Source: an uncultured bacterium (GTDB lineage: Bacteria; Patescibacteriota; Patescibacteriia; SG8-24; DYFX01). Taken from it: DNA of 64,000 nt. The position numbers were made by a program, and so were the translations under genes. The stretch covers positions 9,655 to 73,654 of the forward strand of contig CALCDZ010000002.1 in assembly GCA_937900255.1 (NCBI GenBank), read 5' to 3'. The notes under the pieces are model-generated. The model was given only the letters and a program-made list of their open reading frames with translations. It searched no databases and was not told the origin of the DNA. How positions within the stretch are numbered: position 1 is the stretch's first letter; each line of letters begins with the position of its first letter. Below, in pieces: positions 1 through 64,000 of the stretch.

Positions 1-8
1 AGGGGACT

Positions 9-1250
9 ATGGAGACATGGTGGAAAAAACTCGGCCCCGGCCTCGTGACCGGCGCGTCGGATGACGATCCGTCCGGTATCGCGACCTATTCGATCGGCGG
101 TGCCCAGACCGGGTATCGCCTGTTGTGGCTGGCGCTCTACACGATCCCGCTCATGATCGTCATCCAGGAGACGTGCGCCAGGATCGGCATCGTCACCGGC
201 AACGGCCTGGCCGGCACTATCCGCCGGCACTACAACCGCTGGCTGCTCATCCCGGTGGCCATCCTGCTCATCGGCGCCAATACCTTGAACATCGGCGCGG
301 ACCTGCACGGCATGGCTTCGGCCTCCGCCCTCCTCGTCCCTTTGCCGGAATGGCTGCTGGCGCTCCTCTTCGTCGCCGTCATCGTCGTGCTTCTCATCCG
401 CTTCCCGTACGACAAGATCGCCCGCGCCCTCAAGTGGCTGACGATCAGCCTGTTCACGTACGTGGCGGCGGCGTTCGTGACGCATCAGGACTGGCTGCAG
501 ATCCTCTGGTCGACCTTCGTTCCGCAGCTGCGGACGCTTTCCGGGGACAGCGCGGTCGTCGTAGCCGTGCTCGGAACGACCATCTCGCCGTATCTTTTCT
601 TCTGGATGGCGTCGGAGGAGGTCGAGGAGCATGAAGGCAGGAGCGCCGGTGGGGGCGTGCCCCCATCCAAGGCCATGGAGCTGAAGGGGATGCGCGAAGA
701 CGTCGGGTGGGGCATGGCGTTCTCGAACATCATCATGTTCTTCATCATCGCCACGACCGCCTCCGTCTTTTTCGGCCGCGGCCTGAACCCGGGGTCTTCC
801 ATCGCCGAGGTCGCTTCGGCCTTGCGTCCGCTCGCCGGAAACGCGGCCTTCCTGCTGTTCGCCTTGGGCGTGGTCGGGACGGGACTCCTGGCCATCCCGG
901 TCCTGGCCGGTTCCTCGGCCTACGTGCTGACCGAGGCGCTCGGCCTGCGCGGCGGCTTGTCCAAGAAGTTCCACGAGGCCAAGGCGTTCTACGGCACCAT
1001 CATCTTCTCCGGCGCGGTCGGTTTCCTGATGACGCTCTCCGGCTACGGGGCCGTCTACATGCTGTTCGCGACGGCCGTCGTCTACGGCGTCATTTCGCCG
1101 CCGCTCATCGCCGTCATCCTGCATATCGCCAACAACAGGACGGTGATGGGCGAGTACCGCAACGGCTGGATCGCCAACCTGTTCGGCTTCCTGACGCTCG
1201 CGGTCATGACCGCCGCCGCTGTCGTCCTGTTCACCCATCTTTCACCCTGA
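9..1250 (+). CDS. mntH: NRAMP-family divalent metal (Mn2+/Fe2+) transporter
   Basis: 413 aa polytopic membrane protein. N-terminal Nramp signature GPGLVTGASDDDPSG...GAQTGYRLLWL. ATG at 9 preceded by agggga. Confidence 0.85.
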   Translation: METWWKKLGPGLVTGASDDDPSGIATYSIGGAQTGYRLLWLALYTIPLMIVIQETCARIGIVTGNGLAGTIRRHYNRWLLIPVAILLIGANTLNIGADLHGMASASALLVPLPEWLLALLFVAVIVVLLIRFPYDKIARALKWLTISLFTYVAAAFVTHQDWLQILWSTFVPQLRTLSGDSAVVVAVLGTTISPYLFFWMASEEVEEHEGRSAGGGVPPSKAMELKGMREDVGWGMAFSNIIMFFIIATTASVFFGRGLNPGSSIAEVASALRPLAGNAAFLLFALGVVGTGLLAIPVLAGSSAYVLTEALGLRGGLSKKFHEAKAFYGTIIFSGAVGFLMTLSGYGAVYMLFATAVVYGVISPPLIAVILHIANNRTVMGEYRNGWIANLFGFLTLAVMTAAAVVLFTHLSP

Positions 1251-1257
1251 AGACCGC

Positions 1258-2616
1258 ATGAACATCCATTTTTTCGGTGCCGCCGAGGAAGTCACCGGCA
1301 CGTGCTACCTGCTCGAGACCGGCAGTCACAAGATCCTGATCGATTGCGGCATCTTCCAGGGCGGCACGGGCGACGGCCCGCGCAACCACCTGCCGTTCCC
1401 GTTCAAGCCTTCCGAGATCGACGCGGTCTTCGTGACGCACCCGCACATGGATCATGTCGGCCGCGTACCGCAGCTCGTGAAACGCGGCTATCGCGGTCCG
1501 ATCTTCGCCACCGCGCCGACCTGCGACCTGGCGCAGCTCCTTTGGAAGGACATGCTCGCGGTCATGCAGGACGCCTTCAAGCGTGAGCATGTCGAACCGC
1601 TCTATGACGAGCATGACGTTGCGCGGGCGGGGGAGCGGCTCGAGGCGGTCGAATACGGCGAAAGGACGGAAATCTGTGCCGGGGCATTCAAGGCGACGTT
1701 CCATGACGCGGGTCACGTGCTCGGATCCGCCTTCATCGAGATCGAAGCCGAAGGCAAGACGATCGTCTTTTCAGGCGATCTCGGCAACGACGACGTGCCG
1801 ATCCTGCGCCCGACCGCCCGCCTGCCGAAGTGCGACGCGCTCGTGATCGAATCGACCTACGGGGACCGGCTGCACGAGAGCCTGGACACGCGCGTCAGCG
1901 TCCTGCGCGAGCTCGTGCTGCGGACGGTCGCCGAGAAGGGCGTGCTCATGATCCCGACCTTCGCCATCGAGCGCACGCAGGAACTGATGCTGACGCTCCA
2001 CCGCCTGGCCGAAAAGAAGGAGATCCCGCGCGTGCCGCTCTTCCTCGACAGCCCGCTCGCGATCGAGGCGACGCACGTCTACGAGGAGTACACCCGCTAT
2101 TTCAACGGGACGGCGCAGGACGAGTTCCTCTCCGGCCACCAGCTTTTCAGCCTGCCGGGTTTCGTCGCCACCAAGACGGTCGACATGAGCAAGCGCATCA
2201 ACGAGGTCATGCCGCCCAAGATCATCCTGGCTGGTGCCGGCATGATGACGGGCGGTCGCATCCTCCATCACTTGGTCCGCTATCTTCCCGACCCGCATTC
2301 GACGCTGCTCATCGTCGGGTACCAAGCCATCGGGACGATCGGGCGGAGGCTGTACGAGGGCGCCAAGATGGTGCGCATCCACGGGCAGGACATCCCGGTG
2401 CGCGCCACGATCACGTCGATCGGCGCCTGGAGCGCGCACGCCGACCAGGCCAAGCTGCTGCGCTGGGTAAGGGAAGGGGAGCATGCGCCAAAGATCGTCT
2501 TCGTCACGCACGGGGAACATAACGCGTCCGACACGCTCGCCCGGAAGTTCCGGCGCGACATGGGTATCGACGCCTATGTGCCGAAACCCGGACAGATGTT
2601 CGACTTGCACGCCTGA
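1258..2616 (+). CDS. MBL-fold beta-CASP family hydrolase (RNA-metabolising metallo-beta-lactamase, RNase J/CPSF-like)
   Basis: 452 aa. HPHMDHVG (HxHxDH) zinc motif, with downstream beta-CASP-like region. High GC3 in this frame. Antisense ORFs 1231..1716 and 1771..2637 are rejected. Confidence 0.75.
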   Translation: MNIHFFGAAEEVTGTCYLLETGSHKILIDCGIFQGGTGDGPRNHLPFPFKPSEIDAVFVTHPHMDHVGRVPQLVKRGYRGPIFATAPTCDLAQLLWKDMLAVMQDAFKREHVEPLYDEHDVARAGERLEAVEYGERTEICAGAFKATFHDAGHVLGSAFIEIEAEGKTIVFSGDLGNDDVPILRPTARLPKCDALVIESTYGDRLHESLDTRVSVLRELVLRTVAEKGVLMIPTFAIERTQELMLTLHRLAEKKEIPRVPLFLDSPLAIEATHVYEEYTRYFNGTAQDEFLSGHQLFSLPGFVATKTVDMSKRINEVMPPKIILAGAGMMTGGRILHHLVRYLPDPHSTLLIVGYQAIGTIGRRLYEGAKMVRIHGQDIPVRATITSIGAWSAHADQAKLLRWVREGEHAPKIVFVTHGEHNASDTLARKFRRDMGIDAYVPKPGQMFDLHA

Positions 2617-2624
2617 AGGAAACG

Positions 2625-2652
2625 AAAAAACCGCCATGAGGCGGTTTTTTCT
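2625..2652. terminator. Bidirectional rho-independent terminator between convergent genes
   Basis: AAAAAACCGCC-atga-GGCGGTTTTTT perfect hairpin with A/T tracts on both sides. Confidence 0.8.
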
Positions 2653-2658
2653 TCCCGT

Positions 2659-3213
2659 TCAGAGCGAGGCGTCGGCGTTCGCGCTCTCGGACATCTCGGA
2701 GGCGGCACTCGGTCCGCAGGCGCGGCGATCCTTCGAGGACTGTTCCCAGGCGGACTTCTTGGCGGCGCGCCAGGTCTTGAGCGTCGCGCGCTGGGCTTCG
2801 TTCGCGGTCTTCCAGGCGGCGCTGATGGCTGTCCGGCGCGCGGCGCGGTCGGTCATCGCCCAGGCGGCGGCGAGCGCGGTCCTGCGGGCCGCGAGGTTCG
2901 CCGTGGTTCCGCTTGCGTAGGCGCTCCAACCGGCGGCGATGGCGACCTCGCGCTTGTCGACGGCGGCCGCGACGCAGGCGCGCGCGGCTTCCGCTTGCGC
3001 GGCCGTGGCGGCGGCCTTGTCGGCCCTGGCCTTTTCGCGTTCCGCCTTGATCCGGTCTTCGAGCGCTTTTCGCTGGTCTTTCAGGCTCTCGATAGTCGAG
3101 GATGTGGAAGACGTTTCACGCATCGGACCGGCGTTCTCGGCCAGGACCGGGCCGGCCAAGAGCAGGGTCAGGACGGCGGCGGTACCGGCGATTCTCGCGA
3201 TCTTGAAGGACAT
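2659..3213 (-). CDS. Secreted Ala-rich coiled-coil hypothetical protein
   Basis: 184 aa. N-terminal signal peptide (MSFKIARIAGTAAVLTLLLAGPVLA), followed by an A/K/E/R-rich low-complexity region. The terminator lies directly downstream. Confidence 0.5.
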   Translation of the reverse strand: MSFKIARIAGTAAVLTLLLAGPVLAENAGPMRETSSTSSTIESLKDQRKALEDRIKAEREKARADKAAATAAQAEAARACVAAAVDKREVAIAAGWSAYASGTTANLAARRTALAAAWAMTDRAARRTAISAAWKTANEAQRATLKTWRAAKKSAWEQSSKDRRACGPSAASEMSESANADASL

Positions 3214-3363
3214 GCTTCAAACGAGTGAGGGATTTAAAAACGCACTTATCCAGTATAACACCTTCAAAAAATTGGCTCAAACAAGCGGAAATACAAGCGG
3301 CTCCGCGCGAATCTGGTACTGATTTTTCCGCTTAAATAAGCCAATTATTGATGTCATGCTCTA

Positions 3364-3392
3364 TTGACAAATCGGTAAAATCGTGCTATCAT
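3364..3392 (+). promoter_or_regulatory. Sigma70-type promoter (TTGACA-17-TATCAT) for the small-protein operon
   Basis: TTGACA at 3364-3369, a 17-nt spacer and TATCAT at 3387-3392, within an AT-rich 230-bp intergenic region. Confidence 0.6.
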
Positions 3393-3439
3393 CGCTTCAT
3401 CAAGATACGGTTGTACTTCCCTCAACCCAGGAGTTACAA

Positions 3440-3778
3440 GTGAAGGTTTCACTCATTGTCCTCGCTCTCATTGCTTCCGTCGGCTGCGCCCAGTTCCAGA
3501 AGCCGGTGTCCGTGCTCGATTCCCAACCCGTCGTGCATCGCGACATCCAGAGCTTCACCGTCCGCAACTTCGGCCCGAACGGCCGGATCGAGACCGTCAA
3601 GAAGGTGGTCCTCGACGAGGTCGGCATCGTCACCGAAGGGCCCTGCCAGTTCGAGGACGGGACCACGGCCGCCCACTGCGTGATGTGGTCGGCGAGCGAC
3701 GGCCCGCGACAGATGGAACTCAAACCCGGCTGGGGCCTGAGCGTCGTCACGGCGACCGTGATCGAAGACATCAACTGA
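3440..3778 (+). CDS. Small secreted/lipoprotein-like hypothetical protein (GTG start)
   Basis: AGGAG lies 7 nt upstream of GTG 3440. Signal peptide VKVSLIVLALIASVGC. 112 aa with high GC3. Confidence 0.5.
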   Translation: MKVSLIVLALIASVGCAQFQKPVSVLDSQPVVHRDIQSFTVRNFGPNGRIETVKKVVLDEVGIVTEGPCQFEDGTTAAHCVMWSASDGPRQMELKPGWGLSVVTATVIEDIN

Positions 3779-3900
3779 TCTTAACCTCCGCCCACCTCGG
3801 GACCCTCGCGTCCCGTTTCCGTCAAAGCCCCCGACACGTGTCGAGGACTCCGACGGGAATCGCGTACGTCCAATCCCTCATCGCAACAAGGAGATTCCTG

Positions 3901-4257
3901 ATGAAGAAGCTGCTCATTTCCATCACGGTTGCCTGCATCGCCCTGTTCTGCGCACGGATCGTCCGCGCCGACGGCTCCGGGTGGACCTCCATCGAGCGCA
4001 AGCTCATCAACGTGGAGGAGGTCCGTCTCGACTACACGACGTTCCGTGGTGGGGAGCCCCAGCTCCGCCGGGCGTCGGTGAAGACTGAGCCGAAAAATGC
4101 TGTCATCGTCGTCACTCGCGTCGATAACGCGGGGGAAGTCGTCGGTGCTTGCGTCTACGAGGAGCTGTCGCCCACGGCGAAGGATGGCAGTCGGAAGATT
4201 GTCCGGCTGCATTGCATCCAGCAGAAGGTGGTCATTAGCTACGTCTACGCGCGGTGA
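3901..4257 (+). CDS. Small secreted hypothetical protein
   Basis: AAGGAG RBS precedes ATG 3901. Signal peptide MKKLLISITVACIALFCARIVRA. 118 aa. Confidence 0.55.
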   Translation: MKKLLISITVACIALFCARIVRADGSGWTSIERKLINVEEVRLDYTTFRGGEPQLRRASVKTEPKNAVIVVTRVDNAGEVVGACVYEELSPTAKDGSRKIVRLHCIQQKVVISYVYAR

Positions 4258-4294
4258 AACCGCATGTTCCAACCCCATCCGCAAGGAGCTCGTC

Positions 4295-4510
4295 ATGCTC
4301 AAGCTCAGACGCGAGGTGCCCGTGTTCGGAAATCGGGACTATGTCCCGCCGAATGGAAGCAACCTTTTTGACTGGATCATCGGGACCGTCTTCCTCATCG
4401 TGCTGCTCGGCTGGGCCGAGTCCAAGGCGATGCAGGTCATCGAAGACGTCGGAACGCGCATCGTCCCGTGCTTGTCCGCATCAGGAGAGCTGGTGTCGTG
4501 TCGGCGCTGA
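4295..4510 (+). CDS. Small single-TM membrane hypothetical protein
   Basis: AAGGAG RBS precedes ATG 4295. 71 aa with a central hydrophobic helix IIGTVFLIVLLGW. Confidence 0.4.
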   Translation: MLKLRREVPVFGNRDYVPPNGSNLFDWIIGTVFLIVLLGWAESKAMQVIEDVGTRIVPCLSASGELVSCRR

Positions 4511-4788
4511 TGGTCTTCGTGGCGGTCTGCTGCATCGCGTGGGCGCTCACCATCCGGCCGGGGCCGCCTGCCCCTCGAGTCGTCGTGCAGCACGCCACGA
4601 ACCTGAACCTGCACGTGCACATCCAGAACGATGTGCGCACGCTGGTGGTCCAGCCGCCTGCACTGGTCGCCAAAGCGGCTCCCGCCCCCGCGCTGCCTGC
4701 CACTTCCGCCGGGCCATCCAAGGCACTGGCGGCGTACTCCGAGCCCTCAACCTCCGTGGTTCCAAGCGGCCGCAAGACGGTCGCCTGA
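4498..4788 (+). CDS. Small signal-anchored Pro/Ala-rich hypothetical protein
   Basis: AGGAG at 4482-4486 precedes GTG 4498. Hydrophobic N-terminus SALMVFVAVCCIAWALT. Overlaps the previous gene in another frame. The start is uncertain and could be GTG 4468. Confidence 0.35.
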   Translation: MSALMVFVAVCCIAWALTIRPGPPAPRVVVQHATNLNLHVHIQNDVRTLVVQPPALVAKAAPAPALPATSAGPSKALAAYSEPSTSVVPSGRKTVA

Positions 4789-4809
4789 ACGACGTACAAA
4801 CCCTCAGCC

Positions 4810-4840
4810 AGAGACCCTAGAAAGGGTCTCTTGTCATATT
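4810..4840 (+). terminator. Rho-independent terminator closing the small-protein operon
   Basis: AGAGACCC-tagaaa-GGGTCTCT hairpin followed by tgtcatattt. Confidence 0.6.
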
Positions 4841-4938
4841 TGGGCGCTATCGTCTTTCTTATCTGTCAGGCTTGACATTTCACAGGAAAACTGATAACCT
4901 CTCAACGTCCATCAACGACCTTTCCAAAGGAAAAACCG

Positions 4939-5817
4939 ATGCGTACCACCGTCCTCGTGATGCTGTCGCTGCTGTGCACCCTCTTCCTGGGCGCCTGCGG
5001 CGCCCGTCAGTTCCGGGCGGCGATGCCCGCGTCGTTCCTGCAGACCCCGGTGACGGTCCGTACGGACGCCGTCAAGGCCGATCCGTCCGAGTTCGCGAAC
5101 CCCACCGTGGCCGAGAAGGCGACCGAAACCGCTTCGCCGCCCGTAGCGGACGCGGCACGGGATCGTTCCATCGTCCAAGGAGACATCGACGCCAAGGCGT
5201 CGCAGCACTCCGCAGCGATGCGAACCATAGGCGACCGTCGGCGTGCCTCTTCGGCGCCTTCGCGCAATGGCGCGCTGGTCGCGGCACTGCGCGTCGATCC
5301 GAGCCGTTCGCGTCGCCAGGATGCCGCCTACCGCTCCTGGCTCTGGGGCTGGTTCGACCGGCTCTCCATGCACGATAGACCCGTGACTGCCCGCGTCGCG
5401 CAAGCGACGGCCGGCCAGGCCGTGCGACCTGAAATGGTTGCGGTGTCCGCCGTGCCCATGAACGTCGCGACGGTCGGTCCCGTCCTCGTCGGAGAGCACG
5501 GCTTCGTCGCCGCGCTGTCCGTCGGGCTCAACGTCCCTGCCGTAGGGCCCTTCAAAGGGGGGGAGCATCTGTCGCTCCTGCTGCGCAGGTTCCTCTGCGC
5601 GGCGTTGCTCGGTACCCTCTTGGGAATCTGGCTCGTCCGTCGTTCCCGACGCCAGAGCTGGTACGCTCCGGCGTCGGACGGCGCTCCGAATTCCACGCTC
5701 ATGATCCGCTTGGAGCCCTCCTGGCGCCTGCGGATCTGGTGGAGACGCCTCCTGTCCAGACAACCATGTCCGCCCCCGCGATCGTCGCAACGGACACTGT
5801 CTGGACCGAGCCCCTGA
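4939..5817 (+). CDS. Hypothetical lipoprotein
   Basis: AAGGAAAAAACCG lies before ATG 4939. Signal peptide with lipobox LGAC. High GC3 throughout the + frame. Contains a G7 tract at 5557-5563. The antisense 324-aa and 929-aa ORFs are rejected. Confidence 0.55.
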   Translation: MRTTVLVMLSLLCTLFLGACGARQFRAAMPASFLQTPVTVRTDAVKADPSEFANPTVAEKATETASPPVADAARDRSIVQGDIDAKASQHSAAMRTIGDRRRASSAPSRNGALVAALRVDPSRSRRQDAAYRSWLWGWFDRLSMHDRPVTARVAQATAGQAVRPEMVAVSAVPMNVATVGPVLVGEHGFVAALSVGLNVPAVGPFKGGEHLSLLLRRFLCAALLGTLLGIWLVRRSRRQSWYAPASDGAPNSTLMIRLEPSWRLRIWWRRLLSRQPCPPPRSSQRTLSGPSP

Positions 5818-5838
5818 CGTCTCATCACCCCTCGCGCC

Positions 5839-5872
5839 GACCCGCTTGCTCGCAAGCGGGTCCTTCTTTTTT
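5839..5872 (+). terminator. Rho-independent terminator upstream of uvrB
   Basis: GACCCGCTTGC-tc-GCAAGCGGGTC followed by CTTCTTTTTT. Confidence 0.7.
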
Positions 5873-5908
5873 GACACGTTCGCCATCGCGCCTGATAGCT
5901 TGGTATCA

Positions 5909-5937
5909 TTGACAAAGCCTCTCCTGAACGGTATTTT
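5909..5937 (+). promoter_or_regulatory. Candidate uvrB promoter (TTGACA-17-TATTTT) with a very short leader
   Basis: TTGACA at 5909-5914, a 17-nt spacer and TATTTT at 5932-5937. The ATG lies only 8 nt downstream. Confidence 0.4.
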
Positions 5938-5945
5938 GCGTCCTT

Positions 5946-8003
5946 ATGACGTTCAAGCTCAAAGCCCCCTACAGCCCGGCCGGCGACCAGCCGCAAGCCA
6001 TCGAAAAGCTCGTGGCCGGTTTGCGTTCGGGGATGAAGGCGCAGACGCTGCTCGGCGTGACCGGCTCCGGCAAGACCTATACGGTCGCGAACGTCATCCA
6101 GCAGGTCCAGAAGCCGACGCTCATCCTGGCGCACAACAAGACCTTGGCCGCCCAGCTCTGCAACGAGTTCCGCGAGTTCTTCCCGGAGAATGCCGTGGAG
6201 TATTTCGTGTCCTATTACGACTACTACCAGCCGGAAGCCTACGTCCCTTCGAGCGACACTTACATCGAGAAGGAGGCGATGATCAACCAGGAGATCGACC
6301 GCCTGCGCCATGCCACGACGCAGGCGCTCCTGACGCGCAAGGACGTCATCATCGTGGCGTCGGTCTCGTGCATCTACGGCCTGGGCGCGCCCGAAGCCTA
6401 CGAGAAGACGCTCATCCATTTCAAGACGGGGGAGAGGATCACCCGCGAGGCCATCCTCAAACGTTTCATCGAGATGCAGTTCACGCGCAACGCCACCGAG
6501 CTCCAGCGCGGCCAATTCCGCGTGCGAGGGGAGACGATCGAAGTCATGCCGGCGGGCGAGGAGATGATCTACCGTATCGAGACGGGCCTGGGCGACATCA
6601 AGGGCATCTACCGCATCGATCCGGTCACCAGGAAGCGCGCCGAGCGGGTCGAAGACGTCTGGATCTTCCCGGCCAAACACTTCATCACCGATGCCGACGA
6701 TCGGGTCCGCGCCTTGAAATCCATCGAGGCGGAGCTCAAGGCCCAGCTCGAGAAGTTCCGGAAGGAGGGCAAGCTGCTCGAAGCCGAACGGCTCGATCGC
6801 CGCACGCGCTATGACATGGCCATGATGCGCGAAGTCGGGTACTGCCATGGCATCGAGAACTACTCGCAGCCGCTTTCCGGGCGTCCGCCCGGCGCTCCGC
6901 CGGACACGCTGCTTTCGTATTTCCCCGAGGATTTCATGCTGGTCATCGACGAATCGCACGTGACTATCCCGCAGGTGGGCGGCATGTCCAACGGCGACGC
7001 CGCGCGCAAGAAGACGCTCATCGACTACGGCTTCCGTCTGCCGAGCGCGGCCGACAACCGCCCGCTCACTTGGAAGGAGTTCGAGGAGCGCATGCCGCAG
7101 ACGCTGTTCGTTTCGGCCACGCCCGGAAAATACGAAGCCGAACATTCCGACCAGACCGTCGAACAGATCATTCGCCCGACCGGCCTCGTCGACCCTGAGG
7201 TCATCGTCATGCCCGTCACGGCCCAGGATGCCTCGGCGGTCAAGCAAGCGGTCGGCGAAAACGATACGCTCGCTTCCGAGTACTCGCACCCCGGCTACCC
7301 CGGCCAGGTCGAGGACTTGATCGTCCGCATCAAGGACCGCATCAAGAAGGACGAGCGCGTCATGGCCACCACCCTCACCAAGAAGATGGCCGAGGACCTG
7401 ACGGAATACCTCGAGTCGCTCAAGATCAAGGTCAAGTACATCCACTCGGACGTCGAGACGCTCGACCGCATCCGGATCCTGCACGAGTTCCGCAAGGGCG
7501 TATTCGACGTGCTGATCGGCGTCAACCTGCTGCGCGAAGGCCTGGACCTGCCGGAAGTCTCGCTGGTGGCCATCCTCGACGCGGACAAGGAAGGTTTCCT
7601 GCGTTCGGAAACGTCTCTCATCCAGACCATCGGCCGCGCCGCCCGCAACGTCGGCGGCCAGGTCGTGCTCTATGCCGATGGCGATACCGGTTCGCTCTCG
7701 CGCGCCATCCGGGAGACCAATCGACGCCGTGAGCGCCAGCTGGCCTATAACAAGGAGCACGGCATCACGCCCAAGACCGTCAAGAAGGCGCTGACCTCGA
7801 TGTTCACCGAAATCGAGAAGACCCGCGAGAAGGCCGCCAAGAAGAACCTGGAGCTGGAAGCCAAGGCCGAGAAGCGCCCCGTCGACGAGGTGCTGCGGGA
7901 GAAGGAGGCTCAGATGCGCGAAGCGGCCAAGAACCTGGAGTTCGAGCTGGCGGCGCTCTTGCGCGACGAGATCGCGGCCCTCAAGAAAAAACGGAAGAAA
8001 TGA
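5946..8003 (+). CDS. uvrB: Excinuclease ABC subunit B
   Basis: 685 aa. GVTGSGKT Walker A, helicase motifs, and a C-terminal UVR domain ([18 protein letters not shown]). Confidence 0.95.
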
Positions 8004-8004
8004 T

Positions 8005-10593
8005 ATGCAAGACAAGATCGTCATCAAGGGCGCGCGCGAGCACAACCTCAAGAACGTCGACCTGGAACTGCCCCGCAACAAGATGATCGTCCTCACGGGC
8101 GTCTCGGGCTCCGGCAAGTCGAGCCTGGCTTTCGATACGGTCTTCGCCGAGGGCCAGCGCCGCTACGTGGAATCGCTTTCCGCCTACGCCCGCCAGTTCC
8201 TCGGCCAGATGCAGAAGCCGGACGTCGATGAGATCGAAGGCCTCAGTCCCGCCATCGCCATCGACCAGAAGGCGCACTCCTCGAACCCGCGTTCGACCGT
8301 CGCCACCATCACCGAAATTTACGATTACCTGCGCGTGCTCTACGCCCGCGTCGGACGTCCGCACTGCGTCATCTGCAAGAAGGAGATCCGCAAACTCACT
8401 CCTGAAGCCATCGTCGACGCTGCCATCGAGCGCACGAAAGCCATCCATTCCCAGCAGGTCGAGGAAAACAAGGCGATCGCGGGGAAGGAGTCCCTTCTGA
8501 AGAAGAAGAAAACCCATTTCGACCACATTCAGGTGCTGGCCCCGATCGTCCGCGGGCGCAAGGGCGAGTACATGCAGATGTTGAACGACCTTTATACGTC
8601 CGGCTTCTCCGACGTGCGCATCGACGGCAAATGGAAGAACCTCCGGAACCGCATCACGCTCGCCAAGTACGGCACGCATACGATCGAGCTGCTGATCGAC
8701 CGCGTGCCGCTCGGCTGGCCGCTCGAGAACAACAAGGGTTTCCGCAGCCAGCTGGCCGAAGCCGTCGAGACGGCGCTCGACCGCGCCAAGGGCGTGGTGA
8801 CGTTCGTGTATTCGGACGGCACCGAGCATGTCATGTCTTCCGAATACGCCTGCCCGGACGACGGCTTCTCGTTCCCGGAGGTCGAGCCGCGCCTCTTCTC
8901 TTTCAACAGCCCGTATGGCGCCTGCCCCGAATGTCATGGCCTCGGCACCGAGTCGGTCTGGAGCGATAAGCCGTGCGCCGCCTGCCATGGAGCGCGCCTG
9001 CGGCCGGAAGCCCTGCATGTCTGGCTCGGCGGCAAGAAGAGCATCCTGGACGTCACCGGGTTCTCGATCGAAGAAGCGGCCGATTTCTTCAAGGGGCTCA
9101 AGCTTTCGGAAACGGAACAGGAGATCTCGCTCTCGGTCCTGAAGGAGATCACTTCGCGCCTGCAGTTCATGCTGGACGTCGGACTGAACTACCTGACGCT
9201 CGCCCGCAAGGCAGGCACGCTTTCTGGCGGCGAAGCCCAGCGCATCCGGCTGGCGTCGCAGATCGGCTCCAAGCTGGTCGGTGCGCTCTACGTGCTGGAT
9301 GAGCCGACCATCGGATTGCACCAGCGCGACAACGCCAAGCTCCTCGAGACGCTCACGCACCTGCGCGACATCGGCAACACGATTTTGGTGGTTGAGCACG
9401 ACGAAGACACCATCTTCACCGCCGATCATCTCGTCGACTTCGGCCCCAGGGCAGGCAAGCACGGCGGGCGCATCGTGGCGCAGGGGGCGATGCCGGACGT
9501 GCTGGTGAAAGGACCGGCCAACAAGGAGTCGCTCACGGTCCAATACCTGAACGGCGACCTGAAGATCGCCGTGCCGCGCACTCGGCGCACGAAGGACAGG
9601 GGATCGATCAAGATCAAGGGCGCTTCCGAGAACAACCTCAAGGATGTCGATGTCGAGATCCCGCTCGGCAAGTTCGTCTGCCTGACCGGCGTCTCGGGCT
9701 CCGGAAAGTCCACGCTGATGGAGGAAGTCCTGTGGCGTTCGCTTTCCAACAAGCTGAACGGCACCAACTACAAGCCCGGCAAGCACAAGCAGATCCTCGG
9801 TCTCGAGCATCTCGACAAGTGCATCGTCATCGACCAGTCGCCGATCGGCCGCACGCCGCGCTCGAACCCCGCCACCTATACCGGTTCCTGGACGCACATC
9901 CGCGAGCTGTTCGCCACTACGCCGGAAGCCCGCATGCGCGGATACCAGGTCGGACGTTTCTCCTTCAACCGCCCGGGCGGACGCTGCGAGAACTGCGAAG
10001 GCAACGGTCAGATCGCCATCGAGATGCATTTCCTTCCGACCGTCTACGTCCAGTGCGACGTCTGCAAGGGCCGGCGTTTCGACCGCGAAACGTTGGAGGT
10101 GAAGTACAAGGACAAGTCCATCTACGACATCCTCAGGATGACGGTGGAGGAGGCGTCCGAATTCTTCCGCGACATCCCGTGGATCCACGACAAGATCAAG
10201 CTGCTGAAGGAAGTTGGTCTCGATTACCTCGAGCTCGGCCAGAGCGCGACCTCGCTCTCCGGCGGCGAGGCGCAGCGTGTCAAGCTCGCATCCGAACTCT
10301 CCAAGCGCCAGACCGGCCGCACCATCTACCTGCTCGACGAGCCGACCACCGGCCTCCACTTCGCCGACATCGACAAGCTGCTGGAGGTCCTGCACCGCCT
10401 CGTGAACTACGGCAACACAGTGCTGGTCATCGAGCATAACCTCGACGTCATCAAGACGGCTGACCACGTGATCGACCTCGGTCCCGAAGGCGGCGACCGC
10501 GGCGGGGAAGTGGTGGCCCAAGGCACGCCGGAAGAGATCGTCAGGAGCGCCAAGTCGCTGACGGGGAAGTACCTGAAAAAGTACCTGAAATGA
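8005..10593 (+). CDS. uvrA: Excinuclease ABC subunit A
   Basis: 862 aa. Two ABC ATPase modules ([10 protein letters not shown] / [18 protein letters not shown] x2) and zinc-finger Cys clusters. Starts 1 nt after the uvrB stop. Confidence 0.95.
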
Positions 10594-10622
10594 AAAAAAC
10601 GCCCAGGGCTACGCGCCGGGCG

Positions 10623-10907
10623 CTAGTGGCAGACGCTTCCGCTCCGATCCCGGAGCGGCGGCGCGTGAGCACGGATGAACTCCATGATCCCGTCCTGGTA
10701 GTCTCCGAGCAACCGCGCCAAGCGGGTCAGGTCATCGCTCCCGCGCTCGCGCTCGACGTCGATGCAGAAGACCACGTCGAGATGGTCCGGCGTGGGGCGG
10801 TGGACGCGGATCTCCGCGTAGAGGCGCCTGTCGCCGCCGTAGCCGTACTCGAGCCACACGGGGTGCACCCGGTCCGGGAACCGGTCGGTGACGTCCATGG
10901 ACTTCAC
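10623..10907 (-). CDS. Small hypothetical protein between uvrA and uvrC
   Basis: 94 aa. Protein-like composition and very high GC3 on the minus strand. The overlapping + ORF 10590..11051 looks like antisense of GC-rich coding. Sits in a 455-bp uvrA-uvrC gap. Confidence 0.45.
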   Translation of the reverse strand: MKSMDVTDRFPDRVHPVWLEYGYGGDRRLYAEIRVHRPTPDHLDVVFCIDVERERGSDDLTRLARLLGDYQDGIMEFIRAHAPPLRDRSGSVCH

Positions 10908-11047
10908 GACCCGCGGGTGGCCGCTGGGGATACGGTTATCCCGGTGGAAAAAGGACGCACCTTGGCGATTTTGGACGATTTCCGGTACTGCCTGCTCCTT
11001 GGTGGTACTGCACTTTTCTACCCCGAATCGGGTACGATGTCAATAGC

Positions 11048-12343
11048 ATGAACCTGCCGCAGACGGTCAAACTGAAGGAACCGGAAATCCCCGAAAGCCC
11101 GGGCGTCTATTACATGAAGGACGCTGAGGGGAAGGTTTTGTACGTGGGAAAGGCGGTTTCACTGGCACGGCGCATCCCGCAGTACTGGCAGCGCCCGCAC
11201 GGCGAGCACATCGAACGGATGGTGCCGTCGATCGCCGCCATCGACTGGCAGGTGGTGCCGACGGCCATCGAGGCGCTGATCCTGGAAGCCAACGAGATCC
11301 GTCGGCTGAAGCCGCCGGTCAACGTCATCGGCAAGGACGATTCGAGCTTCATGCACCTGGCCATCACCGCCGAGGAGTTCCCGAGGCCGGTGCTGATCCG
11401 CGGGCATGAGCTGGAAGCGACGCCGAAGAAGAAGTTCAAGCGCGTCTTCGGCCCCTATACCTCGACGGGGTCGATCCGCGCCGCGCTGGAGCTGACGCGC
11501 AAGCTCTTCCATTGGTCGGATTGCGCGCCTGGACAGAAGCGCCCGTGTTTCTACTATCACATCAAGCTCTGCCCCGGCGTCTGCACCGGCGCGATCCCGA
11601 AGCGGGAATACGCCAAGAACATCCGGCGCCTGATGCTGTTTTTCGAAGGGAAGAAGGCGCAGATCCTGAAGGAGACGGAGCGGCAGATGAAGGCCGCCGC
11701 CAAGGCGGAGAATTTCGAGGAGGCTGCCAAGATGCGCAACCTGATGTTCGCGTTGACGCACATCCAGGACGTCTCGGTCATCAAGCGCGAGGACGAACCG
11801 CGCGAGGCCCGCGCGGGCGGCATCGACGTCTTCGGCCGGATCGAGGCGTACGACATCTCCAATATCATGGGCCAGCAGCCGGTCGCTTCCGGCGTCGTCT
11901 TCATCGAGGGTCTTCCGCGCAAGAGCCTGTACAAGAAGTTCGCCATCAAGACGGTCAAAGGCGCCAACGACATCGCCATGATGAAGGAAGTCCTCAGCCG
12001 CCGTTTCGCGCGCGGCGGGTCGTCCTTGCCTTCTTCGGAAAAGCGGACGAAGCACGGCGACTGGGACCATCCTGACCTCCTGGTCATCGACGGCGGTCGG
12101 GGACAGGTCAACGCCGCCATGGGAGTCCTGAGGCGCCTGAAGCTCAAGATCCCGACCGTCGGGCTGGCCAAGGGTCCCGACCGCAAGCAGGACGTCCTGA
12201 TCTATGGCGAAAGGACTCCGGAACTCGTCCGCACCGCCGTCCGCTACAAAAAAATCCTCCAGCACGCCCGCGACGAAGCGCACCGGTTCGCCGTCACGTA
12301 TCACCGCAAACGCAGGGCCAAGAAGTTCCTGAGCGGCAAGTAA
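11048..12343 (+). CDS. uvrC: Excinuclease ABC subunit C
   Basis: 431 aa. N-terminal GIY-YIG (GVYYMKDAEGKVLYVGKA), UVR domain, and C-terminal RNaseH-like/HhH region. Confidence 0.9.
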   Translation: MNLPQTVKLKEPEIPESPGVYYMKDAEGKVLYVGKAVSLARRIPQYWQRPHGEHIERMVPSIAAIDWQVVPTAIEALILEANEIRRLKPPVNVIGKDDSSFMHLAITAEEFPRPVLIRGHELEATPKKKFKRVFGPYTSTGSIRAALELTRKLFHWSDCAPGQKRPCFYYHIKLCPGVCTGAIPKREYAKNIRRLMLFFEGKKAQILKETERQMKAAAKAENFEEAAKMRNLMFALTHIQDVSVIKREDEPREARAGGIDVFGRIEAYDISNIMGQQPVASGVVFIEGLPRKSLYKKFAIKTVKGANDIAMMKEVLSRRFARGGSSLPSSEKRTKHGDWDHPDLLVIDGGRGQVNAAMGVLRRLKLKIPTVGLAKGPDRKQDVLIYGERTPELVRTAVRYKKILQHARDEAHRFAVTYHRKRRAKKFLSGK

Positions 12344-12357
12344 AATCCAGCTTGTCC

Positions 12358-12390
12358 AGAATACCCCTACCCGAAGGGTATTTTTTGTTC
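12358..12390 (+). terminator. Rho-independent terminator after uvrC
   Basis: AATACCC-ctacccgaa-GGGTATT followed by TTTTTG. Confidence 0.7.
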
Positions 12391-12418
12391 GCTTATCCAC
12401 AAAGATGGGGTCGAAGTG

Positions 12419-12471
12419 TTGCCTTGTGGTGTAAAATGGGATATAATGGTTCCATCGTGGTGATAAGTGGG
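12419..12471 (+). promoter_or_regulatory. Pmra promoter (TTGCCT-17-TATAAT) with four phased TGG(G/T) MraZ-box-like repeats
   Basis: TTGCCT at 12419-12424 and a 17-nt spacer to TATAAT at 12442-12447. TGG at 12437, 12447, 12458 and 12468, at about 10.5-bp periodicity straddling the -10 element. Confidence 0.65.
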
Positions 12472-12490
12472 GAAAATAAAGGAAAGTGCG

Positions 12491-12922
12491 ATGTTTATTG
12501 GGGAGTATCGGCATTCGATCGACGAGAAGGGTCGCCTCGCGATTCCCGTGAAGTTTCGCGGGGATCTTGAGTCAGGCGCGATCGTCACTCGCGGACTCGA
12601 TGGGTGCCTGTATGTCTACACCTCCTCCGAGTGGCAGAAGTTGGCCGATAAGCTGGCGGCCATGCCGATGAGCCAGTCCAATTCCCGCGCGTTCGCCCGC
12701 CTGATGCTGGCCGGAGCGATGGATGTGGCGATCGACAAGCAGGGGAGGGTCGTCCTGCCGGAGTACCTGCGGGCTTATGCGGGCATCAAGAAGAACCTGG
12801 TGGTGGCGGGACTCTACAACCACCTTGAGCTCTGGGACGAATCCGCTTGGGACGCCTATAAGCGGAAGACCGAAAAGGATTCCGGCGACATCGCCGAGCA
12901 GCTTGGCGCCCTCGGCGTCTAG
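12491..12922 (+). CDS. mraZ: Transcriptional regulator MraZ
   Basis: MFIGEYRHSIDEKGRLAIP, with two DXXXR-like MraZ repeats. RBS AAGGAAAG. Confidence 0.9.
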   Translation: MFIGEYRHSIDEKGRLAIPVKFRGDLESGAIVTRGLDGCLYVYTSSEWQKLADKLAAMPMSQSNSRAFARLMLAGAMDVAIDKQGRVVLPEYLRAYAGIKKNLVVAGLYNHLELWDESAWDAYKRKTEKDSGDIAEQLGALGV

Positions 12923-12924
12923 GT

Positions 12925-13821
12925 ATGGGCGGCCAGCATGTCCCGGTCCTCCTGAAGGAGGTTCTCGCGCATCTTGATCCCAGGCCCGGAGACGACGTCA
13001 TCGACGCGACGCTCGGCGGAGGCGGTCACGCCTCGGCGCTCCTGGAGGCGATCGGCCCGACCGGCCGCCTCCTGGGGATCGAATGGGATGCCCGCACGTT
13101 GGAGGAGACGCGGAAGTCGCTCGGACGGTTCGGTTCCCGTGCCATGCTTGTCCACGGGAATTACCGGAACGTCGAGACGCTTGCGCGGGCGTGCGGGATC
13201 CCGTCGTTTTCCGCGATCCTCATCGACCTGGGCTACTCGTCCTTTCAGATCGACGACGCGCAAAGAGGCTTCTCTTTCCGTCATGACGGTCCGCTCGACA
13301 TGCGTTACGACGCCTCGGGCGACCTGACGGCATACGACATCGTCAACGGCTGGTCCAAGGAAGACCTGATCCGCATCCTCCGCGATTACGGCGAAGAACG
13401 CGCGGCCGGACGCATCGCCGAGGTGATCGTCCGCGACCGCCGTCAGTATGCCATCTCGTCGACGTCCCAGCTGGCCGCCATCGTGGCCTCGGCACTGCCC
13501 GAGCGTTTCCGGGGCGGCAAGCCCAAGATCCACCCCGCCACGCAGGCCTTTCAGGCGATCCGCATCGCCGTGAACGACGAGTTCGGCAATATCGAAGCCG
13601 TCTTGCCCGAGGCGGTGAAGCTGCTCAAGCCAGGCGGTCGCCTGGCCGTCATCAGCTTCCATTCGTTGGAAGACCGGATCATCAAGCGTTTTTTCGGAAG
13701 TTCCGAAGAGCTCACGGCCATGACCTCCAAACCGATCGTGCCGACCGAGGCCGAATCGATCGGCAATCCGAGGTCGCGTTCCGCCAAGCTCCGTGTCGCC
13801 CAAAAGATTTCCCATGGCTAA
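12925..13821 (+). CDS. rsmH: 16S rRNA (cytosine1402-N4)-methyltransferase
   Basis: 298 aa. VDATLGGGGH SAM motif and typical MraW architecture, directly after mraZ. Confidence 0.9.
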   Translation: MGGQHVPVLLKEVLAHLDPRPGDDVIDATLGGGGHASALLEAIGPTGRLLGIEWDARTLEETRKSLGRFGSRAMLVHGNYRNVETLARACGIPSFSAILIDLGYSSFQIDDAQRGFSFRHDGPLDMRYDASGDLTAYDIVNGWSKEDLIRILRDYGEERAAGRIAEVIVRDRRQYAISSTSQLAAIVASALPERFRGGKPKIHPATQAFQAIRIAVNDEFGNIEAVLPEAVKLLKPGGRLAVISFHSLEDRIIKRFFGSSEELTAMTSKPIVPTEAESIGNPRSRSAKLRVAQKISHG

Positions 13822-14155
13822 AAAGTTCCAGACCAGACGTCATCATCGAGCGCCTCGTGCGCGATCTTTCAGGCTGCCGCCCCGTTTCAGCATCGGCATC
13901 CTCGGCACGCTGCTCGTGGCCTCGTTCGCGGGCTACCTGGTGCAGGTCAATGCCGCTTCCTCCAAAGGTTTCCAGATCCGAACCCTGCAAGAAAAAATCT
14001 CCGATCTGAAGCAGCAGGTGGATAAGACCGAGTTGAGGGTCGCGCAGGAGCAGTCCGTGGCCTCCGTCGAGCAGAAGGTGCGTGAGATGGGCATGGTTCC
14101 GACTGACGAAGTGCAGTACGTCTCGTCCGGAGCGTCCGTCGTCGCGCAGCGCTGA
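13814..14155 (+). CDS. ftsL: FtsL-like cell-division protein (single TM + coiled coil)
   Basis: ATG 13814 overlaps the rsmH stop. TM FSIGILGTLLVASFAGYLV followed by a coiled-coil region. In the conserved position after rsmH. Confidence 0.55.
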   Translation: MAKKFQTRRHHRAPRARSFRLPPRFSIGILGTLLVASFAGYLVQVNAASSKGFQIRTLQEKISDLKQQVDKTELRVAQEQSVASVEQKVREMGMVPTDEVQYVSSGASVVAQR

Positions 14156-14160
14156 GATGA

Positions 14161-14193
14161 AAAAAGCCGGAAGCCTATGGCTTCCGGTTTTCG
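14161..14193. terminator. Bidirectional terminator after ftsL / convergent CDP-OH transferase
   Basis: AAAAAGCCGGAAGCC-tat-GGCTTCCGGTTTT. Confidence 0.7.
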
Positions 14194-14963
14194 AGATGCG
14201 CCCTGATCAGGCCGGCTTTCTCCAGGAAGGAGGGGAGACCGAGCTCTTTTTCGAGAGCGCGCACTTGTCGGCGCACGCTCGATCCATGCGCAATGAGCGA
14301 TCCGGCTGCGAGCAGCGTCGCGGCGACGAATAGGGCGAGCGCGGCCCAAGCGGCGGGCGACCAGGCGGCGCGCACGATGAGGCATGCGATGGCACCCGCC
14401 TCGGTATAGACCTTGATCTTGCCGACCGCGTTGGCTGAGGATTTCAACCCCCACGTCAGCCGCACGGCTTCGCGGAGGAACGTGAGCAGCAGGGCGAAGG
14501 CCGCGGCGCAAGCGATCGACCAAGCCGGCAGCAGGCCGTGACCGAGGACGATGATCGCCGGAAAATACCGGAGCTTATCGACGATCGGGTCGAACTTCGT
14601 CCCGAATTCCGTCGGGCCGAGCCGCAACCAGACGCTCCGTCCTTTTCCGGAATCGACCTTTTCCTTCCAACGGCGGAACTGATGCCGGGCCAGCGCGCCG
14701 TCGACGGCGTCGGTGAGCAGGCTGAGAGCGAAACAAGCGCCTCCCAGCGCCGCATTTCCACGCCACCAGGCCGCCAGCATGGGGACGATCAGCAGCGCAC
14801 CGAAGAGCGTCACCAGGTTCGGCGGCAGCCGGGCGAAAGGCCCGCAGCGGTCCAGGGTCCAGTCGGCGCACCGTGCGGCCAGGCTGAACTCCTTCTTCTC
14901 GTACCAACGTTCTTGTTCCCTGACCATTTCCGCACCTCCTGTGGACTGCGGCCGTTCTATCAT
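14175..14963 (-). CDS. CDP-alcohol phosphatidyltransferase family protein
   Basis: Multi-TM. DAVDGALAR...GTKFDPIVDKL matches the D-G-x2-A-R...G-x3-D-x3-D motif. The 5' end may start at internal M13. Confidence 0.75.
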   Translation of the reverse strand: MIERPQSTGGAEMVREQERWYEKKEFSLAARCADWTLDRCGPFARLPPNLVTLFGALLIVPMLAAWWRGNAALGGACFALSLLTDAVDGALARHQFRRWKEKVDSGKGRSVWLRLGPTEFGTKFDPIVDKLRYFPAIIVLGHGLLPAWSIACAAAFALLLTFLREAVRLTWGLKSSANAVGKIKVYTEAGAIACLIVRAAWSPAAWAALALFVAATLLAAGSLIAHGSSVRRQVRALEKELGLPSFLEKAGLIRAHLENRKP

Positions 14964-15042
14964 GTTGGAAGCCCTTCGGCAAGGGTCGCTTGCCTCGCGC
15001 CTTCGCGCAGGATACTCTGGTGACGATCATCGGATCGTGCAT

Positions 15043-16113
15043 ATGGTCCTCAATACCTTCCTTTACGGCTTCTTGGGCGCGCTGGCCATCACGCCGATCG
15101 TGCGTTTTTTCGCGACCAAGGCGGGGATCGTCGACCGCCCTGATGGCGACCGCAAGAAGCACGAGGCGCCCACTCCGTTGCTGGGGGGCGTCGCAGCCTT
15201 CTCCGCCTTCGCGCTCGCCGTCATCCTCTCGCTCCACGGCCTCTTGGGGGGATTCCTCCCGGCCAAGCACGTCTTCGGCATCCTGCTCGGAGGAGTCGTC
15301 CTGGTCGTCGGAGGATTCTTGGACGACCGATACGACCTTCCGCCGCGGTTCCAGATCCTCTTCCCCGTGGTTTCCTCCCTGATCGTCATCGCTTCCGGAA
15401 TCGGCGCTTCCGTCATCACGAATCCTTTCGGCGGAGCGCTCCCGCTCGACCTTTGGCGCCTGCAGGTCCTCACGATTTCCGGCACCCCGTACTTCCTGAC
15501 GTTCCCGGCGGATCTTTTCACGTTCGTCTGGATGATGGGGATGATTTATACGACCAAGCTGCTCGACGGTCTGGATGGCCTGGTCAGCGGCCTCGGCGTC
15601 ATCGGCTTCGCGGTGCTGGCCATCTATAGCCTTTCGCCCCAGGCGGCCGAGCCGGAGCTGGCGCGGTTCGCCATGGCGGCGGCCGGCGCCTTCGGCGGCT
15701 TCTTGTTCTACAACGCCCGCCCGGCGGCGATCTTCCTGGGCGAAGGCGGATCGACCCTGACCGGATACCTGCTCGGCGTGATGGCGATCATGGCCGGCGG
15801 AAAGATCGGCGTCACCCTGATGGTCCTTGCCGTCCCCATCATGGACGTGGCATGGACGATCGCCTGCCGGTTCTTGGGCGGACGTTCGGTCACGCAGGGC
15901 GGGAGCGATCATCTTCACTTCCGACTCGTCCGATGGGGCCTTTCTCCCGGCAAGACCGTCCTGCTTTTTTGGGCGTTCGCCGCAGGCTTCGGCGGCGCCG
16001 GATTGTTCATCGCCGGGTGGCAGAAAACGCTCGCTCTGGCGCTCCTCGGCGCCCTGTACGCCGCTGTCGTATTCATTCTCGGTAAACGTACCCATGGAAA
16101 ATCCGTCCATTGA
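15043..16113 (+). CDS. MraY/WecA-family (GT4) polyprenyl-phosphate N-acetylhexosamine-1-phosphate transferase (WecA/TagO-like)
   Basis: VDRPDGDRKKHEAPTPLLGGVAAF and a multi-TM MraY/WecA fold. Start chosen at MVLNTF. The long N-terminal extension of ORF 14713 is rejected. Candidate promoter TTGCCT-17-TACTCT upstream. Confidence 0.8.
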   Translation: MVLNTFLYGFLGALAITPIVRFFATKAGIVDRPDGDRKKHEAPTPLLGGVAAFSAFALAVILSLHGLLGGFLPAKHVFGILLGGVVLVVGGFLDDRYDLPPRFQILFPVVSSLIVIASGIGASVITNPFGGALPLDLWRLQVLTISGTPYFLTFPADLFTFVWMMGMIYTTKLLDGLDGLVSGLGVIGFAVLAIYSLSPQAAEPELARFAMAAAGAFGGFLFYNARPAAIFLGEGGSTLTGYLLGVMAIMAGGKIGVTLMVLAVPIMDVAWTIACRFLGGRSVTQGGSDHLHFRLVRWGLSPGKTVLLFWAFAAGFGGAGLFIAGWQKTLALALLGALYAAVVFILGKRTHGKSVH

Positions 16114-16588
16114 GAAGAAACCGACGCCGATCATGACGGCCGTCATCGTCCTGGTCCTGCTCGCCGCCGCGGGACTCCGCGTCAAGGACGCGTTCCTGCT
16201 CCGTCGGGTCATCTGGGCACGGATGTCGTTGCACGACGCTTCCTTCGCCGTTGAAGTGGCCGATACCGCCGCCAAGCGGGAGAAGGGGCTCGGAGGGCGC
16301 TCCGGCATCGCCGGCGATCACGGCATGTATTTCCCGTTCCCGGAGGCGCGCGCTTGGGTGTTCTGGATGAAGGGGATGCGTTTCCCGATCGACATCGTCT
16401 GGATCCGGGAGGGCAAAGTCATCGACATCACATCGGATGTCCCGGTCGATCCCGGACTGCCCCTCAAGACCTATAGTCCGGTCGACCCGGCTGATGCGGT
16501 CCTTGAACTGCAGGCGGGAACCGCCCGCCGCATCGGTCTGCAAAGGGGGGATGCGGCCGTCCTGGCCGTCTCTCCGGACGGGAGTTGA
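16094..16588 (+). CDS. DUF192 (COG1430) family protein
   Basis: GMYFPFPEARAWVFWMKGMRFPIDIVWI motif. N-terminal TM. Overlaps the wecA-like 3' end. Confidence 0.65.
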   Translation: MENPSIEKKPTPIMTAVIVLVLLAAAGLRVKDAFLLRRVIWARMSLHDASFAVEVADTAAKREKGLGGRSGIAGDHGMYFPFPEARAWVFWMKGMRFPIDIVWIREGKVIDITSDVPVDPGLPLKTYSPVDPADAVLELQAGTARRIGLQRGDAAVLAVSPDGS

Positions 16589-16613
16589 CGGCATCCCGGG
16601 CCTCTGCTAGAAT
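16585..16613 (+). promoter_or_regulatory. Sigma70-type promoter for rplU (TTGACG-17-TAGAAT)
   Basis: TTGACG at 16585-16590, a 17-nt spacer and TAGAAT at 16608-16613. Confidence 0.55.
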
Positions 16614-16639
16614 ACGGCTACATTCGATAAACCCAGCAT

Positions 16640-16954
16640 ATGTACGCAGTCGTCAAAACCGGCGGAAAACAATACAAGGTCAAGGAGGGCCAGACCCTGA
16701 ACGTCGAGAAGCTCGAAACCCCCGCGGGTACGAGCCTCGATCTCGAGGTCCTGCTGGTCACGGACGAGGAGGGGAAGGATCTCAAGGTCGGCACCCCGAC
16801 CGTCGCCGGCGCCAAAGTTTCGGCCAAGGTGGTCGAGCATGGACGCGCCGCCAAGATCCAGGTCGTGAAGTACAAGCCTAAGAGCCGCTACAAGCGGGTC
16901 AACGGCCACCGCCAGCCTTTCACCAAGCTCCAGATCGAGAAGATCGCCGCCTGA
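16640..16954 (+). CDS. rplU: 50S ribosomal protein L21
   Basis: [20 protein letters not shown], the canonical L21 N-terminus. 104 aa. Confidence 0.9.
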
Positions 16955-16959
16955 CCGGC

Positions 16960-16998
16960 GGATCGACAAAAGCCCCCGACGATCGTCGAGGGCTTTTC
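16960..16998. terminator. Bidirectional terminator between rplU and recR
   Basis: GC-rich palindrome around cgacgatcgtcg, flanked by aaaag / cttttcg. Confidence 0.55.
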
Positions 16999-16999
16999 G

Positions 17000-17608
17000 T
17001 CATCTCAGGTTCATCTCGCGCCGTCCCGTGAGCGCGTCCGAGAGGGTGACCTCGTCGGCATATTCCAGGTCGGCGCCGCGTGGGAGGCCGCGTGCCAGGC
17101 GGCTGACGCGCGGGACGATCGCGCCGTAGCGCCGTGAAAGGTAGTTCATGGTGGCTTCGCCTTCGATGGTCGGATTGACGGCCATGAGCAGCTCGCGCAC
17201 CGTTCCTCCACGGAGACGCGCATCGAGCGCCTCGATGCCGAGCGACTCCGGCGTCACGCCTTCGATGGGCGAGAGCAGCCCTCCCAGCACGAAATACCTG
17301 CCCTTGAACGCCCCGGTGCGCTCGATGGCGGAAAGGCCTTGCTGGTCGGCGACGATGCAGACCTCGTCGGGGTGGCGCGCCGGGTCGCGGCAGATGCGGC
17401 AAGGGTCCGACTCCGAGACGCTCCGGCACTCCGAGCAGGAGGTGATGGCGCGGTCGAGGGCATAGAGCGCGTCGGCCAGCTGGATCGGCGCGCGGCGCCC
17501 GCGCCCGAGCAGATGGAACACGAAACGCTCGGCGGTCTTCTCGCCGATGCCCGGGAGCCGCTTGAACTCCTGGATGAGGTTCTCGATCGATGCCGGAAAA
17601 CGCGGCAT
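17000..17608 (-). CDS. recR: Recombination protein RecR
   Basis: HhH N-terminus, C4 zinc finger (CSECRSVSESDPCRIC), and Toprim region. Confidence 0.9.
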   Translation of the reverse strand: MPRFPASIENLIQEFKRLPGIGEKTAERFVFHLLGRGRRAPIQLADALYALDRAITSCSECRSVSESDPCRICRDPARHPDEVCIVADQQGLSAIERTGAFKGRYFVLGGLLSPIEGVTPESLGIEALDARLRGGTVRELLMAVNPTIEGEATMNYLSRRYGAIVPRVSRLARGLPRGADLEYADEVTLSDALTGRREMNLR

Positions 17609-17609
17609 G

Positions 17610-17909
17610 TCAGCTGAGTCCCGGGAGGTTCAATCCGCCGGTCTTCTTCATCGCCTCCGCCATCGAGCGCTGCGCCTTCTTGACCGTGTCGTTGTAGGCC
17701 TCTTTCACCGCCGCTTCCAGCTTGGCCTTGTCGGACAGCAGTTCCTGATCGATCGAGACCGAGGTGACTTCCTGATTGCCGTTCATCGCGACTTTCACCT
17801 TGCCCCAGCCGCCCGCGCCTTCGACCGTCACGTCCTTGAGCACGTCCTGGATCTTCTTGGCTTGGTCGCGGAGGTCCTTGAATTGCTTGAGTTTCGAGAA
17901 CATCGTCAT
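17610..17909 (-). CDS. ybaB: Nucleoid-associated protein YbaB/EbfC
   Basis: 99 aa. MFSKLKQFKDLRDQAKKIQD, typical of YbaB. 1-nt gap to recR. Confidence 0.85.
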   Translation of the reverse strand: MTMFSKLKQFKDLRDQAKKIQDVLKDVTVEGAGGWGKVKVAMNGNQEVTSVSIDQELLSDKAKLEAAVKEAYNDTVKKAQRSMAEAMKKTGGLNLPGLS

Positions 17910-17917
17910 AGATGGGA

Positions 17918-19360
17918 TTAGGCTTCGATAGGCGCGGCGGCGGAGGCGTCATGCTCCAGGTTCTTGAAGCTGGTGCGGTTCTCGTCGAAGAAGAGCTTGC
18001 AGACGCCGGTCGGGCCGTTGCGGTGCTTGGCGACGTGGATTTCGGCGACGTGCCGTTCTTCCGGCGCCAGGTCTTCCAGGCGGTAGTTGCGGTCGGCGGC
18101 CTTGCGGTAGATGAACATGACCACGTCGGCGTCCTGCTCGATCGACCCCGACTCGCGCAGGTGCGCCAGCTTCGGGACGGCCGGCTTGCTCATCTCGACC
18201 GCGCGGGAGAGCTGGGAGAGGGCCAGGACCGGGACGTTCATCTCGCGTGCCAAGCCCTTGAGGGAGCGGGTGATGGCGGCGACTTCCTGGACGCGGTTCT
18301 CGATCTTGGTCTGCGACTCCATCAGCTGGAGATAGTCGATGACGATGAGTCCCAGCTGCCCATGCTCCTTCTGCAGGCGGCGCACCTTGGTGCGGATCTC
18401 CATGATGTTGACGTTGGCCGAATCGTCGATGAAGATCGGCGCGTCGGAAAGGGTGCCCAGGGCGTGCCCGATGCGCGGGAAGTCGTCGTCGCCCGCCCGG
18501 TCCGACAGACGCCCGGTACGCATCTTCCAGAGGTCGACGTTGGCTTCGGCGCAGATCATGCGGTCCACGAGCTGTTCCTTGGACATTTCCAGGGAGAAGA
18601 TGCCGACCGGCTTCTTGGCGCGCACCGCGATGTTGCGGGCGATATCGAGCGCCAGAGCGGTCTTTCCGCACGCCGGGCGCGCGGCCAGGATCACCAGGTC
18701 GGAGGCCTGGAGGCCTCCCAGCAGGTTATCGAGCGTGCGGTAGCCGGTCGGGACGCCGCGCAGCTTGCCTTTTTCGCGGTGCAGCTCGTCGATGCGGTCG
18801 AAAGCGTCGTTCAGGACGTTGCGGATCGGGACGAAGTTCTGCTTGAGGTGCTTCTGCGAGACGCCGAAGAGGCGTTGTTCGGCCTGGTCGAGCAGGGTGC
18901 CGATGTCCCCGTCGCCGCCGTCGAATCCCATCCGGGAGATTTCTTGGGACGCGCCGATCAGGCGCCGGAGCGTCGCGTCGCGCTGGACGATCTTTGCGTA
19001 ATGGAGCACGTGCGAAGCGGTCGGGACCGTCTCGGCCAATTGGGCCAGATAGGTCTGTCCGCCGCATTTCTCGAGCGCTCCTCCGTCGCCGAGCCGGTCG
19101 GAGAGCGAGATGAGGTCGATCGGTTCGGACTTGGCGTACAGCGCCAGCATGGCGTCGAAAATGGCCGCGTGGCTTTCGCGGTAGAAGTCCTCCGGCGTCA
19201 CCAAATCCGCCACCTTCAAGATGGCTTCCTTGTCGATCAGGATCGAGCCGAGGACGCCGGCCTCGGCTTCGTAGTTATGGGGCGGGACGAACTCAGGTTT
19301 CTTGTCGGCCATGGCTTTGAATCGTGGCCCAATCTTACGCCAAGGGGAAAGGGGCGTCAA
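17918..19360 (-). CDS. dnaB: Replicative DNA helicase DnaB
   Basis: 480 aa. N-terminal DnaB domain. Walker A ARPACGKT and RecA-like motifs (QLSRAVE). Confidence 0.9.
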   Translation of the reverse strand: MTPLSPWRKIGPRFKAMADKKPEFVPPHNYEAEAGVLGSILIDKEAILKVADLVTPEDFYRESHAAIFDAMLALYAKSEPIDLISLSDRLGDGGALEKCGGQTYLAQLAETVPTASHVLHYAKIVQRDATLRRLIGASQEISRMGFDGGDGDIGTLLDQAEQRLFGVSQKHLKQNFVPIRNVLNDAFDRIDELHREKGKLRGVPTGYRTLDNLLGGLQASDLVILAARPACGKTALALDIARNIAVRAKKPVGIFSLEMSKEQLVDRMICAEANVDLWKMRTGRLSDRAGDDDFPRIGHALGTLSDAPIFIDDSANVNIMEIRTKVRRLQKEHGQLGLIVIDYLQLMESQTKIENRVQEVAAITRSLKGLAREMNVPVLALSQLSRAVEMSKPAVPKLAHLRESGSIEQDADVVMFIYRKAADRNYRLEDLAPEERHVAEIHVAKHRNGPTGVCKLFFDENRTSFKNLEHDASAAAPIEA

Positions 19361-19392
19361 AGCGGCTCCAGGACGTGCTATAATGCCGGCCT

Positions 19393-20538
19393 ATGGCCAA
19401 CAGCGGAGACCGGGCGCGGTCTTGGAAAGCGACCTTCATCCTGTTCGGTACCATCGTGGGAGCCGGTATTTTCGGGTTGCCGGCGCTCATCCAGAAGTCC
19501 GGCTGGCTGATCGGCGTCTTTTGGATGCTCGCGCTCGCCGGAGTGGTGGCGCTTACGCATCTCTTGTATGCCGAGGTCGTGATGGTCACTCCGGGGAGGC
19601 ATCGCCTGGTCGGCTATGTACGGCTGTATCTCGGCAAGGGCCTTTCCGGGATCGAAGCCGTCAATTCGACCTTGAACCTTTACGGAGGCTCGCTCGCGTA
19701 CCTGATCCTGGGCGGCCTGTTCGCCGCCGCGATCCTGACGCCTGTCGCGGCCGTTTCGCCGTTGTACGGGTCGCTGGCGCTCTTCCTGTTCGGTCTCGCG
19801 GCGGCTTGGGGCGGCGCGGCGTTCCTCTCCAGGTTCGATTTCGCCATGACGATCGGGGAATTGACGTCTTTCCTGCTTCTGGCCGGCGTCGCGCTGACCG
19901 CGTTCGGTCCCGGCAACCTGGCGCATGCCGATTTTTCCCAGGCCTTCCTGCCGTATGGCGTGGTGCTCTTCGCTTACGGAGGCCTCACGGCCGTGCCGGA
20001 GGTCGCCGATATCATCGGCCTCGGCAAGCCGCGGCTGGTCCGGCGCAGCGTCATCATCGGGACGCTCATGGCCGCCGGACTGACGATCATTTTCGCGACA
20101 GCGGTCGTCGGGGCGCTCGGGCCGGACGTCACGCCCGAATCGGTCTCAGGCCTCGCCCGCAAGTTCGGCGGCGTCCTTCCGGTCCTCGGCGGAGTGACGG
20201 GGTTCCTTTCGATCCTGACGTCGTATGCGGTCTTCGGCGCCAACCTGAAATCGCAGTTCCAGTTCGATCTCAAACTGAAACCGCTTTCGGCGCTTTTCGC
20301 GGCCGTGGTCCTGCCGTTCCTGCTGTACCTCGCCGGCATCCGCAGCTTCGGGCGCATCCTGGAATTCGTCGGCGCGGTCTTGGTCGGCCTGGAAGGCATC
20401 TTCGTGGCGCTCGTCTATCTGAAGGCCAAAGCCAAGCATCCTGGCCGTATGCTGGACGTACCGAGACCGGTCGTCTATCTCCTCATCGCCGCGTATCTCG
20501 CCGGCATGCTGTACGAAATCTTCCGGCAAGGCGCTTGA
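19393..20538 (+). CDS. Amino-acid permease (HAAAP/aromatic amino acid transporter-like), 11-12 TM
   Basis: 381 aa and highly hydrophobic. TIVGAGIFGLP N-terminal motif is typical of Trp/Tyr/Ser permease families. The ORF 19302 alternate frame is rejected. Confidence 0.6.
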   Translation: MANSGDRARSWKATFILFGTIVGAGIFGLPALIQKSGWLIGVFWMLALAGVVALTHLLYAEVVMVTPGRHRLVGYVRLYLGKGLSGIEAVNSTLNLYGGSLAYLILGGLFAAAILTPVAAVSPLYGSLALFLFGLAAAWGGAAFLSRFDFAMTIGELTSFLLLAGVALTAFGPGNLAHADFSQAFLPYGVVLFAYGGLTAVPEVADIIGLGKPRLVRRSVIIGTLMAAGLTIIFATAVVGALGPDVTPESVSGLARKFGGVLPVLGGVTGFLSILTSYAVFGANLKSQFQFDLKLKPLSALFAAVVLPFLLYLAGIRSFGRILEFVGAVLVGLEGIFVALVYLKAKAKHPGRMLDVPRPVVYLLIAAYLAGMLYEIFRQGA

Positions 20539-20550
20539 GGGTGCCACGCC

Positions 20551-21357
20551 TCATCTTCCATGGCGCGTGCGTGCCAGTTCGAGCGTCTTCTTGATGAGCA
20601 GGGCGACCGTCATCGGGCCGACGCCGCCCGGGACGGGCGTCAGCGCTGCCGCCACGCCTTCCAAGGAGCTGGCGTCGGCGTCGCCGACGGTCATGCTTCC
20701 GATACGCGTCGTGCCGACGTCGATGACGATCGCGCCGGGCTTGATGTCTGCAGCCTTCAGCGACCTCGGCTGCCCGACGGCCGTCACGACCACGTCGGCG
20801 GAGCGCAGGTCCTCCGTCGGCGCCAGGCCGCGCTGTTCAAGCATCAGTTCGAGCGGGGTCGAAAAGACTGGGCTGTTGGCCCTGACCCCGGAAAGCCCTT
20901 CGTGAGGTGCGCCGGCTTCATCAAGCAATAACGAGACGGCTTCGATCAGGCCCGGCATCGCGCCGCGGCCTTGAAGATAGTTCCGGAGGTTCCAAGGGTG
21001 GAACCCGTCGACATCCTTGGCCGGGTCGATGAACGAGACGGTACCGTCCGTATCCAATTGCGGAGGGAGCGGCAGCTGGACCAGGATGGCATCGATGGCA
21101 TCGTCCTCGTTGAGTCCGCGTATCGCTTCCAAGACGGATTCCTGGCGCGCGTCCTCGGGAAAATCCTTCCGCACGAAGAGGATGCCCGCTTCGGCGCAGG
21201 CCTTCTCCTTGAGGGCGACATACAGGTGGGAGGCAGGGTCGTTTCCGACCAGCACGACACCCAGCCCAGGGCGGAAGCCCAGGCGCGAAATCTCTCCCGC
21301 GACATCTTCGCGGATGCGTTTCGCGAGGGACCGTCCGTCGATCAGGCGCGTCTTCAT
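20551..21357 (-). CDS. folD: Bifunctional methylene-THF dehydrogenase / methenyl-THF cyclohydrolase
   Basis: [15 protein letters not shown]...[14 protein letters not shown], a FolD signature. 268 aa. Confidence 0.9.
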
Positions 21358-22625
21358 GCCTTCCAGCCGGGATAAATAGGGTGCGCCGCGGCCAGTCCTC
21401 GCACGACGCGCAGGACATCCTCCCGTACGGACGCGTCTTCCGGCGCCTTGAGCGTCCTCGCGATGAGCGACCCGACGACCCGCATGTCCGCTTCCGCGAA
21501 ACCGCGCGTCGTGAGCGCCGGCGATCCGATGCGAAGGCCCGAAGGATCCATCGGCTTGCGGGTGTCGTAGGGGATCATGTTCATGTTCGTGTAGATGCCT
21601 GAAGCGTCGAGAGCGGCGACGGCGGGCTTCCCGGTGATGCCCAAACCGCTCAAATCGGCGATCAGCATGTGGTTGTCGGTGCCGCCGGTCACGAGGCGTA
21701 CGCCCTCCTCCTCAAGCGCGGCGGCCAGAGCGCGCGCGTTGCTGACGACCTGCGCCTGGTATGTCCGGAATTCCGGCTTGAGCGCTTCGCCGAAAGCGAC
21801 CGCCTTGGCGGCGATGACATGTTCGAGCGGGCCTCCTTGCATGCCTGGGAAGACCGCGGAGTCGATCTTCTTGGCGAGATCCTTCCGGCAGAGGATCATG
21901 GCACCGCGCGGGCCGCGCAGCGTCTTGTGCGTGGTGGTGGTGGCGATGTCGACGTAAGGGATCGGGTCCGGGAAGGCCTTGCCGGCCACGAGACCGGAGA
22001 AATGCGCCATGTCGACCATCAGGTACGCGCCGACCTCGTCGGCGATGGTGCGGAAGGCGGCGAAATCCAGCGTGCGTGGGTAGGCCGTGAAGCCTGCCAC
22101 GATGATCTTCGGCTTGGCCTCGCGCGCGATCTCGCGCACCTCGTCCAAGTCGATCAGGTGCGTGTCGCGCCGCACGCCGTAGTGGACGAACTTGAAAAGC
22201 TTGCCGGAAAAATTCACCGGCGATCCGTGCGTCAGATGCCCGCCCATGGCCAAGTCCATGGCCATGATGACGGCGCCGGGTTCCGCGAGCGCCAGGTACG
22301 CCGCCATGTTGGCCTGCGAACCGGCATGCGGCTGGACGTTGGCATGCTCCGCGCCGAACAGCGTCTTGGCCCGTTCGATGGCGAGCGATTCGATCTCGTC
22401 GATCTTCTCGTTGCCGCCGTAGTAGCGCTTGCCCGGGTAGCCTTCGGAATATTTGTTGGTGAGCGGCGTGCCGAGGGCCTCCAAGACGGCTTCCGAAACG
22501 ATGTTCTCGGAAGCGATCATCTCAAGGCCGTCCTGCTGGCGCAGGACTTCCTCGCCGATCATGCGCGCCAATTCCGGATCCTGGGCGGTGAGGTGGGGGA
22601 GAGTGTGCATGCGGGGAGTGTACAC
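21354..22625 (-). CDS. glyA: Serine hydroxymethyltransferase
   Basis: 423 aa. PLP site [13 protein letters not shown]. 4-nt ATGA overlap with folD. Confidence 0.95.
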
Positions 22626-22661
22626 CTGGCGGATGCCGGATGGAAAGGCGGGCGGATAGGA

Positions 22662-23777
22662 TCAACGCGCAGCGGCGGCGACCGATTCGAGATAGCTCTC
22701 GGCGTACTGCTCCGCGATCTTGTCCCAATCGAACCGTGCGAGCCGTGAGGTCGCTTGGAGCGCGCAGGCTTCGGAAAGCGCATGGTCGGAGAGGAGACGC
22801 GTGATGGCCGATGCCAGCGCTTTCGGGTCGGAGGGCGGAACGAGCAAGCCCGTCTTTTCATGTTCGATGACGTCCGGGATGCCGCCGACGTCCGTGCCGA
22901 TGACCGGGACGCCGAGCGCTTGCGCTTCCAGGAGGACGATGCCGAGCCCTTCGCCCAACGACGGCAGGGCGAAGACGGCGGAGGCGGCCACTTCGGCCAT
23001 CGCTTCGACGTTCGGCTTCGCGCCCACGAAATGGACGGCGTCCTGGAGCGACCGTTCCGCCGTGAATGCCTTGAGTTCCGCTTCCAGCGCGCCGCCGCCG
23101 ACGATCGTCAGTTCGGCGTCGTGGATCGTGCGGCGCACCTCCTTCATGGCTTCGATCAGGAACGGCAAGCCTTTCTCCGGAGAGAGCCGCGCGACCGTCA
23201 CGACGCGGTGCGGCCGCTTTTCGCGCCGCGGCACCTTTGCCAGATGCCCGAAATCGACGCCGTTGGGGATCGTCATGGTGCGCGCGGCGCCCAGCCGCTC
23301 GGCGCGGGCCGTGAGCGCCCTCGAGATGCCGACGACCAAGGTCGGGGAGACATGGATGTTCCGCCAGACGAAACGGGGGATCTTCCGGTTCTTTTCCGGC
23401 ATGTCGAGGTCGCCGCTCTGCAGTGTCAGGAGGGTCGGCTTCTTCCCGCCGAAGGCGCGGTACCACCAGAGGGCGATGCCGGCATAGGATTCCATGACGG
23501 CATGGACCAGGTCGTGCGGTTCCCCGAGCGTCCAGAGTGGAGCGAGCAGGGGGAACAGGAACTTGTCCCGCTTCGTGCCGAAACCGAGCCGGACGATCTC
23601 ATGGGATGTGCCGTCGGGCAGTTCGCGGATTTCGTGGCGGGGAAGCGCGGCATCAAGCCGGGCCGTCACCACCACGATCGAAAAACGCCCGGCCAGGCGC
23701 CGGACGGTCTCGACGACCATCCGCTCCGCGCCGGAAACGAAAGGCTCGTAGAAGGCGGAGTAGATTACGATGCGCAT
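22662..23777 (-). CDS. Glycosyltransferase family 4 (GT-B)
   Basis: 371 aa. N-terminal MRIVIYSAFYEPFVSGAERMV and C-terminal E-x7-E-like region (GEGLGIVLLEAQALGVPVI). Confidence 0.8.
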   Translation of the reverse strand: MRIVIYSAFYEPFVSGAERMVVETVRRLAGRFSIVVVTARLDAALPRHEIRELPDGTSHEIVRLGFGTKRDKFLFPLLAPLWTLGEPHDLVHAVMESYAGIALWWYRAFGGKKPTLLTLQSGDLDMPEKNRKIPRFVWRNIHVSPTLVVGISRALTARAERLGAARTMTIPNGVDFGHLAKVPRREKRPHRVVTVARLSPEKGLPFLIEAMKEVRRTIHDAELTIVGGGALEAELKAFTAERSLQDAVHFVGAKPNVEAMAEVAASAVFALPSLGEGLGIVLLEAQALGVPVIGTDVGGIPDVIEHEKTGLLVPPSDPKALASAITRLLSDHALSEACALQATSRLARFDWDKIAEQYAESYLESVAAAAR

Positions 23778-23781
23778 GCGC

Positions 23782-24750
23782 TCAAGATGCTTGTCTTTCG
23801 AGATATTCGTAGGTCTCGCGCAGTCCGGCCTCGAGAGGCGTGGTAGCGCGCCAACCGATCAGCTGTTCCATCTTGGTCACGTCCGGCGTCCGGTACTTGA
23901 TCTCCATCTTGCGCACCGGCAGGTATTCGATCTTCAGGTTCTTGCCCGAGAGGGCGATGACTTGTTCCGCCAGCTCCTGAATGGTGGTCGGGACGCCCTT
24001 GCCGACGTTGATGGTCTCGCCGTCGGTCTCCTTCTTGAGCATGGCCGTCAGGATGCAATCGATGTTGTCCTTATAGAAGACGAAGTCACGGGTGGCGGAA
24101 CCGTCGCCGAAGATGTGGAGCGGCTCGCCTTTGCGGGCGCGGTCGAGGAAGATGCCGACGACGAAGCCGTACGGCGAACTTTCCTGCCTCGGTCCGTAGA
24201 CGTTGAAGAAACGCAAAGCCACGGTCGGCAGGCCGTACTGATGATAGTAATGGTAGGTCAAGTTCTCTCCGAGCATCTTGACCAAGCTGTACGGGTCGCG
24301 TGGGCTGGGGTTGACCGCGCCGTGCTCATGAGACGGCAGCTGGATGGGCTCCCCGTAGACCTCCGACGAGGATGAGTAGAGGATCTTCTTCACCTTGCGG
24401 TCCTTGCAGAATTCGAAGATGGCCCGGATGCCGTCGATGTCCCTCAGTACGTCAAGCGGGCGCTCCTCGACCCGTTTCACGCCGCAAAAAGCGCCGAGAT
24501 GGAAGACATAGTCGGGCGTGGAGGCATCGAAGGCGCGATCGAGCGTCGCCCAGTCGTTGGCGTTTCCTTGGATGAAGGTGAAATCCGGGTTGCCGTCGTG
24601 TTGGGCGAGGTTGTCGCGCTTTCCGGTGGAGAGGTCATCGAGAACGATGACTTTGGCCCCCAGCCCGAGCAGGCGATCGGTCAGATGAGATCCGATGAAT
24701 CCGGCGCCACCGGTCACGAGGACGTTCGCTCCTTTATAAGCTTCGAACAT
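23782..24750 (-). CDS. NAD-dependent epimerase/dehydratase (UDP-glucuronate decarboxylase / UDP-sugar 4-epimerase-like SDR)
   Basis: VLVTGGAGFIGSHL Rossmann motif and YxxxK. Start placed at M37 (24750) because a terminator hairpin for the upstream gene occupies 24818-24850. Confidence 0.8.
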   Translation of the reverse strand: MFEAYKGANVLVTGGAGFIGSHLTDRLLGLGAKVIVLDDLSTGKRDNLAQHDGNPDFTFIQGNANDWATLDRAFDASTPDYVFHLGAFCGVKRVEERPLDVLRDIDGIRAIFEFCKDRKVKKILYSSSSEVYGEPIQLPSHEHGAVNPSPRDPYSLVKMLGENLTYHYYHQYGLPTVALRFFNVYGPRQESSPYGFVVGIFLDRARKGEPLHIFGDGSATRDFVFYKDNIDCILTAMLKKETDGETINVGKGVPTTIQELAEQVIALSGKNLKIEYLPVRKMEIKYRTPDVTKMEQLIGWRATTPLEAGLRETYEYLERQAS

Positions 24751-24817
24751 AATAGGAGATAGTGTGACGAATCGTCCTGATTGTGCCAGGGAAGCCAGCA
24801 AAGCACAATGGCGGGAC

Positions 24818-24850
24818 GTATTAAAAGACCCCGCATCAGAGGAGGCGGGG
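24818..24850 (-). terminator. Rho-independent terminator (minus strand) after the hypothetical gene 24855..25250
   Basis: On the minus strand: CCCCGCCTCCTCTGATGCGGGG followed by TCTTTTAAT. Confidence 0.65.
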
Positions 24851-24854
24851 GACA

Positions 24855-25250
24855 TCACTTCTTGTCGGGCTTCGGAGGTGCGTCTTCCGTGGCGGGCACG
24901 ACGATGGGGTCGACTCCAGGGATATCGACCTGGATTTCCTTGATCTTGTTGGGAGGCAGCTTGCCCCCGACCTGTTGCGCGGCTTTCTTTGCTGCGTCGG
25001 CCTGAGCCGACCGGCCGCCTGGCGCGGCTTTGCGGACGGCTTCGCGTACTTCTTCCGTCGCTGGTCTCCCGACCTTGTCGGCCAGTTCCTTGGCCGCTTG
25101 GTTGTCTCTCTCGACCCTGTCTCGACTGGGGTCCCTTTTGGAAGGAACGTTTTCTACTCGGGGCTTGACCTTCACCCCGACATCGCCCGGGTCGACAGGC
25201 GCGTTCCGTTCATCTGCGGGCGTACCTGCATTCGGCTTCTTTTCGGACAT
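24855..25250 (-). CDS. Hypothetical low-complexity (K/P/A/E-rich) protein
   Basis: 131 aa. Likely disordered. Good GC3. Terminator downstream. Confidence 0.45.
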   Translation of the reverse strand: MSEKKPNAGTPADERNAPVDPGDVGVKVKPRVENVPSKRDPSRDRVERDNQAAKELADKVGRPATEEVREAVRKAAPGGRSAQADAAKKAAQQVGGKLPPNKIKEIQVDIPGVDPIVVPATEDAPPKPDKK

Positions 25251-25461
25251 GACGGCTCTCCTGAATGAACGTGTGGTGACATCTTGACATCGGGATAATT
25301 GTCTGTAAAGCGTCCGGGATGACTTTTGAGAATAGGTAGCACTTCTTGTTGTATTGATGCCAAGTCACGCAGATTGCTACCCGCAGCGTTGAGTTTTTGA
25401 CAGAATGGGGGGGTTCCATGTAAGTTGAAACAAGTTCATTTTGAACGGAAAGAGGATCGAA

Positions 25462-26190
25462 ATGGGAAATTCTTGGATGCTGCTGGCGGCAATCTCTTGT
25501 GTCATTGCTTGCGCTCACGAGCAGGACAACGGTTGGGATACCGGACTCGATGGCAACGTCAAAGAGACGGTTGCTCAAATCCAGTCGGTACAATGCCGAA
25601 AAACGGATGCTGTCTTGCGTTCGGAGGGTCTGCACGAAGATCAGCTAGGGCTTGTGCGTGACTTCTGCCGCCAGACCTTGCGACAGATGGCCATAGCCCT
25701 AACCGATCGTTTCGAGGAATCAAGACGGCGGGCCGAACTTGCGAAGACCTCCGAATCCTTCTACGCGTGCACGTACGAGGGGTACAATACCGGCATACCG
25801 AGCTATTCGGACCTTGGCCTTTCCTCTGGAACATGCTCTTGGCATGATCCGAATCCGGAATGCCAAGTATTCTACGCTTGCTTGTGGGGGTGCAATAATG
25901 TCGACCCTTCGCTTGGTTGGCACATCAAGTGGTATACCAGCAGGAGTGCACTGGAGGCGGATATTTTCCCCAAAGGGTATTCTTACGTGTCCGGCACGGG
26001 CGAAGGTGGCGGTTACCGTCGTACGTTACCCAATGGATACAGCTACCAAGTCCATTCCCTGACCATCGATGCGAATGGCATGGGGAACTGGCACAATGAA
26101 GGACCCGAGCCCGACCCGAGGTTTAACTGGAGCGGTTATCTCGGAGGTTGGTGGCCTTACGAAGTGAAGGCCTGGCACGACCACTGCTAG
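25462..26190 (+). CDS. Cys/Trp/Tyr/Gly-rich secreted lipoprotein (low-GC islet)
   Basis: AAAGAGGA RBS lies 7 nt before ATG 25462. Signal peptide with lipobox VIAC. 10+ Cys. Local GC is about 52%, against roughly 65% for the genome. Confidence 0.55.
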   Translation: MGNSWMLLAAISCVIACAHEQDNGWDTGLDGNVKETVAQIQSVQCRKTDAVLRSEGLHEDQLGLVRDFCRQTLRQMAIALTDRFEESRRRAELAKTSESFYACTYEGYNTGIPSYSDLGLSSGTCSWHDPNPECQVFYACLWGCNNVDPSLGWHIKWYTSRSALEADIFPKGYSYVSGTGEGGGYRRTLPNGYSYQVHSLTIDANGMGNWHNEGPEPDPRFNWSGYLGGWWPYEVKAWHDHC

Positions 26191-26197
26191 AATCCCT

Positions 26198-26554
26198 ATG
26201 CTTGAAGCGATAAAAAAAAACTTGACCCCAAACGCGACCAAGGTCGGTTTGTTCTTTGTCCTGATGACGACCATCGCACTAGGCATGCTGGACGGTTACT
26301 ACGCGTTCAGCGGTGAGCGACGCGCGCCGGAGGTGCTGGCCAGCATACTGCATGCCGCTCCGTGGTGGGTCATGTCGCTGCCCATCAACTTTCCCGGCCA
26401 GATGCTCCTCCTTCTTCTTCGAGAGTTGGGTTTTAGACCGAGCTTACTTGTGCAGCTATTGCTTGAAATGCCATTCACATACGTGCTGTCGTGCATCGTG
26501 ATCGCCCTCGTGGATAAAACGAGAGAATTCGGCAGCGACGCGGGTGCGAACTAA
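26198..26554 (+). CDS. Small 3-4 TM membrane protein (candidate partner/immunity protein)
   Basis: Starts 8 nt after the lipoprotein stop. Hydrophobic. A9 tract at 26212-26220 within codons 5-8. Confidence 0.5.
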   Translation: MLEAIKKNLTPNATKVGLFFVLMTTIALGMLDGYYAFSGERRAPEVLASILHAAPWWVMSLPINFPGQMLLLLLRELGFRPSLLVQLLLEMPFTYVLSCIVIALVDKTREFGSDAGAN

Positions 26555-26562
26555 CAGATCGC

Positions 26563-26592
26563 CAGAGGCCTCAAGGCCTCTTTTTATCCTCG
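26563..26592 (+). terminator. Rho-independent terminator
   Basis: AGAGGCC-tcaa-GGCCTCT followed by TTTTTAT. Confidence 0.7.
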
Positions 26593-26640
26593 GCTCGAAG
26601 CTTGAAGGGTGTCGTCGTACCAGGTAAGCTTTGCTGGTCT

Positions 26641-28035
26641 ATGCCTCTCGACCTCGATCACCTTCACCGGATCCACTGCGTCGGCATCGGCGGCATCGGC
26701 GTTTCGGCCGTCGCCAAGTTCTTGCGGCTGCAAGGCAAGGAAGTGAGCGGTTCCGACGGGGCGCGCAGCGTGGTCACGGCCGATGCCGAACGCGTCGGCG
26801 TCTCCGTCTTCGATCCGTCGCCGGAAAACATCGCGCCGGACCTCGATCTGCTCATCTACACGTCGGCGGCGCCGGAGACGCATCCGGAACGCGAGGCGGC
26901 GGCCAGGTTCGGCATCCCGCAGCTCAGCTACTTCGAGTTCCTCGGATTGCTTTCGTCACGTCATCGGACGGTCGCGGTCTGCGGCACGAACGGGAAGTCG
27001 ACCACGACCGCGATGCTCGGCCTGATCCTGGAGCGCGCAGGACTCGACCCGCTCGTCATCGTGGGCAGTCGCGTGCCGACCTTTGAATACGGCAATCTTC
27101 GTCCCGGAGAAGGCGGGCTTCTCGTGGTCGAAGCCTGCGAATACCGCGAGCAGTTCATGAGCCTGTCGCCATCGGTGGTCGTGACGACCAAGATCGCGGA
27201 AGACCATCTCGACTACTACCGTGACTTGGCGCATATCCAGGCGACGTTCCGTGCCTTCGCTTCGAAACGGCCTGCGGACGGCCCGCTCATCTGGAACGCC
27301 GATGACGCGGGGAGTCGCGAAGCGTATGCGGGCATCGACGGTCCGAACGGCACCTTCGGGTTCTCGTCCGGCGCCGACCTGCGCGCGGAACGCCACGAGG
27401 TCTCCGCCGGTCTTCAGCGCTTCGACGCCGTCTGGAATGACGGTGTCGCCTGGCGGGGATTGGAGCTCGCAGTGCCGGGCGCCTTCAACGTGTCCAACGC
27501 GCTGGCCGCTCTCGGGGCCGCCCGTGCGCTCGGCGCGGACGAGGCATCCGCCCGTTTCGCGCTCGCGGGGTTCACGGGCATCTGGCGTAGGTTCGAGAAA
27601 GTGGGGGAACGCGATGGGGCTCCGATCATCTCCGATTACGGCCATACGCCGGACGCCATCGCGGCCACGCTCCAGGCCGCGCGCGATTTCTACCCTGGCC
27701 GCAAGATCGTCCTGGCTTTCCAGCCGCATCATCACGACCGCACGCGCAAGCTCTTCGACGCTTTCGTTCCCGCCTTCGACGGAGCCGATACGCTCGTCCT
27801 CTCCGAAATCTATGACGTGGCCGGACGCGAGGAAGGCGCGGGCACGATCTCGTCGCGAGCGCTGGTCGAGGCGATCGAGGCGCGCGGAGCCGTTCCGAGC
27901 GTCCGGTACGCGCCGGATCCGGCCGATGCGCTCCGGCAGCTCGAAGCGCTTGACGCTGAAAATGCCATCATGCTGGTCATGGGCGCAGGGGACATTTATT
28001 CCATTGCCTATCCGCTATGCCGACCGTCGAAATGA
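26641..28035 (+). CDS. murC: UDP-N-acetylmuramate--L-alanine ligase
   Basis: N-terminal HCVGIGGIGVSAVAKFL Rossmann, GTNGKSTT P-loop, and Mur ligase middle and C domains. Start at MPLDLD. Confidence 0.85.
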   Translation: MPLDLDHLHRIHCVGIGGIGVSAVAKFLRLQGKEVSGSDGARSVVTADAERVGVSVFDPSPENIAPDLDLLIYTSAAPETHPEREAAARFGIPQLSYFEFLGLLSSRHRTVAVCGTNGKSTTTAMLGLILERAGLDPLVIVGSRVPTFEYGNLRPGEGGLLVVEACEYREQFMSLSPSVVVTTKIAEDHLDYYRDLAHIQATFRAFASKRPADGPLIWNADDAGSREAYAGIDGPNGTFGFSSGADLRAERHEVSAGLQRFDAVWNDGVAWRGLELAVPGAFNVSNALAALGAARALGADEASARFALAGFTGIWRRFEKVGERDGAPIISDYGHTPDAIAATLQAARDFYPGRKIVLAFQPHHHDRTRKLFDAFVPAFDGADTLVLSEIYDVAGREEGAGTISSRALVEAIEARGAVPSVRYAPDPADALRQLEALDAENAIMLVMGAGDIYSIAYPLCRPSK

Positions 28036-30242
28036 AGCCGTTGGACAAGTTCCTGCTCTACGTCGTCCGCTACGGCCTATTCGCGGTCTTCGCGCTGCCT
28101 TTCGTGGTCTGGTTGAGTCACCTGTACCCATGGGTGACCGGTAAGGTCTTCAGTTTCGTGATCCTCGTCGAAGTCCTGTTTCCTGCCTACGTCTTGCTGG
28201 CACTGCGCCGCCGGGAGTTCCGCCCTTCCAGGAATCCGCTTCTTTACGCGCTTCTTGCCTACTTCGCGGTAGAGACGCTTTCGATGCTCCTGGGCGATAA
28301 TGCGCATCGCAGTCTCTGGTCGAAACCGGATCGGCTGACGGGCCTGTTCTTCCAGTATCACCTCCTCGCGTTCTTCCTCATGGCCGGAGCCGTCTGGCGG
28401 AAGGTGATGGTCCAGCCGATCGTCGCGTCGATCGTCACCGCCGTCCTCCTTTCGCTCCAGGCGCTCCACCAGGTCTTCTCGCCTGCGCCCGGGTCCGACG
28501 GTCGTGGCTCGGCGACGCTCGGTAATCCGGATTATCTCGGACAATATCTCGTGCCGCACCTGTTCCTGTGCGGCTGGTTGATCCGGCGGCACTGGAAGAC
28601 GTCGCTGCGATGGCTGTGGACGGGCGCCGGCGCGCTTATCCTGGCAGGCATCGTCTCCGCCCAATCGAAAGGTGCGCTTGTCGGCGTCGCGATCGGCATC
28701 CTGGTCGGAGCGCTTGTCCTGATTTTCCGATCGACCGGCATGGTCCGGAAGGCAGGACTCGCCGGCATGGGGGTGCTGGCGCTTGCCGTCGCGGGCTTCT
28801 TCATCGGCCAGAAGATCCGGCCGGTCAACGTCTGGTTGTATGATCATCGTTTCTCCATCCAGTATCTCCAGGAAACGACGGGGTCCCGGCGGCTGCTCCT
28901 GCAGAACGCCTTGAAAGGCATCGGCCAGCGCCCGATCCTGGGCTGGGGTCCGGAGAATTTCGAGGACGGTTTCTATTTCAACTACGACCCGCACACCCTG
29001 AAGTTCTCGGATTACGAGACCCGTCAGGATCGGCCGCATAACCTGGTGCTGGAACTCCTGCACAACCTTGGCGCGATCGGTTTCCTCGCGTATGCGCTCG
29101 TCCTCGTCTCCGCCGCGCGCCTGGCCCTGAAGAAAGGACGTCCGGAAATGGCGGCAGGCGTCATCCTGATCGTGGCTGCCGTCTCGCAGGTCGCCACCGA
29201 TCTCTTCATCTTCGAGACGCCGATGTCGTATATGGCGCTCTTCCTCATGTTCTCGCTGATCGCGGCCGATGCGGGAGAACGGGAGGCGTGGGAAGAAGGC
29301 GGCGATGAGACTTCCGCCGCATCCGTACCGCTCTTCGTCCTGGCCGCGGCGCTTTCGGGCTGGTGCCTGATCGGCATCGTGTCCGGCACGATCGCTTCCA
29401 CGCGCCTGACGGCTTCGATGATCGTCGGCCTGCAGGCGCAGGGGGCCTCCGACCAGGACAAGGCCGATCAGCTGAAGGCGGAACTGTCCGGCCTCCGCAA
29501 GCTGAAGACGCCTTACTATGAACGCGACATCCGCGCGCTCAGTTCGCATCTCAGCCGCGCTCGCGGCGAATATCTGGAAGGTCCCCTCAAGCCGATCCTG
29601 ATCGAGACGGCGGAGGAGGAATACGGGCTGCTTCAGCGCAACCGCACGGATTACGTGCACGCGCTCGTCACGGCCGTGGCCTACCTGAGCTTCCATCCGC
29701 GCACGGACGCGCAGCAGGCCGCGCTTGAGGATTCCGCGTCGCTTGCATCCAAGCTTTCCCCGAACCGCCAGGAGGTCGAGGAGATCCTGGCCCAGATCGC
29801 TTGGGAAAAAGGCGACCTTCCCGCATCCGAGGCGCATATCCGCCGGATCAAGGATCTCGACCCCGAACTGCCGATCGGCGACGCCTGGCGGATCAGGTGG
29901 CAACTGGAGTTCGGCGATCCCAAAGAGGCCGTCAAGGCGCTTTCGGGGCGACCAGAAATCGCGCAGGATACGACGGCATGGAATCAGGTCGAATACGGCA
30001 CGCTTCATCTGCTCACGCAGAAGCGTTGGCAAAGCCTTGCGGCATTGCAAGAGGCGTCCGCAGCCGCCGGGGTGCGCAACGTCCAGTGGGACCTGACCGG
30101 TGCGATCGCCTATTGGGCGGAAGGCCAGAAGACCAAGAGCGATGCGCTCATCGCCGAGTGCCGGAAGCGCTATCCGGACAAGCTTGACCTGATCACTTCG
30201 ATCGAGACGAATCGAGCCCAAATCGTCGCGACCGGCGCATGA
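28032..30242 (+). CDS. O-antigen ligase/polymerase-like (Wzy_C) membrane protein with C-terminal TPR-like domain
   Basis: About 12 TM N-terminal half, then a large TM-flanked loop, and a soluble alpha-helical repeat C-terminus. ATGA overlap with murC. Confidence 0.75.
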   Translation: MKPLDKFLLYVVRYGLFAVFALPFVVWLSHLYPWVTGKVFSFVILVEVLFPAYVLLALRRREFRPSRNPLLYALLAYFAVETLSMLLGDNAHRSLWSKPDRLTGLFFQYHLLAFFLMAGAVWRKVMVQPIVASIVTAVLLSLQALHQVFSPAPGSDGRGSATLGNPDYLGQYLVPHLFLCGWLIRRHWKTSLRWLWTGAGALILAGIVSAQSKGALVGVAIGILVGALVLIFRSTGMVRKAGLAGMGVLALAVAGFFIGQKIRPVNVWLYDHRFSIQYLQETTGSRRLLLQNALKGIGQRPILGWGPENFEDGFYFNYDPHTLKFSDYETRQDRPHNLVLELLHNLGAIGFLAYALVLVSAARLALKKGRPEMAAGVILIVAAVSQVATDLFIFETPMSYMALFLMFSLIAADAGEREAWEEGGDETSAASVPLFVLAAALSGWCLIGIVSGTIASTRLTASMIVGLQAQGASDQDKADQLKAELSGLRKLKTPYYERDIRALSSHLSRARGEYLEGPLKPILIETAEEEYGLLQRNRTDYVHALVTAVAYLSFHPRTDAQQAALEDSASLASKLSPNRQEVEEILAQIAWEKGDLPASEAHIRRIKDLDPELPIGDAWRIRWQLEFGDPKEAVKALSGRPEIAQDTTAWNQVEYGTLHLLTQKRWQSLAALQEASAAAGVRNVQWDLTGAIAYWAEGQKTKSDALIAECRKRYPDKLDLITSIETNRAQIVATGA

Positions 30243-31383
30243 GGTCCTGGTAGAGCTCCAGGGTGCTCGCGACCATGGATGAACCGGAGCGGCGTTCCGC
30301 GATGCGCGGGGCGCCGCTTTTCAGTTTTTGGGACAGGTCCTGACCGGCCAGGACGGAACGGATGGCGGAGACGAGCCTTTCGCGGTCGGCGGGCGGTATG
30401 AGAAGCCCCGTTTCCCCGTCCTCGATCAGTTCCGGCAGCGCGCCGACGCGGGTGGCGATGATCGGCACGCCGGCGAGCGAGGCTTCCAGGATCGCCCATG
30501 GCAAGCCTTCTTTCGTGGAGGGGAGGATGAAGAGGTCGAACGCCTTGAGTAGCCGGGCGGCGTCGGGCAGGGCGCCAGGCAGGCAGATGCGCGCGCGGTG
30601 GGCGAGGCCGGAACGGCGCGCCAGGAGTTCCGGCATCTTCGGGCCGTCTCCGATGACGACGAGATCGACATCAGGAAATTCTCCGGCGACCGCGTCGAAC
30701 GCTTCGAGCAGCATCGGAAGATTCTTTGCGGGATAGCTGTTGGCGATCGTGCCGATGATCCGTTCGAAGGCCGGCACCCCGCAAGCCTTGGAAAGTTCCG
30801 TAAGCGCGGCATCCCGTCCAAGGAAGGCGATCTCGTCCGGATCGATGCCGAGCGGAATGAGGTGCAGTCGAGCCGGAACGGAAAGATCCTTGTCCAGCGC
30901 GACGGCGCGTTCGGTCTCGGTCAATACGATGGTAGCGGAGCGCCAGAGCGACGCCAGCTTTTCGCTCGCGAGCATGAGCAGTCGGAACGGGAAAGGTCTC
31001 CGCTCCAAGAAACCCCAGCCATGGGCGGTGAAGATCAGGGCGGGACGTCGCTTCGAGAGCCGGACGGCCAAGGCTGCGATCAGGCCGGCCTTGCTGCTGT
31101 TGGAGTGAATCAGGGCGTACCCCTCCCGATCGATCATCTTTCGGACGGCGTTGACCGCTTTCAGGTCGTTCCATGGCGAGATCGGGCGGCGCAACGCCGG
31201 AATCTCGAAGGTCCGGATGCCGTTCGGAAGCGCCTTGAAAAGCTCGGATCGCGCAGAGGATCCGGCTGCGACCGTCACGTCGAATCCGGAACGCGCGGCG
31301 GCGGCCAGGCGCGCGACATAGCGCTCGGCGCCTCCCCAGGCCGAGGAGGTGATGAGATACAGGAGTTTCGGCTTGGCATCCAT
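30193..31383 (-). CDS. Glycosyltransferase family 4
   Basis: 396 aa GT-B. KLLYLITSSAWGGAERYV N-terminus and EGLPWAILEASLAGVPIIAT C-domain. Confidence 0.8.
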   Translation of the reverse strand: MDAKPKLLYLITSSAWGGAERYVARLAAAARSGFDVTVAAGSSARSELFKALPNGIRTFEIPALRRPISPWNDLKAVNAVRKMIDREGYALIHSNSSKAGLIAALAVRLSKRRPALIFTAHGWGFLERRPFPFRLLMLASEKLASLWRSATIVLTETERAVALDKDLSVPARLHLIPLGIDPDEIAFLGRDAALTELSKACGVPAFERIIGTIANSYPAKNLPMLLEAFDAVAGEFPDVDLVVIGDGPKMPELLARRSGLAHRARICLPGALPDAARLLKAFDLFILPSTKEGLPWAILEASLAGVPIIATRVGALPELIEDGETGLLIPPADRERLVSAIRSVLAGQDLSQKLKSGAPRIAERRSGSSMVASTLELYQDLMRRSRRFGLDSSRSK

Positions 31384-31424
31384 ATTTGCCGCAGGAAAGC
31401 GCAGCAGCTACACTATAGCATGAC

Positions 31425-33650
31425 ATGAAAGTCGTCTTCGCCACCGGAATCTTCCCGCCCGACATCGGCGGACCGGCCGCCTCGGTCCCGTTGTTGGCGG
31501 AAGCTTGGAGCGCTCGCGGGCATGAAGTGACGGTCGTGACGTATGCGGACGCGCCGTCGGTCGCCGGAAACGATCCCGCTTATCGCGTCGTCAGGATTTC
31601 CCGCACGCTTCCGGTTTGGAGGCGGTACCCCGCGTTTTTCATGGCGTTGTGGCGCGCCTCGGCAGGGCCTGGCTCGATCTTCGCCCAGGACGGCGTCGCT
31701 TCCGGGGTGCCGGCGTTGATCGTCTCCCGTCTGCGCCGTCGGCGCCTGATCGTCAGGATCGCCGGAGATTTCGCGTGGGAGCGCGCGCAGGTGGCGCATG
31801 GGTACCGGGAATCGCTTGAGACGTTCCAGCGGGACCGGCGGCTCCCGCTCGGTCTCAGGGTCATCCGAGCGCTACAGCGTTCCGTCTTCCGGCACGCTCA
31901 CCTCGCGGTCGCGCCGAGCCGCTATCTTGCGGATGTGCTGCGCGGTTGGGGGGTGGGCGAGAACCGGATCCGCGTCATCCACAACGGGGTCGTCCTGCCG
32001 GACGTCATCCCTGCACACGGCACTCATCCTCGACGCATCGTCGCGTCCGCCCGGCTCGTGCCATGGAAGAACATCGACGTGCTCATCAAGGCGATGCCGG
32101 GCGTCCTGGCACGCGTGCCGGACGCGACCCTGCTGATCGTCGGAGACGGACCGGAACGGGAACGCCTCGAGGCACTCTCCGCGGCGCCGATGCTGAAAGG
32201 GAAGGTTTCCTTCGCCGGACGGATGGAGCGGAAGGATCTTCTTACGATCATCGCCGAAAGCGCGGTCTTCGCTTTGCCGAGTTCCTACGAGGGCTTTTCT
32301 CACCAGTTGGTGGAGGCGTTCGCCTGCGGAGCCGCCGTCGTCGCCAGCCGCGCCGGCGGCAATACGGAACTGGTCGCGGATGGCAAGAACGGTCTTTTGG
32401 TCGAACCTGGCGACGTCGTCGGGCTCTCGAAGGCCCTCATCCGCTTCCTTGAGGAGCCGGCTTTCGCTGAAGCCTGCGGACGGGAAGCGGCGAAGGGGCT
32501 TGCCGGTTTTACGGTCGATACGCAAATCGCCCGGACGACCGAGGCGGTCTTGGGCCGGCCCGGATTGCGCGTGGTGCTCGTGAGCCGCGACGGCACGGCG
32601 GCGGATCCTTCTTCGCGGACGGCGGCGCGCATGCGCGCCTATGGGGAGCGGGTCGACTTCCTGCATGTGGTCTGTCTCGCGAGACAGGAGCCGTCCTCCA
32701 TGCGGCTTTCGCCGCGCGTGCAGGTGGATGTCGTGGATGCGCGCACGGCGCTCCGTCATCCTTTGGCGCTGACCGGCGCCGTGAAAGATGCCGCCATTGC
32801 CTCGCAAGCGTCGCTCGTCGTCGCGCAGGACCCGTTCGAGGCCGGCGTATCCGCAGCTGCGGCCGCTTGGTCCGTCGGCGTGCCGCTCCTCGTCGAGGAG
32901 CATGGCGGCGTCTACCTTTCCCCGCATTGGAGACGGGAAAAGATCAAACATCGTCTGCTGCATCCGCTGGGACTCCTGGTCATGGGCCGCGCGGCCGGCC
33001 TGCGCGCCGTGAGCGCCAAGATCGAGGCCGACCTGCGCCGTCGCTGGCCGAAGATGCCGATCGCGCGCATCCCCGTCTATACCGAGCCGATCGCGTGCTA
33101 TCGCGAAGGCGCGCCGTACGTCTTCGGATACGTCGGGCGCTTCGTGCCGCAGAAAAAACTTGAGATGCTCCTTTCGGCTTTCGCTTCCGTCGTCCGTACC
33201 CGTCCAGAAGCGCGCCTTCTCATGGTCGGCGCCGGTCCTTCGGAAGCGGCATTGCGCGCCGAAGCGGAAGCGCTCGGTATCGGCGATCATGTGACGTGGC
33301 GGCCGTACAGCGAGCGCATCGTCGACGTCTTCAAGGAAATCGGCACCTTGGTCCTCTCGTCCCGGTACGAGGGCTGGGCGCGCGTCGTGCCTGAGGCGAT
33401 GTCCTGCGGCATTCCCGTGGTGATGACGGACGTCGGCTGCGCCGGCGAACTCCTGCGTAACGGCGTCGAAGGCTACGTGACCCCGATCGACGACGCGGGC
33501 ATCTTGGCTCAAGCCATGCTCAAGATCTCCGATCCGCACCAGCATGCGCTCATGAGCGCGGCCGCCAGGCGCCGCTCGGAAACTTCCGCGACGCCCGAAG
33601 ACCTGGCCGGGCGCCTCATCGGTTTCTGGAAGGAGGTGGCTGGCCTATGA
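31425..33650 (+). CDS. Tandem double GT4 glycosyltransferase (two GT-B modules fused)
   Basis: 741 aa. Two E-x7-E-type C-domains (EGFSHQLVEAFACGAAVV and EGWARVVPEAMSCGIPVV). Confidence 0.75.
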   Translation: MKVVFATGIFPPDIGGPAASVPLLAEAWSARGHEVTVVTYADAPSVAGNDPAYRVVRISRTLPVWRRYPAFFMALWRASAGPGSIFAQDGVASGVPALIVSRLRRRRLIVRIAGDFAWERAQVAHGYRESLETFQRDRRLPLGLRVIRALQRSVFRHAHLAVAPSRYLADVLRGWGVGENRIRVIHNGVVLPDVIPAHGTHPRRIVASARLVPWKNIDVLIKAMPGVLARVPDATLLIVGDGPERERLEALSAAPMLKGKVSFAGRMERKDLLTIIAESAVFALPSSYEGFSHQLVEAFACGAAVVASRAGGNTELVADGKNGLLVEPGDVVGLSKALIRFLEEPAFAEACGREAAKGLAGFTVDTQIARTTEAVLGRPGLRVVLVSRDGTAADPSSRTAARMRAYGERVDFLHVVCLARQEPSSMRLSPRVQVDVVDARTALRHPLALTGAVKDAAIASQASLVVAQDPFEAGVSAAAAAWSVGVPLLVEEHGGVYLSPHWRREKIKHRLLHPLGLLVMGRAAGLRAVSAKIEADLRRRWPKMPIARIPVYTEPIACYREGAPYVFGYVGRFVPQKKLEMLLSAFASVVRTRPEARLLMVGAGPSEAALRAEAEALGIGDHVTWRPYSERIVDVFKEIGTLVLSSRYEGWARVVPEAMSCGIPVVMTDVGCAGELLRNGVEGYVTPIDDAGILAQAMLKISDPHQHALMSAAARRRSETSATPEDLAGRLIGFWKEVAGL

Positions 33651-34693
33651 GGATACTCGTCGTCACGCAGGCCGTCGACGCGGATTCCTCCACGCTCGGC
33701 TTTTTCGTGGAATGGCTCCGCGAGTTTTCGGGGCGCTGCGAGCGCGTGGACGTCATCGCGCTTTCGGTCGGACGGCATGACTTGCCCGCGAACGTCCGCG
33801 TCGTCTCGATGGGTAAGGAACGTGGCATCGGCAGGCTGGGACGCCTGCTGGCATATTGGAGGCATCTTCTGAAGCTCTTGCCGGAAACGGACGGTGTCTT
33901 CATCCATATGTGCCCGGAGTACCTGCTCGCAGGATGGCCGCTTCTCGTTTTCAGGCGCTTGCCGACCGTATTTTGGTACGCGCATCGTTCCAGGAACCTT
34001 CTCGCACGCGCGGCGATGCCGCTCGCCACCCATCTGGCGACGAGCGTTCCCGGAGCCGTCACGCTTGCTGCGGCCAACATCCGGTTCCTTGGGCAGGGGA
34101 TACCGACGGAGCTGTTCCGTCCGCTCCCGCTCCTCGTCGGGTCTCCGTTCAGGCTCGTGGTCGTGGGCCGCATCACGCCTATCAAGCGGCTCGATCTGCT
34201 GATCGACGCCCTGGCCCTTTTGCGGGGGCGCGGCATCGACGCTGCGCTCGAGTTCTGGGGAGAGCCGGCCGCGGCAGGCGACGCGGCCTATGCCGTTTCG
34301 TTGCGGGAAAGGGCCGTAGCCGCGTCGGTTTCTGGAAGAGTGCGCTTCCTCGGGAGAGTGCCGTTCGCGCGTATGCCGGAAAAATACGGCGGGGTTTCCG
34401 TCGCCTGGAACGCCTGCGCGGATGGTGCCGTCGACAAGGCCGTGCTTGAAGCCATGGCTTGCGCCAGGCCGGTCGTGGTGACGAATCACGTCTTTTCCGG
34501 CACGTTCGGACCGGATGCGGATGCATGTCTGGCCGACGGGACGGCGGAGTCCATCGCGGAAAAAACGGCGAAGATCCTGTCGGGCCCCGGCGGGCTGGCG
34601 CTTGGACTTCGCCTGCGCGAGACGGTCGTGGCCCATCATGGCCTTCCTGGCCTCGTGAACGGCATCATCGATCTGATGGACTCCAAGCGTTAA
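33647..34693 (+). CDS. Glycosyltransferase family 4
   Basis: 348 aa. MRILVVTQAVD N-terminus. 4-nt overlap with the upstream gene. Confidence 0.75.
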   Translation: MRILVVTQAVDADSSTLGFFVEWLREFSGRCERVDVIALSVGRHDLPANVRVVSMGKERGIGRLGRLLAYWRHLLKLLPETDGVFIHMCPEYLLAGWPLLVFRRLPTVFWYAHRSRNLLARAAMPLATHLATSVPGAVTLAAANIRFLGQGIPTELFRPLPLLVGSPFRLVVVGRITPIKRLDLLIDALALLRGRGIDAALEFWGEPAAAGDAAYAVSLRERAVAASVSGRVRFLGRVPFARMPEKYGGVSVAWNACADGAVDKAVLEAMACARPVVVTNHVFSGTFGPDADACLADGTAESIAEKTAKILSGPGGLALGLRLRETVVAHHGLPGLVNGIIDLMDSKR

Positions 34694-35460
34694 CGGCGCA
34701 GAAGGATCCTCCACGGCAACAGGGCGGATTCCAGGATGACGGCCTTGCTGATTTTTGATGTGCCGTGCGTCCGATCCTTGAAGGTGATAGGGAGTTCCTT
34801 CGGCACATATCCTGCCAGCACGGCGGCGAGCTTCGTTTCGACCGCGAAGGCGTATCCGTCGGATTTCGGGTCGGCGGCCATGACCCGTTCAAGCGCGTTC
34901 CGGCTCCAGGCGGCGAAACCGGAGGTGGCGTCATGGATGCGGAACCTGGGATGACGAAGCCTGATGATGGCGCTCGCGTAGAGATTGGCCCAACGGCTCA
35001 GAAGACGCCGGTGCAACGGCCAATCCCGACATGCACCGCCGGAGACGTAGCGCGAACCGATGGCGAATCCCGACTCACGTGCCATCGCCGTCAGCGCTGG
35101 GACCTTTTCCGGTCCGTGGGAGAAGTCGGCGTCCATGCTGACGACTACGTCGTAGCCCGTCTCATGTCTCAATATCCATCGGAAGGCGTCGGTATAGGCC
35201 GTGCCCAGGCCTAATTTCCTCGGACGACGCATCAGCAGGACGCGCATCGGAGCCGAGGAAGCGGCGATTTTTGCGGCCTCGGCCGTGCCGTCAGGGCTGC
35301 CGTCATCGACGATGAGGAGGTCGGCCTCGCTCCGCAGTCCGATCGCTTCGATGAATGCGCGAATGTCCTGGCGCTCGTTGTAGGTAGGCACGACGATAAG
35401 CGCCCTGCCGGCAGAGCGATCGTTCAGCCCTTCCACGGAGATGATACGTTCGGAAATCAT
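34690..35460 (-). CDS. GT2 polyprenyl-phosphate sugar synthase (ArnC/GtrB/DPM1-like)
   Basis: LIVVPTYNERQDI...LIVDDGSPDGT...VVSMDADFSHGP (DXD). True start is ATG 35460, overlapping the stop of the upstream GT-C gene. The 633-aa ORF 34690..36591 is rejected as a single gene. Confidence 0.75.
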   Translation of the reverse strand: MISERIISVEGLNDRSAGRALIVVPTYNERQDIRAFIEAIGLRSEADLLIVDDGSPDGTAEAAKIAASSAPMRVLLMRRPRKLGLGTAYTDAFRWILRHETGYDVVVSMDADFSHGPEKVPALTAMARESGFAIGSRYVSGGACRDWPLHRRLLSRWANLYASAIIRLRHPRFRIHDATSGFAAWSRNALERVMAADPKSDGYAFAVETKLAAVLAGYVPKELPITFKDRTHGTSKISKAVILESALLPWRILLRR

Positions 35461-36833
35461 TCGTGCGGAACGTTTTTCTTCGTGCTCCAGGCATCCGATA
35501 GGCGCCAGAAAGCGGAAGCGGCCATGACGGCCATGATCGAATCGAACGGGACGCGATATTTCGTGCCGGGAGTGGTGATGACGTAGGTCAGCGTGAAGGC
35601 CAGCGCCAGAGCGATGAACAAGACCGTCCGCTTGCGCTCCTCCCTGGATTCCAGCGCGACTTCGAGCAGCGAGAGCGTCAGCAGGAACCCGTAGCTCAGC
35701 GCGTAGCCCCAATTCATGAAGCTGTCCGAAAGGATGACGGCACCGTTGCCGCCGACCGCTCCCTTGGGCGGATACATCCATGGGTGCCACAGCAGGAGGA
35801 ACTTCATCCCGAAGAGCCCAGGCAGTTCGGGGGCGTGGGCGCGCATCCAGCCGCGCGCCTTGGCGTACCAGAAGCGGTCCGCTTCCGGTTCGCTGCGGCC
35901 TTGCATGAAGGCACAACCGGATTTCCGGACGCCATCCATCGGCGTCGGGATGCCGTCGGCCGGTTCGGGGGTGGCGTCGATCCAAAGGTCGTTCAGCAGC
36001 ATCCGCATCGCGAGTGGGTTGTAGTCCTTGTGGAAGACGCGGCCTCCATCGGTCGTGAGCGGGACGAACGCGCGGTGGACCGCATAGTTCCGGATGACCC
36101 AGGGCGTCATGACGAGCAGCGCCGAGATCCCCATGACGCATGAGAAGCGAAGCGCTTTCCTGAAGGAGCCCCAGCGCCACCAGAGCCATACGGAGGCCAG
36201 GGGTGCGAAAAAGACCATCGGACCGCTGGTCGCGAGCATCGCCAGGCCGATCCAGAGGCCGTTCAACGCCGCGGTGCCGGTTTTCGGCACGCGTTCCAGG
36301 CGGAGGAGCCCCAGCGTCGCGAGCAGCATCAGGAACGTGAACAGGAAGGTGATGTAGAACTGGGTGTCGTGGTAGAGGTTGTACGGATAGACGGCCATGA
36401 ACAGCGCGCCGAGGAGGCCGACGCGCTTGGAGCGCCATTCCTTGCCGATCAGGTAGACCAGCCAGATGCTGGACAGACCGATCGCCATCTGCGCCAAGCC
36501 GAGCGGCCAGGCATAGCGCGTCGTGCCGAAGACGGCGTAGAAGGGGATGAGGAACAGGATGTAGAGCGGCGCGCGGTACGAGGTCGGGCAATCCCTGGCG
36601 ATGCCCATGCCGTGGCCGGCGACGAAGTTCATCGCTGGGTAGGCGAAGCCCTTCTCGATGCGCGTGGTCAGCTCAGAGTGGAAGGCGAAGAGGAATCCGA
36701 GCCGCAGGATGAGCGCGAGCCCGAGGATGGCGAACAATAGGATATCGGCGTTCCGCTCGACCCGTTCTCCGATCGGCGTATGGCCGTCGCGCATGTCCCT
36801 CCATGCCTCCTGAAGTTTGAGCAGGGGGTGCAT
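35457..36833 (-). CDS. GT-C membrane glycosyltransferase (ArnT/PMT-like, GT39/GT83)
   Basis: 458 aa with about 11 TM. N-terminal first-loop acidic region, typical of ArnT/Pmt. Coupled by ATGA overlap to the GT2 synthase. Confidence 0.75.
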   Translation of the reverse strand: MHPLLKLQEAWRDMRDGHTPIGERVERNADILLFAILGLALILRLGFLFAFHSELTTRIEKGFAYPAMNFVAGHGMGIARDCPTSYRAPLYILFLIPFYAVFGTTRYAWPLGLAQMAIGLSSIWLVYLIGKEWRSKRVGLLGALFMAVYPYNLYHDTQFYITFLFTFLMLLATLGLLRLERVPKTGTAALNGLWIGLAMLATSGPMVFFAPLASVWLWWRWGSFRKALRFSCVMGISALLVMTPWVIRNYAVHRAFVPLTTDGGRVFHKDYNPLAMRMLLNDLWIDATPEPADGIPTPMDGVRKSGCAFMQGRSEPEADRFWYAKARGWMRAHAPELPGLFGMKFLLLWHPWMYPPKGAVGGNGAVILSDSFMNWGYALSYGFLLTLSLLEVALESREERKRTVLFIALALAFTLTYVITTPGTKYRVPFDSIMAVMAASAFWRLSDAWSTKKNVPHE

Positions 36834-36903
36834 ATATCAGCATGAGTATATCGGAACAAGTGCGGCTTCGCAACGCCGGAAGACCTGGTATACTGGAGCC
36901 GTT

Positions 36904-37632
36904 ATGCGGAAAATCCTTCGGGAAGCACGGGCGAAAGCGAGGCTTCTCATGGGCGGCAGCCGGTGCCGTCCGACCATCCTCATGTACCACTCGGTCGGCC
37001 GCAACGCCGCCCACTTCAACGTCACCCCCGAGGCTTTCCGCGCCCAAATGGCCTTCCTGAAAGAGCGCGGCTTCGAGGTCGTCACGCTCGACGAGTGCGT
37101 CCGCCGGGCCATGGCGGGGGAGACGGGCAAGATCGTCGCCCTGACCTTCGACGATGGGTATGCGGATTTCCCGAAGGAAGCTTGGCCCGTGCTGAAGCTA
37201 TACGGATATCCGGCCGTCGTTTTCCTGATCACGGGCCTCATGGGCGGGGGCTACACGACTTCGACAGGCGTCACGATCCCGCTCATGACTTGGGACGTGG
37301 CGGAATTCCTGAAAAAGGAGGGCGTCTCCTTTGGGTCGCATACCGTGACGCATGCCGAACTCGACACGCTTGCCGGCGAGGATGTCGCGAAGCAGTTGGT
37401 CGAATCGCGTGTCGATCTGCGCGAACATCTGGATGTGGAAGCGCGCTGGCTGTGCTATCCGCGCGGCAAAGAGTCGCCTGCCGTCCGCGAATCGGCCAGG
37501 TCGGCTGGGTATGTCGGCGCGGTCACGGTCAAGGCGGGGCATCCGGCTCCCGACACCGATACCTACGGCCTTCCTCGCGCGTATGTGCATTCCGAAATGG
37601 GGATGAAAGAATTTGAGGCGTTGTTCGTATGA
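36904..37632 (+). CDS. Polysaccharide deacetylase (NodB homology domain; ArnD/PgdA-like)
   Basis: TFDDGY...HTVTHAELDTL NodB motifs. Start at MRKILRE. Confidence 0.8.
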   Translation: MRKILREARAKARLLMGGSRCRPTILMYHSVGRNAAHFNVTPEAFRAQMAFLKERGFEVVTLDECVRRAMAGETGKIVALTFDDGYADFPKEAWPVLKLYGYPAVVFLITGLMGGGYTTSTGVTIPLMTWDVAEFLKKEGVSFGSHTVTHAELDTLAGEDVAKQLVESRVDLREHLDVEARWLCYPRGKESPAVRESARSAGYVGAVTVKAGHPAPDTDTYGLPRAYVHSEMGMKEFEALFV

Positions 37633-38234
37633 AGACCGTTTACCGGCGCCTGATGAACGCGCGCCTGAGGCCGATCTTGGCGGGCCTGCGCGGCAGGGTA
37701 CTCGACCTGGCTTCCGGCGCGGCGCCTTCTTATCGGGCGTTTTTCAATCCGAGAGCGGAAGCGGTCAATGGCGACGTGAGCGAAGACCAAGGCGTCGAGC
37801 GTATCGATTTCGATGCGCTGCTGCCGTTCGCGGACGCGTCTTTCGACCATGCTCTCTGCATCAATGCGCTGTATATCGCCAAGTACCCGGGTTTTACGCT
37901 TGGGGAACTGCGGCGCGTCACACGTGCCGGCGGGACGCTCACGGTCGCGGTGCCGTTCGTCTTTCCGGAAGCGCCCGAACCGCACGACTACGCCCGTTGG
38001 ACATCGGAAGGTTTGAGGTCATTGCTGGTCGCTGCGGGCTTCCATGACGTGGCGATAGTCCCGTTCGGCGGGCATTTCACCTCCGCCCTGTTCATCGTCG
38101 AGCCGTTCATGGTCTTCCGGCCGCTGAAATTCCTGGCGCAGGAATCCGCCCTGTTGCTGGACCGCCTCGTCCCGGCGCGCTACCGTGCGGCCAGGCCGTG
38201 CCCGCTCGGGTACGTCGCCATCGCGAAACGCTGA
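37629..38234 (+). CDS. Class I SAM-dependent methyltransferase (Methyltransf_11-like)
   Basis: VLDLASGAA motif I. 201 aa. 4-nt overlap with the deacetylase. Confidence 0.7.
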   Translation: MKTVYRRLMNARLRPILAGLRGRVLDLASGAAPSYRAFFNPRAEAVNGDVSEDQGVERIDFDALLPFADASFDHALCINALYIAKYPGFTLGELRRVTRAGGTLTVAVPFVFPEAPEPHDYARWTSEGLRSLLVAAGFHDVAIVPFGGHFTSALFIVEPFMVFRPLKFLAQESALLLDRLVPARYRAARPCPLGYVAIAKR

Positions 38235-38236
38235 CT

Positions 38237-38899
38237 ATGACAGACACGATCGAAGGGCTCTTCCAGGAAGGATACTGGGGCTCATGGGACCAAATCGAGA
38301 CGTTCCGGCACCGTGCCGCCGCGCGCCTCGTGCGCCAAGGTCCTGTGCTTGACGTCGGTGCCGGCGACGGCTTCTTTCTCGGCTTGCTGAAGAAGGAACG
38401 CGGCATCGAAGGCAGAGGCATCGATCTCTCCGCGGTGGCCGTCGAGAAAGCCGCAAAGAAAGGGATCGATGTGCGGGTGGCGGACCTCTCGCGCGAAAAA
38501 CTGCCGTTCACCGACGGTTCATCCGCGACGGTCGTCCTGCTCGACGTCCTCGAACATTTTTTCCGGCCTGAACAGCTCCTGGCGGAAGTCGCGCGCGTGA
38601 CCTCCTCGGACCTCGTCGTCTCGGTGCCGAACTTCTCCTCGCTCCCTGCGCGCCTGCAGGTCCTGCGTGGCCGTGTGCCGGAAAACAATACTCCGCGCAA
38701 AGGGCATGTCTATTGGTTCACATGGGGGAAATTGAGGAAGATGCTCGATGACTCCGGTTTCGAAGTCATCGACGCGCGTTTCAACGCGAATTTCGAACGG
38801 CTCCCGTTCGTTGGCGGGGTGTTCCGACAGCTGGCCGCCCGCTTTCCGTCCCTCTTCGCCCTTTCATTCGTGGTCTTGGCACGCAAGCGGGCCGTATGA
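38237..38899 (+). CDS. SAM-dependent methyltransferase (MetW-like)
   Basis: VLDVGAGDGFF motif I, and LLDVLEHF. Start at MTDTIEG, right after the preceding stop. Confidence 0.65.
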   Translation: MTDTIEGLFQEGYWGSWDQIETFRHRAAARLVRQGPVLDVGAGDGFFLGLLKKERGIEGRGIDLSAVAVEKAAKKGIDVRVADLSREKLPFTDGSSATVVLLDVLEHFFRPEQLLAEVARVTSSDLVVSVPNFSSLPARLQVLRGRVPENNTPRKGHVYWFTWGKLRKMLDDSGFEVIDARFNANFERLPFVGGVFRQLAARFPSLFALSFVVLARKRAV

Positions 38900-41196
38900 G
38901 ACTCGTCTACATCGCCAACGTCCGTTTGCCGACCGAAAAGGCGCACGGCGTGCAGATCATGCAGATGTGCGCGGCCTTCGCGTCGAACGGGCATGAGGTC
39001 ATGCTGATCGTGCCTGGGCGCCGTAATGCCATCGCGGCGACTCCGTGGGAGTACTATGGTCTCAAACGGAACTTCCGGATCGTGACGGTACCGGTCCTCG
39101 ACTTCATCCCGTTCGATCGCTGGCTCGGCAACGCTGCGTTGTGGTTGACGACCGTCGGATTCGCCTTCGGCGCGCGTAGGGTCGTTGCGGACGCGCGGCC
39201 TGATGCCGTCTACTCGCGGGACGCCGTCCTCGTGACGACCGTGCCGAAGGGCGTGCCCTTCGTCTTTGAAGCGCACGATTTTCCGACGAGGCCCTGGCTC
39301 TATCGGTTCCTATGGAAGGCGTGCTCCCGTATCGTCACCGTGACGGAAGGGCTGAAGCGCGCTTTCATCGCCGCCGGAGTGCCCGAGACCAAGCTGGTCG
39401 TCGCGCATGACGCCGTCGATCCAGGTATTTTTCAGGTATCGGAAAGCAAGGCGGAGGCGCGGCGCGCGCTTGGGCTGCCCACCGAGGGTTTCATCGCCGT
39501 CTACTCCGGCCATCTCTATCCTTACAAGGGGGCCGACGATCTGCTCGAAGCCTGTCTGCATCTGCGCCCAGCTTCGCGAGTGGTCTTCGTCGGTGGACGC
39601 CCTGAAGAAGTCGCCAGGCTGCGGATGCAGGCCGAAAAGCTCGGTGTCACGAACGCCTTTTTTGTCGGGCAAGTGCCTCACGGACTCATCCCGATGTATC
39701 TGCGGGCCGCCGATGGGGCCGTCCTGCCGACGCGTGATACGGATCGGCATGCGTCCGAATTCCTCTCGCCTCTCAAGCTGTTCGAGTATCTGGCCGCCGG
39801 GAAAGCCATCGTCGCCACCGACCTGCCATCGATCCGGGAAGTGTTGGACGAGAATACGGCCGTTTTCGTGCCGCCCCGGTCGCCGGAGGCTTTGGCCGCC
39901 GCCCTGAACGGCCTGGCGGACGTTCCCGTTGAAGCCGAACGCCTGTCTCGGGAAGCGGAAGCCCTGTCGAGGGACTGCACGTGGGTCCATCGCGCTGGAC
40001 GCGTGCTTTCGGGAACGGACGAACCGCAGCCCTCGCTGACCTGGCTGCGGCGGCATCGCGCCGTGCTGGCCTGCATGCTCTTGGCGTTCATCCTGCGCGC
40101 CGCGTATGTCCTCGCGTTCCCGCTGAGACTGGCAGGAGGCGATGGCGAACTGTACGTCGGGTATGCCGACCTCCTCCGCGGGATTCCGGCTTGGTCGCCG
40201 CGCATGTACGCCTACTTCCAGCCCGGCTACCCGATCTTTCTCGCGGTCATCCGTAGCTTGTTCGGTACCGACCTTGTCGCCGTCGGCCTGTCTCAGGCCG
40301 TCATTTCCGCGCTCACGGTCGGCCTCGTGACGGCCATGACGCGGAAACTGGTCGGGGCGCGCGCGGCCGTTTTTGCCGGGCTCATGTCGGCCGTCTCCGC
40401 TTCCTCCATCGTCGAGACCGGGCAGATCTATACCGAAACGCTGTATACGTTCCTGTTGACCGCCGCCGTCTGCGCGCTCCTCGTGGATGCGCACCATCGC
40501 GCCATGCGTCATGCCGCCATCGTCGGTGCATCGTTCGCGCTCGCCGGCTTCGTCCGCGAACTCGCTCTGTATCACGCTGCCCTTCTTGCCGCCGTGACCG
40601 GCATCGGCAAGCGGTCGTGGCGGCCGGTCGTCGGCATCATGGCGCCCGTCGTCGTCATGCTTCTCGTTTTTGGCGCGTATAACCGTACGGTCGCCGCCGG
40701 GCAGGCGGTTCCGCGCGTGCCGATCCTCGCGAAGGGATATGAGGCTACGCTTCAGGACCCGGCTTCGCAGGCCTTCCTCCTGCGCTGGCGGATGTATCCG
40801 CTCGGCCTCTGGTATTTCTTCCGCTATCCGCATCGGTTCGCCGACATCAGCGACCAGGTCTCGACGCGGCAGGCGCTCTTTTCCGGAGACGCCGCCTTGA
40901 TCGGCAGGGAAGCGCCGTACATCCTGGCGAAGGGTCTGCTGACGCTCCTGCATTGGATGATACTGGTCTTGGCGGCCTATGGTCTTTGGCGCGGACGGAT
41001 GCCGCGCGAGGCGAAGATCGTCATCTCCGTGACGATCGCCTTCGCGGCTGCTACGATAACGCTTTCCGGGGCAGCGCGGCTTCAAGGCTTCGAATACCTG
41101 GAGCCGTTGGCCCGTTATCGTTTCCCGGTCGAACCGCTCATCATGATCCTGGCGGCGGCGGGGGCCGAACGCTTCTTAAAGAACGAGACGACGTAA
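38896..41196 (+). CDS. Fusion protein: GT4 glycosyltransferase (GT-B) + polytopic GT-C (PMT_2/ArnT-like) domain
   Basis: 766 aa. Residues about 1-370 form a GT-B (EFLSPLKLFEYLAAGKAIVAT). Residues about 380-766 have 10 or more TM helices (RRHRAVLACMLLAFILRAAYVLAFPL...). Confidence 0.7.
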   Translation: MRLVYIANVRLPTEKAHGVQIMQMCAAFASNGHEVMLIVPGRRNAIAATPWEYYGLKRNFRIVTVPVLDFIPFDRWLGNAALWLTTVGFAFGARRVVADARPDAVYSRDAVLVTTVPKGVPFVFEAHDFPTRPWLYRFLWKACSRIVTVTEGLKRAFIAAGVPETKLVVAHDAVDPGIFQVSESKAEARRALGLPTEGFIAVYSGHLYPYKGADDLLEACLHLRPASRVVFVGGRPEEVARLRMQAEKLGVTNAFFVGQVPHGLIPMYLRAADGAVLPTRDTDRHASEFLSPLKLFEYLAAGKAIVATDLPSIREVLDENTAVFVPPRSPEALAAALNGLADVPVEAERLSREAEALSRDCTWVHRAGRVLSGTDEPQPSLTWLRRHRAVLACMLLAFILRAAYVLAFPLRLAGGDGELYVGYADLLRGIPAWSPRMYAYFQPGYPIFLAVIRSLFGTDLVAVGLSQAVISALTVGLVTAMTRKLVGARAAVFAGLMSAVSASSIVETGQIYTETLYTFLLTAAVCALLVDAHHRAMRHAAIVGASFALAGFVRELALYHAALLAAVTGIGKRSWRPVVGIMAPVVVMLLVFGAYNRTVAAGQAVPRVPILAKGYEATLQDPASQAFLLRWRMYPLGLWYFFRYPHRFADISDQVSTRQALFSGDAALIGREAPYILAKGLLTLLHWMILVLAAYGLWRGRMPREAKIVISVTIAFAAATITLSGAARLQGFEYLEPLARYRFPVEPLIMILAAAGAERFLKNETT

Positions 41197-41228
41197 ACGC
41201 GGCTGCGTCGATAACCTATGGCATTCGT

Positions 41229-41972
41229 ATGAAAGAGGCGATATTTTACGACGATTCGTACTTCCAGGCATTGGAGAATCGTTACTTCTTAGGGGCGCAT
41301 GGTGAACGCGTCAGGGATATCGTGTCTTTCCTCCCATCCAGGAAACACGTCCTTGATTATGGTGCCGGCAGCGGTTACTTCGCATTCCGCGCTCTACAGC
41401 TTGAAAATACCGTCGTTGCGTTCGATTTTGCGCCGGCGGCAGTGCAATACATGCGGTCGCACTATCCGACGCTTGAAATCGTCGAACGGAAGGATGCCTT
41501 GAAGGGGGTGTATGACACGATTCTTCTGAACGACGTGATCGAGCACGTCGACTACTCTGAGCAGGCTTCTTTCATCTCCAATCTCCGGGAGCACTTGAAA
41601 GCAGGCGGTCGATTGATTGTCGCGACCGATAATTTTGACTCGTTCTTCTTCAGGGGCCGTCTCGGTAAAAAATGTCTAGCGATCGATCAGCGCATTTCTC
41701 CAGAAGGCATCATTTATAGGGCCATTAAAAAGGGTGAGACGGAACGTCCTTATTACCACAATGCCTATAATGATTCCCATGTCGGATTACTTGGGCGCGA
41801 CAAATTGGTTCGACTTTTCAAGAGCCAAGGCTTTGAGCTCGTTCGCGAAAAGCACGGTTTTCTCTTTCGTACTTACGTTTCCCGCCTTATCAGCGCATGT
41901 TTTGGGCTCAGGCCACTGCATTCCGTCTATGAGTTCACTTTGATGGCAGAGACCCTCCCGCGTTCAAGGTAG
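41229..41972 (+). CDS. Class I SAM-dependent methyltransferase
   Basis: VLDYGAGSGYFA motif I, and LLNDVIEHV. Local GC is about 50%, lower than the neighbours. Confidence 0.65.
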   Translation: MKEAIFYDDSYFQALENRYFLGAHGERVRDIVSFLPSRKHVLDYGAGSGYFAFRALQLENTVVAFDFAPAAVQYMRSHYPTLEIVERKDALKGVYDTILLNDVIEHVDYSEQASFISNLREHLKAGGRLIVATDNFDSFFFRGRLGKKCLAIDQRISPEGIIYRAIKKGETERPYYHNAYNDSHVGLLGRDKLVRLFKSQGFELVREKHGFLFRTYVSRLISACFGLRPLHSVYEFTLMAETLPRSR

Positions 41973-43257
41973 GCGACGCGTTTTTCGAGGCCTCAGGTTC
42001 CACGTTTAAGATTTTTCGGACAAGAAGCGTTGAATGAAGAAGCCCGAAGATACGAGCGAGGGTTCTTGCGCAGATCGCGCCGAGCAGCCCCCATTTCCAG
42101 ACAAAAAGTGCAAGAGACACGATGCTGATCGCAGACATCGAAACCTGGTAGTGGAGGTTCTCCTTATATCTCATGTGTCCATTGAAGACCGCTACCGGGA
42201 GCGCGGAGGCGATGCCGAGCAGTGATATGGAGAAGATCTGTGAATATGGTATGGCTTCGGCGTACCCGGGAAAAAGCTGCCGATAAATCTGTGGAGCCAC
42301 TAGGACGTAAACGATGATGACGCTGCCGATGGCGGCGATCAACAGGAAGAGTTTTCGGAAGAAAGTCGGCCGTATTTCATTGAGCGGTCGCGCAGCGACT
42401 TTTGGGAGCGCCATCACGTACAGGTTTTTCAGATAGCCTTTGAGCTGCTCTGGCGGAGCGATGGCAAAAGCGTAGACGGCCGTCTCGTGGGAACCGAGCA
42501 GTGTGAAGATCAGGATACGGTCGAGATAATTGGAGATCGAAGAGGCGACATCCAGGAGCGTCAGATTCTTGCCGAAGCGGAGCGCATCGTCCGAAGCCTC
42601 GCCCTTCGGCGGCAGGCGCCGCAGCGTGGCGCCGAGCGCGATGGCGTTCCAGGCCAGCGAGGAAAGGCAGAACCCGAGCGTCAGCGCGATGACCGTCGGG
42701 TGCAGGAGCAGGATCGCGACGACGACGGCGGCCGTTCCGAGCGTCGAAGCGATCCCGTAGCGCGTCTGCAATCCGAAGGCTTTCCGGCCGTTGGCATAAT
42801 CGCCCCAAGAGGAGAGCGCCGAGATGGCGGGAAAAAAGACGGCGACGATCAGGAAGCCCCAGAAGAGATCCGTGCGTCCTTTCGAGAGGTAATATGCGCC
42901 GACCGCGAGTCCGCCCAAGGTGCCGATGCCGGCCCACCGCAGGCGCATCTTCAGGACCGCGTAGATCGTCCTTTCATGGCCTTGCGCGACGGCGCGCGTC
43001 AAAGCATCGGACGTTCCCGTGACGGATGCGATGGCGAGGATCGATCCCCAGGAGAGCAGGTACTGATACGTGCCGTAGACGCCCTTGCCGAGCAAGCGGG
43101 CGAACAGCATCGCCAGGGCCAAGCTCGAGGCCGAACCCATGAACGACGCGATCGACAGGAAAATCCCGCCCTTCGCCAGATAGACGTTGTCGGTACCGGT
43201 ATAGCGTTCTCCTCGGCGCAGGAGGCGGATCGCCAGGAGTTTCAGTCGCTGGAGCAT
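41935..43257 (-). CDS. wzx: Wzx-type polysaccharide flippase (MOP/PST family)
   Basis: 440 aa, 12-14 TM. N-terminus ...GIFLSIASFMGSASSLALAMLFARLLGKGVYGTYQYL is typical of Wzx/RfbX. Confidence 0.8.
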   Translation of the reverse strand: MLQRLKLLAIRLLRRGERYTGTDNVYLAKGGIFLSIASFMGSASSLALAMLFARLLGKGVYGTYQYLLSWGSILAIASVTGTSDALTRAVAQGHERTIYAVLKMRLRWAGIGTLGGLAVGAYYLSKGRTDLFWGFLIVAVFFPAISALSSWGDYANGRKAFGLQTRYGIASTLGTAAVVVAILLLHPTVIALTLGFCLSSLAWNAIALGATLRRLPPKGEASDDALRFGKNLTLLDVASSISNYLDRILIFTLLGSHETAVYAFAIAPPEQLKGYLKNLYVMALPKVAARPLNEIRPTFFRKLFLLIAAIGSVIIVYVLVAPQIYRQLFPGYAEAIPYSQIFSISLLGIASALPVAVFNGHMRYKENLHYQVSMSAISIVSLALFVWKWGLLGAICARTLARIFGLLHSTLLVRKILNVEPEASKNASPTLNAGGSLPSK

Positions 43258-43264
43258 GGGAGCG

Positions 43265-44575
43265 TCACCGGCCTTTCCTCTTCAGGACGCTGTAGATCGT
43301 CTTGAGGACGATGGCGGCGTCGAGGGTCAGCGAGCGGTATTTCAGGTAATAGAGATCGTGCCGCAGCTTCAGCAGGTGGTCTTCATGGGTGGCCGCATAC
43401 GGAGCGCTGACCTGCGCCCACCCGGTCAGCCCGGGGCGTACCAGGTGCCGGACGGGGAAGAGCGGGATGGTCTTCGCGAGTTCGGCCTCGACTTCGGGCC
43501 GTTCCGGGCGCGGGCCCACGAAGCTCATATCGCCGCGGAGGATGTTCCAGAGCTGGGGCAGCTCGTCCAGCCGCGTGGCGCGGAGGAAGCGCCCGAAGCG
43601 GGTGACGCGCGGGTCGTTCTCGGTCGCGAAGGCGATGCCGTCCTTTTCGGCGTCGACGCGCATGGTGCGGAACTTCAGCATGGTGAACGGCCGCCCGCCC
43701 TTTCCGACGCGCGTCTGGCTGTAGAAAGCCGGTCCGCGGCTTTCGATGCGGATGATCGCGGCGATCAGCGGCGCGACCGGCAGCGAGGGGATGCAGAGGA
43801 GGATGGATGCCACGACGTCGAACAGGCGCTTGGCATGTTCATACATCGGCGAATCCTGTCCGGCCAGATTATCGACGATCCAGCGCTCATCGAGGGCCGA
43901 TTCCGGTACGGCATGGCGTATCTTCTCATAGAACGTCGGGAGATCGACGATGGCGGCGCGTTCGAAGAATTTGCGGTAAAGACGGGTCGTCAGCGCGGCG
44001 TTGCCTTGCAGCCGGCGGGACACGACGATCAGGTCGCAGGCCGGGAGTTCCCGAACGGACGATTCATCCGCCACGCCCAGGCAGCTGTAGCCGAGATGCG
44101 GATTCTGGGACAGGACTTCCCCCAATCCTGCGTCTTCCCCGAGGAACAGCACGCGCAGATGGAATCGCCGCCGCGAGAACAGGTGCAGGGCCAGGATCCT
44201 CCAGCCATAGAACAGCCCGGCGAAGAGCGCGGTCGCGAGCAGGAGATTGGTCTTCGGGGCGATGCCGATGCCCGGCATGAAATAAAAGACGGCCAACGAG
44301 AGCAGGAACGCCGCCGCGAGCGCCTCCGCCGTACGCGAAGCCAGCTCGATACGGCCGCGCACCGCGTCGTCATCGTACAGGCCGACGACGTAGAAGACGG
44401 CGAGCCAGATGACGAAAGCGAAAGTGAACGGCTTGGCATGCATCGCCCACCAGGCCGGAAAATCCTGCCCATCATGCCGCGAGAGCAGCGTCAGCCATAA
44501 CGCCAAATAGGCGAGCGCGAGGTCTCCGGTCGCCAAGAGGGCCATCCTGAGTTTGCGGGAGTCGGTCATCCCCAC
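43265..44575 (-). CDS. Polyprenyl glycosylphosphotransferase (WbaP/bacterial sugar transferase family initiating PGT)
   Basis: N-terminal 4-5 TM. C-terminal Bac_transf domain (...PGLTGWAQV...). Ends ...LKTIYSVLKRKGR. Confidence 0.85.
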   Translation of the reverse strand: MGMTDSRKLRMALLATGDLALAYLALWLTLLSRHDGQDFPAWWAMHAKPFTFAFVIWLAVFYVVGLYDDDAVRGRIELASRTAEALAAAFLLSLAVFYFMPGIGIAPKTNLLLATALFAGLFYGWRILALHLFSRRRFHLRVLFLGEDAGLGEVLSQNPHLGYSCLGVADESSVRELPACDLIVVSRRLQGNAALTTRLYRKFFERAAIVDLPTFYEKIRHAVPESALDERWIVDNLAGQDSPMYEHAKRLFDVVASILLCIPSLPVAPLIAAIIRIESRGPAFYSQTRVGKGGRPFTMLKFRTMRVDAEKDGIAFATENDPRVTRFGRFLRATRLDELPQLWNILRGDMSFVGPRPERPEVEAELAKTIPLFPVRHLVRPGLTGWAQVSAPYAATHEDHLLKLRHDLYYLKYRSLTLDAAIVLKTIYSVLKRKGR

Positions 44576-44628
44576 AAGACTAGCCTATAATGGACGTTTC
44601 CGCTATGCTTGACCGGTATCATCGTCGT

Positions 44629-45765
44629 ATGCGCCTTTGCTTCATACTCGGAACCAGGCCGGAAATCATCAAGTCGGCACCCCTCATTTTCGCCGCCAGC
44701 GAGGCTGGATACGCTCCCGTCATCATCCATTCAGGGCAGCATTACGATACGGCGATGGATGGAGGCTTCTTTCAGGAGCTTTCCCTTCCCGCGGCCGACG
44801 TGCGTCTTTCGTCCGGGGGCAAGCCCTACGCCGAACAGGTCGCCTATCTGCTCCGGGAGCTTCCCGGGGCGCTGAAGGAGCTTCGTCCCGACGCGGTCGT
44901 CTTGCAGGGCGATACCGTCACCGTCATGGCGGGCGCTCTCGCGGCGCATGGCCTCAATATCCCCATCATCCACCACGAGGCCGGTCTTCGGTCGCGCGAC
45001 CAGCGCATGGCGGAGGAGTATCACCGCATCATCGCCGACCACGTGTCGACGCTGCTTTGCGCGCCGACGGAGGCGGCGGTCGCCAACCTGCTGAACGAAG
45101 GCATTCCGAGAGAGCGCGTGCACCTGACCGGTAACGCGGTCGTCGACGCGATCAGGCGATTTTCCGGACAGGCTGCGCGGGAGTCGAGCGTGCTCGAAAA
45201 ACTTTCCTTGGCTGCGAAGTCCTATTTCGTGCTGACGTTCCATCGCGCCGAGAATGTCGACGATCCGAGCCGGTTCTCCGCCTTCTTGGCTTCGCTCGAA
45301 CGGATCGTGCGCGAGCATCCCGACCGGCGGATCGTCTTTCCCGTCCATCCCAGGGTCGAGAAGCGGCGCGCCGAGTTCGGTCAAGCGTGGCCTTCAGCCG
45401 TGCTGCCCATAGGACCCCTGGGGTATTTCGACATGCTTCGGCTGCTCTCTGAAGCGGATCTGGTCCTGACGGATTCCGGCGGCTTGCAGGAAGAGGCGGC
45501 GATCCTGGGCGTACCTTGCGTCACGCTGCGCGACAGCACGGAGCGTCCCGAAACCGTGGAAGCCGGATCGAACGTCGTGGCGGGGCTTGCGGAAGATGCG
45601 GTCTCCGAGGCCGTCCGCGCCATGCGCGGCAAGGCGCTCGACCCGATTTCGGCATATGGCGACGGCTTCGCTTCGGAAAGGATCATTCATCTCGCGCGCG
45701 GCGCGTTCGGCGTGCCGGCGTGCCGAGCCGTCACCGAAAAACATGAGGATACTCGTCGTCAGTGA
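44629..45765 (+). CDS. wecB: UDP-N-acetylglucosamine 2-epimerase (non-hydrolysing)
   Basis: MRLCFILGTRPEIIKSAPLI, the canonical WecB/MnaA N-terminus. Start could alternatively be ATG 44590. Confidence 0.85.
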   Translation: MRLCFILGTRPEIIKSAPLIFAASEAGYAPVIIHSGQHYDTAMDGGFFQELSLPAADVRLSSGGKPYAEQVAYLLRELPGALKELRPDAVVLQGDTVTVMAGALAAHGLNIPIIHHEAGLRSRDQRMAEEYHRIIADHVSTLLCAPTEAAVANLLNEGIPRERVHLTGNAVVDAIRRFSGQAARESSVLEKLSLAAKSYFVLTFHRAENVDDPSRFSAFLASLERIVREHPDRRIVFPVHPRVEKRRAEFGQAWPSAVLPIGPLGYFDMLRLLSEADLVLTDSGGLQEEAAILGVPCVTLRDSTERPETVEAGSNVVAGLAEDAVSEAVRAMRGKALDPISAYGDGFASERIIHLARGAFGVPACRAVTEKHEDTRRQ

Positions 45766-46921
45766 TACGTACCTTCCGCTCGTAGGCGGCGCCGAAGTGC
45801 ACGTCTCGGAACTCGCGAGCCGCCTCAAGGCGGCCGGTCACGAGGTCCGGGTTTTCACCAACCAGGACGGGCCGGAAGAGGAAGGCGTCGTGCGCGTGCC
45901 TTGGCGCCGGAATTTCCTCGAGGTCTACCGGAAACTCGATGCCCTGTGCGGAGCCTTCAAGCCCCAAGTGATCGCCGCGCACTACTCCTATCGGTTGGCG
46001 ATGATCGCCGGTTTTTCGGCATTGAAGCGCGGCATCCCGATGACGGTCACCTTGCACGGGCTCGGCACGCTGCCTGAGGCGCATGCTTCCTGGCGCCCGC
46101 GTCTCCAGAACCTGCTATACCAGCGGCTTTCGCTGGCGTTCGCCGCGAAGGTGATCGCCACGAGTCAGGACATGCTTGATGCGGTGCCGTACGTCGCCGC
46201 GAAGACCGAAATCATCCCGAACGCCGCCGACGGCCAGCGTTTCGATCCTGCCGCCTGGGCGTCGGACGCCGCCGCCGGCGCGCTCCGGGAGCGCTATGCC
46301 GGGCGCTCGGTCATCCTGACGGTCCGGCGGCTGAACCCGAAGTGCGGCATCCAGTATCTCGTCGAAGCGCTGCCCGAAATCGTGCGAAGGCGCCCGGAGG
46401 CGTTGTACGTGATGGTCGGCACCGGCCGCCTGGAGGAAGAGATCCGCGCGCGCATAAAAACGTTGGGGATGGAGAAGCATGTCGAGATGGTCGGCCTCCT
46501 GCCGAACGGGAGGACCCCCGCGTATTTTTCCGCGTCCGATGTCGTCGTCTTTCCCAGCACGGCCGAGTCCACCAGCATTTCCTGCATCGAAGCCATGCTG
46601 ATGGAAAAGCCGGTCGTAGCCTCCCGCGTCGGCGGCCTGATCGAATTGCTCGGTACGGACGGAACGCGCGGGCGGCTGGTGAAGCTGGTCGATTGGGAAG
46701 CGTCGAACTACGAAGCTCCGCCGGTTTCCGAAATGCCCAAAGACCGCATCGCTGCCTTGGCGGACGCCGTCTGCGACCTGCTCGACGATCGCGCGGAACG
46801 TGAGAGGATGGGGAAGGAAGCCCGCGCGTACGCGCTGGCCCACTTCGATTGGGATGTCATCATGACGCGCACCATCGGCATTTATGAGCATCTTGCGTCA
46901 GGCGCTGGGAGAACGGCTTAA
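45743..46921 (+). CDS. Glycosyltransferase family 4
   Basis: MRILVVSDTYLPLVGGAEVHV. Start at ATG 45743, overlapping the wecB 3' end. The N-terminal 52 aa of ORF 45587 are rejected. Confidence 0.75.
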   Translation: MRILVVSDTYLPLVGGAEVHVSELASRLKAAGHEVRVFTNQDGPEEEGVVRVPWRRNFLEVYRKLDALCGAFKPQVIAAHYSYRLAMIAGFSALKRGIPMTVTLHGLGTLPEAHASWRPRLQNLLYQRLSLAFAAKVIATSQDMLDAVPYVAAKTEIIPNAADGQRFDPAAWASDAAAGALRERYAGRSVILTVRRLNPKCGIQYLVEALPEIVRRRPEALYVMVGTGRLEEEIRARIKTLGMEKHVEMVGLLPNGRTPAYFSASDVVVFPSTAESTSISCIEAMLMEKPVVASRVGGLIELLGTDGTRGRLVKLVDWEASNYEAPPVSEMPKDRIAALADAVCDLLDDRAERERMGKEARAYALAHFDWDVIMTRTIGIYEHLASGAGRTA

Positions 46922-47849
46922 GGAAGGCGAACCGCTCGCCAAGCACGTCAACATCCGGATCGGCGGACTTGCCGACCTTTACTTCGAGGCGAAAACCTCT
47001 GAGGAGATCGCGCGCGCCATCGAAGCCGCTTTCGCGGACGGCGTCCCGTTCGTCGTCATCGGCGGCGGATCGAACAGCCTGCCGAGCGACGAGGGTTTCC
47101 GCGGGCTGGTCATCCAGGCGGCCAACCGGGGCTGGAGCGTCGAAGGGGATCGCGTCCGCGCCGAGGCCGGCACGCTTTCCGGCTTCCTCGCCCGCAAGAC
47201 GGCGGAAGCCGGACTGACCGGTCTCGAGTGGGCCGTTTCCTTGCCGGGCACGATCGGTGGCGCCGTGCGCGGGAATGCCGGATGCTTCGGCGGGGAAACG
47301 AAGGACGCGGTCGCTTCCGTGGAAGTCCTTCGCCTGCGTGACGGTAAGATTGAGCGCCGCACGTACGCGCCGGAGGAGTGCGCGTTCGGGTACAGGGATT
47401 CCGTCTTCAAAAGGAATTCCGACGTCATCCTCGCCGTCGAGTTCCGCCTGGCGCGCGATGCCAAGGAAGCGTGCCTGGAGAAGATCGACGCCGTGCTTTC
47501 GAAGCGCAAGGCCGAACAGCCGAACGGAAACCCCTCGGCCGGCTGCATGTTCAAGAATTTCGGCTTCGCGGACGAAGGCGCGATCGCCAAGCTGAAAGCG
47601 CGGCTGGAAGTTCCCGCTCCGTTCCTTGCCGCCAAGCGCATCCCGGCAGGCTGGCTGATCGATCAGGTCGACCTGAAAGGAAAGACGATCGGCGGCGCGC
47701 AGGTCTCCCCGAAGCACGGTAATTTCCTGGTGAATCTCGGCGATGCCACCGCTTCCGACGTGCTGCAGCTCATTTCGCTCGTGAAGATGAAGGTCCGTGA
47801 CGAATACGGGATCCAATTGGAGGAAGAGGTGCAGATGCTCGGGTTCTGA
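46884..47849 (+). CDS. murB: UDP-N-acetylenolpyruvoylglucosamine reductase
   Basis: FAD-binding VVIGGGSNSL and a MurB C-terminal domain. 321 aa. Confidence 0.85.
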   Translation: MSILRQALGERLKEGEPLAKHVNIRIGGLADLYFEAKTSEEIARAIEAAFADGVPFVVIGGGSNSLPSDEGFRGLVIQAANRGWSVEGDRVRAEAGTLSGFLARKTAEAGLTGLEWAVSLPGTIGGAVRGNAGCFGGETKDAVASVEVLRLRDGKIERRTYAPEECAFGYRDSVFKRNSDVILAVEFRLARDAKEACLEKIDAVLSKRKAEQPNGNPSAGCMFKNFGFADEGAIAKLKARLEVPAPFLAAKRIPAGWLIDQVDLKGKTIGGAQVSPKHGNFLVNLGDATASDVLQLISLVKMKVRDEYGIQLEEEVQMLGF

Positions 47850-47923
47850 TGCGGCCGGAGGCCGGGCTCTTGGCATCCTCCTTCCTTTCCGCTACGCTGA
47901 AGCCACTTATCCAGCTTTTTCCT

Positions 47924-48235
47924 ATGCACATCAACCGCATCAAGGGCACCAACATGGAGCTGACCGAGGCCATCAAGGAGGCTGCCGCTTCCGAGCTGGC
48001 GACGTTGGACGCGCGACTCGAGCGCTGGGGCGAACCGGTCTCGGCCGACGTCGAGGTCGGCAAGACCACCAATCACCATCACAAGGGCGAGATCTTCCGC
48101 GCGGAAGTGAACCTGAGCATCCCCGGCAAGCTCCTGCGCGCGGAGGACGAGAACGAGGACCTCTACGTCGCCCTCAAGAACGTGGTCGATACGCTCGGAC
48201 GCGAACTGGAAAAGGAAAAGGGGATGAGGGGCTGA
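47924..48235 (+). CDS. hpf: Ribosome hibernation promoting factor (RaiA/HPF, short form)
   Basis: MHINRIKGTNMELTEAIKEAA...EDLYVALKNVVDTLGRELEK. Directly upstream of secA, as in many bacteria. Confidence 0.85.
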   Translation: MHINRIKGTNMELTEAIKEAAASELATLDARLERWGEPVSADVEVGKTTNHHHKGEIFRAEVNLSIPGKLLRAEDENEDLYVALKNVVDTLGRELEKEKGMRG

Positions 48236-48239
48236 CGCC

Positions 48240-50976
<2,737 letters not shown>

Positions 50977-50987
<11 letters not shown>

Positions 50988-51423
50988 TGCGTCTGCCGTC
51001 CGGCAACAGGTCATGACGCCGAAAGTCGGCGTCATGGTCCTGCTGTTCAAGGAAGGCAAGGTGCTGCTGGGCAAGCGGAAGAAGGACGACGGCACGCTCG
51101 GGATGTACGGCACCCCTGGCGGGCTTTTGGAATATCTGGAGACGTTTTCGGAGGGCGCGGCGCGGGAGCTGATGGAAGAGACGGGGTTGGTGGCGGGGGA
51201 GTTCACGCCGCTGTGCGTCACGAACGTGCGGCAGCTCGCGCCGGCGCATTTCGTGATGGTGACGCTCAGGGCCGACTGGAAAGGCGGCGAACCGGAGAAC
51301 CGCGAACCGGACAAATGCGAAGGTTGGGAATGGTTCCCGGTCGATGCCCCGCCGGCGTCGATGACGCCCGCGACCGAAAGCAGCGTCCGCGCGGCCCGCG
51401 AGGGACGGATGCTGTATGAATGA
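50977..51423 (+). CDS. NUDIX hydrolase
   Basis: Nudix box GGLLEYLETFSEGAARELMEETGL (GX5EX7REUXEEXGU). Start overlaps the secA stop. Could alternatively start at MTPKVG. Confidence 0.65.
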
Positions 51424-52033
51424 AGGACGCATCATCGCCGTGGTCGGCACCATCGCCTCGGGAAAAAGCACGCTGGTCAGGCAGTTCGCCGACCGGTATG
51501 GCGCGGAAGCATTTTACGAGGGCGAGAGCGCCGACTTCCCGGAGCGCATCAAGGAAAACCTCCGCTTGAAGACGAACGGTCTCCAGACCGAGCTGTACTT
51601 CTTTTCGCAGACCGTCATCCAGTACGCCCAGGCCGAACGGTTGCGCATGGAAGGCAAGACCGCCGTGTTGGACACCTACTGGAAGACCAACGATTTTTAC
51701 CTCGATGCCGTCGTGCCGGATCCGTTCGACCGGGAGCTCTTCCGACGCTTCATGGCTTCCGTCGCCGAGCGGTTCCGCGCGCCGGACGTGACGATCTTCC
51801 TCGACCCGCCCGATACGGTCATCGCCGAACGCATCAAGCGGCGCGGTCGCGCGTTCGAGATGGACGCCTTGCCGACGGCGCGCGAAGTCGCACGCGCGCA
51901 CCGCCATCATTACGCCCAGGAGGCGAGCCGAGGCGCGGCGCCTCTCTTGATCGTCAGGGATGGGTCCTGCGACCTGGAGGCGCTGGCGGCGGCCTTGCAC
52001 CTTGAACCCGCCCTGCCTGCGGCCGCCGCTTGA
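51416..52033 (+). CDS. Deoxynucleoside kinase-like P-loop kinase
   Basis: IAVVGTIASGKSTLV Walker A, and a dNK-like LDTYWKTNDFY / LDPPD region. 205 aa. Confidence 0.6.
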   Translation: MNEGRIIAVVGTIASGKSTLVRQFADRYGAEAFYEGESADFPERIKENLRLKTNGLQTELYFFSQTVIQYAQAERLRMEGKTAVLDTYWKTNDFYLDAVVPDPFDRELFRRFMASVAERFRAPDVTIFLDPPDTVIAERIKRRGRAFEMDALPTAREVARAHRHHYAQEASRGAAPLLIVRDGSCDLEALAAALHLEPALPAAAA

Positions 52034-52104
52034 CGCGATTGGCCGCGCTCCGGTCCCGATGGTAAAATCCCGCCATCGGATTTTATCCCCACCCTCACGC
52101 CCCT

Positions 52105-52524
52105 ATGCCAAGCCTGGAAGAAGTCTACGGCCGTTTGCGCGCAAAAAAGCGGGAAAAGAGCGAGATCCAGAAGGCTTTCAAGGACGAGCTGGTCAATAAC
52201 CCTCGCTACCAGCAGGTCTCCGAGCAGCTCAAGACGCTGAAGGAGGAGAAGAAGTCGATCGAGAACCAAGCCTGGGCCAGCGCTTCGGCTGACGCCCAGA
52301 AGCTCGACCTCCTGACGCTCGACATCGAGTCGGACAAGGAGATGCTTTCCGATATGGCCCTGAACATGTACACCAAGGGCCAGACGGTCGAGATCGTCGA
52401 CGAGCACAACACCCGCTGGCTTCCGAAGTTTTCGGTCTCATTCAAGAAAGACGACGTGCTGCAGGAGGAGCGCACGTCGGCTGCCGCCGCGGTTCCGGTC
52501 CCGGAACCTGATTTCGCGGCTTGA
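52105..52524 (+). CDS. Hypothetical protein
   Basis: 139 aa. Charged coiled-coil-like N-terminus. No recognisable family. Confidence 0.45.
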   Translation: MPSLEEVYGRLRAKKREKSEIQKAFKDELVNNPRYQQVSEQLKTLKEEKKSIENQAWASASADAQKLDLLTLDIESDKEMLSDMALNMYTKGQTVEIVDEHNTRWLPKFSVSFKKDDVLQEERTSAAAAVPVPEPDFAA

Positions 52525-52537
52525 CGCGCTCCTCCCT

Positions 52538-53179
52538 ATGGACGAGAAGGCAATCCAGAGATTGAACACGGCCATTTCGGTGGTGTTCATCGTCGCGGCC
52601 GCCGCGCTCTTCATCATCGCTCTCAGGCACCGCGGCTCGGGCGCTCCGACCCCCGCGCCTCAAGCGGCGACCGGCACTCCGGAGACGGCCGCCTTCGACG
52701 ACCTGGCAGGCATGCGGCAGCTGCAGCTCGCCAAAGGTTTCGCCAGCTGGACTCCGGATGCCAAGATCGACGAGGGGAAGACGCGAGCGCTTTCGCTCGC
52801 CGTCAAGGGTCAGGTCGCCAAGGCGTATCTGGGCGTGAGCGCGTCGGTCGCCGGAAAGCCGCTCACGAAATACGAGAGCGTCTTCGTCAAGTTCAATGAC
52901 GTCGGCGGACACCTGTTCCGCCCGCGAAGCCTGAAGACCCCGGACGATGCCGGTCCGACCCGCCTTCTCTACGACCTGAACGAGCTTCCGGTCCTTCCGA
53001 GCGTGCCTTACGACGAGACGCGGAAGCCCACGACGGCCGTTCCATACGCCCTGTTCAAAGACGGCCGGTCCGTCAGGTTGACGGCATTCATCTCGTCCCT
53101 CCGCCCCGCGCTGCTCGAGGACCTGTCGATTTCCTACGTCTGCGCCGAGGGATCGGACTGCGCCATCGCCGCGAAGTGA
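52538..53179 (+). CDS. Hypothetical membrane-anchored/secreted protein
   Basis: N-terminal TM/signal anchor AISVVFIVAAAALFIIAL. 213 aa. Confidence 0.45.
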   Translation: MDEKAIQRLNTAISVVFIVAAAALFIIALRHRGSGAPTPAPQAATGTPETAAFDDLAGMRQLQLAKGFASWTPDAKIDEGKTRALSLAVKGQVAKAYLGVSASVAGKPLTKYESVFVKFNDVGGHLFRPRSLKTPDDAGPTRLLYDLNELPVLPSVPYDETRKPTTAVPYALFKDGRSVRLTAFISSLRPALLEDLSISYVCAEGSDCAIAAK

Positions 53180-53188
53180 TCGGGAAGA

Positions 53189-53220
53189 CGAAACCGCCTG
53201 TCGGCGGTTTTGCGTTTTTC
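53189..53220 (+). terminator. Rho-independent terminator
   Basis: AAACCGCC-tgtc-GGCGGTTTT followed by GCGTTTTT. Confidence 0.7.
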
Positions 53221-53260
53221 TCGGCTATCCGTCTAAGATGGCCACGACCTTCAAACAGGA

Positions 53261-53995
53261 GTGAAAATGGAACCGACGCTCTTTGACAGGCGTTCAAAAG
53301 CGCTTCTCGACCGTTTCGATCACGGGCAGCAACGCGCGCGGCGCGCAGAGCGGCCGTTCATGGTCGAATTGCTTGGAACTTCCAATTCCGGCAAGACGAC
53401 GTTGATGGATCGCCTTTATACGGAATTCAAGGGGATGGGGTACCAGGTGGCCAAGGTGCCGGAAGGGGCGGAGGTGATACCGCCGCCGCGCATGTTGCCG
53501 GTCTACAACCTCGAGACCGGCGACTATGCCGTGGGCAGGGCCCGCCGTCTCGCTTACGACAGGAACATCCATCTGGCGATTTTCGACCGCGCGATTTTCG
53601 ATACGGCGGTGTGGCTGGAGATATACCGTACCAGAGGCCTCATCAGCGAGGAGGAGCACGACGCGTTTTCACGGACGTATCTCAGCCGTTTCAACCGCGA
53701 GCTGTTCGACCTGCACGTCTTCCTCGTCTGCGGTCCGGAGAAGGCGCTGGCACGCAAGTACGGCGGGGAAGGATACGCCGCACGCGAAGCGCGTGGAGAG
53801 GTGGCGTATGGGAAGACCACGAACCCCGCCGCCTTGGCGGCATCTCTTGCCGCGCACGAGACCGTCTGGAACCGTCATGGATCCGATCCGCGCCTGTTCT
53901 GGGTCGATACGACCGAACTGGATGCCGGGGGCGTCGCCGAGCATGTATTTGAAGCCTGCCTGCAGGCTTTCGAACGCCGGCTCATGAGTCCCTGA
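53261..53995 (+). CDS. P-loop nucleoside/nucleotide kinase-like protein (dNK/thymidylate-kinase-like fold)
   Basis: LLGTSNSGKTTLMDRL Walker A. DRAIFDTAVW region resembles the dNK ERS/DRY region. 244 aa. Confidence 0.55.
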   Translation: MKMEPTLFDRRSKALLDRFDHGQQRARRAERPFMVELLGTSNSGKTTLMDRLYTEFKGMGYQVAKVPEGAEVIPPPRMLPVYNLETGDYAVGRARRLAYDRNIHLAIFDRAIFDTAVWLEIYRTRGLISEEEHDAFSRTYLSRFNRELFDLHVFLVCGPEKALARKYGGEGYAAREARGEVAYGKTTNPAALAASLAAHETVWNRHGSDPRLFWVDTTELDAGGVAEHVFEACLQAFERRLMSP

Positions 53996-53998
53996 GCG

Positions 53999-54030
53999 CC
54001 GTGCTTCCTTAGCACGGCTTTTTTTGTTAC
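53999..54030 (+). terminator. Rho-independent terminator
   Basis: GCCGTGCT-tcctta-AGCACGGC followed by TTTTTTT. Confidence 0.7.
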
Positions 54031-54041
54031 GGTGCGATGGC

Positions 54042-54635
54042 ATGACTCTCCCGCGCATCGGCATCGATTTCGACGGCGTCATCATCGACCACCGCCCGCA
54101 TAAGCTGCGGTTGGCCGAAGCGTTGGGATTCGTCCTTGAACCGTGGCAGACGAACGCGAACGTCATGGAAAGGCATCTCGAGGACGACAGCTACCGCTCG
54201 GTCCAGAAATCGCTGTATGGCGAGCTGACGGTACAGGCTCCTCCGGTCAAGGATGCGCTGGAAACGCTCGCGCGCTTGCCGGCAGAGCTTTATGTCATTT
54301 CCGCGCGCCGGCCCGAGAACGTCGCTTCGGCCCGCAGCTGGATGGCGAAGCATCGTCTGCATGATATCGTGCCGGAAGATCGCGTCATCTTCTGCTCCTC
54401 CGGCAAGGATAAGCGCGAGCATGTCGAGCGGCTCGGCATCTCGATCTTCCTTGACGACAAGATCGCGTACCTCGATTTCCTTCCGGAGCGGGTGCGGCGC
54501 GTGCTGTTCGACGAGGATGACGTCATGGCGCGTCTGGCCGTCCCGCCGCAGATGGAAACCGCCGCGTCCTGGCCGGAGTTCGAACTCCTGGTTTCCGGGG
54601 GCGAAAGGGAACCGACCCGACGATCCGGGGCATGA
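54042..54635 (+). CDS. HAD-superfamily hydrolase (5'(3')-deoxyribonucleotidase-like)
   Basis: IGIDFDGVI matches HAD motif I (DxDGV). Start could be ATG 54024. Confidence 0.6.
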   Translation: MTLPRIGIDFDGVIIDHRPHKLRLAEALGFVLEPWQTNANVMERHLEDDSYRSVQKSLYGELTVQAPPVKDALETLARLPAELYVISARRPENVASARSWMAKHRLHDIVPEDRVIFCSSGKDKREHVERLGISIFLDDKIAYLDFLPERVRRVLFDEDDVMARLAVPPQMETAASWPEFELLVSGGEREPTRRSGA

Positions 54636-54732
54636 AGCGCGACATTGCCTTTTTCCGGCGGCTTCTTTATACTTCCACCGTATTGTGGATGGACCGGACT
54701 TTTCTTTCTGACTTGAACACCGAAATTCCCGT

Positions 54733-56802
54733 ATGACACAGCGCAGCGGACGATCGTTTTTTCACTACCTTACGGTCCCGTTCATCTGGATCGGCAAGGG
54801 ATTGGCGGGCCTCGCAAAACCGACGCCCAGGGGCAGGACCCGCTGGTCGGTTTTCGTCGTGATCGCCGTGGCCGTCTTGGCCGGTTTCCTTGCCTATCCG
54901 CAGGCTTGGGATAAGGGCGCCGACGCCTGGAACGCCAAGGTCGTCACGGCCGCGAAACTGCCGAGCGCCTTCAAAGTCCCGCATTTCAAGAACATCGCTT
55001 ATCGCCTCGGACTCGATCTGCAGGGAGGGACGTATCTGGTCTACGAAGCGGACACGAAGGAGATTCCCGAATCGGAGCGCGCCACGGCGCTCGACGGCGT
55101 GCGCGACGTCATCGAACGCCGCGTGAACGCCTTCGGCGTCTCCGAACCGGTCGTCCAGACCAACAAGGCCGGAGCGTCTTGGCGCATCGTCGTCGAGCTG
55201 GCCGGCGTGAAAGATATCTCCCAGGCGATCCAGATGATCGGAGAGACGCCGATCCTCGAGTTCAAGGAAGAAAATCAGGCGAGCGCGGTTCCTTTGACGC
55301 CGGACCAGCAGAAGGCGCTGGATGCCAAGAATGCCGACGTGAAGAAGCAGGCTGCCGATGCGCTGCGCAAAGCCCAGTCGAACCCGTCCGACCCCGCCCT
55401 CTCTTGGGAGAAGCTCGGCCTCGTCGAGCAGGCGTCGCAGCCCGCCCTTTGGAAGTGGGCTGACGCTCACAAAACCTCGAAGCTCGCCTGGGAAACGGTC
55501 GACGACGGCCAGGAACTGAACGTCCTGCGCATCAATGGCCGTGACGATAGCCAGAAGGAGCTTCGTGCAAGCCATATCCTGATCTGCTTCAAGGGCGCGC
55601 AGGGCTGCAGCGAAGAAACGACCAAGGAGGCGGCACTCGCGCAGATCACCAAACTCCGGAGCGATTTGACGCAGAAGAATTTCGGAGAAAAGGCCAAGGC
55701 GTTTTCGACTGATGGTTCGGCCAAGGAGAATGCTGGCGATCTGGGCTGGTTCGGTCCGAACGCGATGGTCAAGGCGTTCGAGGATGGCGCGTCCGCGCTC
55801 AAGGTCGGGGAGATTTCCCAGCCCGTCGAATCGCCTTTCGGCTATCACCTCATCCTCAAGACGGGGGAGAGGCCGATGGTGCGTTATGACCTCGACCGCA
55901 TCGCCTTCAAGAAGGCGACGGCGGAAGACGTGCGCCCCGCGCCCGATCAGTGGAAGAACACCGGGTTGTCCGGCAAGGACGTCCAGCACGCCCAGGTCGA
56001 ATTCGACTCGACGTCCGGACGGCCTCAGGTCCTCCTCGCCTTCAACGATGAAGGGAAGAAGATGTTCGGGGAGATCACCAAGCGGAATGTCGGCAAGCTC
56101 GTGGCCATCTTCCTGGACGGCCAGCCCATCTCGATTCCGCGCGTCCAGCAGGAAATCAGCGACGGGAACGCCGTCATTTCCGGCACGTTCGACTTCAAGG
56201 AAGCGAAGCTGCTTGCGCAGCGATTGAATGCGGGCGCGCTGCCGGTACCCATCAAGCTGCTCTCGCGGCAGACGATCGGGGCTTCCCTCGGGCAGGACTC
56301 CCTGCAGAAGAGCCTGTATGCGGGTTCTCTCGGTTTCCTGATCGTGGTCGTGTTCATGATCCTCTACTACCGGCTCCCTGGCCTCCTGGCCTCGCTGGCC
56401 TTGGCCATGTATACGGCTTTCACGCTGGCTGCCTTCAAGCTGCTCGGCATCACCCTCACCCTCTCCGGCATCGCCGGCGTGATCCTCTCGATCGGCATGG
56501 CGGTCGATGCCAACATCCTGATCTTCGAGCGCATGAAGGAAGAGGGCAAGAACGGCCATCCGCTCGAATCGGCCGTCACCGAAGGCTTCAAACGCGCCTG
56601 GATGTCCATCAGGGACTCCAACGTCTCATCGCTGCTCACCTGCGCCATCCTGTACGGCTTCACCTCGAGTTCCGTGCGCGGCTTCGCGGTGACGCTGGCC
56701 ATCGGCATCCTGATCTCGATGTTCTCGGCCATCACCGTGACGCGTTCCTTGCTGCGCCTCGTCGCGCCCTGGGTGTCCAAACATCGCTGGCTGTTCAAAT
56801 AA
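54733..56802 (+). CDS. secD: Protein translocase subunit SecD with inserted parvulin-type (PpiC) PPIase domain
   Basis: 689 aa. N-terminal TM, then periplasmic P1 domain. Residues about 265-380 (SHILICFKG...GDLGWFGPNAMVKAFEDGA...GYHLILKTG) match the rotamase/PpiC signature. C-terminal 6-TM SecD core. Confidence 0.85.
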   Translation: MTQRSGRSFFHYLTVPFIWIGKGLAGLAKPTPRGRTRWSVFVVIAVAVLAGFLAYPQAWDKGADAWNAKVVTAAKLPSAFKVPHFKNIAYRLGLDLQGGTYLVYEADTKEIPESERATALDGVRDVIERRVNAFGVSEPVVQTNKAGASWRIVVELAGVKDISQAIQMIGETPILEFKEENQASAVPLTPDQQKALDAKNADVKKQAADALRKAQSNPSDPALSWEKLGLVEQASQPALWKWADAHKTSKLAWETVDDGQELNVLRINGRDDSQKELRASHILICFKGAQGCSEETTKEAALAQITKLRSDLTQKNFGEKAKAFSTDGSAKENAGDLGWFGPNAMVKAFEDGASALKVGEISQPVESPFGYHLILKTGERPMVRYDLDRIAFKKATAEDVRPAPDQWKNTGLSGKDVQHAQVEFDSTSGRPQVLLAFNDEGKKMFGEITKRNVGKLVAIFLDGQPISIPRVQQEISDGNAVISGTFDFKEAKLLAQRLNAGALPVPIKLLSRQTIGASLGQDSLQKSLYAGSLGFLIVVVFMILYYRLPGLLASLALAMYTAFTLAAFKLLGITLTLSGIAGVILSIGMAVDANILIFERMKEEGKNGHPLESAVTEGFKRAWMSIRDSNVSSLLTCAILYGFTSSSVRGFAVTLAIGILISMFSAITVTRSLLRLVAPWVSKHRWLFK

Positions 56803-56803
56803 T

Positions 56804-57718
56804 ATGTTGCGCATCACCCAACACCGCCGCGTCTTCTACGTATTCTCGGGCATCCTCATGGCCGCGTCCCTGGCGGCATGGCTTCTCTGGGGACTCAAGC
56901 CTGGCATCGATTTCACCGGCGGCTCGATGATGGAAATCGAGTTTTCCAAAGGGCGTCCGACGGTCGCTGAGGTCTCCTCGGCAGCCAGCGCTTCCATCGG
57001 CTCCAAGGAAACGGGGGTCCAGCCGCTCGGCGAGAGCAGCATGGTCCTGCGCATGCCTCCGCTCGAGGAAACCGCGCATCGCAAGCTCTCCGCCGACCTC
57101 AAGGCGGCTTTCGAGAAGGACGGCGACACCCTGACGGAAAAGCGTTTCGAATCCATCGGTCCGGTCATCGGAGAAGAACTCCGCAAGAATACCGTCTACG
57201 CCGTCGTCGCTGCCATCTTGGCGATCGTGTTCTATATCACCTACGTCTTCAGGAAGGTCTCCTATCCGGTCGCTTCCTGGAAATACGGCGTCAGCACGAT
57301 CGTGGCGCTTTGCCATGACGTGGTGATACCGGTCGGCGTCTTTTCCGCCCTCGGGCATTTCATGGGAGTGGAAGTCGGCGCCTGGGTCGTCACGGCGCTC
57401 CTGACCGTCCTCGGTTTCTCGGTGCATGACACCATTGTGGTGTTCGACCGCATCCGCGAGAACCTTTCGCACGCGCATCGCGAAGGGTTCGAAGAGGTCG
57501 TGAACCGCAGCATGAACGAGACGATCGGCCGTTCCGTCAATACGTCGCTCACGGTGCTCCTCGTGCTGATCGTCACGTACGTCTTCGGGGGGGAATCCAT
57601 CAAGGACTTCATCCTGACCATGATCATCGGCATCGCCGCCGGCACCTACTCTTCCATCTTCGTGGCCAGCCCGCTCCTCGTGAGCTGGCAGCTTCGGGAC
57701 GAGCGCGCCCGGCGCTAG
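56804..57718 (+). CDS. secF: Protein translocase subunit SecF
   Basis: 304 aa. Starts 1 nt after secD. SecF TM core. Confidence 0.85.
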   Translation: MLRITQHRRVFYVFSGILMAASLAAWLLWGLKPGIDFTGGSMMEIEFSKGRPTVAEVSSAASASIGSKETGVQPLGESSMVLRMPPLEETAHRKLSADLKAAFEKDGDTLTEKRFESIGPVIGEELRKNTVYAVVAAILAIVFYITYVFRKVSYPVASWKYGVSTIVALCHDVVIPVGVFSALGHFMGVEVGAWVVTALLTVLGFSVHDTIVVFDRIRENLSHAHREGFEEVVNRSMNETIGRSVNTSLTVLLVLIVTYVFGGESIKDFILTMIIGIAAGTYSSIFVASPLLVSWQLRDERARR

Positions 57719-57756
57719 ACGGCTCCGGAAAGCCCTTCCTGCCCGGCCGAAAACAT

Positions 57757-57796
57757 GCTACGCTTCCGTCGAAATGCGGAAGCGTAGTTTTTTCCT
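57757..57796 (+). terminator. Rho-independent terminator after secF
   Basis: CTACGCTTCCG-tcgaaat-GCGGAAGCGTAG followed by TTTTTTCC. Confidence 0.7.
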
Positions 57797-59137
57797 GTGG
57801 ACTTCCCCCAAATCGTCATCAATCTCTCCGGACTCTACGGATTGCTGGAAAAGCCCTTGCCGGAACTCTGGTGGACGGTTTTCGTATACGGAGGCTGGAT
57901 TCCGGTCGTCATCATCATGTGGAACGGCTTCAAGGAACTCTGGCTGCTCTCGAGGCAGGACAAATATGCCCCGACGATCCAGTACATCGTGCTGAGCGTC
58001 AGCATCCAGCGCCTGAACGAGCAGACGCCGAAGGCGATTGAGCACATGTTCACGCACCTGGCGGGAATCTACTCCTCGCCGAACTTCAAGGAGAAATGGT
58101 GGGTCGGCAAGTTCACGCCGTCATTCTCTTTCGAATACGCCTCGATCGACGGCTATACCCAGTTCATCATCCGGACGCCCGTCCAATACAGGGACCTGGT
58201 CGAGGCCTCGATCTTCTCCCAGCATCCGGATGCCGAAATCGTCGAAATCACCGATTACACGAAGAACGTCCCGCACGCGTACCCGGATCCGGAGTGGGAT
58301 TGCTGGGGGACCGAGTTCACGCTCGCCAAGGCCTCCGCGTATCCGTTGCGGACGTTTTCGGAGTTCGAACATGCCCTCTCCCAGGAACTGAAGGATCCGC
58401 TCTCTACGCTGCTCGAGACCCTTTCCCGCCTCAAGAAGGGGGAACAGGTCTGGATCCAGATCCTGGTCTCGCCGCGCGACCAGGACTGGGCCAAGGAATC
58501 GATCGCGCTCACCGACAAGCTCAAGGGACGCCCGCCCAAGAAGAAGGCGCCGCCGCTTTGGCAGCACGTCATAGAATCAGGCGTCGGGTTCGGGGTCACG
58601 GCCCTCAACCAGCTCGCCGGCGGCGGGGCTACGGGCGAAGCGAAGAAGCCTGAAAAGAAGGAGGACAACAAGGTCATGAACCTCTCGCCCGGAGAGCGGA
58701 AGATGCTCGAACAGATCGAGATCAAGGCATCCAAGATCGGTTTCGGGGTCAAGATCCGTTTCGTGTATGTCGGCAAGCGCGGCGTCTATCGCAAGGGGCC
58801 CGTCATCTCCATGATCAAGGGGGCCTTCGGCCTTTTCGGGTCGCTGGACGGCAACAGCTTCAAGAACTACGGGAAAGTCGCCCCGAAGTCGGACTATTTC
58901 TGGCAGCGCTGGTCTGCGGACAAGAAAAAGACCAAGATCATCAAGGCGTTCTCGAACCGCTCCTCGAGCGGTGCCGACCGCTTCGTCTTGAATGTGGAGG
59001 AACTCGCCAGCCTGTGGCACTTCCCGCAGGTCCAGACCAAGGCGCCGCTTCTCAAGAAGGTCGAATCGAGGAAGGTGGAACCGCCGTTCTCCCTGCCGGC
59101 GGTGCCCGACGAATTGCCGGGACTGCCTGACGCCTGA
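57797..59137 (+). CDS. Hypothetical membrane protein (N-terminal TM pair + large K-rich soluble domain)
   Basis: 446 aa. TM LWWTVFVYGGWIPVVIIMW. GTG start abuts the terminator T-tract with no SD, so the start is uncertain. Coding GC3 is good. Confidence 0.5.
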   Translation: MDFPQIVINLSGLYGLLEKPLPELWWTVFVYGGWIPVVIIMWNGFKELWLLSRQDKYAPTIQYIVLSVSIQRLNEQTPKAIEHMFTHLAGIYSSPNFKEKWWVGKFTPSFSFEYASIDGYTQFIIRTPVQYRDLVEASIFSQHPDAEIVEITDYTKNVPHAYPDPEWDCWGTEFTLAKASAYPLRTFSEFEHALSQELKDPLSTLLETLSRLKKGEQVWIQILVSPRDQDWAKESIALTDKLKGRPPKKKAPPLWQHVIESGVGFGVTALNQLAGGGATGEAKKPEKKEDNKVMNLSPGERKMLEQIEIKASKIGFGVKIRFVYVGKRGVYRKGPVISMIKGAFGLFGSLDGNSFKNYGKVAPKSDYFWQRWSADKKKTKIIKAFSNRSSSGADRFVLNVEELASLWHFPQVQTKAPLLKKVESRKVEPPFSLPAVPDELPGLPDA

Positions 59138-59142
59138 ACCCT

Positions 59143-61143
59143 ATGCCGTTCGAAGTCGAGCCGTACAATCACGACCACGAGAACGAGGTCATCCCGTTCG
59201 CCGAGACGAACTTCCGCGGAGAGAAGCGGCGTTTCGGCATCAAGACCGACGACCGCCGAAGGCACGTCTACATCGTCGGCAAGACCGGCATGGGCAAGAC
59301 GACCCTGCTCGAGAACTTCGTGCTCTCCGACATCTATGCCGGTCACGGGGTCTGCTACGTCGATCCCCACGGCGACACCGCCGACAAGATCCTCGATTTC
59401 ATCCCCCCGTGGCGCATCAACGACGTCGTCCATTTCAATCCGGCCGACATGGATTTCCCGGTCGGTTTCAACATTCTCGAGATTTCCAACGAGAACCAGA
59501 AGCACTTGGTCGCCTCCGGGCTGATGGGCGTCTTCAAGAAGATCTGGCCCGACGTCTGGTCGGCGCGCATGGAATACATCCTGCTCAACTGCGTGCAGGC
59601 GCTGCTCGACACGCCCGGCTCGACCCTTCTCGGCATCAGCCGCATCCTTGCCGACAAGGATTTCCGGAAGAAGATCGTCGAGAACGTGAAGGATCCGGTC
59701 GTCAAGGGTTTTTGGGTCAACGAGTTCGCCAAGTACACCGACAAGTTCGCTTCGGAAGCCATCGCTCCCGTCCAGAACAAGGTCGGACAGTTCCTGTCGA
59801 ATACCGTCATCCGCAACATCGTCGCGCAGTCGAAGTCGACCATCGACCTGCGCAAGATCATGGACACGCGCAAGATCCTGATCGTCAACCTCTCGAAAGG
59901 CCTGGTCGGAGAGGACTCGAGCAAGCTGCTCGGCGGCATGCTCATCACGCGCCTCCAGCTGGCCGCCATGGAACGCGTCGACATGATGGAAAAGGATCGT
60001 CAGGATTTCTACCTGTACGTCGACGAGTTCCAGAACTTCGCGACCGAATCGTTCGCCAACATCCTGTCGGAAGCCCGCAAGTACCGCCTGGCGCTCATCA
60101 CGGCCCATCAGTACATCGAGCAGCTGGAGGAGGAAGTGGCGGCCGCCGTCTTCGGCAACGTCGGCACCATCATCGCGTTCCGCGTCGGCGCGAACGATGC
60201 CCAGCAGCTCGCCAAGGAGTTCGCGCCGACCTTCGAGGAGACCGGCGAGGATTTCATCAACCTGGCGAAGTTCGAGATCTACCTGAAACTGATGATCGAC
60301 GGCGTGGCGTCGACGCCCTTTTCCGCGAAGTCGTTGCCGCCGATCGCGAAACGCACCGACAGCCGTGCCAAAGTCGTGGCGGCTTCGCGCGAGCGGTATG
60401 CCATCACGCGCGTCGAGATCGAGAAGAAGGTCAACGCATGGGCCGGGTTCGACGAGGAGACCGGGACGTTCATCGGCAAGCCTTCGGCTTCAGGAACCTC
60501 TTCGGGCGGCGATTCTTTCGGCTCCGATCCCGAACGGCAATACAAAGCCGCCTGCTCGCGGTGCGGCAAGGAACTGCATCTCAAGTTCCCTCCGGATCCG
60601 TCCAGGCCGTTCTATTGCAAGGAGTGCCTTCCGCTCGCGCGTGCCGAAGCGGCCGCTGCACCGCGGGTGCCGCAACCCTCAAGGCCTCCGGTTCCGGTCC
60701 GTCAGCCGGCGCCCATGACCCGGCCGCCGAACTCAGCCGTCGCTCCGGTGCCCGCACCGGCGAAACCGGTCGCGCCGCCGCCTCGCGCCGTGAGCCCTGC
60801 CTCATCCGCAGCTCCGGCGAAAACACCCGCCGTTTCGCCGAAGGCGACCGACGCGAGACCACCAGCCCCCCCGAAACCTCCCGTCCAAAAAACGGCTCCA
60901 TCTCCGCGCCCGCTCCCTCCCGCCCCGAAACCCGGCATGTTCGAGGGGAAGATCCGTCTCGTGCAGGAATCCGAACCCGAGAGCGCAGCGGTCGGCAAGC
61001 AGGAAAATCCTCCCTCACCGGCCCCTCCGAAAATCTCACCGCCCCCGGTCCCGCCCGTCCAATCGAGCGCTCCCTCCGTTCCGAGGGCGCTGAAGCCCGG
61101 CGAAAGCGTCAGGTTCGATGAGGAAGGGAAAAGCCCCGTTTGA
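59143..61143 (+). CDS. T4CP/VirD4-TraD-like (HerA-FtsK superfamily, DUF87-type) P-loop ATPase with C-terminal zinc ribbon and Pro/Ala-rich tail
   Basis: Walker A YIVGKTGMGKTTL. YVDPHGD (T4CP-like DPxGD). Walker B LYVDEFQNF. CSRCGK-x19-CKEC zinc ribbon. A 160-aa P/A/S-rich tail. Confidence 0.7.
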   Translation: MPFEVEPYNHDHENEVIPFAETNFRGEKRRFGIKTDDRRRHVYIVGKTGMGKTTLLENFVLSDIYAGHGVCYVDPHGDTADKILDFIPPWRINDVVHFNPADMDFPVGFNILEISNENQKHLVASGLMGVFKKIWPDVWSARMEYILLNCVQALLDTPGSTLLGISRILADKDFRKKIVENVKDPVVKGFWVNEFAKYTDKFASEAIAPVQNKVGQFLSNTVIRNIVAQSKSTIDLRKIMDTRKILIVNLSKGLVGEDSSKLLGGMLITRLQLAAMERVDMMEKDRQDFYLYVDEFQNFATESFANILSEARKYRLALITAHQYIEQLEEEVAAAVFGNVGTIIAFRVGANDAQQLAKEFAPTFEETGEDFINLAKFEIYLKLMIDGVASTPFSAKSLPPIAKRTDSRAKVVAASRERYAITRVEIEKKVNAWAGFDEETGTFIGKPSASGTSSGGDSFGSDPERQYKAACSRCGKELHLKFPPDPSRPFYCKECLPLARAEAAAAPRVPQPSRPPVPVRQPAPMTRPPNSAVAPVPAPAKPVAPPPRAVSPASSAAPAKTPAVSPKATDARPPAPPKPPVQKTAPSPRPLPPAPKPGMFEGKIRLVQESEPESAAVGKQENPPSPAPPKISPPPVPPVQSSAPSVPRALKPGESVRFDEEGKSPV

Positions 61144-61163
61144 ACGGGGTTTTTCTCTTTTCC
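61134..61163 (+). terminator. Rho-independent terminator
   Basis: CCCCGTT-tga-ACGGGG followed by TTTTTCTCTTTTCC. The stop codon lies in the loop. Confidence 0.7.
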
Positions 61164-61213
61164 TTGCGCTGCGGTAAGATTCCTGCTGAACTCACGTCTT
61201 AGCTGACGAACCG

Positions 61214-61777
61214 ATGATCGTGGAAGGATTGAAAGAGACGCTCCTGCTCGCCAGGATCCAAAGCGGCGATGAATCGGCGTTCGTCGAGGCGTACGGGCAT
61301 TTTGCGCCGAAAATCTACAGGCATGCGCTGTTCCGCACCAGTTCTCCGCAGACGGCCGAGGACGTCATGAGCGAGACGTTCGCGAGGGCGTGGGGCGTCG
61401 TGCGCGCGAGATCAGGCGAGATACGCCACCTCAAGGCGTTCCTCTATCGCATCGCGGATAATCTCATCATCGATCACTACCGGAGCAATGCGCGCGCTCC
61501 CGTGCCGATCGACGAGGATCTGGAGGCGACGCTGTCCTCGCCGAGCGACCCGCAGCGTGATCTCGATCGGACGCTCGCTTCCGACCTGCTGGCAGAGGGC
61601 CTGGCTCGCCTCCGTCCGGAAACCAGGGACTTGCTGGTCATGCGTTACATCGATGACCTGCCGATCGGACATATCGCTGAACGCACTGGAAAGAAGAAAA
61701 ATGCCGTTTACGTCGCGCTGCACCGCGCGGTAAAGGAACTCCAACAGCTATGCGCCGGACCACGCTCAGAAAACTGA
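61214..61777 (+). CDS. ECF-type RNA polymerase sigma factor
   Basis: Sigma70 region 2 (YRHALFRTSSPQTAEDVMSETFARAW) and region 4 (DLLVMRYIDDLPIGHIAERTGKKKNAVYVALHRA). Confidence 0.85.
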   Translation: MIVEGLKETLLLARIQSGDESAFVEAYGHFAPKIYRHALFRTSSPQTAEDVMSETFARAWGVVRARSGEIRHLKAFLYRIADNLIIDHYRSNARAPVPIDEDLEATLSSPSDPQRDLDRTLASDLLAEGLARLRPETRDLLVMRYIDDLPIGHIAERTGKKKNAVYVALHRAVKELQQLCAGPRSEN

Positions 61778-62574
61778 AAGCCCTCCGCCATGCTCCGGTC
61801 CCGCCGGAGGTCCTTGAGGCGGGCCGACGCAAGCTGGACGTCATCATGGCCGAGTTCCCGATGGCGCCGGGCGGCTTCCGCTTCCGCGCGATCCTTTGGA
61901 AACCGGCGATGTATGCCGCCGCCGTCGCCGTCTTCGTGGCCACGACCGGTGGAGCGGCATATGCCGCGCAGGACGCGTTGCCTGGAGACGCGCTCTATAC
62001 GGTCAAACTCGCCGCCGAGGACGTGCAGGAGAGGTTGGCGCTTTCGCCGGAGCGGAAATTCGTCGTCCAGGCGGCTCATGCCGCGAAGCGATTGGAGGAG
62101 ACGCATGTCCTTCTTCAACGCGCCGGACTCGACAGGAAAGAGCGTACCGCGCGCGTGCGCAAAGCCATCTCCGGATATGAGGATCGCCTGGCCAAGCTCG
62201 ATGCCATCGCCGCGAAGATGGCAGACGGACCTGACGCGCCGCATGAACGGGAGGGGAGATTGAAGGCTGTCCAGGCGGCGGAACGCGTCCTCGACCGTCA
62301 CGTGGACCTGGTCGCTTCCGCCACCGCTTCCGAACCGGAAACCGCCGAAAGCGTGCTCGAACCGATCGAGGGATCGGTCAAGTTCGAGCAGGATGTCTTC
62401 CTCTTTGCCGATCGCTCCGCGCATGGAGACGGGAAAGAGGCGGATGACGCCGCAGGGGCGTCTCGGGAGCTGGATGAGCGGCGAAAGGAACGCGGGGAGC
62501 GGCTCATCGATCATGTGGAACGCCTGCGAGAAGGCCTGCGGCATCGTTCGGTTGAAGCGGTCCACGGCATGTGA
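61750..62574 (+). CDS. Putative anti-sigma factor (single-TM, DUF5667-like periplasmic helical domain)
   Basis: Overlaps the sigma-factor 3' end. TM AMYAAAVAVFVATTGGAAYA. Helical charged C-domain. Confidence 0.55.
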   Translation: MRRTTLRKLKALRHAPVPPEVLEAGRRKLDVIMAEFPMAPGGFRFRAILWKPAMYAAAVAVFVATTGGAAYAAQDALPGDALYTVKLAAEDVQERLALSPERKFVVQAAHAAKRLEETHVLLQRAGLDRKERTARVRKAISGYEDRLAKLDAIAAKMADGPDAPHEREGRLKAVQAAERVLDRHVDLVASATASEPETAESVLEPIEGSVKFEQDVFLFADRSAHGDGKEADDAAGASRELDERRKERGERLIDHVERLREGLRHRSVEAVHGM

Positions 62575-63338
62575 GAAGATGGCGGCATATGGGCACTTTT
62601 GTACGGGACGCCCCTTCCGATTTTCGTCGTCACGCAGGCGGTACCCGATCTTCGGCAGTGCACGCGGCGGCCGGAGTCCTCTTTGCGTTGGTCTTGCTCG
62701 CGAAGCCGCAGGTCTCGTTCGCGGCACCCGCTTCCGATACCGACGGCGACGGTTATGACGACATGACCGAGCTCGCGAACGGCTATTCTCCGTACGGTCC
62801 CGGCAAACTCGCCGAGACGGATACGGATGGAGACGGCTTGAGCGATGCTGACGAAATCGTCTTCGGTTCGGACCCGCTCAGGCCTGACACGGACGGCGAT
62901 GGGTTCCCGGATGGCCTCGAGGTCCTGAATGCTTTCGATCCGACGCTGGGCGGAGGCGCGAGGCTCAAGAAGCGCATCGTCATCTCGCTCGCCTCCCAGA
63001 CGCTGGACTATTCCATCGGACCGAAGCATCTGGGAAGCTTCAAGGTCTCGACCGGTAAGGCGCGCACGCCGACCCCGGTCGGCGTCTTCGCGATTCGGGA
63101 TAAGAAGCCTCGCGCCTGGTCGGCGCATGCCAAGTTATACATGCCGTACTGGATGCCGTTCATCGGTACCCAGTATGGGCTGCATGAGTTGCCGGAATGG
63201 CCTGACGGCACCAAAGAGGGGCAGTGGCATCTTGGGACCCCGGCGTCCGGAGGGTGCGTCCGGTTAGGGGTCGGACCCGCCAAGACGCTGTACGAGTGGT
63301 CCGAGATCGGTACGGAGGTCGAAATAAAAAAGGCCTGA
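62571..63338 (+). CDS. L,D-transpeptidase (YkuD domain) with N-terminal DTDGDG calcium-binding (TSP3-like) repeats
   Basis: Catalytic HxxxxS/TxGC: HLGTPASGGCVRL. Three D-x-D-G-D-G repeats. Signal peptide. Start may be at M 62589. Confidence 0.8.
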   Translation: MRRWRHMGTFVRDAPSDFRRHAGGTRSSAVHAAAGVLFALVLLAKPQVSFAAPASDTDGDGYDDMTELANGYSPYGPGKLAETDTDGDGLSDADEIVFGSDPLRPDTDGDGFPDGLEVLNAFDPTLGGGARLKKRIVISLASQTLDYSIGPKHLGSFKVSTGKARTPTPVGVFAIRDKKPRAWSAHAKLYMPYWMPFIGTQYGLHELPEWPDGTKEGQWHLGTPASGGCVRLGVGPAKTLYEWSEIGTEVEIKKA

Positions 63339-63348
63339 AGACGCACGC

Positions 63349-64000
63349 ATGTATCAACTGCGCGATCCCATCCACCAGACGATCGTCTTCGACGACGACG
63401 AGAAGAAGGTCATCGACCATCCGGTCTTCCAGCGCATGCGTCACGTGCGCCAGCTCGGGTTGTCGTATCTGGTGTATCCCGGTGCCGTGCATGATCGTTT
63501 CAGTCACATGCTGGGCGCCATGCATGTGGCCGGGCGCGTGTGGGACACTATCACGGCCGCCGAAGACGCGCCGATCAGGAAAATTTTCTCTGCTGCAGAG
63601 ACGGCATATTTCCGGAGGATCTTGAGGTTCGCGGCGCTGCTTCACGACATCGGCCATGCGCCATTCTCCCACGCCTCGGAGACGTTGATGCCGCAGCTCG
63701 GCGAAATAGAGGCACCGGCGGCTTGGTACAGGGAATGGGAACCTTCGCGGCGGGCCTCGCATGAGGATTATTCGGTGATGCTGATCGCTTCGCTCGGGGC
63801 GGATCGCATGGTCCCGTTGGAGCCGCACGAGGCCCAGGACATCGCCTCGCTCCTGCATCATGGCGTGAAGCCGTCGGCGGACTGGTCGAGGAAGCATGCA
63901 GGAAAGAAAGGGGCGATCCACGACCTGCTCAGCTCGTTGATCTCGGGAGAGCTGGACGCCGATCGCATGGATTACCTCCTGCGCGACGCGTACTATGCCG
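63349..64000 (+). CDS. HD-domain phosphohydrolase (dGTPase/SAMHD1-like dNTP triphosphohydrolase), 3'-truncated by window end
   Basis: VHDRFSHMLGAMHVA and ALLHDIGHAPFSH (HD motif)...DRMDYLLRDAYYA. No stop before position 64000. Confidence 0.7.
   Translation, partial: MYQLRDPIHQTIVFDDDEKKVIDHPVFQRMRHVRQLGLSYLVYPGAVHDRFSHMLGAMHVAGRVWDTITAAEDAPIRKIFSAAETAYFRRILRFAALLHDIGHAPFSHASETLMPQLGEIEAPAAWYREWEPSRRASHEDYSVMLIASLGADRMVPLEPHEAQDIASLLHHGVKPSADWSRKHAGKKGAIHDLLSSLISGELDADRMDYLLRDAYYA

Follow-up and report, generated by a model that had tools for sequence, protein, structure and literature searches.

A conserved single-chain fusion of a GT4 and a GT-C glycosyltransferase in a surface-glycan cluster of Patescibacteria

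The window analysed here is the whole 64-kb stretch of DNA, from an uncultured bacterium, with positions counted from its first letter. It contains a gene that encodes a GT4 and a GT-C glycosyltransferase in one chain. This gene lies among the following features.

28017-30242, plus strand: Wzy_C-like protein of 741 aa, part of the conserved glycan cluster
30193-31383, minus strand: GT4, part of the conserved glycan cluster
31425-33650, plus strand: tandem GT4-GT4, part of the conserved glycan cluster
33647-34693, plus strand: GT4 with a Pfam match to the C-lobe only, part of the conserved glycan cluster
34690-35460, minus strand: GT2 akin to AglJ, PpgS, ArnC and Dol-P hexose transferase, accessory
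35457-36833, minus strand: stand-alone GT-C of the PMT_2 type, distantly paralogous to the fused GT-C half
36817-37632, plus strand: polysaccharide deacetylase, upstream of the fusion
37629-38234, plus strand: methyltransferase, upstream of the fusion
38237-38899, plus strand: MetW-like SAM methyltransferase; a 4-bp overlap couples its translation to that of the fusion
38896-41196, plus strand: fusion gene (GT4, linker, GT-C), a single ORF of 766 aa starting with ATG, Pfam GT4 and PMT_2
41229-41972, plus strand: class I SAM methyltransferase, directly downstream of the fusion
41935-43257, minus strand: Wzx-type flippase (Polysacc_synt), by Pfam
43265-44575, minus strand: polyprenyl glycosylphosphotransferase (PGT; Bac_transf), TIGR03025 above cut-off

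The start of the fusion ORF and the stop of the MetW-like methyltransferase gene share the sequence ATGA. The product consists of a GT4 domain of the GT-B type (residues 1-371) and a GT-C domain (residues ~379-761), joined by a 17-aa linker of variable sequence. An AlphaFold2 model of the full-length protein, built with a 38-sequence alignment, has a mean pLDDT of 89.7 and shows a helical bundle after two Rossmann lobes. An earlier note on this DNA had described one 766-aa ORF here, and we confirm its coordinates, plus strand and ATG start. The note had also raised the possibility of a stop or frameshift between the halves, and none separates them. On inspection of the sequence, the alternative frames at the junction are not coding-like, no homopolymer run is present there, and the family alignment runs continuously across it with only the short variable linker. 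The identical 766-aa product occurs on at least three independent contigs from NCBI, ENA and Logan assemblies. In addition, full-length homologs with the same architecture form about 48 sequence clusters (42-67% identity), and among 185,579 species genomes each of the nine complete orthologous loci holds the fusion as a single ORF. With a clean junction, orthologous single ORFs and the same protein across contigs, we reject a frameshift or a misassembly, and practically no chance is left that an assembly or sequencing error has merged two neighbouring genes. Thus, the fusion is a genuine single polypeptide. The 591-aa antisense ORF at 39310-41085 was dismissed as a high-GC artefact.

The fusion belongs to a conserved PGT-initiated surface-glycan cluster with a Wzx flippase and a Wzy_C-like protein. 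The PGT is its most constant neighbour, being found at 12 of 14 loci with 56-70% identity, and a MetW-like homolog adjoins it at 8 of 14 related loci. GT4s, the Wzy_C-like protein, Wzx, methyltransferases and the deacetylase are syntenic with the fusion, and the pair of deacetylase and methyltransferase is also upstream at loci L008 and L009. The GT2, which is of the synthase type and lies 3.4 kb upstream, is a possible source of a lipid-linked donor in this genome, to judge by its relatives. It is paired here with another PMT_2 protein and found at only one of the 14 related loci, and within 10 kb of the fusion at L001, L006 and L007 there is no GT2 polyprenyl-phosphate sugar synthase. The stand-alone PMT_2 protein next to it matches the fused GT-C half with an hhalign probability of 96% at 23% identity. 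An ad-hoc small HMM of low sensitivity found no GtrA-like ORF in the window, and scans for tRNAs and Rfam families gave no hit in it.

The two lobes of the GT4 half are as follows.

38896-39435, plus strand: GT4 N-terminal Rossmann lobe (residues 1-180; PF13439, PF13579)
39436-40008, plus strand: GT4 C-terminal nucleotide-sugar-binding lobe (residues 181-371; PF00534, PF13692)

The Pfam domains Glyco_transf_4 (residues 19-176, E 1.6e-13) and Glycos_transf_1 (residues 185-355, E 2.6e-22) both score above their gathering scores, and strands and helices alternate throughout this half of the AlphaFold2 model. Foldseek with the full-length model gave MshA, GlgM, PimB', PglA, PimA and WaaG at E values of 1e-14 to 1e-10 and TM-scores of 0.7-0.78, normalised to the target. 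The best matches are retaining GT4 enzymes, and the top 50 matches listed are GT4 enzymes only. The GT4 domain is therefore complete, as the earlier note had proposed. The matched enzymes PimA, PimB', PglA, WaaG and MshA act on hydroxyl acceptors, several of them lipid-linked, and the nearest NCBIfam models are EPS and O-antigen GT4s such as stp3, WcaI and TuaC/H.

The N-lobe carries the subfamily motif RLPTEKAHGxQIMxMC and an invariant E125/H127. In a residue-level comparison with 3c4q, 2gej and 6kih, the sequence GHLYPYKG falls on the phosphate motif R...KG of MshA and PimA, with K211-G212 matching the K-G of MshA, PimA and SPS. K211 is kept in 33 of the 38 sequences; three others have Q at this position together with R at 206, and the remaining two have T and retain H206. 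The position of the canonical GT4 Arg is a His (H206) in 34/38 sequences, and because of this replacement in most members the active site appears somewhat atypical. E297, the second Glu of an EX7E-like motif (SPLKLFEY), is present in 35 of 38, while the first Glu is variable and the two are spaced by 8 residues instead of 7. By structure and by profile, this half is best matched by lipid-acceptor GT4s (PimA/PimB', PglA/PglH/PglJ, WaaG, WcaI and EPS GT4s), which share its setting beside a PGT, Wzx and further GT4s. However, these enzymes are peripheral and have no TM helix, whereas the GT4 of the fusion is covalently tethered to a polytopic enzyme, and they lack its His for Arg and its distinctive SPLKLFEY.

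The linker and the membrane half contain the following elements.

40009-40059, plus strand: inter-domain linker (residues 372-388), variable, mean identity 37%
40030-41178, plus strand: GT-C membrane domain (residues ~379-761, ~385-390 aa), ten TM helices, predicted N-in/C-in
40135-40170, plus strand: external loop 1 motif G414-G-D416-G-E-L-Y420-V-G-Y-A-D425, with D416, Y420 and D425 invariant in 38/38
40429-40440, plus strand: YTET (residues 512-515), where TM4 begins on the outer side; E514 invariant, counterpart of ArnT D158
40555-40560, plus strand: R554-E555 in external loop 3 after TM5, R554 invariant, counterpart of ArnT K203
40705-40911, plus strand: external loop 4, long (residues 604-672) and containing short helices; R630, P645 and R647 invariant
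41113-41127, plus strand: RYRFP in the last external loop before the final TM; R740, R742 and P744 invariant

The linker ends in the basic sequence WLRRHR at the cytoplasmic start of TM1. Ten TM helices are present in each of two AlphaFold2 models, and by our own reading of the full-length one, external loop 1 also holds two juxtamembrane helices. Lys and Arg residues concentrate where helices are predicted to end in the cytoplasm, in agreement with an N-in topology. PMT_2 (PF13231) covers residues 443-592 with an E value of 1.5e-7 and 32.2 bits (gathering score 26.1), and the PMT_2 proteins that come closest without being fused are about 400 aa long. A single-sequence phmmer search with the membrane half found no match among PDB sequences, and the family profile gave ArnT (5ezm) as its sole PDB match, with an E value of 5.6e-4. 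A separate model of the C-terminal half matched ArnT, STT3/AglB/PglB, ALG3/9/12, Pmt1/2/4, AftB and Emb with a Foldseek probability of 1.00 and PimE with 0.90; transporters reached at most 0.13, and the high-probability matches are GT-C enzymes only. Hence both sequence profile and fold bear out the earlier description of a ~390-aa half with about ten TM helices, related to PMT_2 and ArnT.

ArnT (GT83; 5ezm/5f15), from the clan of PMT_2/PMT (GT39), is the only PDB sequence match and also the best fold match of this half. Both have an N-in topology, which for the fusion is predicted; loop 1 contains a conserved Asp as well as a juxtamembrane helix, and TM7 is followed by a long external loop. 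ArnT uses D55 as the acidic residue of loop 1 (PMC7801869). In the family motif GGDGxxYxxxAD, D416 aligns to this residue in the ArnT sequence GPD55E56GRY, and it is a putative catalytic or acceptor-binding Asp; thus the acidic GT-C loop motif, whose absence the earlier note would have taken as a refutation, exists. D416, E514 and R554, aligned to ArnT D55, D158 and K203, are all invariant in 38/38 sequences. By analogy, loop 4 would correspond to the flexible periplasmic loop of ArnT between TM7 and TM8 (PL4), and R740/R742 hold a candidate lipid-phosphate-binding arginine that would resemble the Arg conserved in EL5 of STT3 and TMTC. The differences are also clear. ArnT has 13 TM helices and a periplasmic domain against 10 TM helices and ~385 aa here, identity is ~16%, the loop-1 motif is GGDGxxY rather than DE with Gly instead of Glu or Asp after D416, and only the present enzyme is fused to a cytoplasmic GT4.

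Since in other members of the GT4 subfamily this position is occupied by a simple GtrA-like domain of 4 TM helices, the membrane half might be seen as a catalytically dead anchor or scaffold that tethers the GT4. However, D416, Y420, D425, E514, R554, R630, R647, R740 and R742 do not vary among 38 sequences though the domain averages only 41-52% identity, this set includes the counterparts of three functional ArnT residues, and a stand-alone ortholog exists. Because the invariant residues correspond to functional ones, we reject a dead anchor as very improbable. The GT4 and GT-C halves are conserved to a similar degree, with putative catalytic and ligand-binding positions largely kept, and both look catalytically competent.

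Another role for the membrane half would be that of an oligosaccharyltransferase or ligase, moving a finished polyprenyl-diphosphate glycan, whose last sugar comes from the fused GT4, to protein, lipid or cell wall. Joining the last cytoplasmic step to the final transfer would be logical, the best fold matches include STT3, AglB and PglB, and a polyprenyl-phosphate sugar synthase is not locally conserved. However, the sequence likeness is to ArnT/PMT_2 rather than STT3, whose Pfam family gives no match in the fusion protein at E<=0.01. A WWD motif (of the WWDYG type) and a soluble periplasmic domain are absent, and the chain stops 5 residues past TM10. In addition, the cluster already encodes a Wzy_C-type ligase or polymerase, and a homolog described below carries a domain that points to monosaccharide donors. 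We therefore regard en-bloc transfer as unlikely.

The earlier note had called a GT4 and GT-C fusion uncommon, and this holds, since only 11 orthologous loci, nine of them complete, were found in 185,579 species genomes. All named genomes with complete loci are Patescibacteria. The searchable literature contains no description of the fusion or its family. With the membrane-half profile, an exhaustive search of representatives was more informative than a word-indexed database, which gave few known fusions. One metagenomic contig holds a natural split, with a GT4 gene that ends exactly at the linker of the fusion, a carbamoyltransferase cassette and a stand-alone GT-C gene. The halves are thus autonomous yet remain linked; the covalent link is not obligatory, and the shared locus argues for a common pathway. 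It could be argued that both domains act on different glycoconjugates and that the fusion is neutral or merely regulatory, since small genomes can hold neutral domain fusions and the GT4 subfamily is promiscuous in its partners. Yet the fusion is fixed in all nine complete species-level loci, down to 42% identity, the split variant still pairs both genes, and both halves lie in one syntenic glycan cluster. Separate pathways are therefore quite improbable.

Other fusions in the family bear on the donor. One homolog (P0048) is a triple fusion of GT4, GT-C and a GtrA-type domain. GtrA proteins are the flippase family of polyprenyl-phosphate sugar systems, and the presence of this domain favors a donor of the monosaccharide-phosphate-lipid type for the GT-C half. 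In P0050, P0053, P0054, P0055 and P0064, GtrA_DPMS_TM is fused to a GT4 of the same subfamily, whose members elsewhere are joined to a second GT4 or to methyltransferases. A GtrA_DPMS_TM C-terminus is typical of polyprenyl-phosphate mannose and glucose synthases (such as archaeal DPMS), in which a cytoplasmic Leloir glycosyltransferase is likewise followed by a polyprenyl-handling membrane domain. In those synthases the catalytic fold is GT-A, whereas in the fusion it is GT-B and the membrane domain is itself a glycosyltransferase.

These architectures raise the possibility that the lipid-linked donor is a product of the GT4, for example a glycolipid or a polyprenyl-phosphate sugar made by retaining transfer, and that it is flipped and used by the fused GT-C, so that a GT-B enzyme stands in for the GT2 of a self-contained Gtr-like system. 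Such coupling would suit the triple fusion, the syntenic clusters without a conserved GT2 synthase, the atypical phosphate-binding motif with H206 and the unusual SPLK motif. However, we know of no GT4 that glycosylates a lipid phosphate, and the nearest characterised relatives all transfer to hydroxyl groups. Partnership with a second GT4 or with methyltransferases is as expected for a chain builder, the carbamoyltransferase cassette lies between both genes in the split variant, and the window already has a synthase-type GT2. The GT4 may have this role, which would be without precedent and for which the hints are indirect, and we give the coupling only a small chance. We are slightly more doubtful still of the specific form in which the GT4 is the GT-B synthase of the donor consumed by its own GT-C, with the lipid charged inside, the sugar transferred outside and, together with the GtrA domain of P0048, all three steps in one chain.

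We favor a bifunctional glycosyltransferase with active sites on opposite membrane faces in a single pathway for surface glycan in a small clade of Patescibacteria, extending the chain inside and adding a sugar outside by the GT-C from a polyprenyl-phosphate donor; from sequence and models we put its probability at about 50%. The predicted N-in topology fits, as it would place the GT4 in the cytoplasm and the acidic loop of the GT-C outside. The GT4 domain would add one residue, from a nucleotide sugar, to a polyprenyl-diphosphate-linked oligosaccharide at the inner face, and Wzx would flip the lipid-linked glycan across the membrane. The GT-C would then move a monosaccharide from a polyprenyl-phosphate sugar to the same glycan or to the final acceptor. 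The donor could be made by a GT2 such as that at 34690-35460, or by one encoded elsewhere in relatives. The main benefit of fusion would be anchoring of the GT4 to the membrane at its lipid-linked substrate, a fixed 1:1 stoichiometry and co-localisation, rather than obligatory chemical coupling. GT4 extension with outside transfer, one of the two couplings suggested in the earlier note, fits the gene context, and the conserved fusion, the largely retained K-G motif and E297, and the PGT at 12/14 loci are in keeping with it. Several points speak against it: a GT2 polyprenyl-phosphate sugar synthase is not conserved near the fusion, the low-sensitivity HMM found no GtrA-like ORF in the window, and H206 appears to make the GT4 site somewhat atypical.

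Sugar addition on the outside by a GT-C from a polyprenyl-phosphate donor is the mode of ArnT, GtrC, GacL and YfhO-type enzymes, which belong to the three-component systems ArnC/ArnEF/ArnT, GtrA/GtrB/GtrC, GacI/GacK/GacL and CsbB/GtcA/YfhO (PMC11127046). The fusion resembles Gtr-type systems in the expected action of its GT-C and in the GtrA domain that shares a chain with it in P0048. It differs in that the partner of the GT-C is a GT4 (GT-B) and not a GT2 synthase, and the GT2 of the window is not conserved with it. The order of steps is also like that of mycobacterial PIM/LM/LAM, where the GT4s PimA and PimB' act inside, followed by the periplasmic GT-Cs PimE, MptA and MptB, and PimA, PimB' and PimE are all among the fold matches of the two halves. 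However, the mycobacterial enzymes are separate proteins of a phosphatidylinositol-based pathway, whereas the fusion unites both types in one chain and its cluster is initiated by a PGT.

As a rule, a cytoplasmic Leloir glycosyltransferase and an outward-facing GT-C enzyme do not share a chain, and their cooperation in a pathway must be established by genetics. The fusion is a combination of known enzyme kinds that has not been characterised before. Together, the conserved fusion and the natural split form a Rosetta-stone link, by which specific GT4 and small GT-C subfamilies act together, and the 766-aa protein is a compact candidate for the study of inside and outside coordination in surface-glycan assembly. 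If the GT4 does make the lipid-linked donor, this would be a new enzyme class in polyprenyl-phosphate sugar synthesis, with a retaining GT-B in the place that the universal, inverting GT2 synthase otherwise holds in a Gtr/Arn-like system. Donors of the opposite anomer would follow, and with them linkages beyond those of the canonical systems. The fusion also marks a conserved surface-glycan locus in Patescibacteria, which are uncultivated and mostly epibiotic, and whose envelope chemistry is essentially uncharted and probably relevant to host attachment.

The fusion gene encodes a two-domain enzyme, with the GT4 domain predicted in the cytoplasm, the acidic loop of the GT-C domain predicted outside, and functional positions conserved in both. 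As the earlier note claimed, the ORF listing gives one ORF of 766 aa at 38896-41196 (+). Its ATG shares 4 bp (ATGA) with the stop of the upstream methyltransferase gene.

Pfam domains and linker of the fusion protein
Residues 19-176: Glyco_transf_4, E 1.6e-13
Residues 185-355: Glycos_transf_1, E 2.6e-22
Residues 372-388 (nt 40009-40059): linker
Residues 443-592: PMT_2, E 1.5e-7, 32.2 bits against a gathering score of 26.1

The NCBIfam models find only generic GT4 likeness in the GT4 half (stp3, WcaI, TuaC/H, MshA), far under the equivalog cut-offs, and a single weak match in the C-terminal half, to a Leptospira 'putative glycosyltransferase' family. An antisense ORF of 591 aa (39310-41085) was rejected as the usual artefact of a 63% G+C genome.

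The chance that assembly or sequencing created the fusion is negligible. The junction (nt 40009-40059) has no homopolymer run, and its other frames do not look like coding sequence. NCBI, ENA and Logan assemblies contain the exact 766-aa protein, which occurs on three or more contigs of up to 162 kb. Among 5.8 billion proteins searched, about 48 clusters span 98-100% of the query at 42-67% identity (758-891 aa); the few named ones bear the title 'MAG: glycosyltransferase [Patescibacteria group bacterium]'. One homolog, P0033, is encoded in the complete genome CP129476.1. A scan of 185,579 species, with one genome per species, found 11 orthologous loci. In each of the nine complete ones, a single ORF carries the GT4 motifs and a GT-C half. 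Patescibacteria, Minisyncoccota and Candidatus Paceibacter appear in the record titles, beside several automatic 'uncultured Gammaproteobacteria' labels that are probably wrong. Thus, no missed stop or frameshift is seen, and the junction, the other assemblies and the nine species loci agree. The fusion is also uncommon, as had been proposed, a claim that rests on ortholog counts only (11 loci in 185,579 species). In a 38-sequence alignment, mean pairwise identity is 57-59% for the GT4 lobes, 41-52% for the membrane domain and 37% for the linker, indicating purifying selection on both halves, with a short and variable tether between them. The fusion protein of the window is present in the public collection, but the representative of its 90%-identity cluster is a fragment of 50 aa. 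Because of this clustering artefact, the fusion protein itself was missing from the first homology search.

The GT4 half is complete, in line with the Pfam matches. In the AlphaFold2 model (mean pLDDT 89.7, pTM 0.72) it forms two Rossmann lobes, and Foldseek against the PDB returns MshA, GlgM, PimB', HepE, PglA, PimA, WaaG and BshA, all of them retaining GT4 enzymes, at E 1e-14 to 1e-10. In residue-level alignments, 'GHLYPYKG' falls on the R...K-G motif with which MshA, PimA and sucrose-phosphate synthase bind phosphate, and 'FEYLAAGKAIVATD' falls on '(V/M)EAMAAG...'. K211 is present in 33 of the 38 sequences; three with Q211 have R206, and two with T211 keep H206. E297 is found in 35/38, and 34/38 have His in place of the canonical Arg. 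Since the K-G and E297 positions are retained, the GT4 domain is very probably active, with a donor site that appears slightly atypical from its sequence. The subfamily is marked by 'RLPTEKAHGxQIMxMC' and 'SPLKLFEY'. Relatives at 34-39% identity show its modular build: some stand alone, and others have a second GT4, methyltransferases or a 4-TM GtrA_DPMS_TM domain as fusion partner.

Hydropathy and two AF2 models agree that the C-terminal half is a helical bundle.

Topology of the GT-C half, as read from AF2
Residues 379-407: TM1
Residues 417-427 and 444-456: juxtamembrane helices of external loop 1, which spans residues 408-459 between TM1 and TM2
Residues 604-672: external loop 4 (69 residues), following TM2-TM7
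End of the protein: TM8-TM10, C-terminus inside

The helix ends predicted to lie inside are rich in basic residues (WLRRHR, TRKL/AR, HHRAMRH, GKRSWR, WRGRMPREAK, ERFLK), consistent with the modelled topology, in which the GT4 is cytoplasmic and loop 1 external. The resemblance to PMT_2/ArnT with 10 or more TM helices, suggested in the earlier note, is borne out by Pfam, AF2, and profile and fold matches. A single-sequence search of PDB sequences with the membrane half returned nothing, and the sole match of a 14-sequence profile was Cupriavidus metallidurans ArnT (5ezm/5f15, E 5.6e-4). In Foldseek, every high-probability match of the C-half model (pLDDT 83.4, pTM 0.86) is a GT-C enzyme. ArnT is the best of them (E 2.8e-5, TMq 0.56), and the others are STT3/AglB/PglB, ALG3/9/12/6, Pmt1/2/4, AftB, EmbA/B and PimE. 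MFS transporters reach a probability of at most 0.13. A profile search of 1.84 billion representatives delineated a tight ortholog group of 25 matches at E<=1e-30, the full-length members of which are almost all fused; beyond it, after a sharp fall in score, come thousands of PMT_2 proteins that stand alone and are about 400 aa long.

Candidate catalytic residues can be placed on ArnT, allowing for a 3-residue offset of the deposited 5ezm/5f15 chain. D416 ('GGDGELY') aligns with ArnT D55 ('GPDEGRY'), E514 ('YTET') with D158 and R554 ('TRELG') with K203. ArnT D55/E56 is the loop-1 active-site position common to all GT-C enzymes compared, D158 touches the substrate or sugar, and K203 is the salt-bridge partner of D158 (PMC7801869). 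D416, E514, R554, Y420, D425, R630, R647, R740 and R742 are invariant (38/38 sequences). The C-terminal half carries an acidic residue, D416, in external loop 1, as expected of a GT-C enzyme in the earlier note. R740 and R742 lie in the last external loop, directly before the last TM. In STT3 and TMTC enzymes an Arg that binds phosphate sits there (PMC7801869), and R740/R742 may correspond to it, judged by position. That the membrane half is a dead anchor seems very improbable beside these invariant residues.

A natural split form exists. P0139 (399 aa), an ortholog of the membrane half that stands alone, is 40% identical over its whole length, keeps GGD..Y..AD, YTET, TREIG and RYRFP, and is found on three independent metagenomic contigs. 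On the longest, L003:3-4561 (JGI 3300006904 Ga0075424_100031730), the order is GT4, carbamoyltransferase, a 140-aa ORF, a DUF5989 gene and GT-C. The GT4 is 63% identical to residues 82-373 of the fusion protein and stops four residues past the linker position. The carbamoyltransferase cassette seems to have been inserted precisely where the two domains meet. Thus, the two halves can act as separate proteins yet remain in one locus, which is strong comparative evidence for a shared pathway and makes it quite unlikely that they serve unrelated pathways. The split form also counts against a need for covalent coupling.

The fusion gene lies in a glycan cluster that occupies about 28 to 47 kb of the window.

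Features of the glycan cluster and of a low-G+C patch
24855-25250 (-): Lys/Pro/Ala-rich ORF, 131 aa, in the patch
25441-26190 (+): Cys/Trp-rich ORF, 249 aa, in the patch
28017-30242 (+): Wzy_C-like (O-antigen ligase/polymerase-like) protein, 741 aa, only residues 206-359 matching Pfam
31425-33650 (+): tandem GT4-GT4, 741 aa
Further cluster GT4s: one GT4, and one with a C-lobe Pfam match only
34690-36833 (-): GT2 (best models AglJ, PpgS, ArnC and Dol-P hexose transferase, all polyprenyl-phosphate sugar synthases) and stand-alone PMT_2
Around the fusion gene: polysaccharide deacetylase and two methyltransferases before it, another methyltransferase after it
Thereafter: Wzx, polyprenyl glycosylphosphotransferase (PGT; TIGR03025, above cut-off), WecB and another GT4

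The synteny is kept in the related loci L001, L002, L006, L007 and L008. The tandem GT4-GT4 has 739-773 aa in L001, L002, L007 and L008, and seems split in L006 into genes of 565 aa and 159 aa. The Wzy_C-like protein is roughly twice the usual size, with syntenic versions of the same size in L006 and L008. In a tblastn matrix the PGT is the most constant neighbour of the fusion (12/14 loci, 56-70% identity), followed by the GT4 with the C-lobe match and a MetW-like methyltransferase. The GT2/PMT_2 pair resembles a classic module of donor synthase and GT-C, and its PMT_2 (35457-36833, -) is a distant paralog of the fused GT-C (hhalign probability 96%, 23% identity). Across the 14 loci the pair is accessory, being present in L012 only, plus PMT_2 alone in L016. 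The rest of the clusters consists of variable sugar-modifying genes (aminotransferase, hexapeptide acyltransferase, oxidoreductase, AsnB-like, CoA-ligase/citrate-lyase-like). At positions of about 3.7-7.5 kb in each locus, L001 and L006 carry between their GT4 genes an unusual set of citrate-synthase-like, CoA-ligase/succinyl-CoA-synthetase-like, ATP-grasp, DegT aminotransferase and hexapeptide acyltransferase genes; this set is absent from the window and suggests an acylated amino sugar in the glycan. Six TPA MAGs with the fusion (L009, L010, L012, L013, L016, L018) are titled 'uncultured Gammaproteobacteria bacterium', probably a mislabel. Overall G+C in the window is about 63%, high for Patescibacteria. 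It is 0.57 at 24000-26200, against about 0.63 elsewhere, and this patch may be a foreign or fast-evolving surface-protein region. No tRNA genes, and no Rfam families at the gathering threshold, were found in the 64-kb window.

The cluster is started by the PGT and includes Wzx and the Wzy_C-like protein. We hypothesize, with a probability of about 0.5, that the GT4 extends a glycan inside and the GT-C adds a monosaccharide outside. The GT4 would lengthen a polyprenyl-PP-linked oligosaccharide at the inner face. After flipping, that glycan or its final acceptor would receive a monosaccharide from the GT-C, with a polyprenyl-phosphate sugar as the donor. Joining the two halves would supply a membrane anchor, stoichiometry and proximity. 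Alternatively, the GT4 itself could make the lipid-linked donor, as hinted by sister proteins that join GT4 to GtrA_DPMS_TM without GT-C (P0050, P0053, P0054, P0055, P0064), by the triple fusion P0048 (L002:8001-10676, 891 aa; GT4, GT-C and GtrA_DPMS_TM in one chain), and by the finding that no GT2 is conserved across the related loci. However, we know of no enzymological precedent for this activity in a GT4 and consider it unlikely. A small HMM of low sensitivity detected no GtrA-like ORF in the window. It is similarly doubtful that the GT-C half is an en-bloc transferase, since it lacks an OST-type periplasmic domain and the cluster carries a Wzy_C gene.

Extension inside by the GT4 and addition outside by the GT-C, the reading we favor, would follow a familiar logic. 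The GT4 half and the PMT_2/ArnT-like GT-C half each come from a known superfamily, and the mycobacterial PIM/LM/LAM pathway likewise has GT4 steps inside and GT-C steps outside. The same logic is found in O-antigen or teichoic-acid modification systems (PMC11127046). The novel feature is the covalent GT-B and GT-C architecture, fixed in a small Patescibacteria clade and with a natural split counterpart, in which the GT-C is a compact 10-TM form without a periplasmic domain. The database name of the protein is just 'glycosyltransferase', and no description of the GT4 and GT-C fusion or its family was found in the searchable literature. The fusion is an oddity with solid support and is useful as a Rosetta-stone link, and its most probable role is a conventional one.

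Follow-up and report, generated by a model that had tools for sequence, protein, structure and literature searches.

Parvulin units inserted in the P1 domain of a patescibacterial SecD

The secD gene in the 64-kb stretch of DNA analyzed here, which we call the window, encodes a protein whose periplasmic P1 domain is interrupted between base and head by an insertion built from parvulin units, comprising two modules and a trailing strand. We consider it probable (roughly 60%) that this insertion acts as a translocon-tethered foldase or chaperone, hard-wired to the SecD motor, that performs prolyl isomerization on chains pulled by SecDF.

An ATG-to-stop reading frame of 689 amino acids plus stop fits positions 54733 to 56802 of the forward strand exactly (all features given below lie on that strand), and the proposal of an earlier note that it encodes SecD was borne out by the NCBIfam secD model TIGR01129, which scored 383.3 bits against a cut-off of 244.4 with the whole profile covered (positions 1 to 397). 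The match runs as one stretch from residue 92 to residue 674, bridging the extra sequence, which is therefore an insertion and not a divergent P1. Pfam matches and AF2 helices lay out the SecD plan of TM1, a large periplasmic P1 (base plus head), and five TM helices, and the top Foldseek matches were SecDF structures. TM1 lies at about residues 38 to 56 (54844 to 54900; AF2 helix at 32 to 54). Residues 3 to 15 are absent from most homologues in the family conservation profile, and the true start may lie downstream, since the ~35 residues ahead of TM1 are poorly conserved. The N-terminal part of the P1 base occupies residues 88 to 181 (54994 to 55275), as placed by Pfam (Sec_GG at 91 to 109 and SecD_1st at 122 to 181) and by alignment to 3AQP, and ends in the strand ILEFKE. 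Past the insertion the canonical SecD core resumes, as the earlier note had said, with the P1 head core, the mobile substrate-contacting subdomain (PMC5974789), at residues 409 to 507 (55957 to 56253; Pfam SecDF_P1_head at 409 to 505, E = 6e-28) and TM2 to TM6 at residues 508 to 681 (56254 to 56775; Pfam SecD_SecF_C at 508 to 676, together with the 3AQP alignment).

One base past the secD stop begins secF (56804 to 57718, 304 amino acids), placed by alignment to 3AQP and by TIGR00966, which scored 283 bits against a cut-off of 160. Residue D592, within TM2 to TM6 of SecD, aligns with D340 of Thermus thermophilus SecDF, the TM4 aspartate of the proton path, and is invariant in 71 sequences; by alignment to 3AQP, SecF has the equivalents of T. 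thermophilus D637 (in HDTIVV) and R671 (in IGRSV). Judged by these alignments, the proton-relay residues of SecDF are intact, and SecD looks functional and partnered with SecF. The window protein therefore shares with canonical SecD and SecDF (T. thermophilus 3AQP/5YHF and Deinococcus radiodurans 5XAM-5XAP) the TM core, the P1 base and head, the proton relay, and the adjacent SecF, and differs from them by ~190 extra residues at the connector. No rRNA, tRNA, or other Rfam match was found within the 64-kb window.

The whole insertion, defined by the gap between SecD alignment blocks, covers residues 182 to 408 (55276 to 55956), about 226 amino acids in the base-to-head connector. In the alignment to 3AQP, query residues 90 to 183 pair with residues 33 to 121 of T. 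thermophilus SecDF and 410 to 678 pair with 158 to 426, leaving 226 residues in the query versus 36 in T. thermophilus at the connector, and a survey of SecD lengths gave 2 to 60 amino acids at the same site in canonical SecDs. The two comparisons, both of which had been proposed as checks, came out in favor of an insertion and, together with the secD model that bridges it, rule out a normal but merely divergent P1 head. The extent required revision: the parvulin was correctly placed at residues ~265 to 380, but the insertion is ~226 amino acids long, not ~115, and also contains a degenerate second module and an apparently displaced strand. AF2 modeled the insertion alone with a pLDDT of 92 and a pTM of 0.72. 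For full-length SecD the pTM was 0.44, too low to fix where the parvulin unit lies with respect to the P1-head cavity and SecYEG.

The part that the earlier note had recognized is module II, a canonical parvulin PPIase domain at residues ~271 to 378 (55543 to 55866), delimited by Pfam, conservation, and Foldseek. The Pfam check suggested there for a rotamase at ~260 to 385 gave Rotamase_3 at 264 to 374 (E = 4.1e-23; 82.6 bits against a cut-off of 22.5) and Rotamase at 281 to 375 (E = 3.6e-22; 79.6 bits against 21.7), and the translation contains every motif that the note quoted (SHILI, GDLGWF, NAMVKAFEDGA, and GYHLILKTG). The best PDB sequence match of the module was the P2 domain of SurA (E = 7e-18). 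In the AF2 model (pLDDT of >90), module II has the parvulin fold of a four-stranded sheet and four helices, which Foldseek superposed on Pin1, PrsA, SurA-P2, and Par14 at 2.3 to 3.0 Å over 111 to 113 columns. Its tetrad consists of H281, D327, S367, and H372, which we take to be the counterparts of H59, C113, T152, and H157 of Pin1 (aligned by eye with the Pin1 sequence), and its proline pocket consists of L337, M345, and F349. Across the 120 best homologues (50 to 100% identity), all of which have the same combination of SecD and parvulin Pfam domains, H281 is kept in 119 and D/E327, S/T367, and H372 in all 120, while the pocket residues are kept in 118, 119, and 120, respectively; conservation of tetrad and pocket thus stays at ~99 to 100% down to 50% overall identity. 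The cysteine pair C285/C292 is also at least 90% conserved. From residues and model together we infer that module II is catalytically competent, and the catalytic site of the SecD-parvulins is, on these alignments, under purifying selection.

Module I, at residues ~187 to 270 (55291 to 55542), appears to be an eroded parvulin remnant that runs from α1 to β4 and lacks the N-terminal β1; it was delimited with hhalign and through relatives. A direct hhalign comparison of module I of the window clade with the parvulin-II profile was not significant (0.6%), and Pfam found no second Rotamase stretch in the window protein. The same segment in distant relatives, however, aligned with module I of the window clade at 98.4% (E = 5e-15) and with the parvulin-II profile at 98.6% (E = 9e-16), and 9 of 10 relatives showed two Pfam Rotamase stretches. 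The derivation of module I from a parvulin is thus transitively supported, the likeness being recognizable only by way of intermediate relatives. We had also considered residues 182 to 263 as a PrsA/SurA-like N-terminal chaperone domain; this was rejected since the relatives' segment aligns to the parvulin profile from α1 to β4 and, in Pfam, shows a second Rotamase stretch at that place. The residue equivalent to the second catalytic histidine (His-2) of module I is Asn263 (family counts, N 66 and H 14). Lacking catalytic histidines both here and at Arg389 of the trailing strand described below, module I looks like a decayed, catalytically dead parvulin.

Beyond module II lies a trailing strand, β1', at residues 383 to 393 (VRYDLDRIAFK; 55879 to 55911), identified by its position, an AF2 strand, and conservation. 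Arg389 stands at the histidine position of this strand (family counts, R 82 and H 15), which occupies the place of an invariant xHIL strand found in related, single-module SecDs. By secondary structure and conservation, it appears to be the displaced β1 of module I. The histidine of the trailing strand is kept in 15 of 120 proteins, of which 13 also keep the module I histidine, and the two are lost or kept together (Fisher P = 1.6e-14), although these are not independent events, as all 13 proteins with both histidines belong to a single clade (66 to 88% identity). The histidine of the first β1 (H281), by comparison, is conserved with module II (119/120, with its partner H372 at 120/120). In two independent AF2 runs (pLDDT of >90), continuous strands at 261 to 284 and 370 to 393 faced each other, which strongly suggests that two 24-residue strands cross both sheets as one ribbon. 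There are accordingly strong grounds for regarding module I as circularly permuted, with its β1 placed after module II. Since related SecDs carry a single permuted parvulin at the same site, the most fitting reading of the window form is that of a canonical parvulin set within a permuted one, which in turn is set within SecD.

These single-module SecD-parvulins, of ~545 to 610 amino acids, occur in Buchanan-, Falkow-, Kerfeld-, and Moranbacteria. Like the window SecD, they carry between the flanks LEFKE...PLT and ...W.NTGLTGK an insertion with a permuted parvulin, β1 standing behind β4, but this is their only module. In all 94 that were checked, His-2 and the downstream xHIL histidine are both invariant, and in none of the 94 does a β1 motif precede the body of the parvulin. 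A motif search matched 75 of the proteins, and in these the xHIL strand lies 16 to 24 residues past His-2, and moving this strand to the front brought back the full-length Pfam match in four of four cases. The window type differs by an extra, canonical-order module between β4 and the trailing strand and by the decay of the outer module. This distribution suggests that a single permuted, fully catalytic parvulin was the ancestral state; the window type would then have come from it through a tandem duplication or an insertion, after which one of the active sites decayed. Free-standing tandem-parvulin relatives also exist, almost none of which carry a source name.

Across 80 species genomes, zero, one, or two modules at one SecD site form a graded series. 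The 80 loci came from a scan of genome contigs (at least 600 stretches) and are a sample, not a census, giving no estimate of frequency in Patescibacteria. Many Patescibacteria SecDs in the same sample lack the insertion, so that the lineage in general does not require it. Large insertions that are not parvulins occupy this SecD site elsewhere (171 to 245 amino acids in Dehalococcoidia and 123 to 173 in proteobacteria); bulky additions of whatever fold are evidently accepted there and may be put to use.

The earlier note had described the inserted domain as a foldase of the PrsA/SurA type, and this did not hold. The PrsA models of NCBIfam scored 69.9, 63.4, and 56.3 bits against cut-offs of 361, 343, and 360 and the SurA model scored 53.1 bits against 394 over the parvulin region only, so that scores of 50 to 70 bits stand against cut-offs of 340 to 394. 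They come mainly from the parvulin core, which the best PrsA match (query residues 270 to 425) overruns by ~50 residues. No N/C chaperone domain was found, and the segment upstream of the Pfam parvulin match is itself parvulin derived. Like PrsA (Bacillus subtilis 4WO7 and B. anthracis 6VJ4), the window protein holds a parvulin on the outer face of the membrane beside the Sec exit, its catalytic site intact, and the PrsA parvulin core superposes on module II at ~2.8 Å with 38% identity. PrsA, however, is a separate lipoprotein dimer with its parvulin held inside an N/C chaperone domain, whereas the window protein has neither that domain nor a lipobox: its N terminus is TM1 of SecD, SecD itself is the anchor, and, unlike in PrsA, the host of the nested parvulin appears to be a permuted parvulin. 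A survey reported PrsA-type annotations in all CPR classes (PMC9166423), which, like the many Patescibacteria SecDs without the insertion, bears on the earlier note's idea that the fusion could be a compact answer to a scarcity of periplasmic chaperones; speculatively, PrsA calls in CPR genomes may sometimes stem from a parvulin embedded in SecD.

The comparison with SurA rests on its two parvulin modules, one dead (P1) and one live (P2), but SurA is soluble, and its canonical-order parvulins hang on an N/C core domain, unlike those of the window protein; the difference in arrangement shows in an rmsd of 13 Å over 217 aligned columns. The PpiD-YfgM complex, which acts with SecYEG and SecDF in Escherichia coli and Vibrio, is a partnership that the window protein would make covalent. 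PpiD has large chaperone domains and a TM helix of its own as anchor, whereas the tether here is an insertion in the P1 connector, and the parvulin domain of PpiD is catalytically inactive, whereas module II keeps the full tetrad. The PpiD model was absent among the best 25 of 46 NCBIfam matches, and the anchor of the window protein (SecD) is plainly different. Mpn444, a surface lipoprotein of Mycoplasma pneumoniae with a PPIase domain, resembles it in that a minimal-genome, wall-less or monoderm host puts a PPIase or chaperone beside SecD; this comparison is by description only, and Mpn444 differs in being a trimeric lipoprotein of its own instead of a part of SecD.

In the foldase reading that we favor, the parvulin unit would be located on the outer side of the cytoplasmic membrane, where the arm that catches chains leaving SecYEG and pulls on them has its neck. 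In this place it would bind unfolded chains and catalyze prolyl cis/trans isomerization on their release, one polypeptide doing the job of separate partners, such as PpiD, SurA, or PrsA-type parvulins. The P1 head has been described as touching precursors and swinging from one form to another (PMC5974789), PpiD contacts SecD (PMC9643414), SurA binds the holotranslocon, with AlphaFold predictions pointing to the periplasmic domains of SecDF (PMC9987972), and the Mpn444 PPIase has been cross-linked to SecD (bioRxiv 10.1101/2024.09.05.611430). By analogy with these reported SecD-PpiD, SecDF-SurA, and SecD-Mpn444 contacts, it is reasonable to think of a foldase anchored where chains leave the Sec channel. 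More tentatively, and with the odds somewhat against it, the PMF-driven swing of the P1 head could hand the chain to the hinge-mounted parvulin site, each power stroke ending in isomerization and release, with the permuted, nested arrangement as a mount of a topology not described before. If this were true, the fusion would be natural Rosetta-stone evidence that handover from SecDF to a parvulin is a general step of bacterial secretion.

The modules might instead be a holdase, or substrate-capture extension, that enlarges the binding surface of the P1 head and holds unfolded chains, with catalysis incidental. Module I has lost its catalytic residues, yet all two-module members still keep it as a folded unit, which speaks for a noncatalytic role for at least half of the insertion, and the literature presents PpiD and SurA, the published partners of SecD, chiefly as chaperones. 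The PPIase activity of SurA, PpiD, and PrsA is, moreover, often dispensable in vivo, so that conserved catalytic residues are no proof of selected catalysis. Inactive parvulins such as module I, however, quickly lose those residues, whereas in module II the tetrad and pocket keep their near-complete conservation and the single-module forms keep both histidines in 94 of 94 cases, beyond what maintenance of the fold usually needs. We regard a mainly holding function as a possible but unlikely account.

That the insertion serves mechanically, as a rigid ribbon working as a lever, spacer, or docking arm that tunes the swing of the P1 head or reaches the cell wall, S-layer, or a host surface instead of acting on translocating substrates, strikes us as improbable. 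It does lie precisely at the hinge, the connector from base to head, the two 24-residue strands of the model suggest a stiff unit, and Dehalococcoidia and proteobacteria have their bulky non-parvulin inserts at the same site; an architectural role leaves unexplained, however, why this clade invariably has a parvulin inserted there, and one whose active site is intact. An artifact, whether an assembly or gene-calling chimera or a divergent P1 head with a chance parvulin match, can be put aside almost entirely. Independent contigs from ENA, Logan, and NCBI encode this very protein, and the architecture is common in public metagenomes, where >200 homologous protein clusters share it. A chance match is further opposed by the Pfam E value of 4e-23, the superposition of the AF2 parvulin fold on solved structures at 2.3 to 3.0 Å, and the mere 2 to 60 amino acids at this place in canonical SecDs, while the poorly conserved 35 N-terminal residues, a possible start miscall, do not touch the insertion.

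It is not settled how chains exiting SecYEG are handed on by SecDF to chaperones of the periplasm or extracytoplasmic space; the present evidence on SecDF-PpiD, SecDF-SurA, and SecD-Mpn444 consists of cross-links, low-resolution electron microscopy, and AlphaFold models. A widespread covalent SecD-parvulin fusion is independent, evolutionary evidence of joint action, and it offers a single-chain object for cryo-electron microscopy and biochemistry as well as a design template for engineered secretion hosts, in which a foldase might, for instance, be grafted into the same connector of P1. A permuted parvulin and a nested two-module form would also give the parvulin family a new topology; our literature search, the coverage of which was incomplete, returned no description of a permuted parvulin or of a SecD-parvulin fusion. 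The named copies in databases are simply labeled SecD, and it is the names that sources give for the homologues that assign the protein to Patescibacteria or Parcubacteria.

The secD gene (54733 to 56802, forward strand) reads from ATG to stop as an ORF of 689 amino acids, in which we found the Pfam domains Sec_GG (aa 91 to 109), SecD_1st (aa 122 to 181), SecDF_P1_head (aa 409 to 505, profile positions 18 to 114 of 114), and SecD_SecF_C (aa 508 to 676). Between SecD_1st and the P1 head, Rotamase_3 matched aa 264 to 374 (E = 4.1e-23; 82.6 bits; gathering score, 22.5) and Rotamase aa 281 to 375 (E = 3.6e-22), confirming the proposal of an earlier note that SecD contains a parvulin domain. The NCBIfam secD model TIGR01129 matched in a single stretch (aa 92 to 674) over its full 397-position profile (383 bits against a cutoff of 244), which implied that the extra sequence is an insertion within an otherwise complete SecD. 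Alignment to Thermus thermophilus SecDF (3AQP) paired aa 90 to 183 with residues 33 to 121 and aa 410 to 678 with residues 158 to 426, leaving 226 residues between the two blocks in the window SecD versus 36 in T. thermophilus; with an intact SecD core on both sides, insertion into a canonical SecD, as the note had also claimed, was upheld. Because independent contigs from ENA, Logan, and NCBI encode a SecD of the same sequence with the same neighbors, and the Pfam combination is common to all 120 of the best homologous clusters (50 to 100% identity), the insertion is not an assembly artifact. At the N terminus (aa 1 to 36; window 54733 to 54840), the 35 residues ahead of TM1 are poorly conserved, residues 3 to 15 are missing in most homologues, and AlphaFold2 places a second hydrophobic helix at aa 9 to 28, before TM1; the true start may be downstream of the annotated ATG.

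The note had envisaged a single parvulin, and this part of the claim had to be revised, as the insertion (aa 182 to 408) is twice that size and comprises two modules. In relatives at 52 to 62% identity, the segment ahead of the Pfam match is itself parvulin-like (...AKKKAEEVLKKAK..GADFAALAKEYSEDEATK..GGDLGF...LIET..G.NI.K), with helix 1, the S.D..K..GGDLG motif, and a last strand carrying Asn in place of the second catalytic His, and nine of 10 such relatives showed two Rotamase stretches. In the homologue P0060, the first stretch (161 to 269) directly follows SecD_1st and starts at profile position 20, and so lacks β1. Profile-profile comparison matched the N-terminal segment of distant relatives to the module II parvulin profile from α1 to β4 (98.6% probability, E = 9e-16) and the segment of the window clade (aa 182 to 262) to that of the distant relatives (98.4%, E = 5e-15), with a deletion of ~12 to 20 residues that removed the S.D..K..GG part. 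Compared directly with the parvulin profile, the window-clade segment scored 0.6% and was not recognizable as a parvulin. Through this chain of comparisons, the window SecD appears to carry an eroded module I (aa ~187 to 270) ahead of an intact module II (aa ~271 to 378).

Module II is a member of the parvulin family, and the protein as a whole is a member of the SecD family. Among 120 homologues, its tetrad was conserved at H281 in 119 and at D/E327, S/T367, and H372 in every case, as was its pocket (L337 in 118, M345 in 119, F349 in 120), and it superposed on Pin1, PrsA, and the SurA P2 domain at 2.3 to 3.0 Å over 111 to 113 columns. The two-module unit as a whole had no match among solved structures (SurA, 217 columns at 13 Å). 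A cysteine pair just past module II β1 (C285/C292, C-x6-C; window 55585 to 55608) shows at least 90% conservation among two-module proteins, is absent from the single-module and Peregrinibacteria forms, and may form an extracytoplasmic disulfide stapling the β1-α1 loop.

A second homology search yielded 94 single-module SecDs (540 to 612 aa) from sources whose names include Buchananbacteria, Falkowbacteria, and Parcubacteria. In these proteins, the base strand LEFKE is followed by parvulin α1 to β4 (...FGYHI..), a loop of 13 to 25 aa, a further strand (CSHILIQ, ASHILF, or SAHILI, for example), and the P1 head. This trailing strand is parvulin β1 with the first catalytic His, and since it is sited after β4, the parvulin is circularly permuted. 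The second His, the Thr/Ser, and the trailing xHIL His were present in all 94 and the Asp in 92 (Glu in the other two); the xHIL strand lay 16 to 24 residues past the second His in the 75 proteins matched by motif search, and in none of the 94 did a β1-like motif intervene between LEFKE and the body of the parvulin. Furthermore, four single-module insertions in native order matched Pfam Rotamase only from profile position 8 to 14, and moving the trailing strand to the front extended the match to position 1 and raised the score slightly in all four (by 1.6 to 4.4 bits), even though the long loop was penalized. A full-text literature search in an incomplete library found no mention of a circularly permuted parvulin.

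In the window-type protein, the order is body I, β1 (ASHILIC), body II, and a trailing strand, VRYDLDRIAFK (aa 383 to 393). Paired conservation, joint loss or retention of His, and the AlphaFold2 models strongly suggest that ASHILIC pairs with body II and the trailing strand with body I. The ASHILIC His (H281) is conserved along with the module II residues, and the other two His positions are mostly lost among homologues (Asn in 66 and His in 14 at body I; Arg in 82 and His in 15 at the trailing strand). These last two were both His in 13 proteins, neither was His in 104, and three were discordant; the 13 belong to one clade and thus represent a single inherited state, which fits the pairing without being independent proof of it. 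In the full-length and insertion-only AlphaFold2 models alike (the latter with pLDDT 92 and pTM 0.72), aa 261 to 284 and 370 to 393 each form an unbroken strand of 24 residues, as expected if β4(I)-β1(II) and β4(II)-β1'(I) run through both sheets as a single antiparallel ribbon. The opposite assignment of strands to bodies would leave two half-dead sites.

A scan of species-representative genomes with the family alignment yielded at least 80 SecD loci, which we classed by the distance between their P1-base and P1-head matches. Most SecDs listed have no insertion (gap of 2 to 60 aa), many Patescibacteria included (among the loci listed, Uhr-, Taga-, Ryan-, Niyogi-, Nomura-, Taylor-, and Daviesbacteria and others). 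Loci with gaps of 134 to 152 aa had one parvulin match (L007, L009, L010 [Buchananbacteria], L011 [Kerfeldbacteria], and L012 [Moranbacteria]), and those with gaps of 240 to 250 aa had two (L003 to L005). Gaps of 261 to 295 aa with one detectable parvulin characterized L006 (from 865) and L008 (from 2986), both from Candidatus Peregrinibacteria, in which SecD and SecF form a single protein of 1,066 to 1,149 aa and the His of the trailing strand (YKFASILYI) is replaced. Several SecD contigs of Patescibacteria type (L005, L007, L018, L023, L028, P0026, P0049, and P0058) are labeled Gammaproteobacteria, Lysobacteraceae, Baltobacteraceae, Eisenbacteria, or Binatia and are probably misbinned or mislabeled MAGs.

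In three short canonical SecDs (L074, L079, and L080), gaps of just 2 to 5 aa join the LEFKE strand almost directly to the first head strand, which places the parvulin unit in the base-to-head connector; both its linkers (PLT, aa 187 to 189, and P..DPWKNTGLSG, aa 401 to 414) are short and conserved. The SecDF motor looks functional, as D592, which aligns with T. thermophilus D340, is invariant and SecF has equivalents of D637 and R671. In a structure-based model, the P1 head contacts precursors through an amphiphilic cavity and swings between membrane-facing and upright positions, pulling chains from SecYEG (PMC5974789). The best explanation of the insertion, we infer, is that the parvulin unit would ride at the neck of this arm, bind the emerging unfolded chain, and catalyze prolyl isomerization as the chain is released. 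With a pTM of 0.44, the full-length model does not fix how the unit faces the P1-head cavity.

The main rival to binding with isomerization is a chaperone or capture role for which catalysis is not needed; retention of the dead module I speaks for such a role, and the invariant tetrads in both family types speak against it. Less likely is that the unit acts at the hinge in a purely mechanical way, a reading favored by non-parvulin insertions of 123 to 245 aa at the same connector in other lineages (L044, L047, L056, L072, L081, and L082, from Dehalococcoidia, Capsulimonadaceae, and proteobacteria). The connector thus seems to attract added domains in general.

The predicted action, on a chain leaving the translocon, would resemble that of PrsA, a membrane-tethered parvulin foldase, and the partnership of PpiD and SurA with the translocon. 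PpiD makes contact with SecD (PMC9643414). SurA binds the SecYEG-SecDF-YidC holotranslocon, with AlphaFold predictions indicating the periplasmic domains of SecDF (PMC9987972), and a Mycoplasma pneumoniae lipoprotein with a PPIase domain cross-links to SecD (bioRxiv 10.1101/2024.09.05.611430). The description of the insertion as a PrsA/SurA-type foldase did not hold, however: the NCBIfam models for these families scored 53 to 70 bits against cutoffs of 343 to 394, driven by the parvulin core, and the insertion lacks the N/C chaperone domain of PrsA and SurA. Outside SecD, the inserted module is most closely related to free-standing tandem-parvulin proteins, which may have supplied the SecD modules or be paralogous to them; six (P0124, P0125, and P0127 to P0130; 360 to 415 aa, 37 to 44% identity) have three parvulin domains, and a further group of ~640 to 650 aa has two. 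One 281-aa protein, P0253, carries SecDF_P1_head (72 to 139) and then a parvulin (173 to 276) without the SecD TM core; it could be a fragment, or else a soluble protein in which the two folds were paired independently. As the note suggested, the SecD fusion might make up for a shortage of chaperones. No other parvulins were found within the 64-kb window; PrsA-type annotations occur in all classes of a CPR survey (PMC9166423).

Public data contain many copies of the SecD-parvulin architecture, and those with a name are called simply SecD. The architecture is not hidden, since precomputed matches already show its combination of Pfam domains. Our full-text search found no description of the fusion, which in an incomplete library is absence of evidence only. 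For the secretion field, the interest lies in a natural fusion that joins SecDF with parvulin chaperones; for structural biology, it lies in the permuted, nested topology.

The secF gene (304 aa; TIGR00966, 283 bits) starts one base past the secD stop codon, and secA (48240 to 50987, forward strand; 915 aa) lies 3.7 kb upstream on the same strand. The interval between secA and secD holds NUDIX and deoxynucleoside-kinase genes and then four small ORFs (within 52105 to 54635), of which three (52105 to 52524, 52538 to 53179, and 54024 to 54635) had no Pfam match and one (53261 to 53995) had just weak P-loop kinase matches below the cutoff. Directly past secF, a 446-aa protein (57797 to 59137, forward strand; DUF8128 in precomputed matches, none in a separate scan) precedes a TrwB/TraG-type coupling ATPase (59143 to 61143, forward strand; 666 aa) that has a treble-clef zinc finger and a long tail rich in Pro and Ala; together they look like a type IV secretion or DNA uptake pair adjoining the Sec genes. 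The 64-kb window contains no tRNA genes and no Rfam families above gathering score. Its GC content is 0.60 to 0.65 throughout, which is high for Patescibacteria, with one 2-kb block (24001 to 26000) down to 0.57.

Follow-up and report, generated by a model that had tools for sequence, protein, structure and literature searches.

Two adjacent genes in a 64,000-nucleotide stretch of DNA (the window) from an uncultured Patescibacteria (CPR) genome very likely encode the two halves, DUF8128 and ATPase, of one split type IV coupling protein (T4CP) of the VirD4/TrwB class. This reading, based on sequence comparison and predicted structures, is proposed because the two modules form one chain elsewhere. 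In the ultrasmall Patescibacteria the pair belongs to the chromosomal core and is highly conserved, outside mobile elements, and the whole is best explained, in our opinion with moderate confidence, as a split T4CP serving macromolecule delivery to a translocon. Orphan coupling-protein homologues in Patescibacteria have already been published (Quiñonero-Coronel et al. 2025, PMC12102498); they bear the same NCBI name as ATPases of the window type and very probably are the same protein set. The accessible part of that paper describes them without a DUF8128 partner, split architecture, secDF-block synteny or tail motif, and the name DUF8128 was not found in the literature searched. The split architecture, the VirB4-N-terminal-like DUF8128 fold and the conserved C-terminal docking motif appear to be new.

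The gene pair and its products

An earlier note, made from the sequence of the window, had described a two-gene module in which a 446-aa membrane protein is followed 5 nt downstream by a 666-aa soluble P-loop ATPase, with terminators on both sides; both ORFs, the spacer and a hairpin on each side were found (Table 1). The hairpin following secF has a 13-bp stem with 7 G-C pairs, then TTTTTCCTGT, and borders the DUF8128 gene at its GTG start. Concerning the second hairpin, the automated scan gave the minus strand only and the plus-strand call comes from direct sequence reading. Both genes are real and under selection. Their homologues are numerous (among the matches listed, at least 1220 for DUF8128 and more than 8000 for the ATPase); the DUF8128 family comprises 3,281 clusters at 50% identity. 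Long ORFs overlapping the pair in other frames (58992-61121, plus strand; 58894-60108, minus strand) are due to the high G+C content.

Table 1. Coordinates of the features of the gene pair, in window positions
Feature	Position	Strand	Description	Basis
Hairpin and T-run 3' of secF	57757..57788	+	intrinsic-terminator-like	hairpin scan, sequence reading
DUF8128 gene	57797..59137	+	predicted membrane-anchor subunit, PF26449; GTG start, 446 aa	ORF list, precomputed label of identical protein
Single transmembrane helix (predicted)	57866..57931	+	DUF8128 residues 24-45, LWWTVFVYGGWIPVVIIMW...	only Kyte-Doolittle 19-residue window >=1.6
C-terminal junction motif	58985..59104	+	DUF8128 residues 397-436	conserved columns, hhalign, junction alignment
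Intergenic spacer	59138..59142	+	5 nt, ACCCT, operon-like coupling	sequence reading
T4CP-type ATPase gene	59143..61143	+	soluble subunit; ATG start, 666 aa	ORF list, Pfam scores, AF2 model, Foldseek
Walker A GKTGMGKTT	59278..59304	+	ATPase residues 46-54	motif search
YVDPHGD motif	59356..59376	+	ATPase residues 72-78	motif search, alignment to TrwB and DotL
Helical insertion (predicted)	59491..59823	+	ATPase residues ~117-227	AF2 helices
Walker B DEFQNF	60022..60039	+	ATPase residues 294-299	motif search
Treble-clef/zinc-ribbon CxxC-x17-CxxC	60553..60627	+	ATPase residues 471-495	Pfam zf_Tbcl_2 31.5
Pro/Ala-rich low-complexity tail	60631..61140	+	ATPase residues 497-666	composition analysis
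C-terminal short linear motif	61090..61125	+	LKPGESVRFDEE, tail end; consensus xG(E/Q)x(V/I)xF, then acidic residues	
Terminator-like hairpin	61134..61165	+	CCCCGTTTGAACGGGG and TTTTTCTCTTTT; overlaps ATPase stop codon	direct sequence reading

By profile scores and predicted fold, the ATPase is classed as a VirD4/TrwB-type coupling-protein homologue, in agreement with the clade originally suggested for it. The Pfam families TrwB_AAD_bind (residues 36-355; 41.9 bits, cut-off 20.5), TraG-D_C (29.7, cut-off 22) and DUF87 (25.3, cut-off 23.2) all exceeded their curated cut-offs, as did zf_Tbcl_2 (31.5, cut-off 27), while scores against the NCBIfam equivalogs TraD and VirD4 were far under the cut-offs and TIGR00929 gave 24 bits for a cut-off of 643. 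The AF2 model (pLDDT 80) found its best Foldseek matches in TrwB (E 7e-9), Cagβ (E 1.4e-8) and DotL (E 1.3e-7), with archaeal HerA also among them; it matched the C-terminal domain of Thermoanaerobacter VirB4 as well (E 1e-6), but both Pfam and Foldseek place the protein nearer to T4CPs than to VirB4. TrwB of R388, VirD4/Cagβ and DotL have in common with it the TrwB_AAD_bind and TraG-D_C regions, Walker A, VDPxGD and Walker B. The three motifs named earlier are present, and G46, K47, T48, G49, G51 and K52 of Walker A, D74 to D78 of YVDPHGD (the counterpart of VDPNGD in TrwB) and D294 to F299 of Walker B are invariant across 42 homologues. The modelled RecA-like nucleotide-binding domain carries the helical insertion where coupling proteins have their all-alpha domain, TrwB being the top fold match. 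The hydropathy scan showed no membrane segment in the ATPase, so that the reported lack of a transmembrane anchor stands.

The C-terminal zinc ribbon is also present, but its cysteines (C471/C474 and C492/C495) are separated by 17 residues and not by 19 as first stated; the same spacing was found in 89 of 120 homologues, and the score against TIGR04272 (33.7) is slightly under the cut-off of 36. The Pro/Ala-rich tail that follows, previously given as roughly 160 aa, measures 170 aa and is net basic, with 29% Pro and 16.5% Ala. Tail sequences vary between homologues (31-385 aa, median 207; median Pro fraction 0.16, net charge +9). In 95 of the 120 homologues the terminal xG(E/Q)x(V/I)xF motif is found among the final 25 residues; the rest of these proteins, 81,988 residues, contains it once.

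Although the module had been put forward as a candidate uncharacterised one, its upstream protein is already catalogued as Pfam DUF8128 (PF26449), according to the precomputed label on an identical protein. The predicted layout of this protein is a brief N-terminal stretch, then a single membrane helix, then a cytoplasmic alpha/beta domain of ~390 aa. Where "one or two" helices had been proposed, one was confirmed, inside a longer predicted helix (residues 21-60, AF2) and followed by basic residues, and the scan contained no other hydrophobic window. In a Foldseek search of the PDB with the AF2 model (pLDDT 79, pTM 0.73), all ten top matches were TrwK/VirB4 chains (best E 3.5e-4), and in a viral structure library the model matched gp156 of phage G at E 4e-16 and, at E 7e-6, the VirB4-like gp155. 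The predicted fold thus resembles the VirB4 N-terminal domain, a likeness at fold level only (TM-score 0.37), the sequence-profile comparison with gp155 being negative. VirB4/TrwK itself has a two-part layout, an N-terminal domain and a RecA-like C-terminal ATPase, which resembles DUF8128 plus the ATPase. The upstream gene does carry the membrane part, but not a canonical coupling-protein membrane domain: canonical T4CPs have a short two-helix domain in the same chain, whereas the CPR anchor is a separate one-helix protein with a large VirB4-N-terminal-like domain.

Single-chain relatives

Earlier it was suggested that the upstream gene holds the split-off transmembrane part of the ATPase. Proteins of Actinobacteria and Bacillus phages and one CPR paralogue (852 aa) support this idea, as in them the same modules are joined in one polypeptide. 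The actinobacterial proteins, exemplified by WP_331738717.1 of Embleya sp. NBC_00896 (812 aa) and by homologues in Streptomyces, Frankia and Nonomuraea, carry PF26449 and PF10412 on one chain. They follow the order of the CPR pair, namely helix, DUF8128, junction motif and TrwB-type ATPase, with a basic stretch between helix and DUF8128, but in one polypeptide where the CPR form has two. CPR DUF8128 aligned with them over residues 47-438 (hhalign probability 93.6%, E 2e-7), and their ATPase is ~30% identical to that of the window. The Embleya protein has no zinc-finger Pfam match, and no experimental characterisation of the actinobacterial proteins was found in the literature searched.

The phage proteins belong to phrog_5156 (phage G gp156; gp129 of the SPO1-like CampHawk; JL; CP-51), which spans both window proteins in order; in these proteins a DUF8128-like domain and a homologous ATPase share one chain. 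The DUF8128 alignment matched gp156 residues 4-322 (hhalign probability 97%), the window ATPase matched gp156 downstream of that region (tblastn E 2e-41), and P-loop Pfam matches of gp156 lie at residues 380-715. The phage forms are without the N-terminal membrane helix that CPR DUF8128 possesses. In the fused homologues the junction motif (LNxEELAxLWHFP...KAPLxKKxExRKxEPPxxLP, invariant and near-invariant columns) leads directly into the ATPase domain, and the junction alignment is colinear between split and fused forms.

The Embleya gene, from the sole non-phage single-chain relative with an annotated neighbourhood, lies on a plasmid in the order PrgI (PrgI/VirB3-like), VirB4-like, fused T4CP, Replic_Relax and NlpC/P60, while the CPR pair lies in a housekeeping block. 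The phage genes adjoin either a VirB4-like ATPase (gp155) or ParM-like and Replic_Relax genes. Systems with the fused protein carry a separate VirB4-like ATPase too.

Conservation and genomic context

The pair is tightly operon-coupled and its conservation is vertical and housekeeping-like. Among 74 informative species loci, the ATPase follows DUF8128 directly in 58 (median gap 5 nt), which answers the earlier question of conservation in relatives; DUF8128 stands without an adjoining ATPase in the other 16, of which 11 have another conserved context in common. Compared across one set of 43 genomes, the ATPase core is conserved more strongly than SecD or SecF (67%, 49% and 48% identity to the window proteins, respectively). 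The pair lies inside a housekeeping block, SecA–SecDF…MnmA–AlaRS, whose synteny, including an RNAP delta-like protein, is constant across dozens of species, and its G+C content equals that of the surroundings.

Canonical T4CPs are encoded with a relaxase or a type IV secretion system (T4SS), whereas the CPR pair has no such linked gene. No T4SS, relaxase or pilus gene was present among ten large ORFs scanned elsewhere in the window (UvrABC, Mur ligase, glycosyltransferases, Wzy_C, and two without family match; SecA and SecDF were identified separately), and no T4SS gene recurs within ±10 kb of the pair in 80 loci. The claims that secretion-system genes are missing nearby and that this is not a conjugative element, given intact ORFs and the same housekeeping synteny in dozens of species, are therefore maintained. 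It does not follow, as had been argued, that the pair functions alone, because by the published count 2,417 of 3,035 Patescibacteria genomes carry a chromosomal T4SS/VirB4 elsewhere.

Possible function and alternatives

C-terminal extensions that recruit partners are a theme of TraD and DotL which the window ATPase has in common with them; the tail of F-plasmid TraD binds TraM, and that of DotL is comparable. It is possible to hypothesize that DUF8128 uses its junction motif to hold a ring of ATPase subunits, hexameric by analogy with TrwB, at the cytoplasmic membrane face. ATP hydrolysis would push a macromolecular substrate toward the translocon, and the zinc ribbon, together with the docking peptide that terminates the long, disordered tether of basic and Pro-rich composition, may recruit substrate or adaptor as the TraD and DotL tails do. 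The translocon would most likely be a chromosomal relaxase-less T4SS encoded elsewhere, with its own cluster lacking a coupling protein; indeed, no recognisable coupling protein is present in the Southlakia T4SS cluster (PMC10633639). That the pair works with such a T4SS is, however, only a slightly less than even proposition. Several observations count against the favoured delivery role: the absence of T4SS genes in the window and around the 80 loci, the loci where DUF8128 has no adjoining ATPase, the far sub-threshold TraD/VirD4 NCBIfam scores and the fold-level-only likeness to VirB4.

We regard it as rather unlikely that the split T4CP was instead co-opted for another process, as a T4SS-independent housekeeping membrane translocase. 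Acting alone or with a different channel, it might then carry macromolecules into or out of the cell, nucleic acids such as DNA or host RNA among them. According to PMC12102498, T4CP homologues (VirD4-profile matches) are present in almost all Patescibacteria genomes (2,918 of 3,035) and lie near virB4 in only 148 of 5,713 cases; compared with VirB4 in 2,417 genomes, at least about 500 must have a T4CP homologue and no detected VirB4. In the same text, the T4SS genes of Ca. Southlakia are reported to be essential while its T4CP homologue, a possible member of the split family, is non-essential, and the authors themselves raise exaptation. The higher genome count of T4CP homologues and the Southlakia result favour the co-opted translocase and speak against the T4SS-linked step. 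ATPase conservation above that of SecD and SecF and the constant position beside SecA and SecDF also fit it; a zinc ribbon and a basic tail would suit a protein that binds nucleic acid, and CPR cells require host nucleic acids (bioRxiv 10.64898/2026.06.21.733656). However, no channel partner was identified, and DUF8128, having only one membrane helix, cannot build a pore alone. The secDF synteny may be neutral gene order, because it includes unrelated housekeeping genes (RNAP delta-like, MnmA, AlaRS), and the annotated Embleya neighbourhood is a T4SS-type cluster.

Three further explanations fit less well than delivery by a split T4CP. A chromosome segregation or division DNA pump of FtsK/SpoIIIE type, anchored by DUF8128, is very improbable: FtsK–HerA superfamily membership, membrane tether and housekeeping-like conservation would suit it, but the Pfam FtsK_SpoIIIE score, 14.5 bits, is under the cut-off of 24, the FtsK gamma domain is absent, the closest relatives are coupling proteins, and literature matches for Saccharibacteria strain TM7x name FtsK itself. 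Neither segregation nor DNA uptake, both proposed previously, is shown by any present result. The suggested defence role, in which the pair would resemble the MADS mad8 or HerA-type ATPases that act with a membrane partner, is still harder to credit because conservation is phylum-wide and vertical within a housekeeping block (67% identity), in contrast to patchy defence islands; PADLOC mad8 did match ATPase residues 18-357 (E 3.4e-18), with weak HerA matches, but DUF8128 had no PADLOC match, nuclease, Sir2 and methylase partners are absent and the neighbours are housekeeping genes. Least credible is the view that the pair is degenerating after the integration of a conjugative element or prophage, and this view is contradicted by the conservation data: intact ORFs, invariant catalytic motifs, identical synteny in dozens of species and unchanged G+C content, no integrase, relaxase or repeats having been noted. 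In its favour, relatives belong to an actinobacterial cluster of conjugation type, to plasmids and to Bacillus phages, and the Priestia copy appears fragmented.

The gene pair and its neighbours in the window

The two-gene pair proposed in the earlier note is real: the gene of a DUF8128 membrane protein and that of a soluble ATPase lie 5 nt apart with a hairpin and T-run on each side, and the motifs quoted for the ATPase are present (GKTGMGKTT at residue 46, YVDPHGD at 72 and DEFQNF at 294). Downstream, the stop codon of the ATPase gene is overlapped by the hairpin CCCCGTTTGAACGGGG, followed by TTTTTCTCTTTT. Upstream, secF is followed by a strong terminator hairpin whose T-run leads straight into the start of the DUF8128 gene (57757-57799). 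Neither a promoter nor a Shine-Dalgarno sequence fits between them, and a search of 57500-61400 gave no sigma-70-like promoter. The pair may be expressed by read-through or from an internal promoter. The long ORFs overlapping both genes in other frames are by-products of a G+C content of about 60%.

The gene order on the 5' side is SecA, NUDIX, dNK, four small ORFs, SecD and SecF; on the 3' side the pair is followed by an ECF sigma factor, DUF5667, YkuD/TSP3, an HD protein, a radical-SAM protein, MnmA and AlaRS. Public contigs, the longest of 161,777 bp, encode proteins identical to the pair. Ten large ORFs were scanned elsewhere in the window; eight had a family match (UvrA, UvrB, UvrC, Mur ligase, glycosyltransferases, Wzy_C and beta-CASP RNase) and two had none. 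No T4SS (type IV secretion system), relaxase or pilus gene was found among these ten, in agreement with the earlier note. Two side observations concern the neighbours. The SecD of the window carries a parvulin-type PPIase and is in effect a SecD–PrsA-like fusion. The DUF5667 protein is anti-sigma-like by position, and the ECF sigma/DUF5667/YkuD set is kept in the closest relatives only.

Coordinates of the features discussed (window positions unless a locus, L, or a replicon is named)
Feature	Position	Orientation	Details
DUF8128 gene	57797-59137	co-directional with ATPase gene	GTG start, 446 aa
ATPase gene	59143-61143	co-directional with DUF8128 gene	ATG start, 666 aa
secF hairpin and T-run	57757-57788		13-bp stem; directly 3' of secF, abuts DUF8128 GTG start
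Terminal peptide of ATPase	61090-61125		LKPGESVRFDEE; end of variable Pro-rich tail
SecD	54733-56802		689 aa; Rotamase, Rotamase_3 between SecD_1st and P1 head
ECF sigma factor, DUF5667, YkuD	61214-63338		Sigma70_r2/r4_2; overlapping DUF5667 protein; L,D-transpeptidase with TSP3 repeats
Sigma-region-4/HARE-HTH protein, examples	L013:8779-9879; L027:8847-9887		directly 5' of DUF8128
Fused CPR paralogue	L074:24-2582		membrane helix–DUF8128–ATPase, 852 aa; ATPase 43% identical
Second ATPase-only copy	L012:8259-9701		481 aa, 41%; directly 3' of split pair
Sulfitobacter mediterraneus ATPase (L085)	NZ_CP081110.1, 99994-101181		395 aa, 39% identity
Priestia megaterium stretches (L086)	pFDU301A, ~692046-695621		DUF8128-like, then ATPase-like; split over several frames
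DUF8128 in alternative context	L017, L027, L029, L033, L037, L041, L043, L047, L049, L053, L076

Homology and architecture of the two proteins

The ATPase exceeds the Pfam cut-offs for TrwB_AAD_bind (41.9 against 20.5 bits), TraG-D_C (29.7 against 22) and DUF87 (25.3 against 23.2), while T4SS-DNA_transf, another of the models suggested as a check, remains slightly under its cut-off (19.6 against 20.1). It falls far under every cut-off of the NCBIfam equivalog and subfamily models (TraD, VirD4-like, CedD), the best being TIGR03743 with 50.5 bits against 366; the name given by NCBI to its homologues is 'type IV secretion system DNA-binding domain-containing protein'. For residues 1-505, AlphaFold2 with a 42-sequence alignment (pLDDT 80, pTM 0.77) predicts a RecA-like core with an all-alpha helical insertion at about residues 117-227. 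In the PDB this model comes closest to TrwB (E 7e-9), Cagβ and DotL; an archaeal HerA is placed within this group, and the C-terminal domain of VirB4 comes next. Pfam scores and TrwB-type fold matches therefore make the ATPase a homologue of type IV coupling proteins (T4CP) without a membrane anchor, as had been suspected. Of the criteria for a T4CP, an anchor in the same polypeptide is absent from the 666-aa ATPase, which has no hydrophobic membrane segment, and no linkage of the pair to T4SS (VirB4 etc.) or relaxase genes was seen among the large ORFs scanned in the window or across the 80 species loci.

The C-terminal part of the ATPase was described correctly in kind and required correction in its measures. 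The zinc ribbon is present as CxxC-x17-CxxC (C471/C474 and C492/C495), not with a spacer of 19 residues, and matches the treble-clef model zf_Tbcl_2 (31.5 bits, cut-off 27); it occurs in 89 of 120 ATPase homologues, always with 17 residues in the spacer. The tail, estimated at about 160 aa, measures 170 aa, with 29% Pro, 16.5% Ala and a net basic charge; its length varies from 31 to 385 aa among the 120 homologues. At the C-terminus of 95 of these stands xG(E/Q)x(V/I)xF with acidic residues after it. This motif occurs once in the remaining 81,988 residues of the homologues and is a tethered short linear motif.

The upstream protein is membrane-bound, with exactly one membrane segment (residues 24-45) in place of the "one or two" first counted. 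It had no match in the Pfam copy searched, in NCBIfam, in PADLOC or in PDB sequence searches; its DUF8128 label (PF26449) is the one precomputed for an identical public protein. A profile search against 1.84 billion cluster representatives gave 3,281 clusters at E ≤ 1e-3 and 1,103 at E ≤ 1e-30, the best 150 of which are all stand-alone proteins of 369-691 aa. In the AlphaFold2 model (pLDDT 79, pTM 0.73), residues 21-60 form a long helix that holds the membrane segment and is followed by alpha/beta domains. The top ten Foldseek matches of this model in the PDB are all TrwK/VirB4 (best E 3.5e-4, probability 1.0, TM-score 0.37); against viral models it hits gp156 of phage G (E 4e-16) and related proteins of Bacillus phages, as well as the VirB4-like gp155 of phage G (E 7e-6). 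The hhalign comparison of DUF8128 with gp155 was negative, and TIGR00929 (VirB4) scores 24 bits against 643. We read the predicted resemblance to the N-terminal domain of VirB4 as one of fold, not of membership.

The relation between the two proteins is given by homologues in which both are parts of a single chain. In the profile phrog_5156 (824 positions) the membrane protein is matched over 49-356 and the ATPase over 384-798. Residues 4-322 of phage G gp156 (825 aa) align to the DUF8128 profile (hhalign probability 97%, E 8.5e-11), and the ATPase matches downstream of this part (tblastn E 2e-41), where P-loop Pfam matches lie at 380-715. One CPR genome (L074) has, within a few kb of its split pair, a paralogue of 852 aa in which both parts are fused, and plasmid searches led to a fused protein of 812 aa in Embleya. 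Homologues of the N-terminal 400 residues of the latter in Streptomyces, Frankia, Nonomuraea and others combine PF26449 with PF10412 or PF01935 in a single chain. Between a profile of 20 such actinobacterial proteins and that of CPR DUF8128, the alignment spans residues 47-438 (hhalign probability 93.6%, E 2e-7), which independently backs the PF26449 membership; the single Embleya sequence reaches a probability of 12.5% only, so that significance needed the 20-sequence profile. This alignment takes in a junction motif, LNxEELAxLxHFP…EPPxxLP, that in the fused proteins leads directly to the N-terminus of the ATPase and its Walker A. A comparison with a haloarchaeal 1034-aa TraM-recognition protein was negative in hhalign, its N-terminus being not demonstrably DUF8128.

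At the N-terminus, the fused Embleya and CPR proteins still have a membrane helix, with basic residues after it; in the phage versions the helix is missing. As DUF8128 is joined to a cytoplasmic ATPase with no membrane helix between them, we infer that the DUF8128 domain must be cytoplasmic. The proposal that the anchor had been split off into the upstream gene is supported by these chains: as the fused homologues show, the DUF8128 protein supplies the membrane anchor of the ATPase.

The Embleya gene lies in a cluster of monoderm conjugation or T4SS type, which reads PrgI (VirB3-like), VirB4-like ATPase (P-loop_TraG, AAA_10, TraC_F_IV), fused T4CP, Replic_Relax and NlpC/P60 hydrolase. In phage G, VirB4-like gp155 is encoded upstream of fused gp156; in the SPO1-like phage CampHawk the fused gene is flanked by ParM-like and Replic_Relax genes. 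From these contexts it follows that the pair descends from a T4SS coupling protein.

Other copies were also seen. One CPR locus (L012) carries a second, ATPase-only gene. The closest ATPase outside the CPR, on an alphaproteobacterial plasmid of Sulfitobacter, has transposase and recombinase genes around it and no DUF8128 neighbour, and is possibly a horizontally transferred fragment. The Priestia megaterium stretches, on an unannotated 1.08-Mb replicon, are probably a pseudogenised fused copy.

Conservation and gene order in the Patescibacteria

Homologues of both proteins come almost all from metagenome-assembled genomes of Patescibacteria (CPR); among species genomes the nearest is that of a Candidatus Paceibacter, whose DUF8128 is 77% and whose ATPase is 90% identical. 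In a scan of one genome per species, DUF8128 was found in at least 586 species, and the best 80 of these were examined as loci. In 58 of the 74 informative loci the next gene downstream is that of the ATPase, at a median distance of 5 nt, so that the conservation check proposed in the earlier note came out in favour of the pair. Median identities to the window proteins, over the same 43 genomes, are 67% for the ATPase core, 49% for SecD, 48% for SecF and 40% for DUF8128; the value of the ATPase core is unusual among coupling proteins.

The block around the pair consists of SecA, secD, secF, often a delta-like/sigma-region-4 protein, the pair, an HD protein, MnmA and AlaRS. Because SecA, the HD-domain protein, MnmA and AlaRS share this block, the adjacency to secDF was treated as conserved housekeeping synteny and a functional link with secDF was dropped. 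No T4SS or relaxase gene recurs within 10 kb on either side of the pair across the 80 species loci. In eleven loci (listed in the table) the delta-like protein and DUF8128 are followed by a GT4 glycosyltransferase, a DUF4012 protein of about 850 aa and a DUF11 protein, the ATPase being absent within 10 kb; five further loci are likewise without an adjoining ATPase.

The delta-like protein, of about 370 aa, has an N-terminal RpoD-like sigma region 4 and the HARE-HTH of the RNAP delta subunit (TIGR04567, 49 bits against a cut-off of 42), and is found directly 5' of DUF8128 in 40 species loci. We considered it as a DNA-binding partner and dropped it as a housekeeping protein that is absent from the window.

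Possible roles of the pair

The ATPase family has been met before. According to Quiñonero-Coronel et al. (2025, PMC12102498), 2,918 of 3,035 CPR genomes hold 5,713 VirD4-type T4CP homologues, only 148 of them near virB4, and VirB4 is present in 2,417 of the 3,035; on these counts the family is therefore already known as an orphan T4CP homologue. Candidatus Southlakia epibionticum, the sole species tested by Tn-seq, needs its T4SS for epibiotic growth (PMC10633639, PMC12102498), and no coupling or relaxase protein could be recognised in this essential system (Wang et al. 2023, PMC10633639). PMC12102498 also gives the Southlakia T4CP homologue as non-essential, and its authors regard exaptation as possible. 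The available text of these two papers has no account of the DUF8128 partner, of the split, of the fold or of the terminal motif, and a literature search for the name 'DUF8128' found no paper.

The near-universal orphan T4CP homologue is very probably one half of a conserved two-subunit machine, with a defined membrane partner and a conserved, tethered, putative docking peptide, and a Pfam DUF is given a structural and evolutionary meaning. A subclass of T4CP is indicated, made of membrane helix, VirB4-N-terminal-like domain and ATPase and common to Actinobacteria, Bacillus phages and CPR, which is relevant to the divergence of VirB4 and VirD4. The pair matters mainly as a concrete handle on the unexplained T4SS and T4CP biology of Patescibacteria: partner, peptide and zinc ribbon could help to reveal what is carried into or out of cells by these ultrasmall parasites.

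From the demonstrated homology, architecture, operon coupling and conservation of the pair a mechanism can be proposed. The single-helix DUF8128 subunit would use the junction motif to anchor a ring of the ATPase, hexameric if the analogy with TrwB holds, at the cytoplasmic face of the membrane, and the ATPase would supply the power to deliver a macromolecular substrate. Capture of this substrate or of an adaptor may fall to the zinc ribbon and to the terminal peptide on the long basic tether; C-terminal tails of TraD, which binds TraM, and of DotL are precedents for such recruitment. The most likely destination is a T4SS encoded elsewhere on the chromosome, to which we give somewhat less than an even chance.

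The main rival is that the pair works as a translocase independent of any T4SS. The extreme conservation of the pair, the excess of CPR genomes with T4CP over those with VirB4 and the reported non-essentiality of the T4CP homologue speak for it; nevertheless we hold it to be rather unlikely, and the stand-alone function argued for in the earlier note is not established. A phylum-wide motor of this kind, importing host-derived nucleic acid (RNA or DNA) or moving another macromolecule across the membrane, seems improbable to us. In such a motor the zinc ribbon, together with the basic tail, would bind the polymer, and a putative channel would serve as docking site for the C-terminal peptide; if true, it would account for conservation above that of SecDF and for presence in more genomes than VirB4.

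Readings as a defence system, an FtsK-like protein or a mobile-element remnant are unlikely. The mad8 profile of MADS defence matches the ATPase at E 3.4e-18, but the DUF8128 partner has no PADLOC match and the flanks are secDF, the ECF sigma factor and other housekeeping genes. For a HerA acting with NurA or an effector nuclease the DUF87 score only just exceeds its cut-off, a nuclease neighbour is absent, the leading T4CPs (TrwB, Cagβ) are better structural matches than HerA and PADLOC HerA matches are weak. The FtsK-like reading is rated low, PF01580 (FtsK_SpoIIIE) giving 14.5 bits against a cut-off of 24, in the Walker A region only.

A minor observation concerns the other subunit. An acidic C-terminal tail with (N/D)LP(F/V/I/L), typically ending ...DGDGLPDNLPFA, is present in 47 of 120 DUF8128 homologues and recalls the acidic IPF tip of SSB; the protein of the window ends in a degenerate form of it, ...DELPGLPDA.
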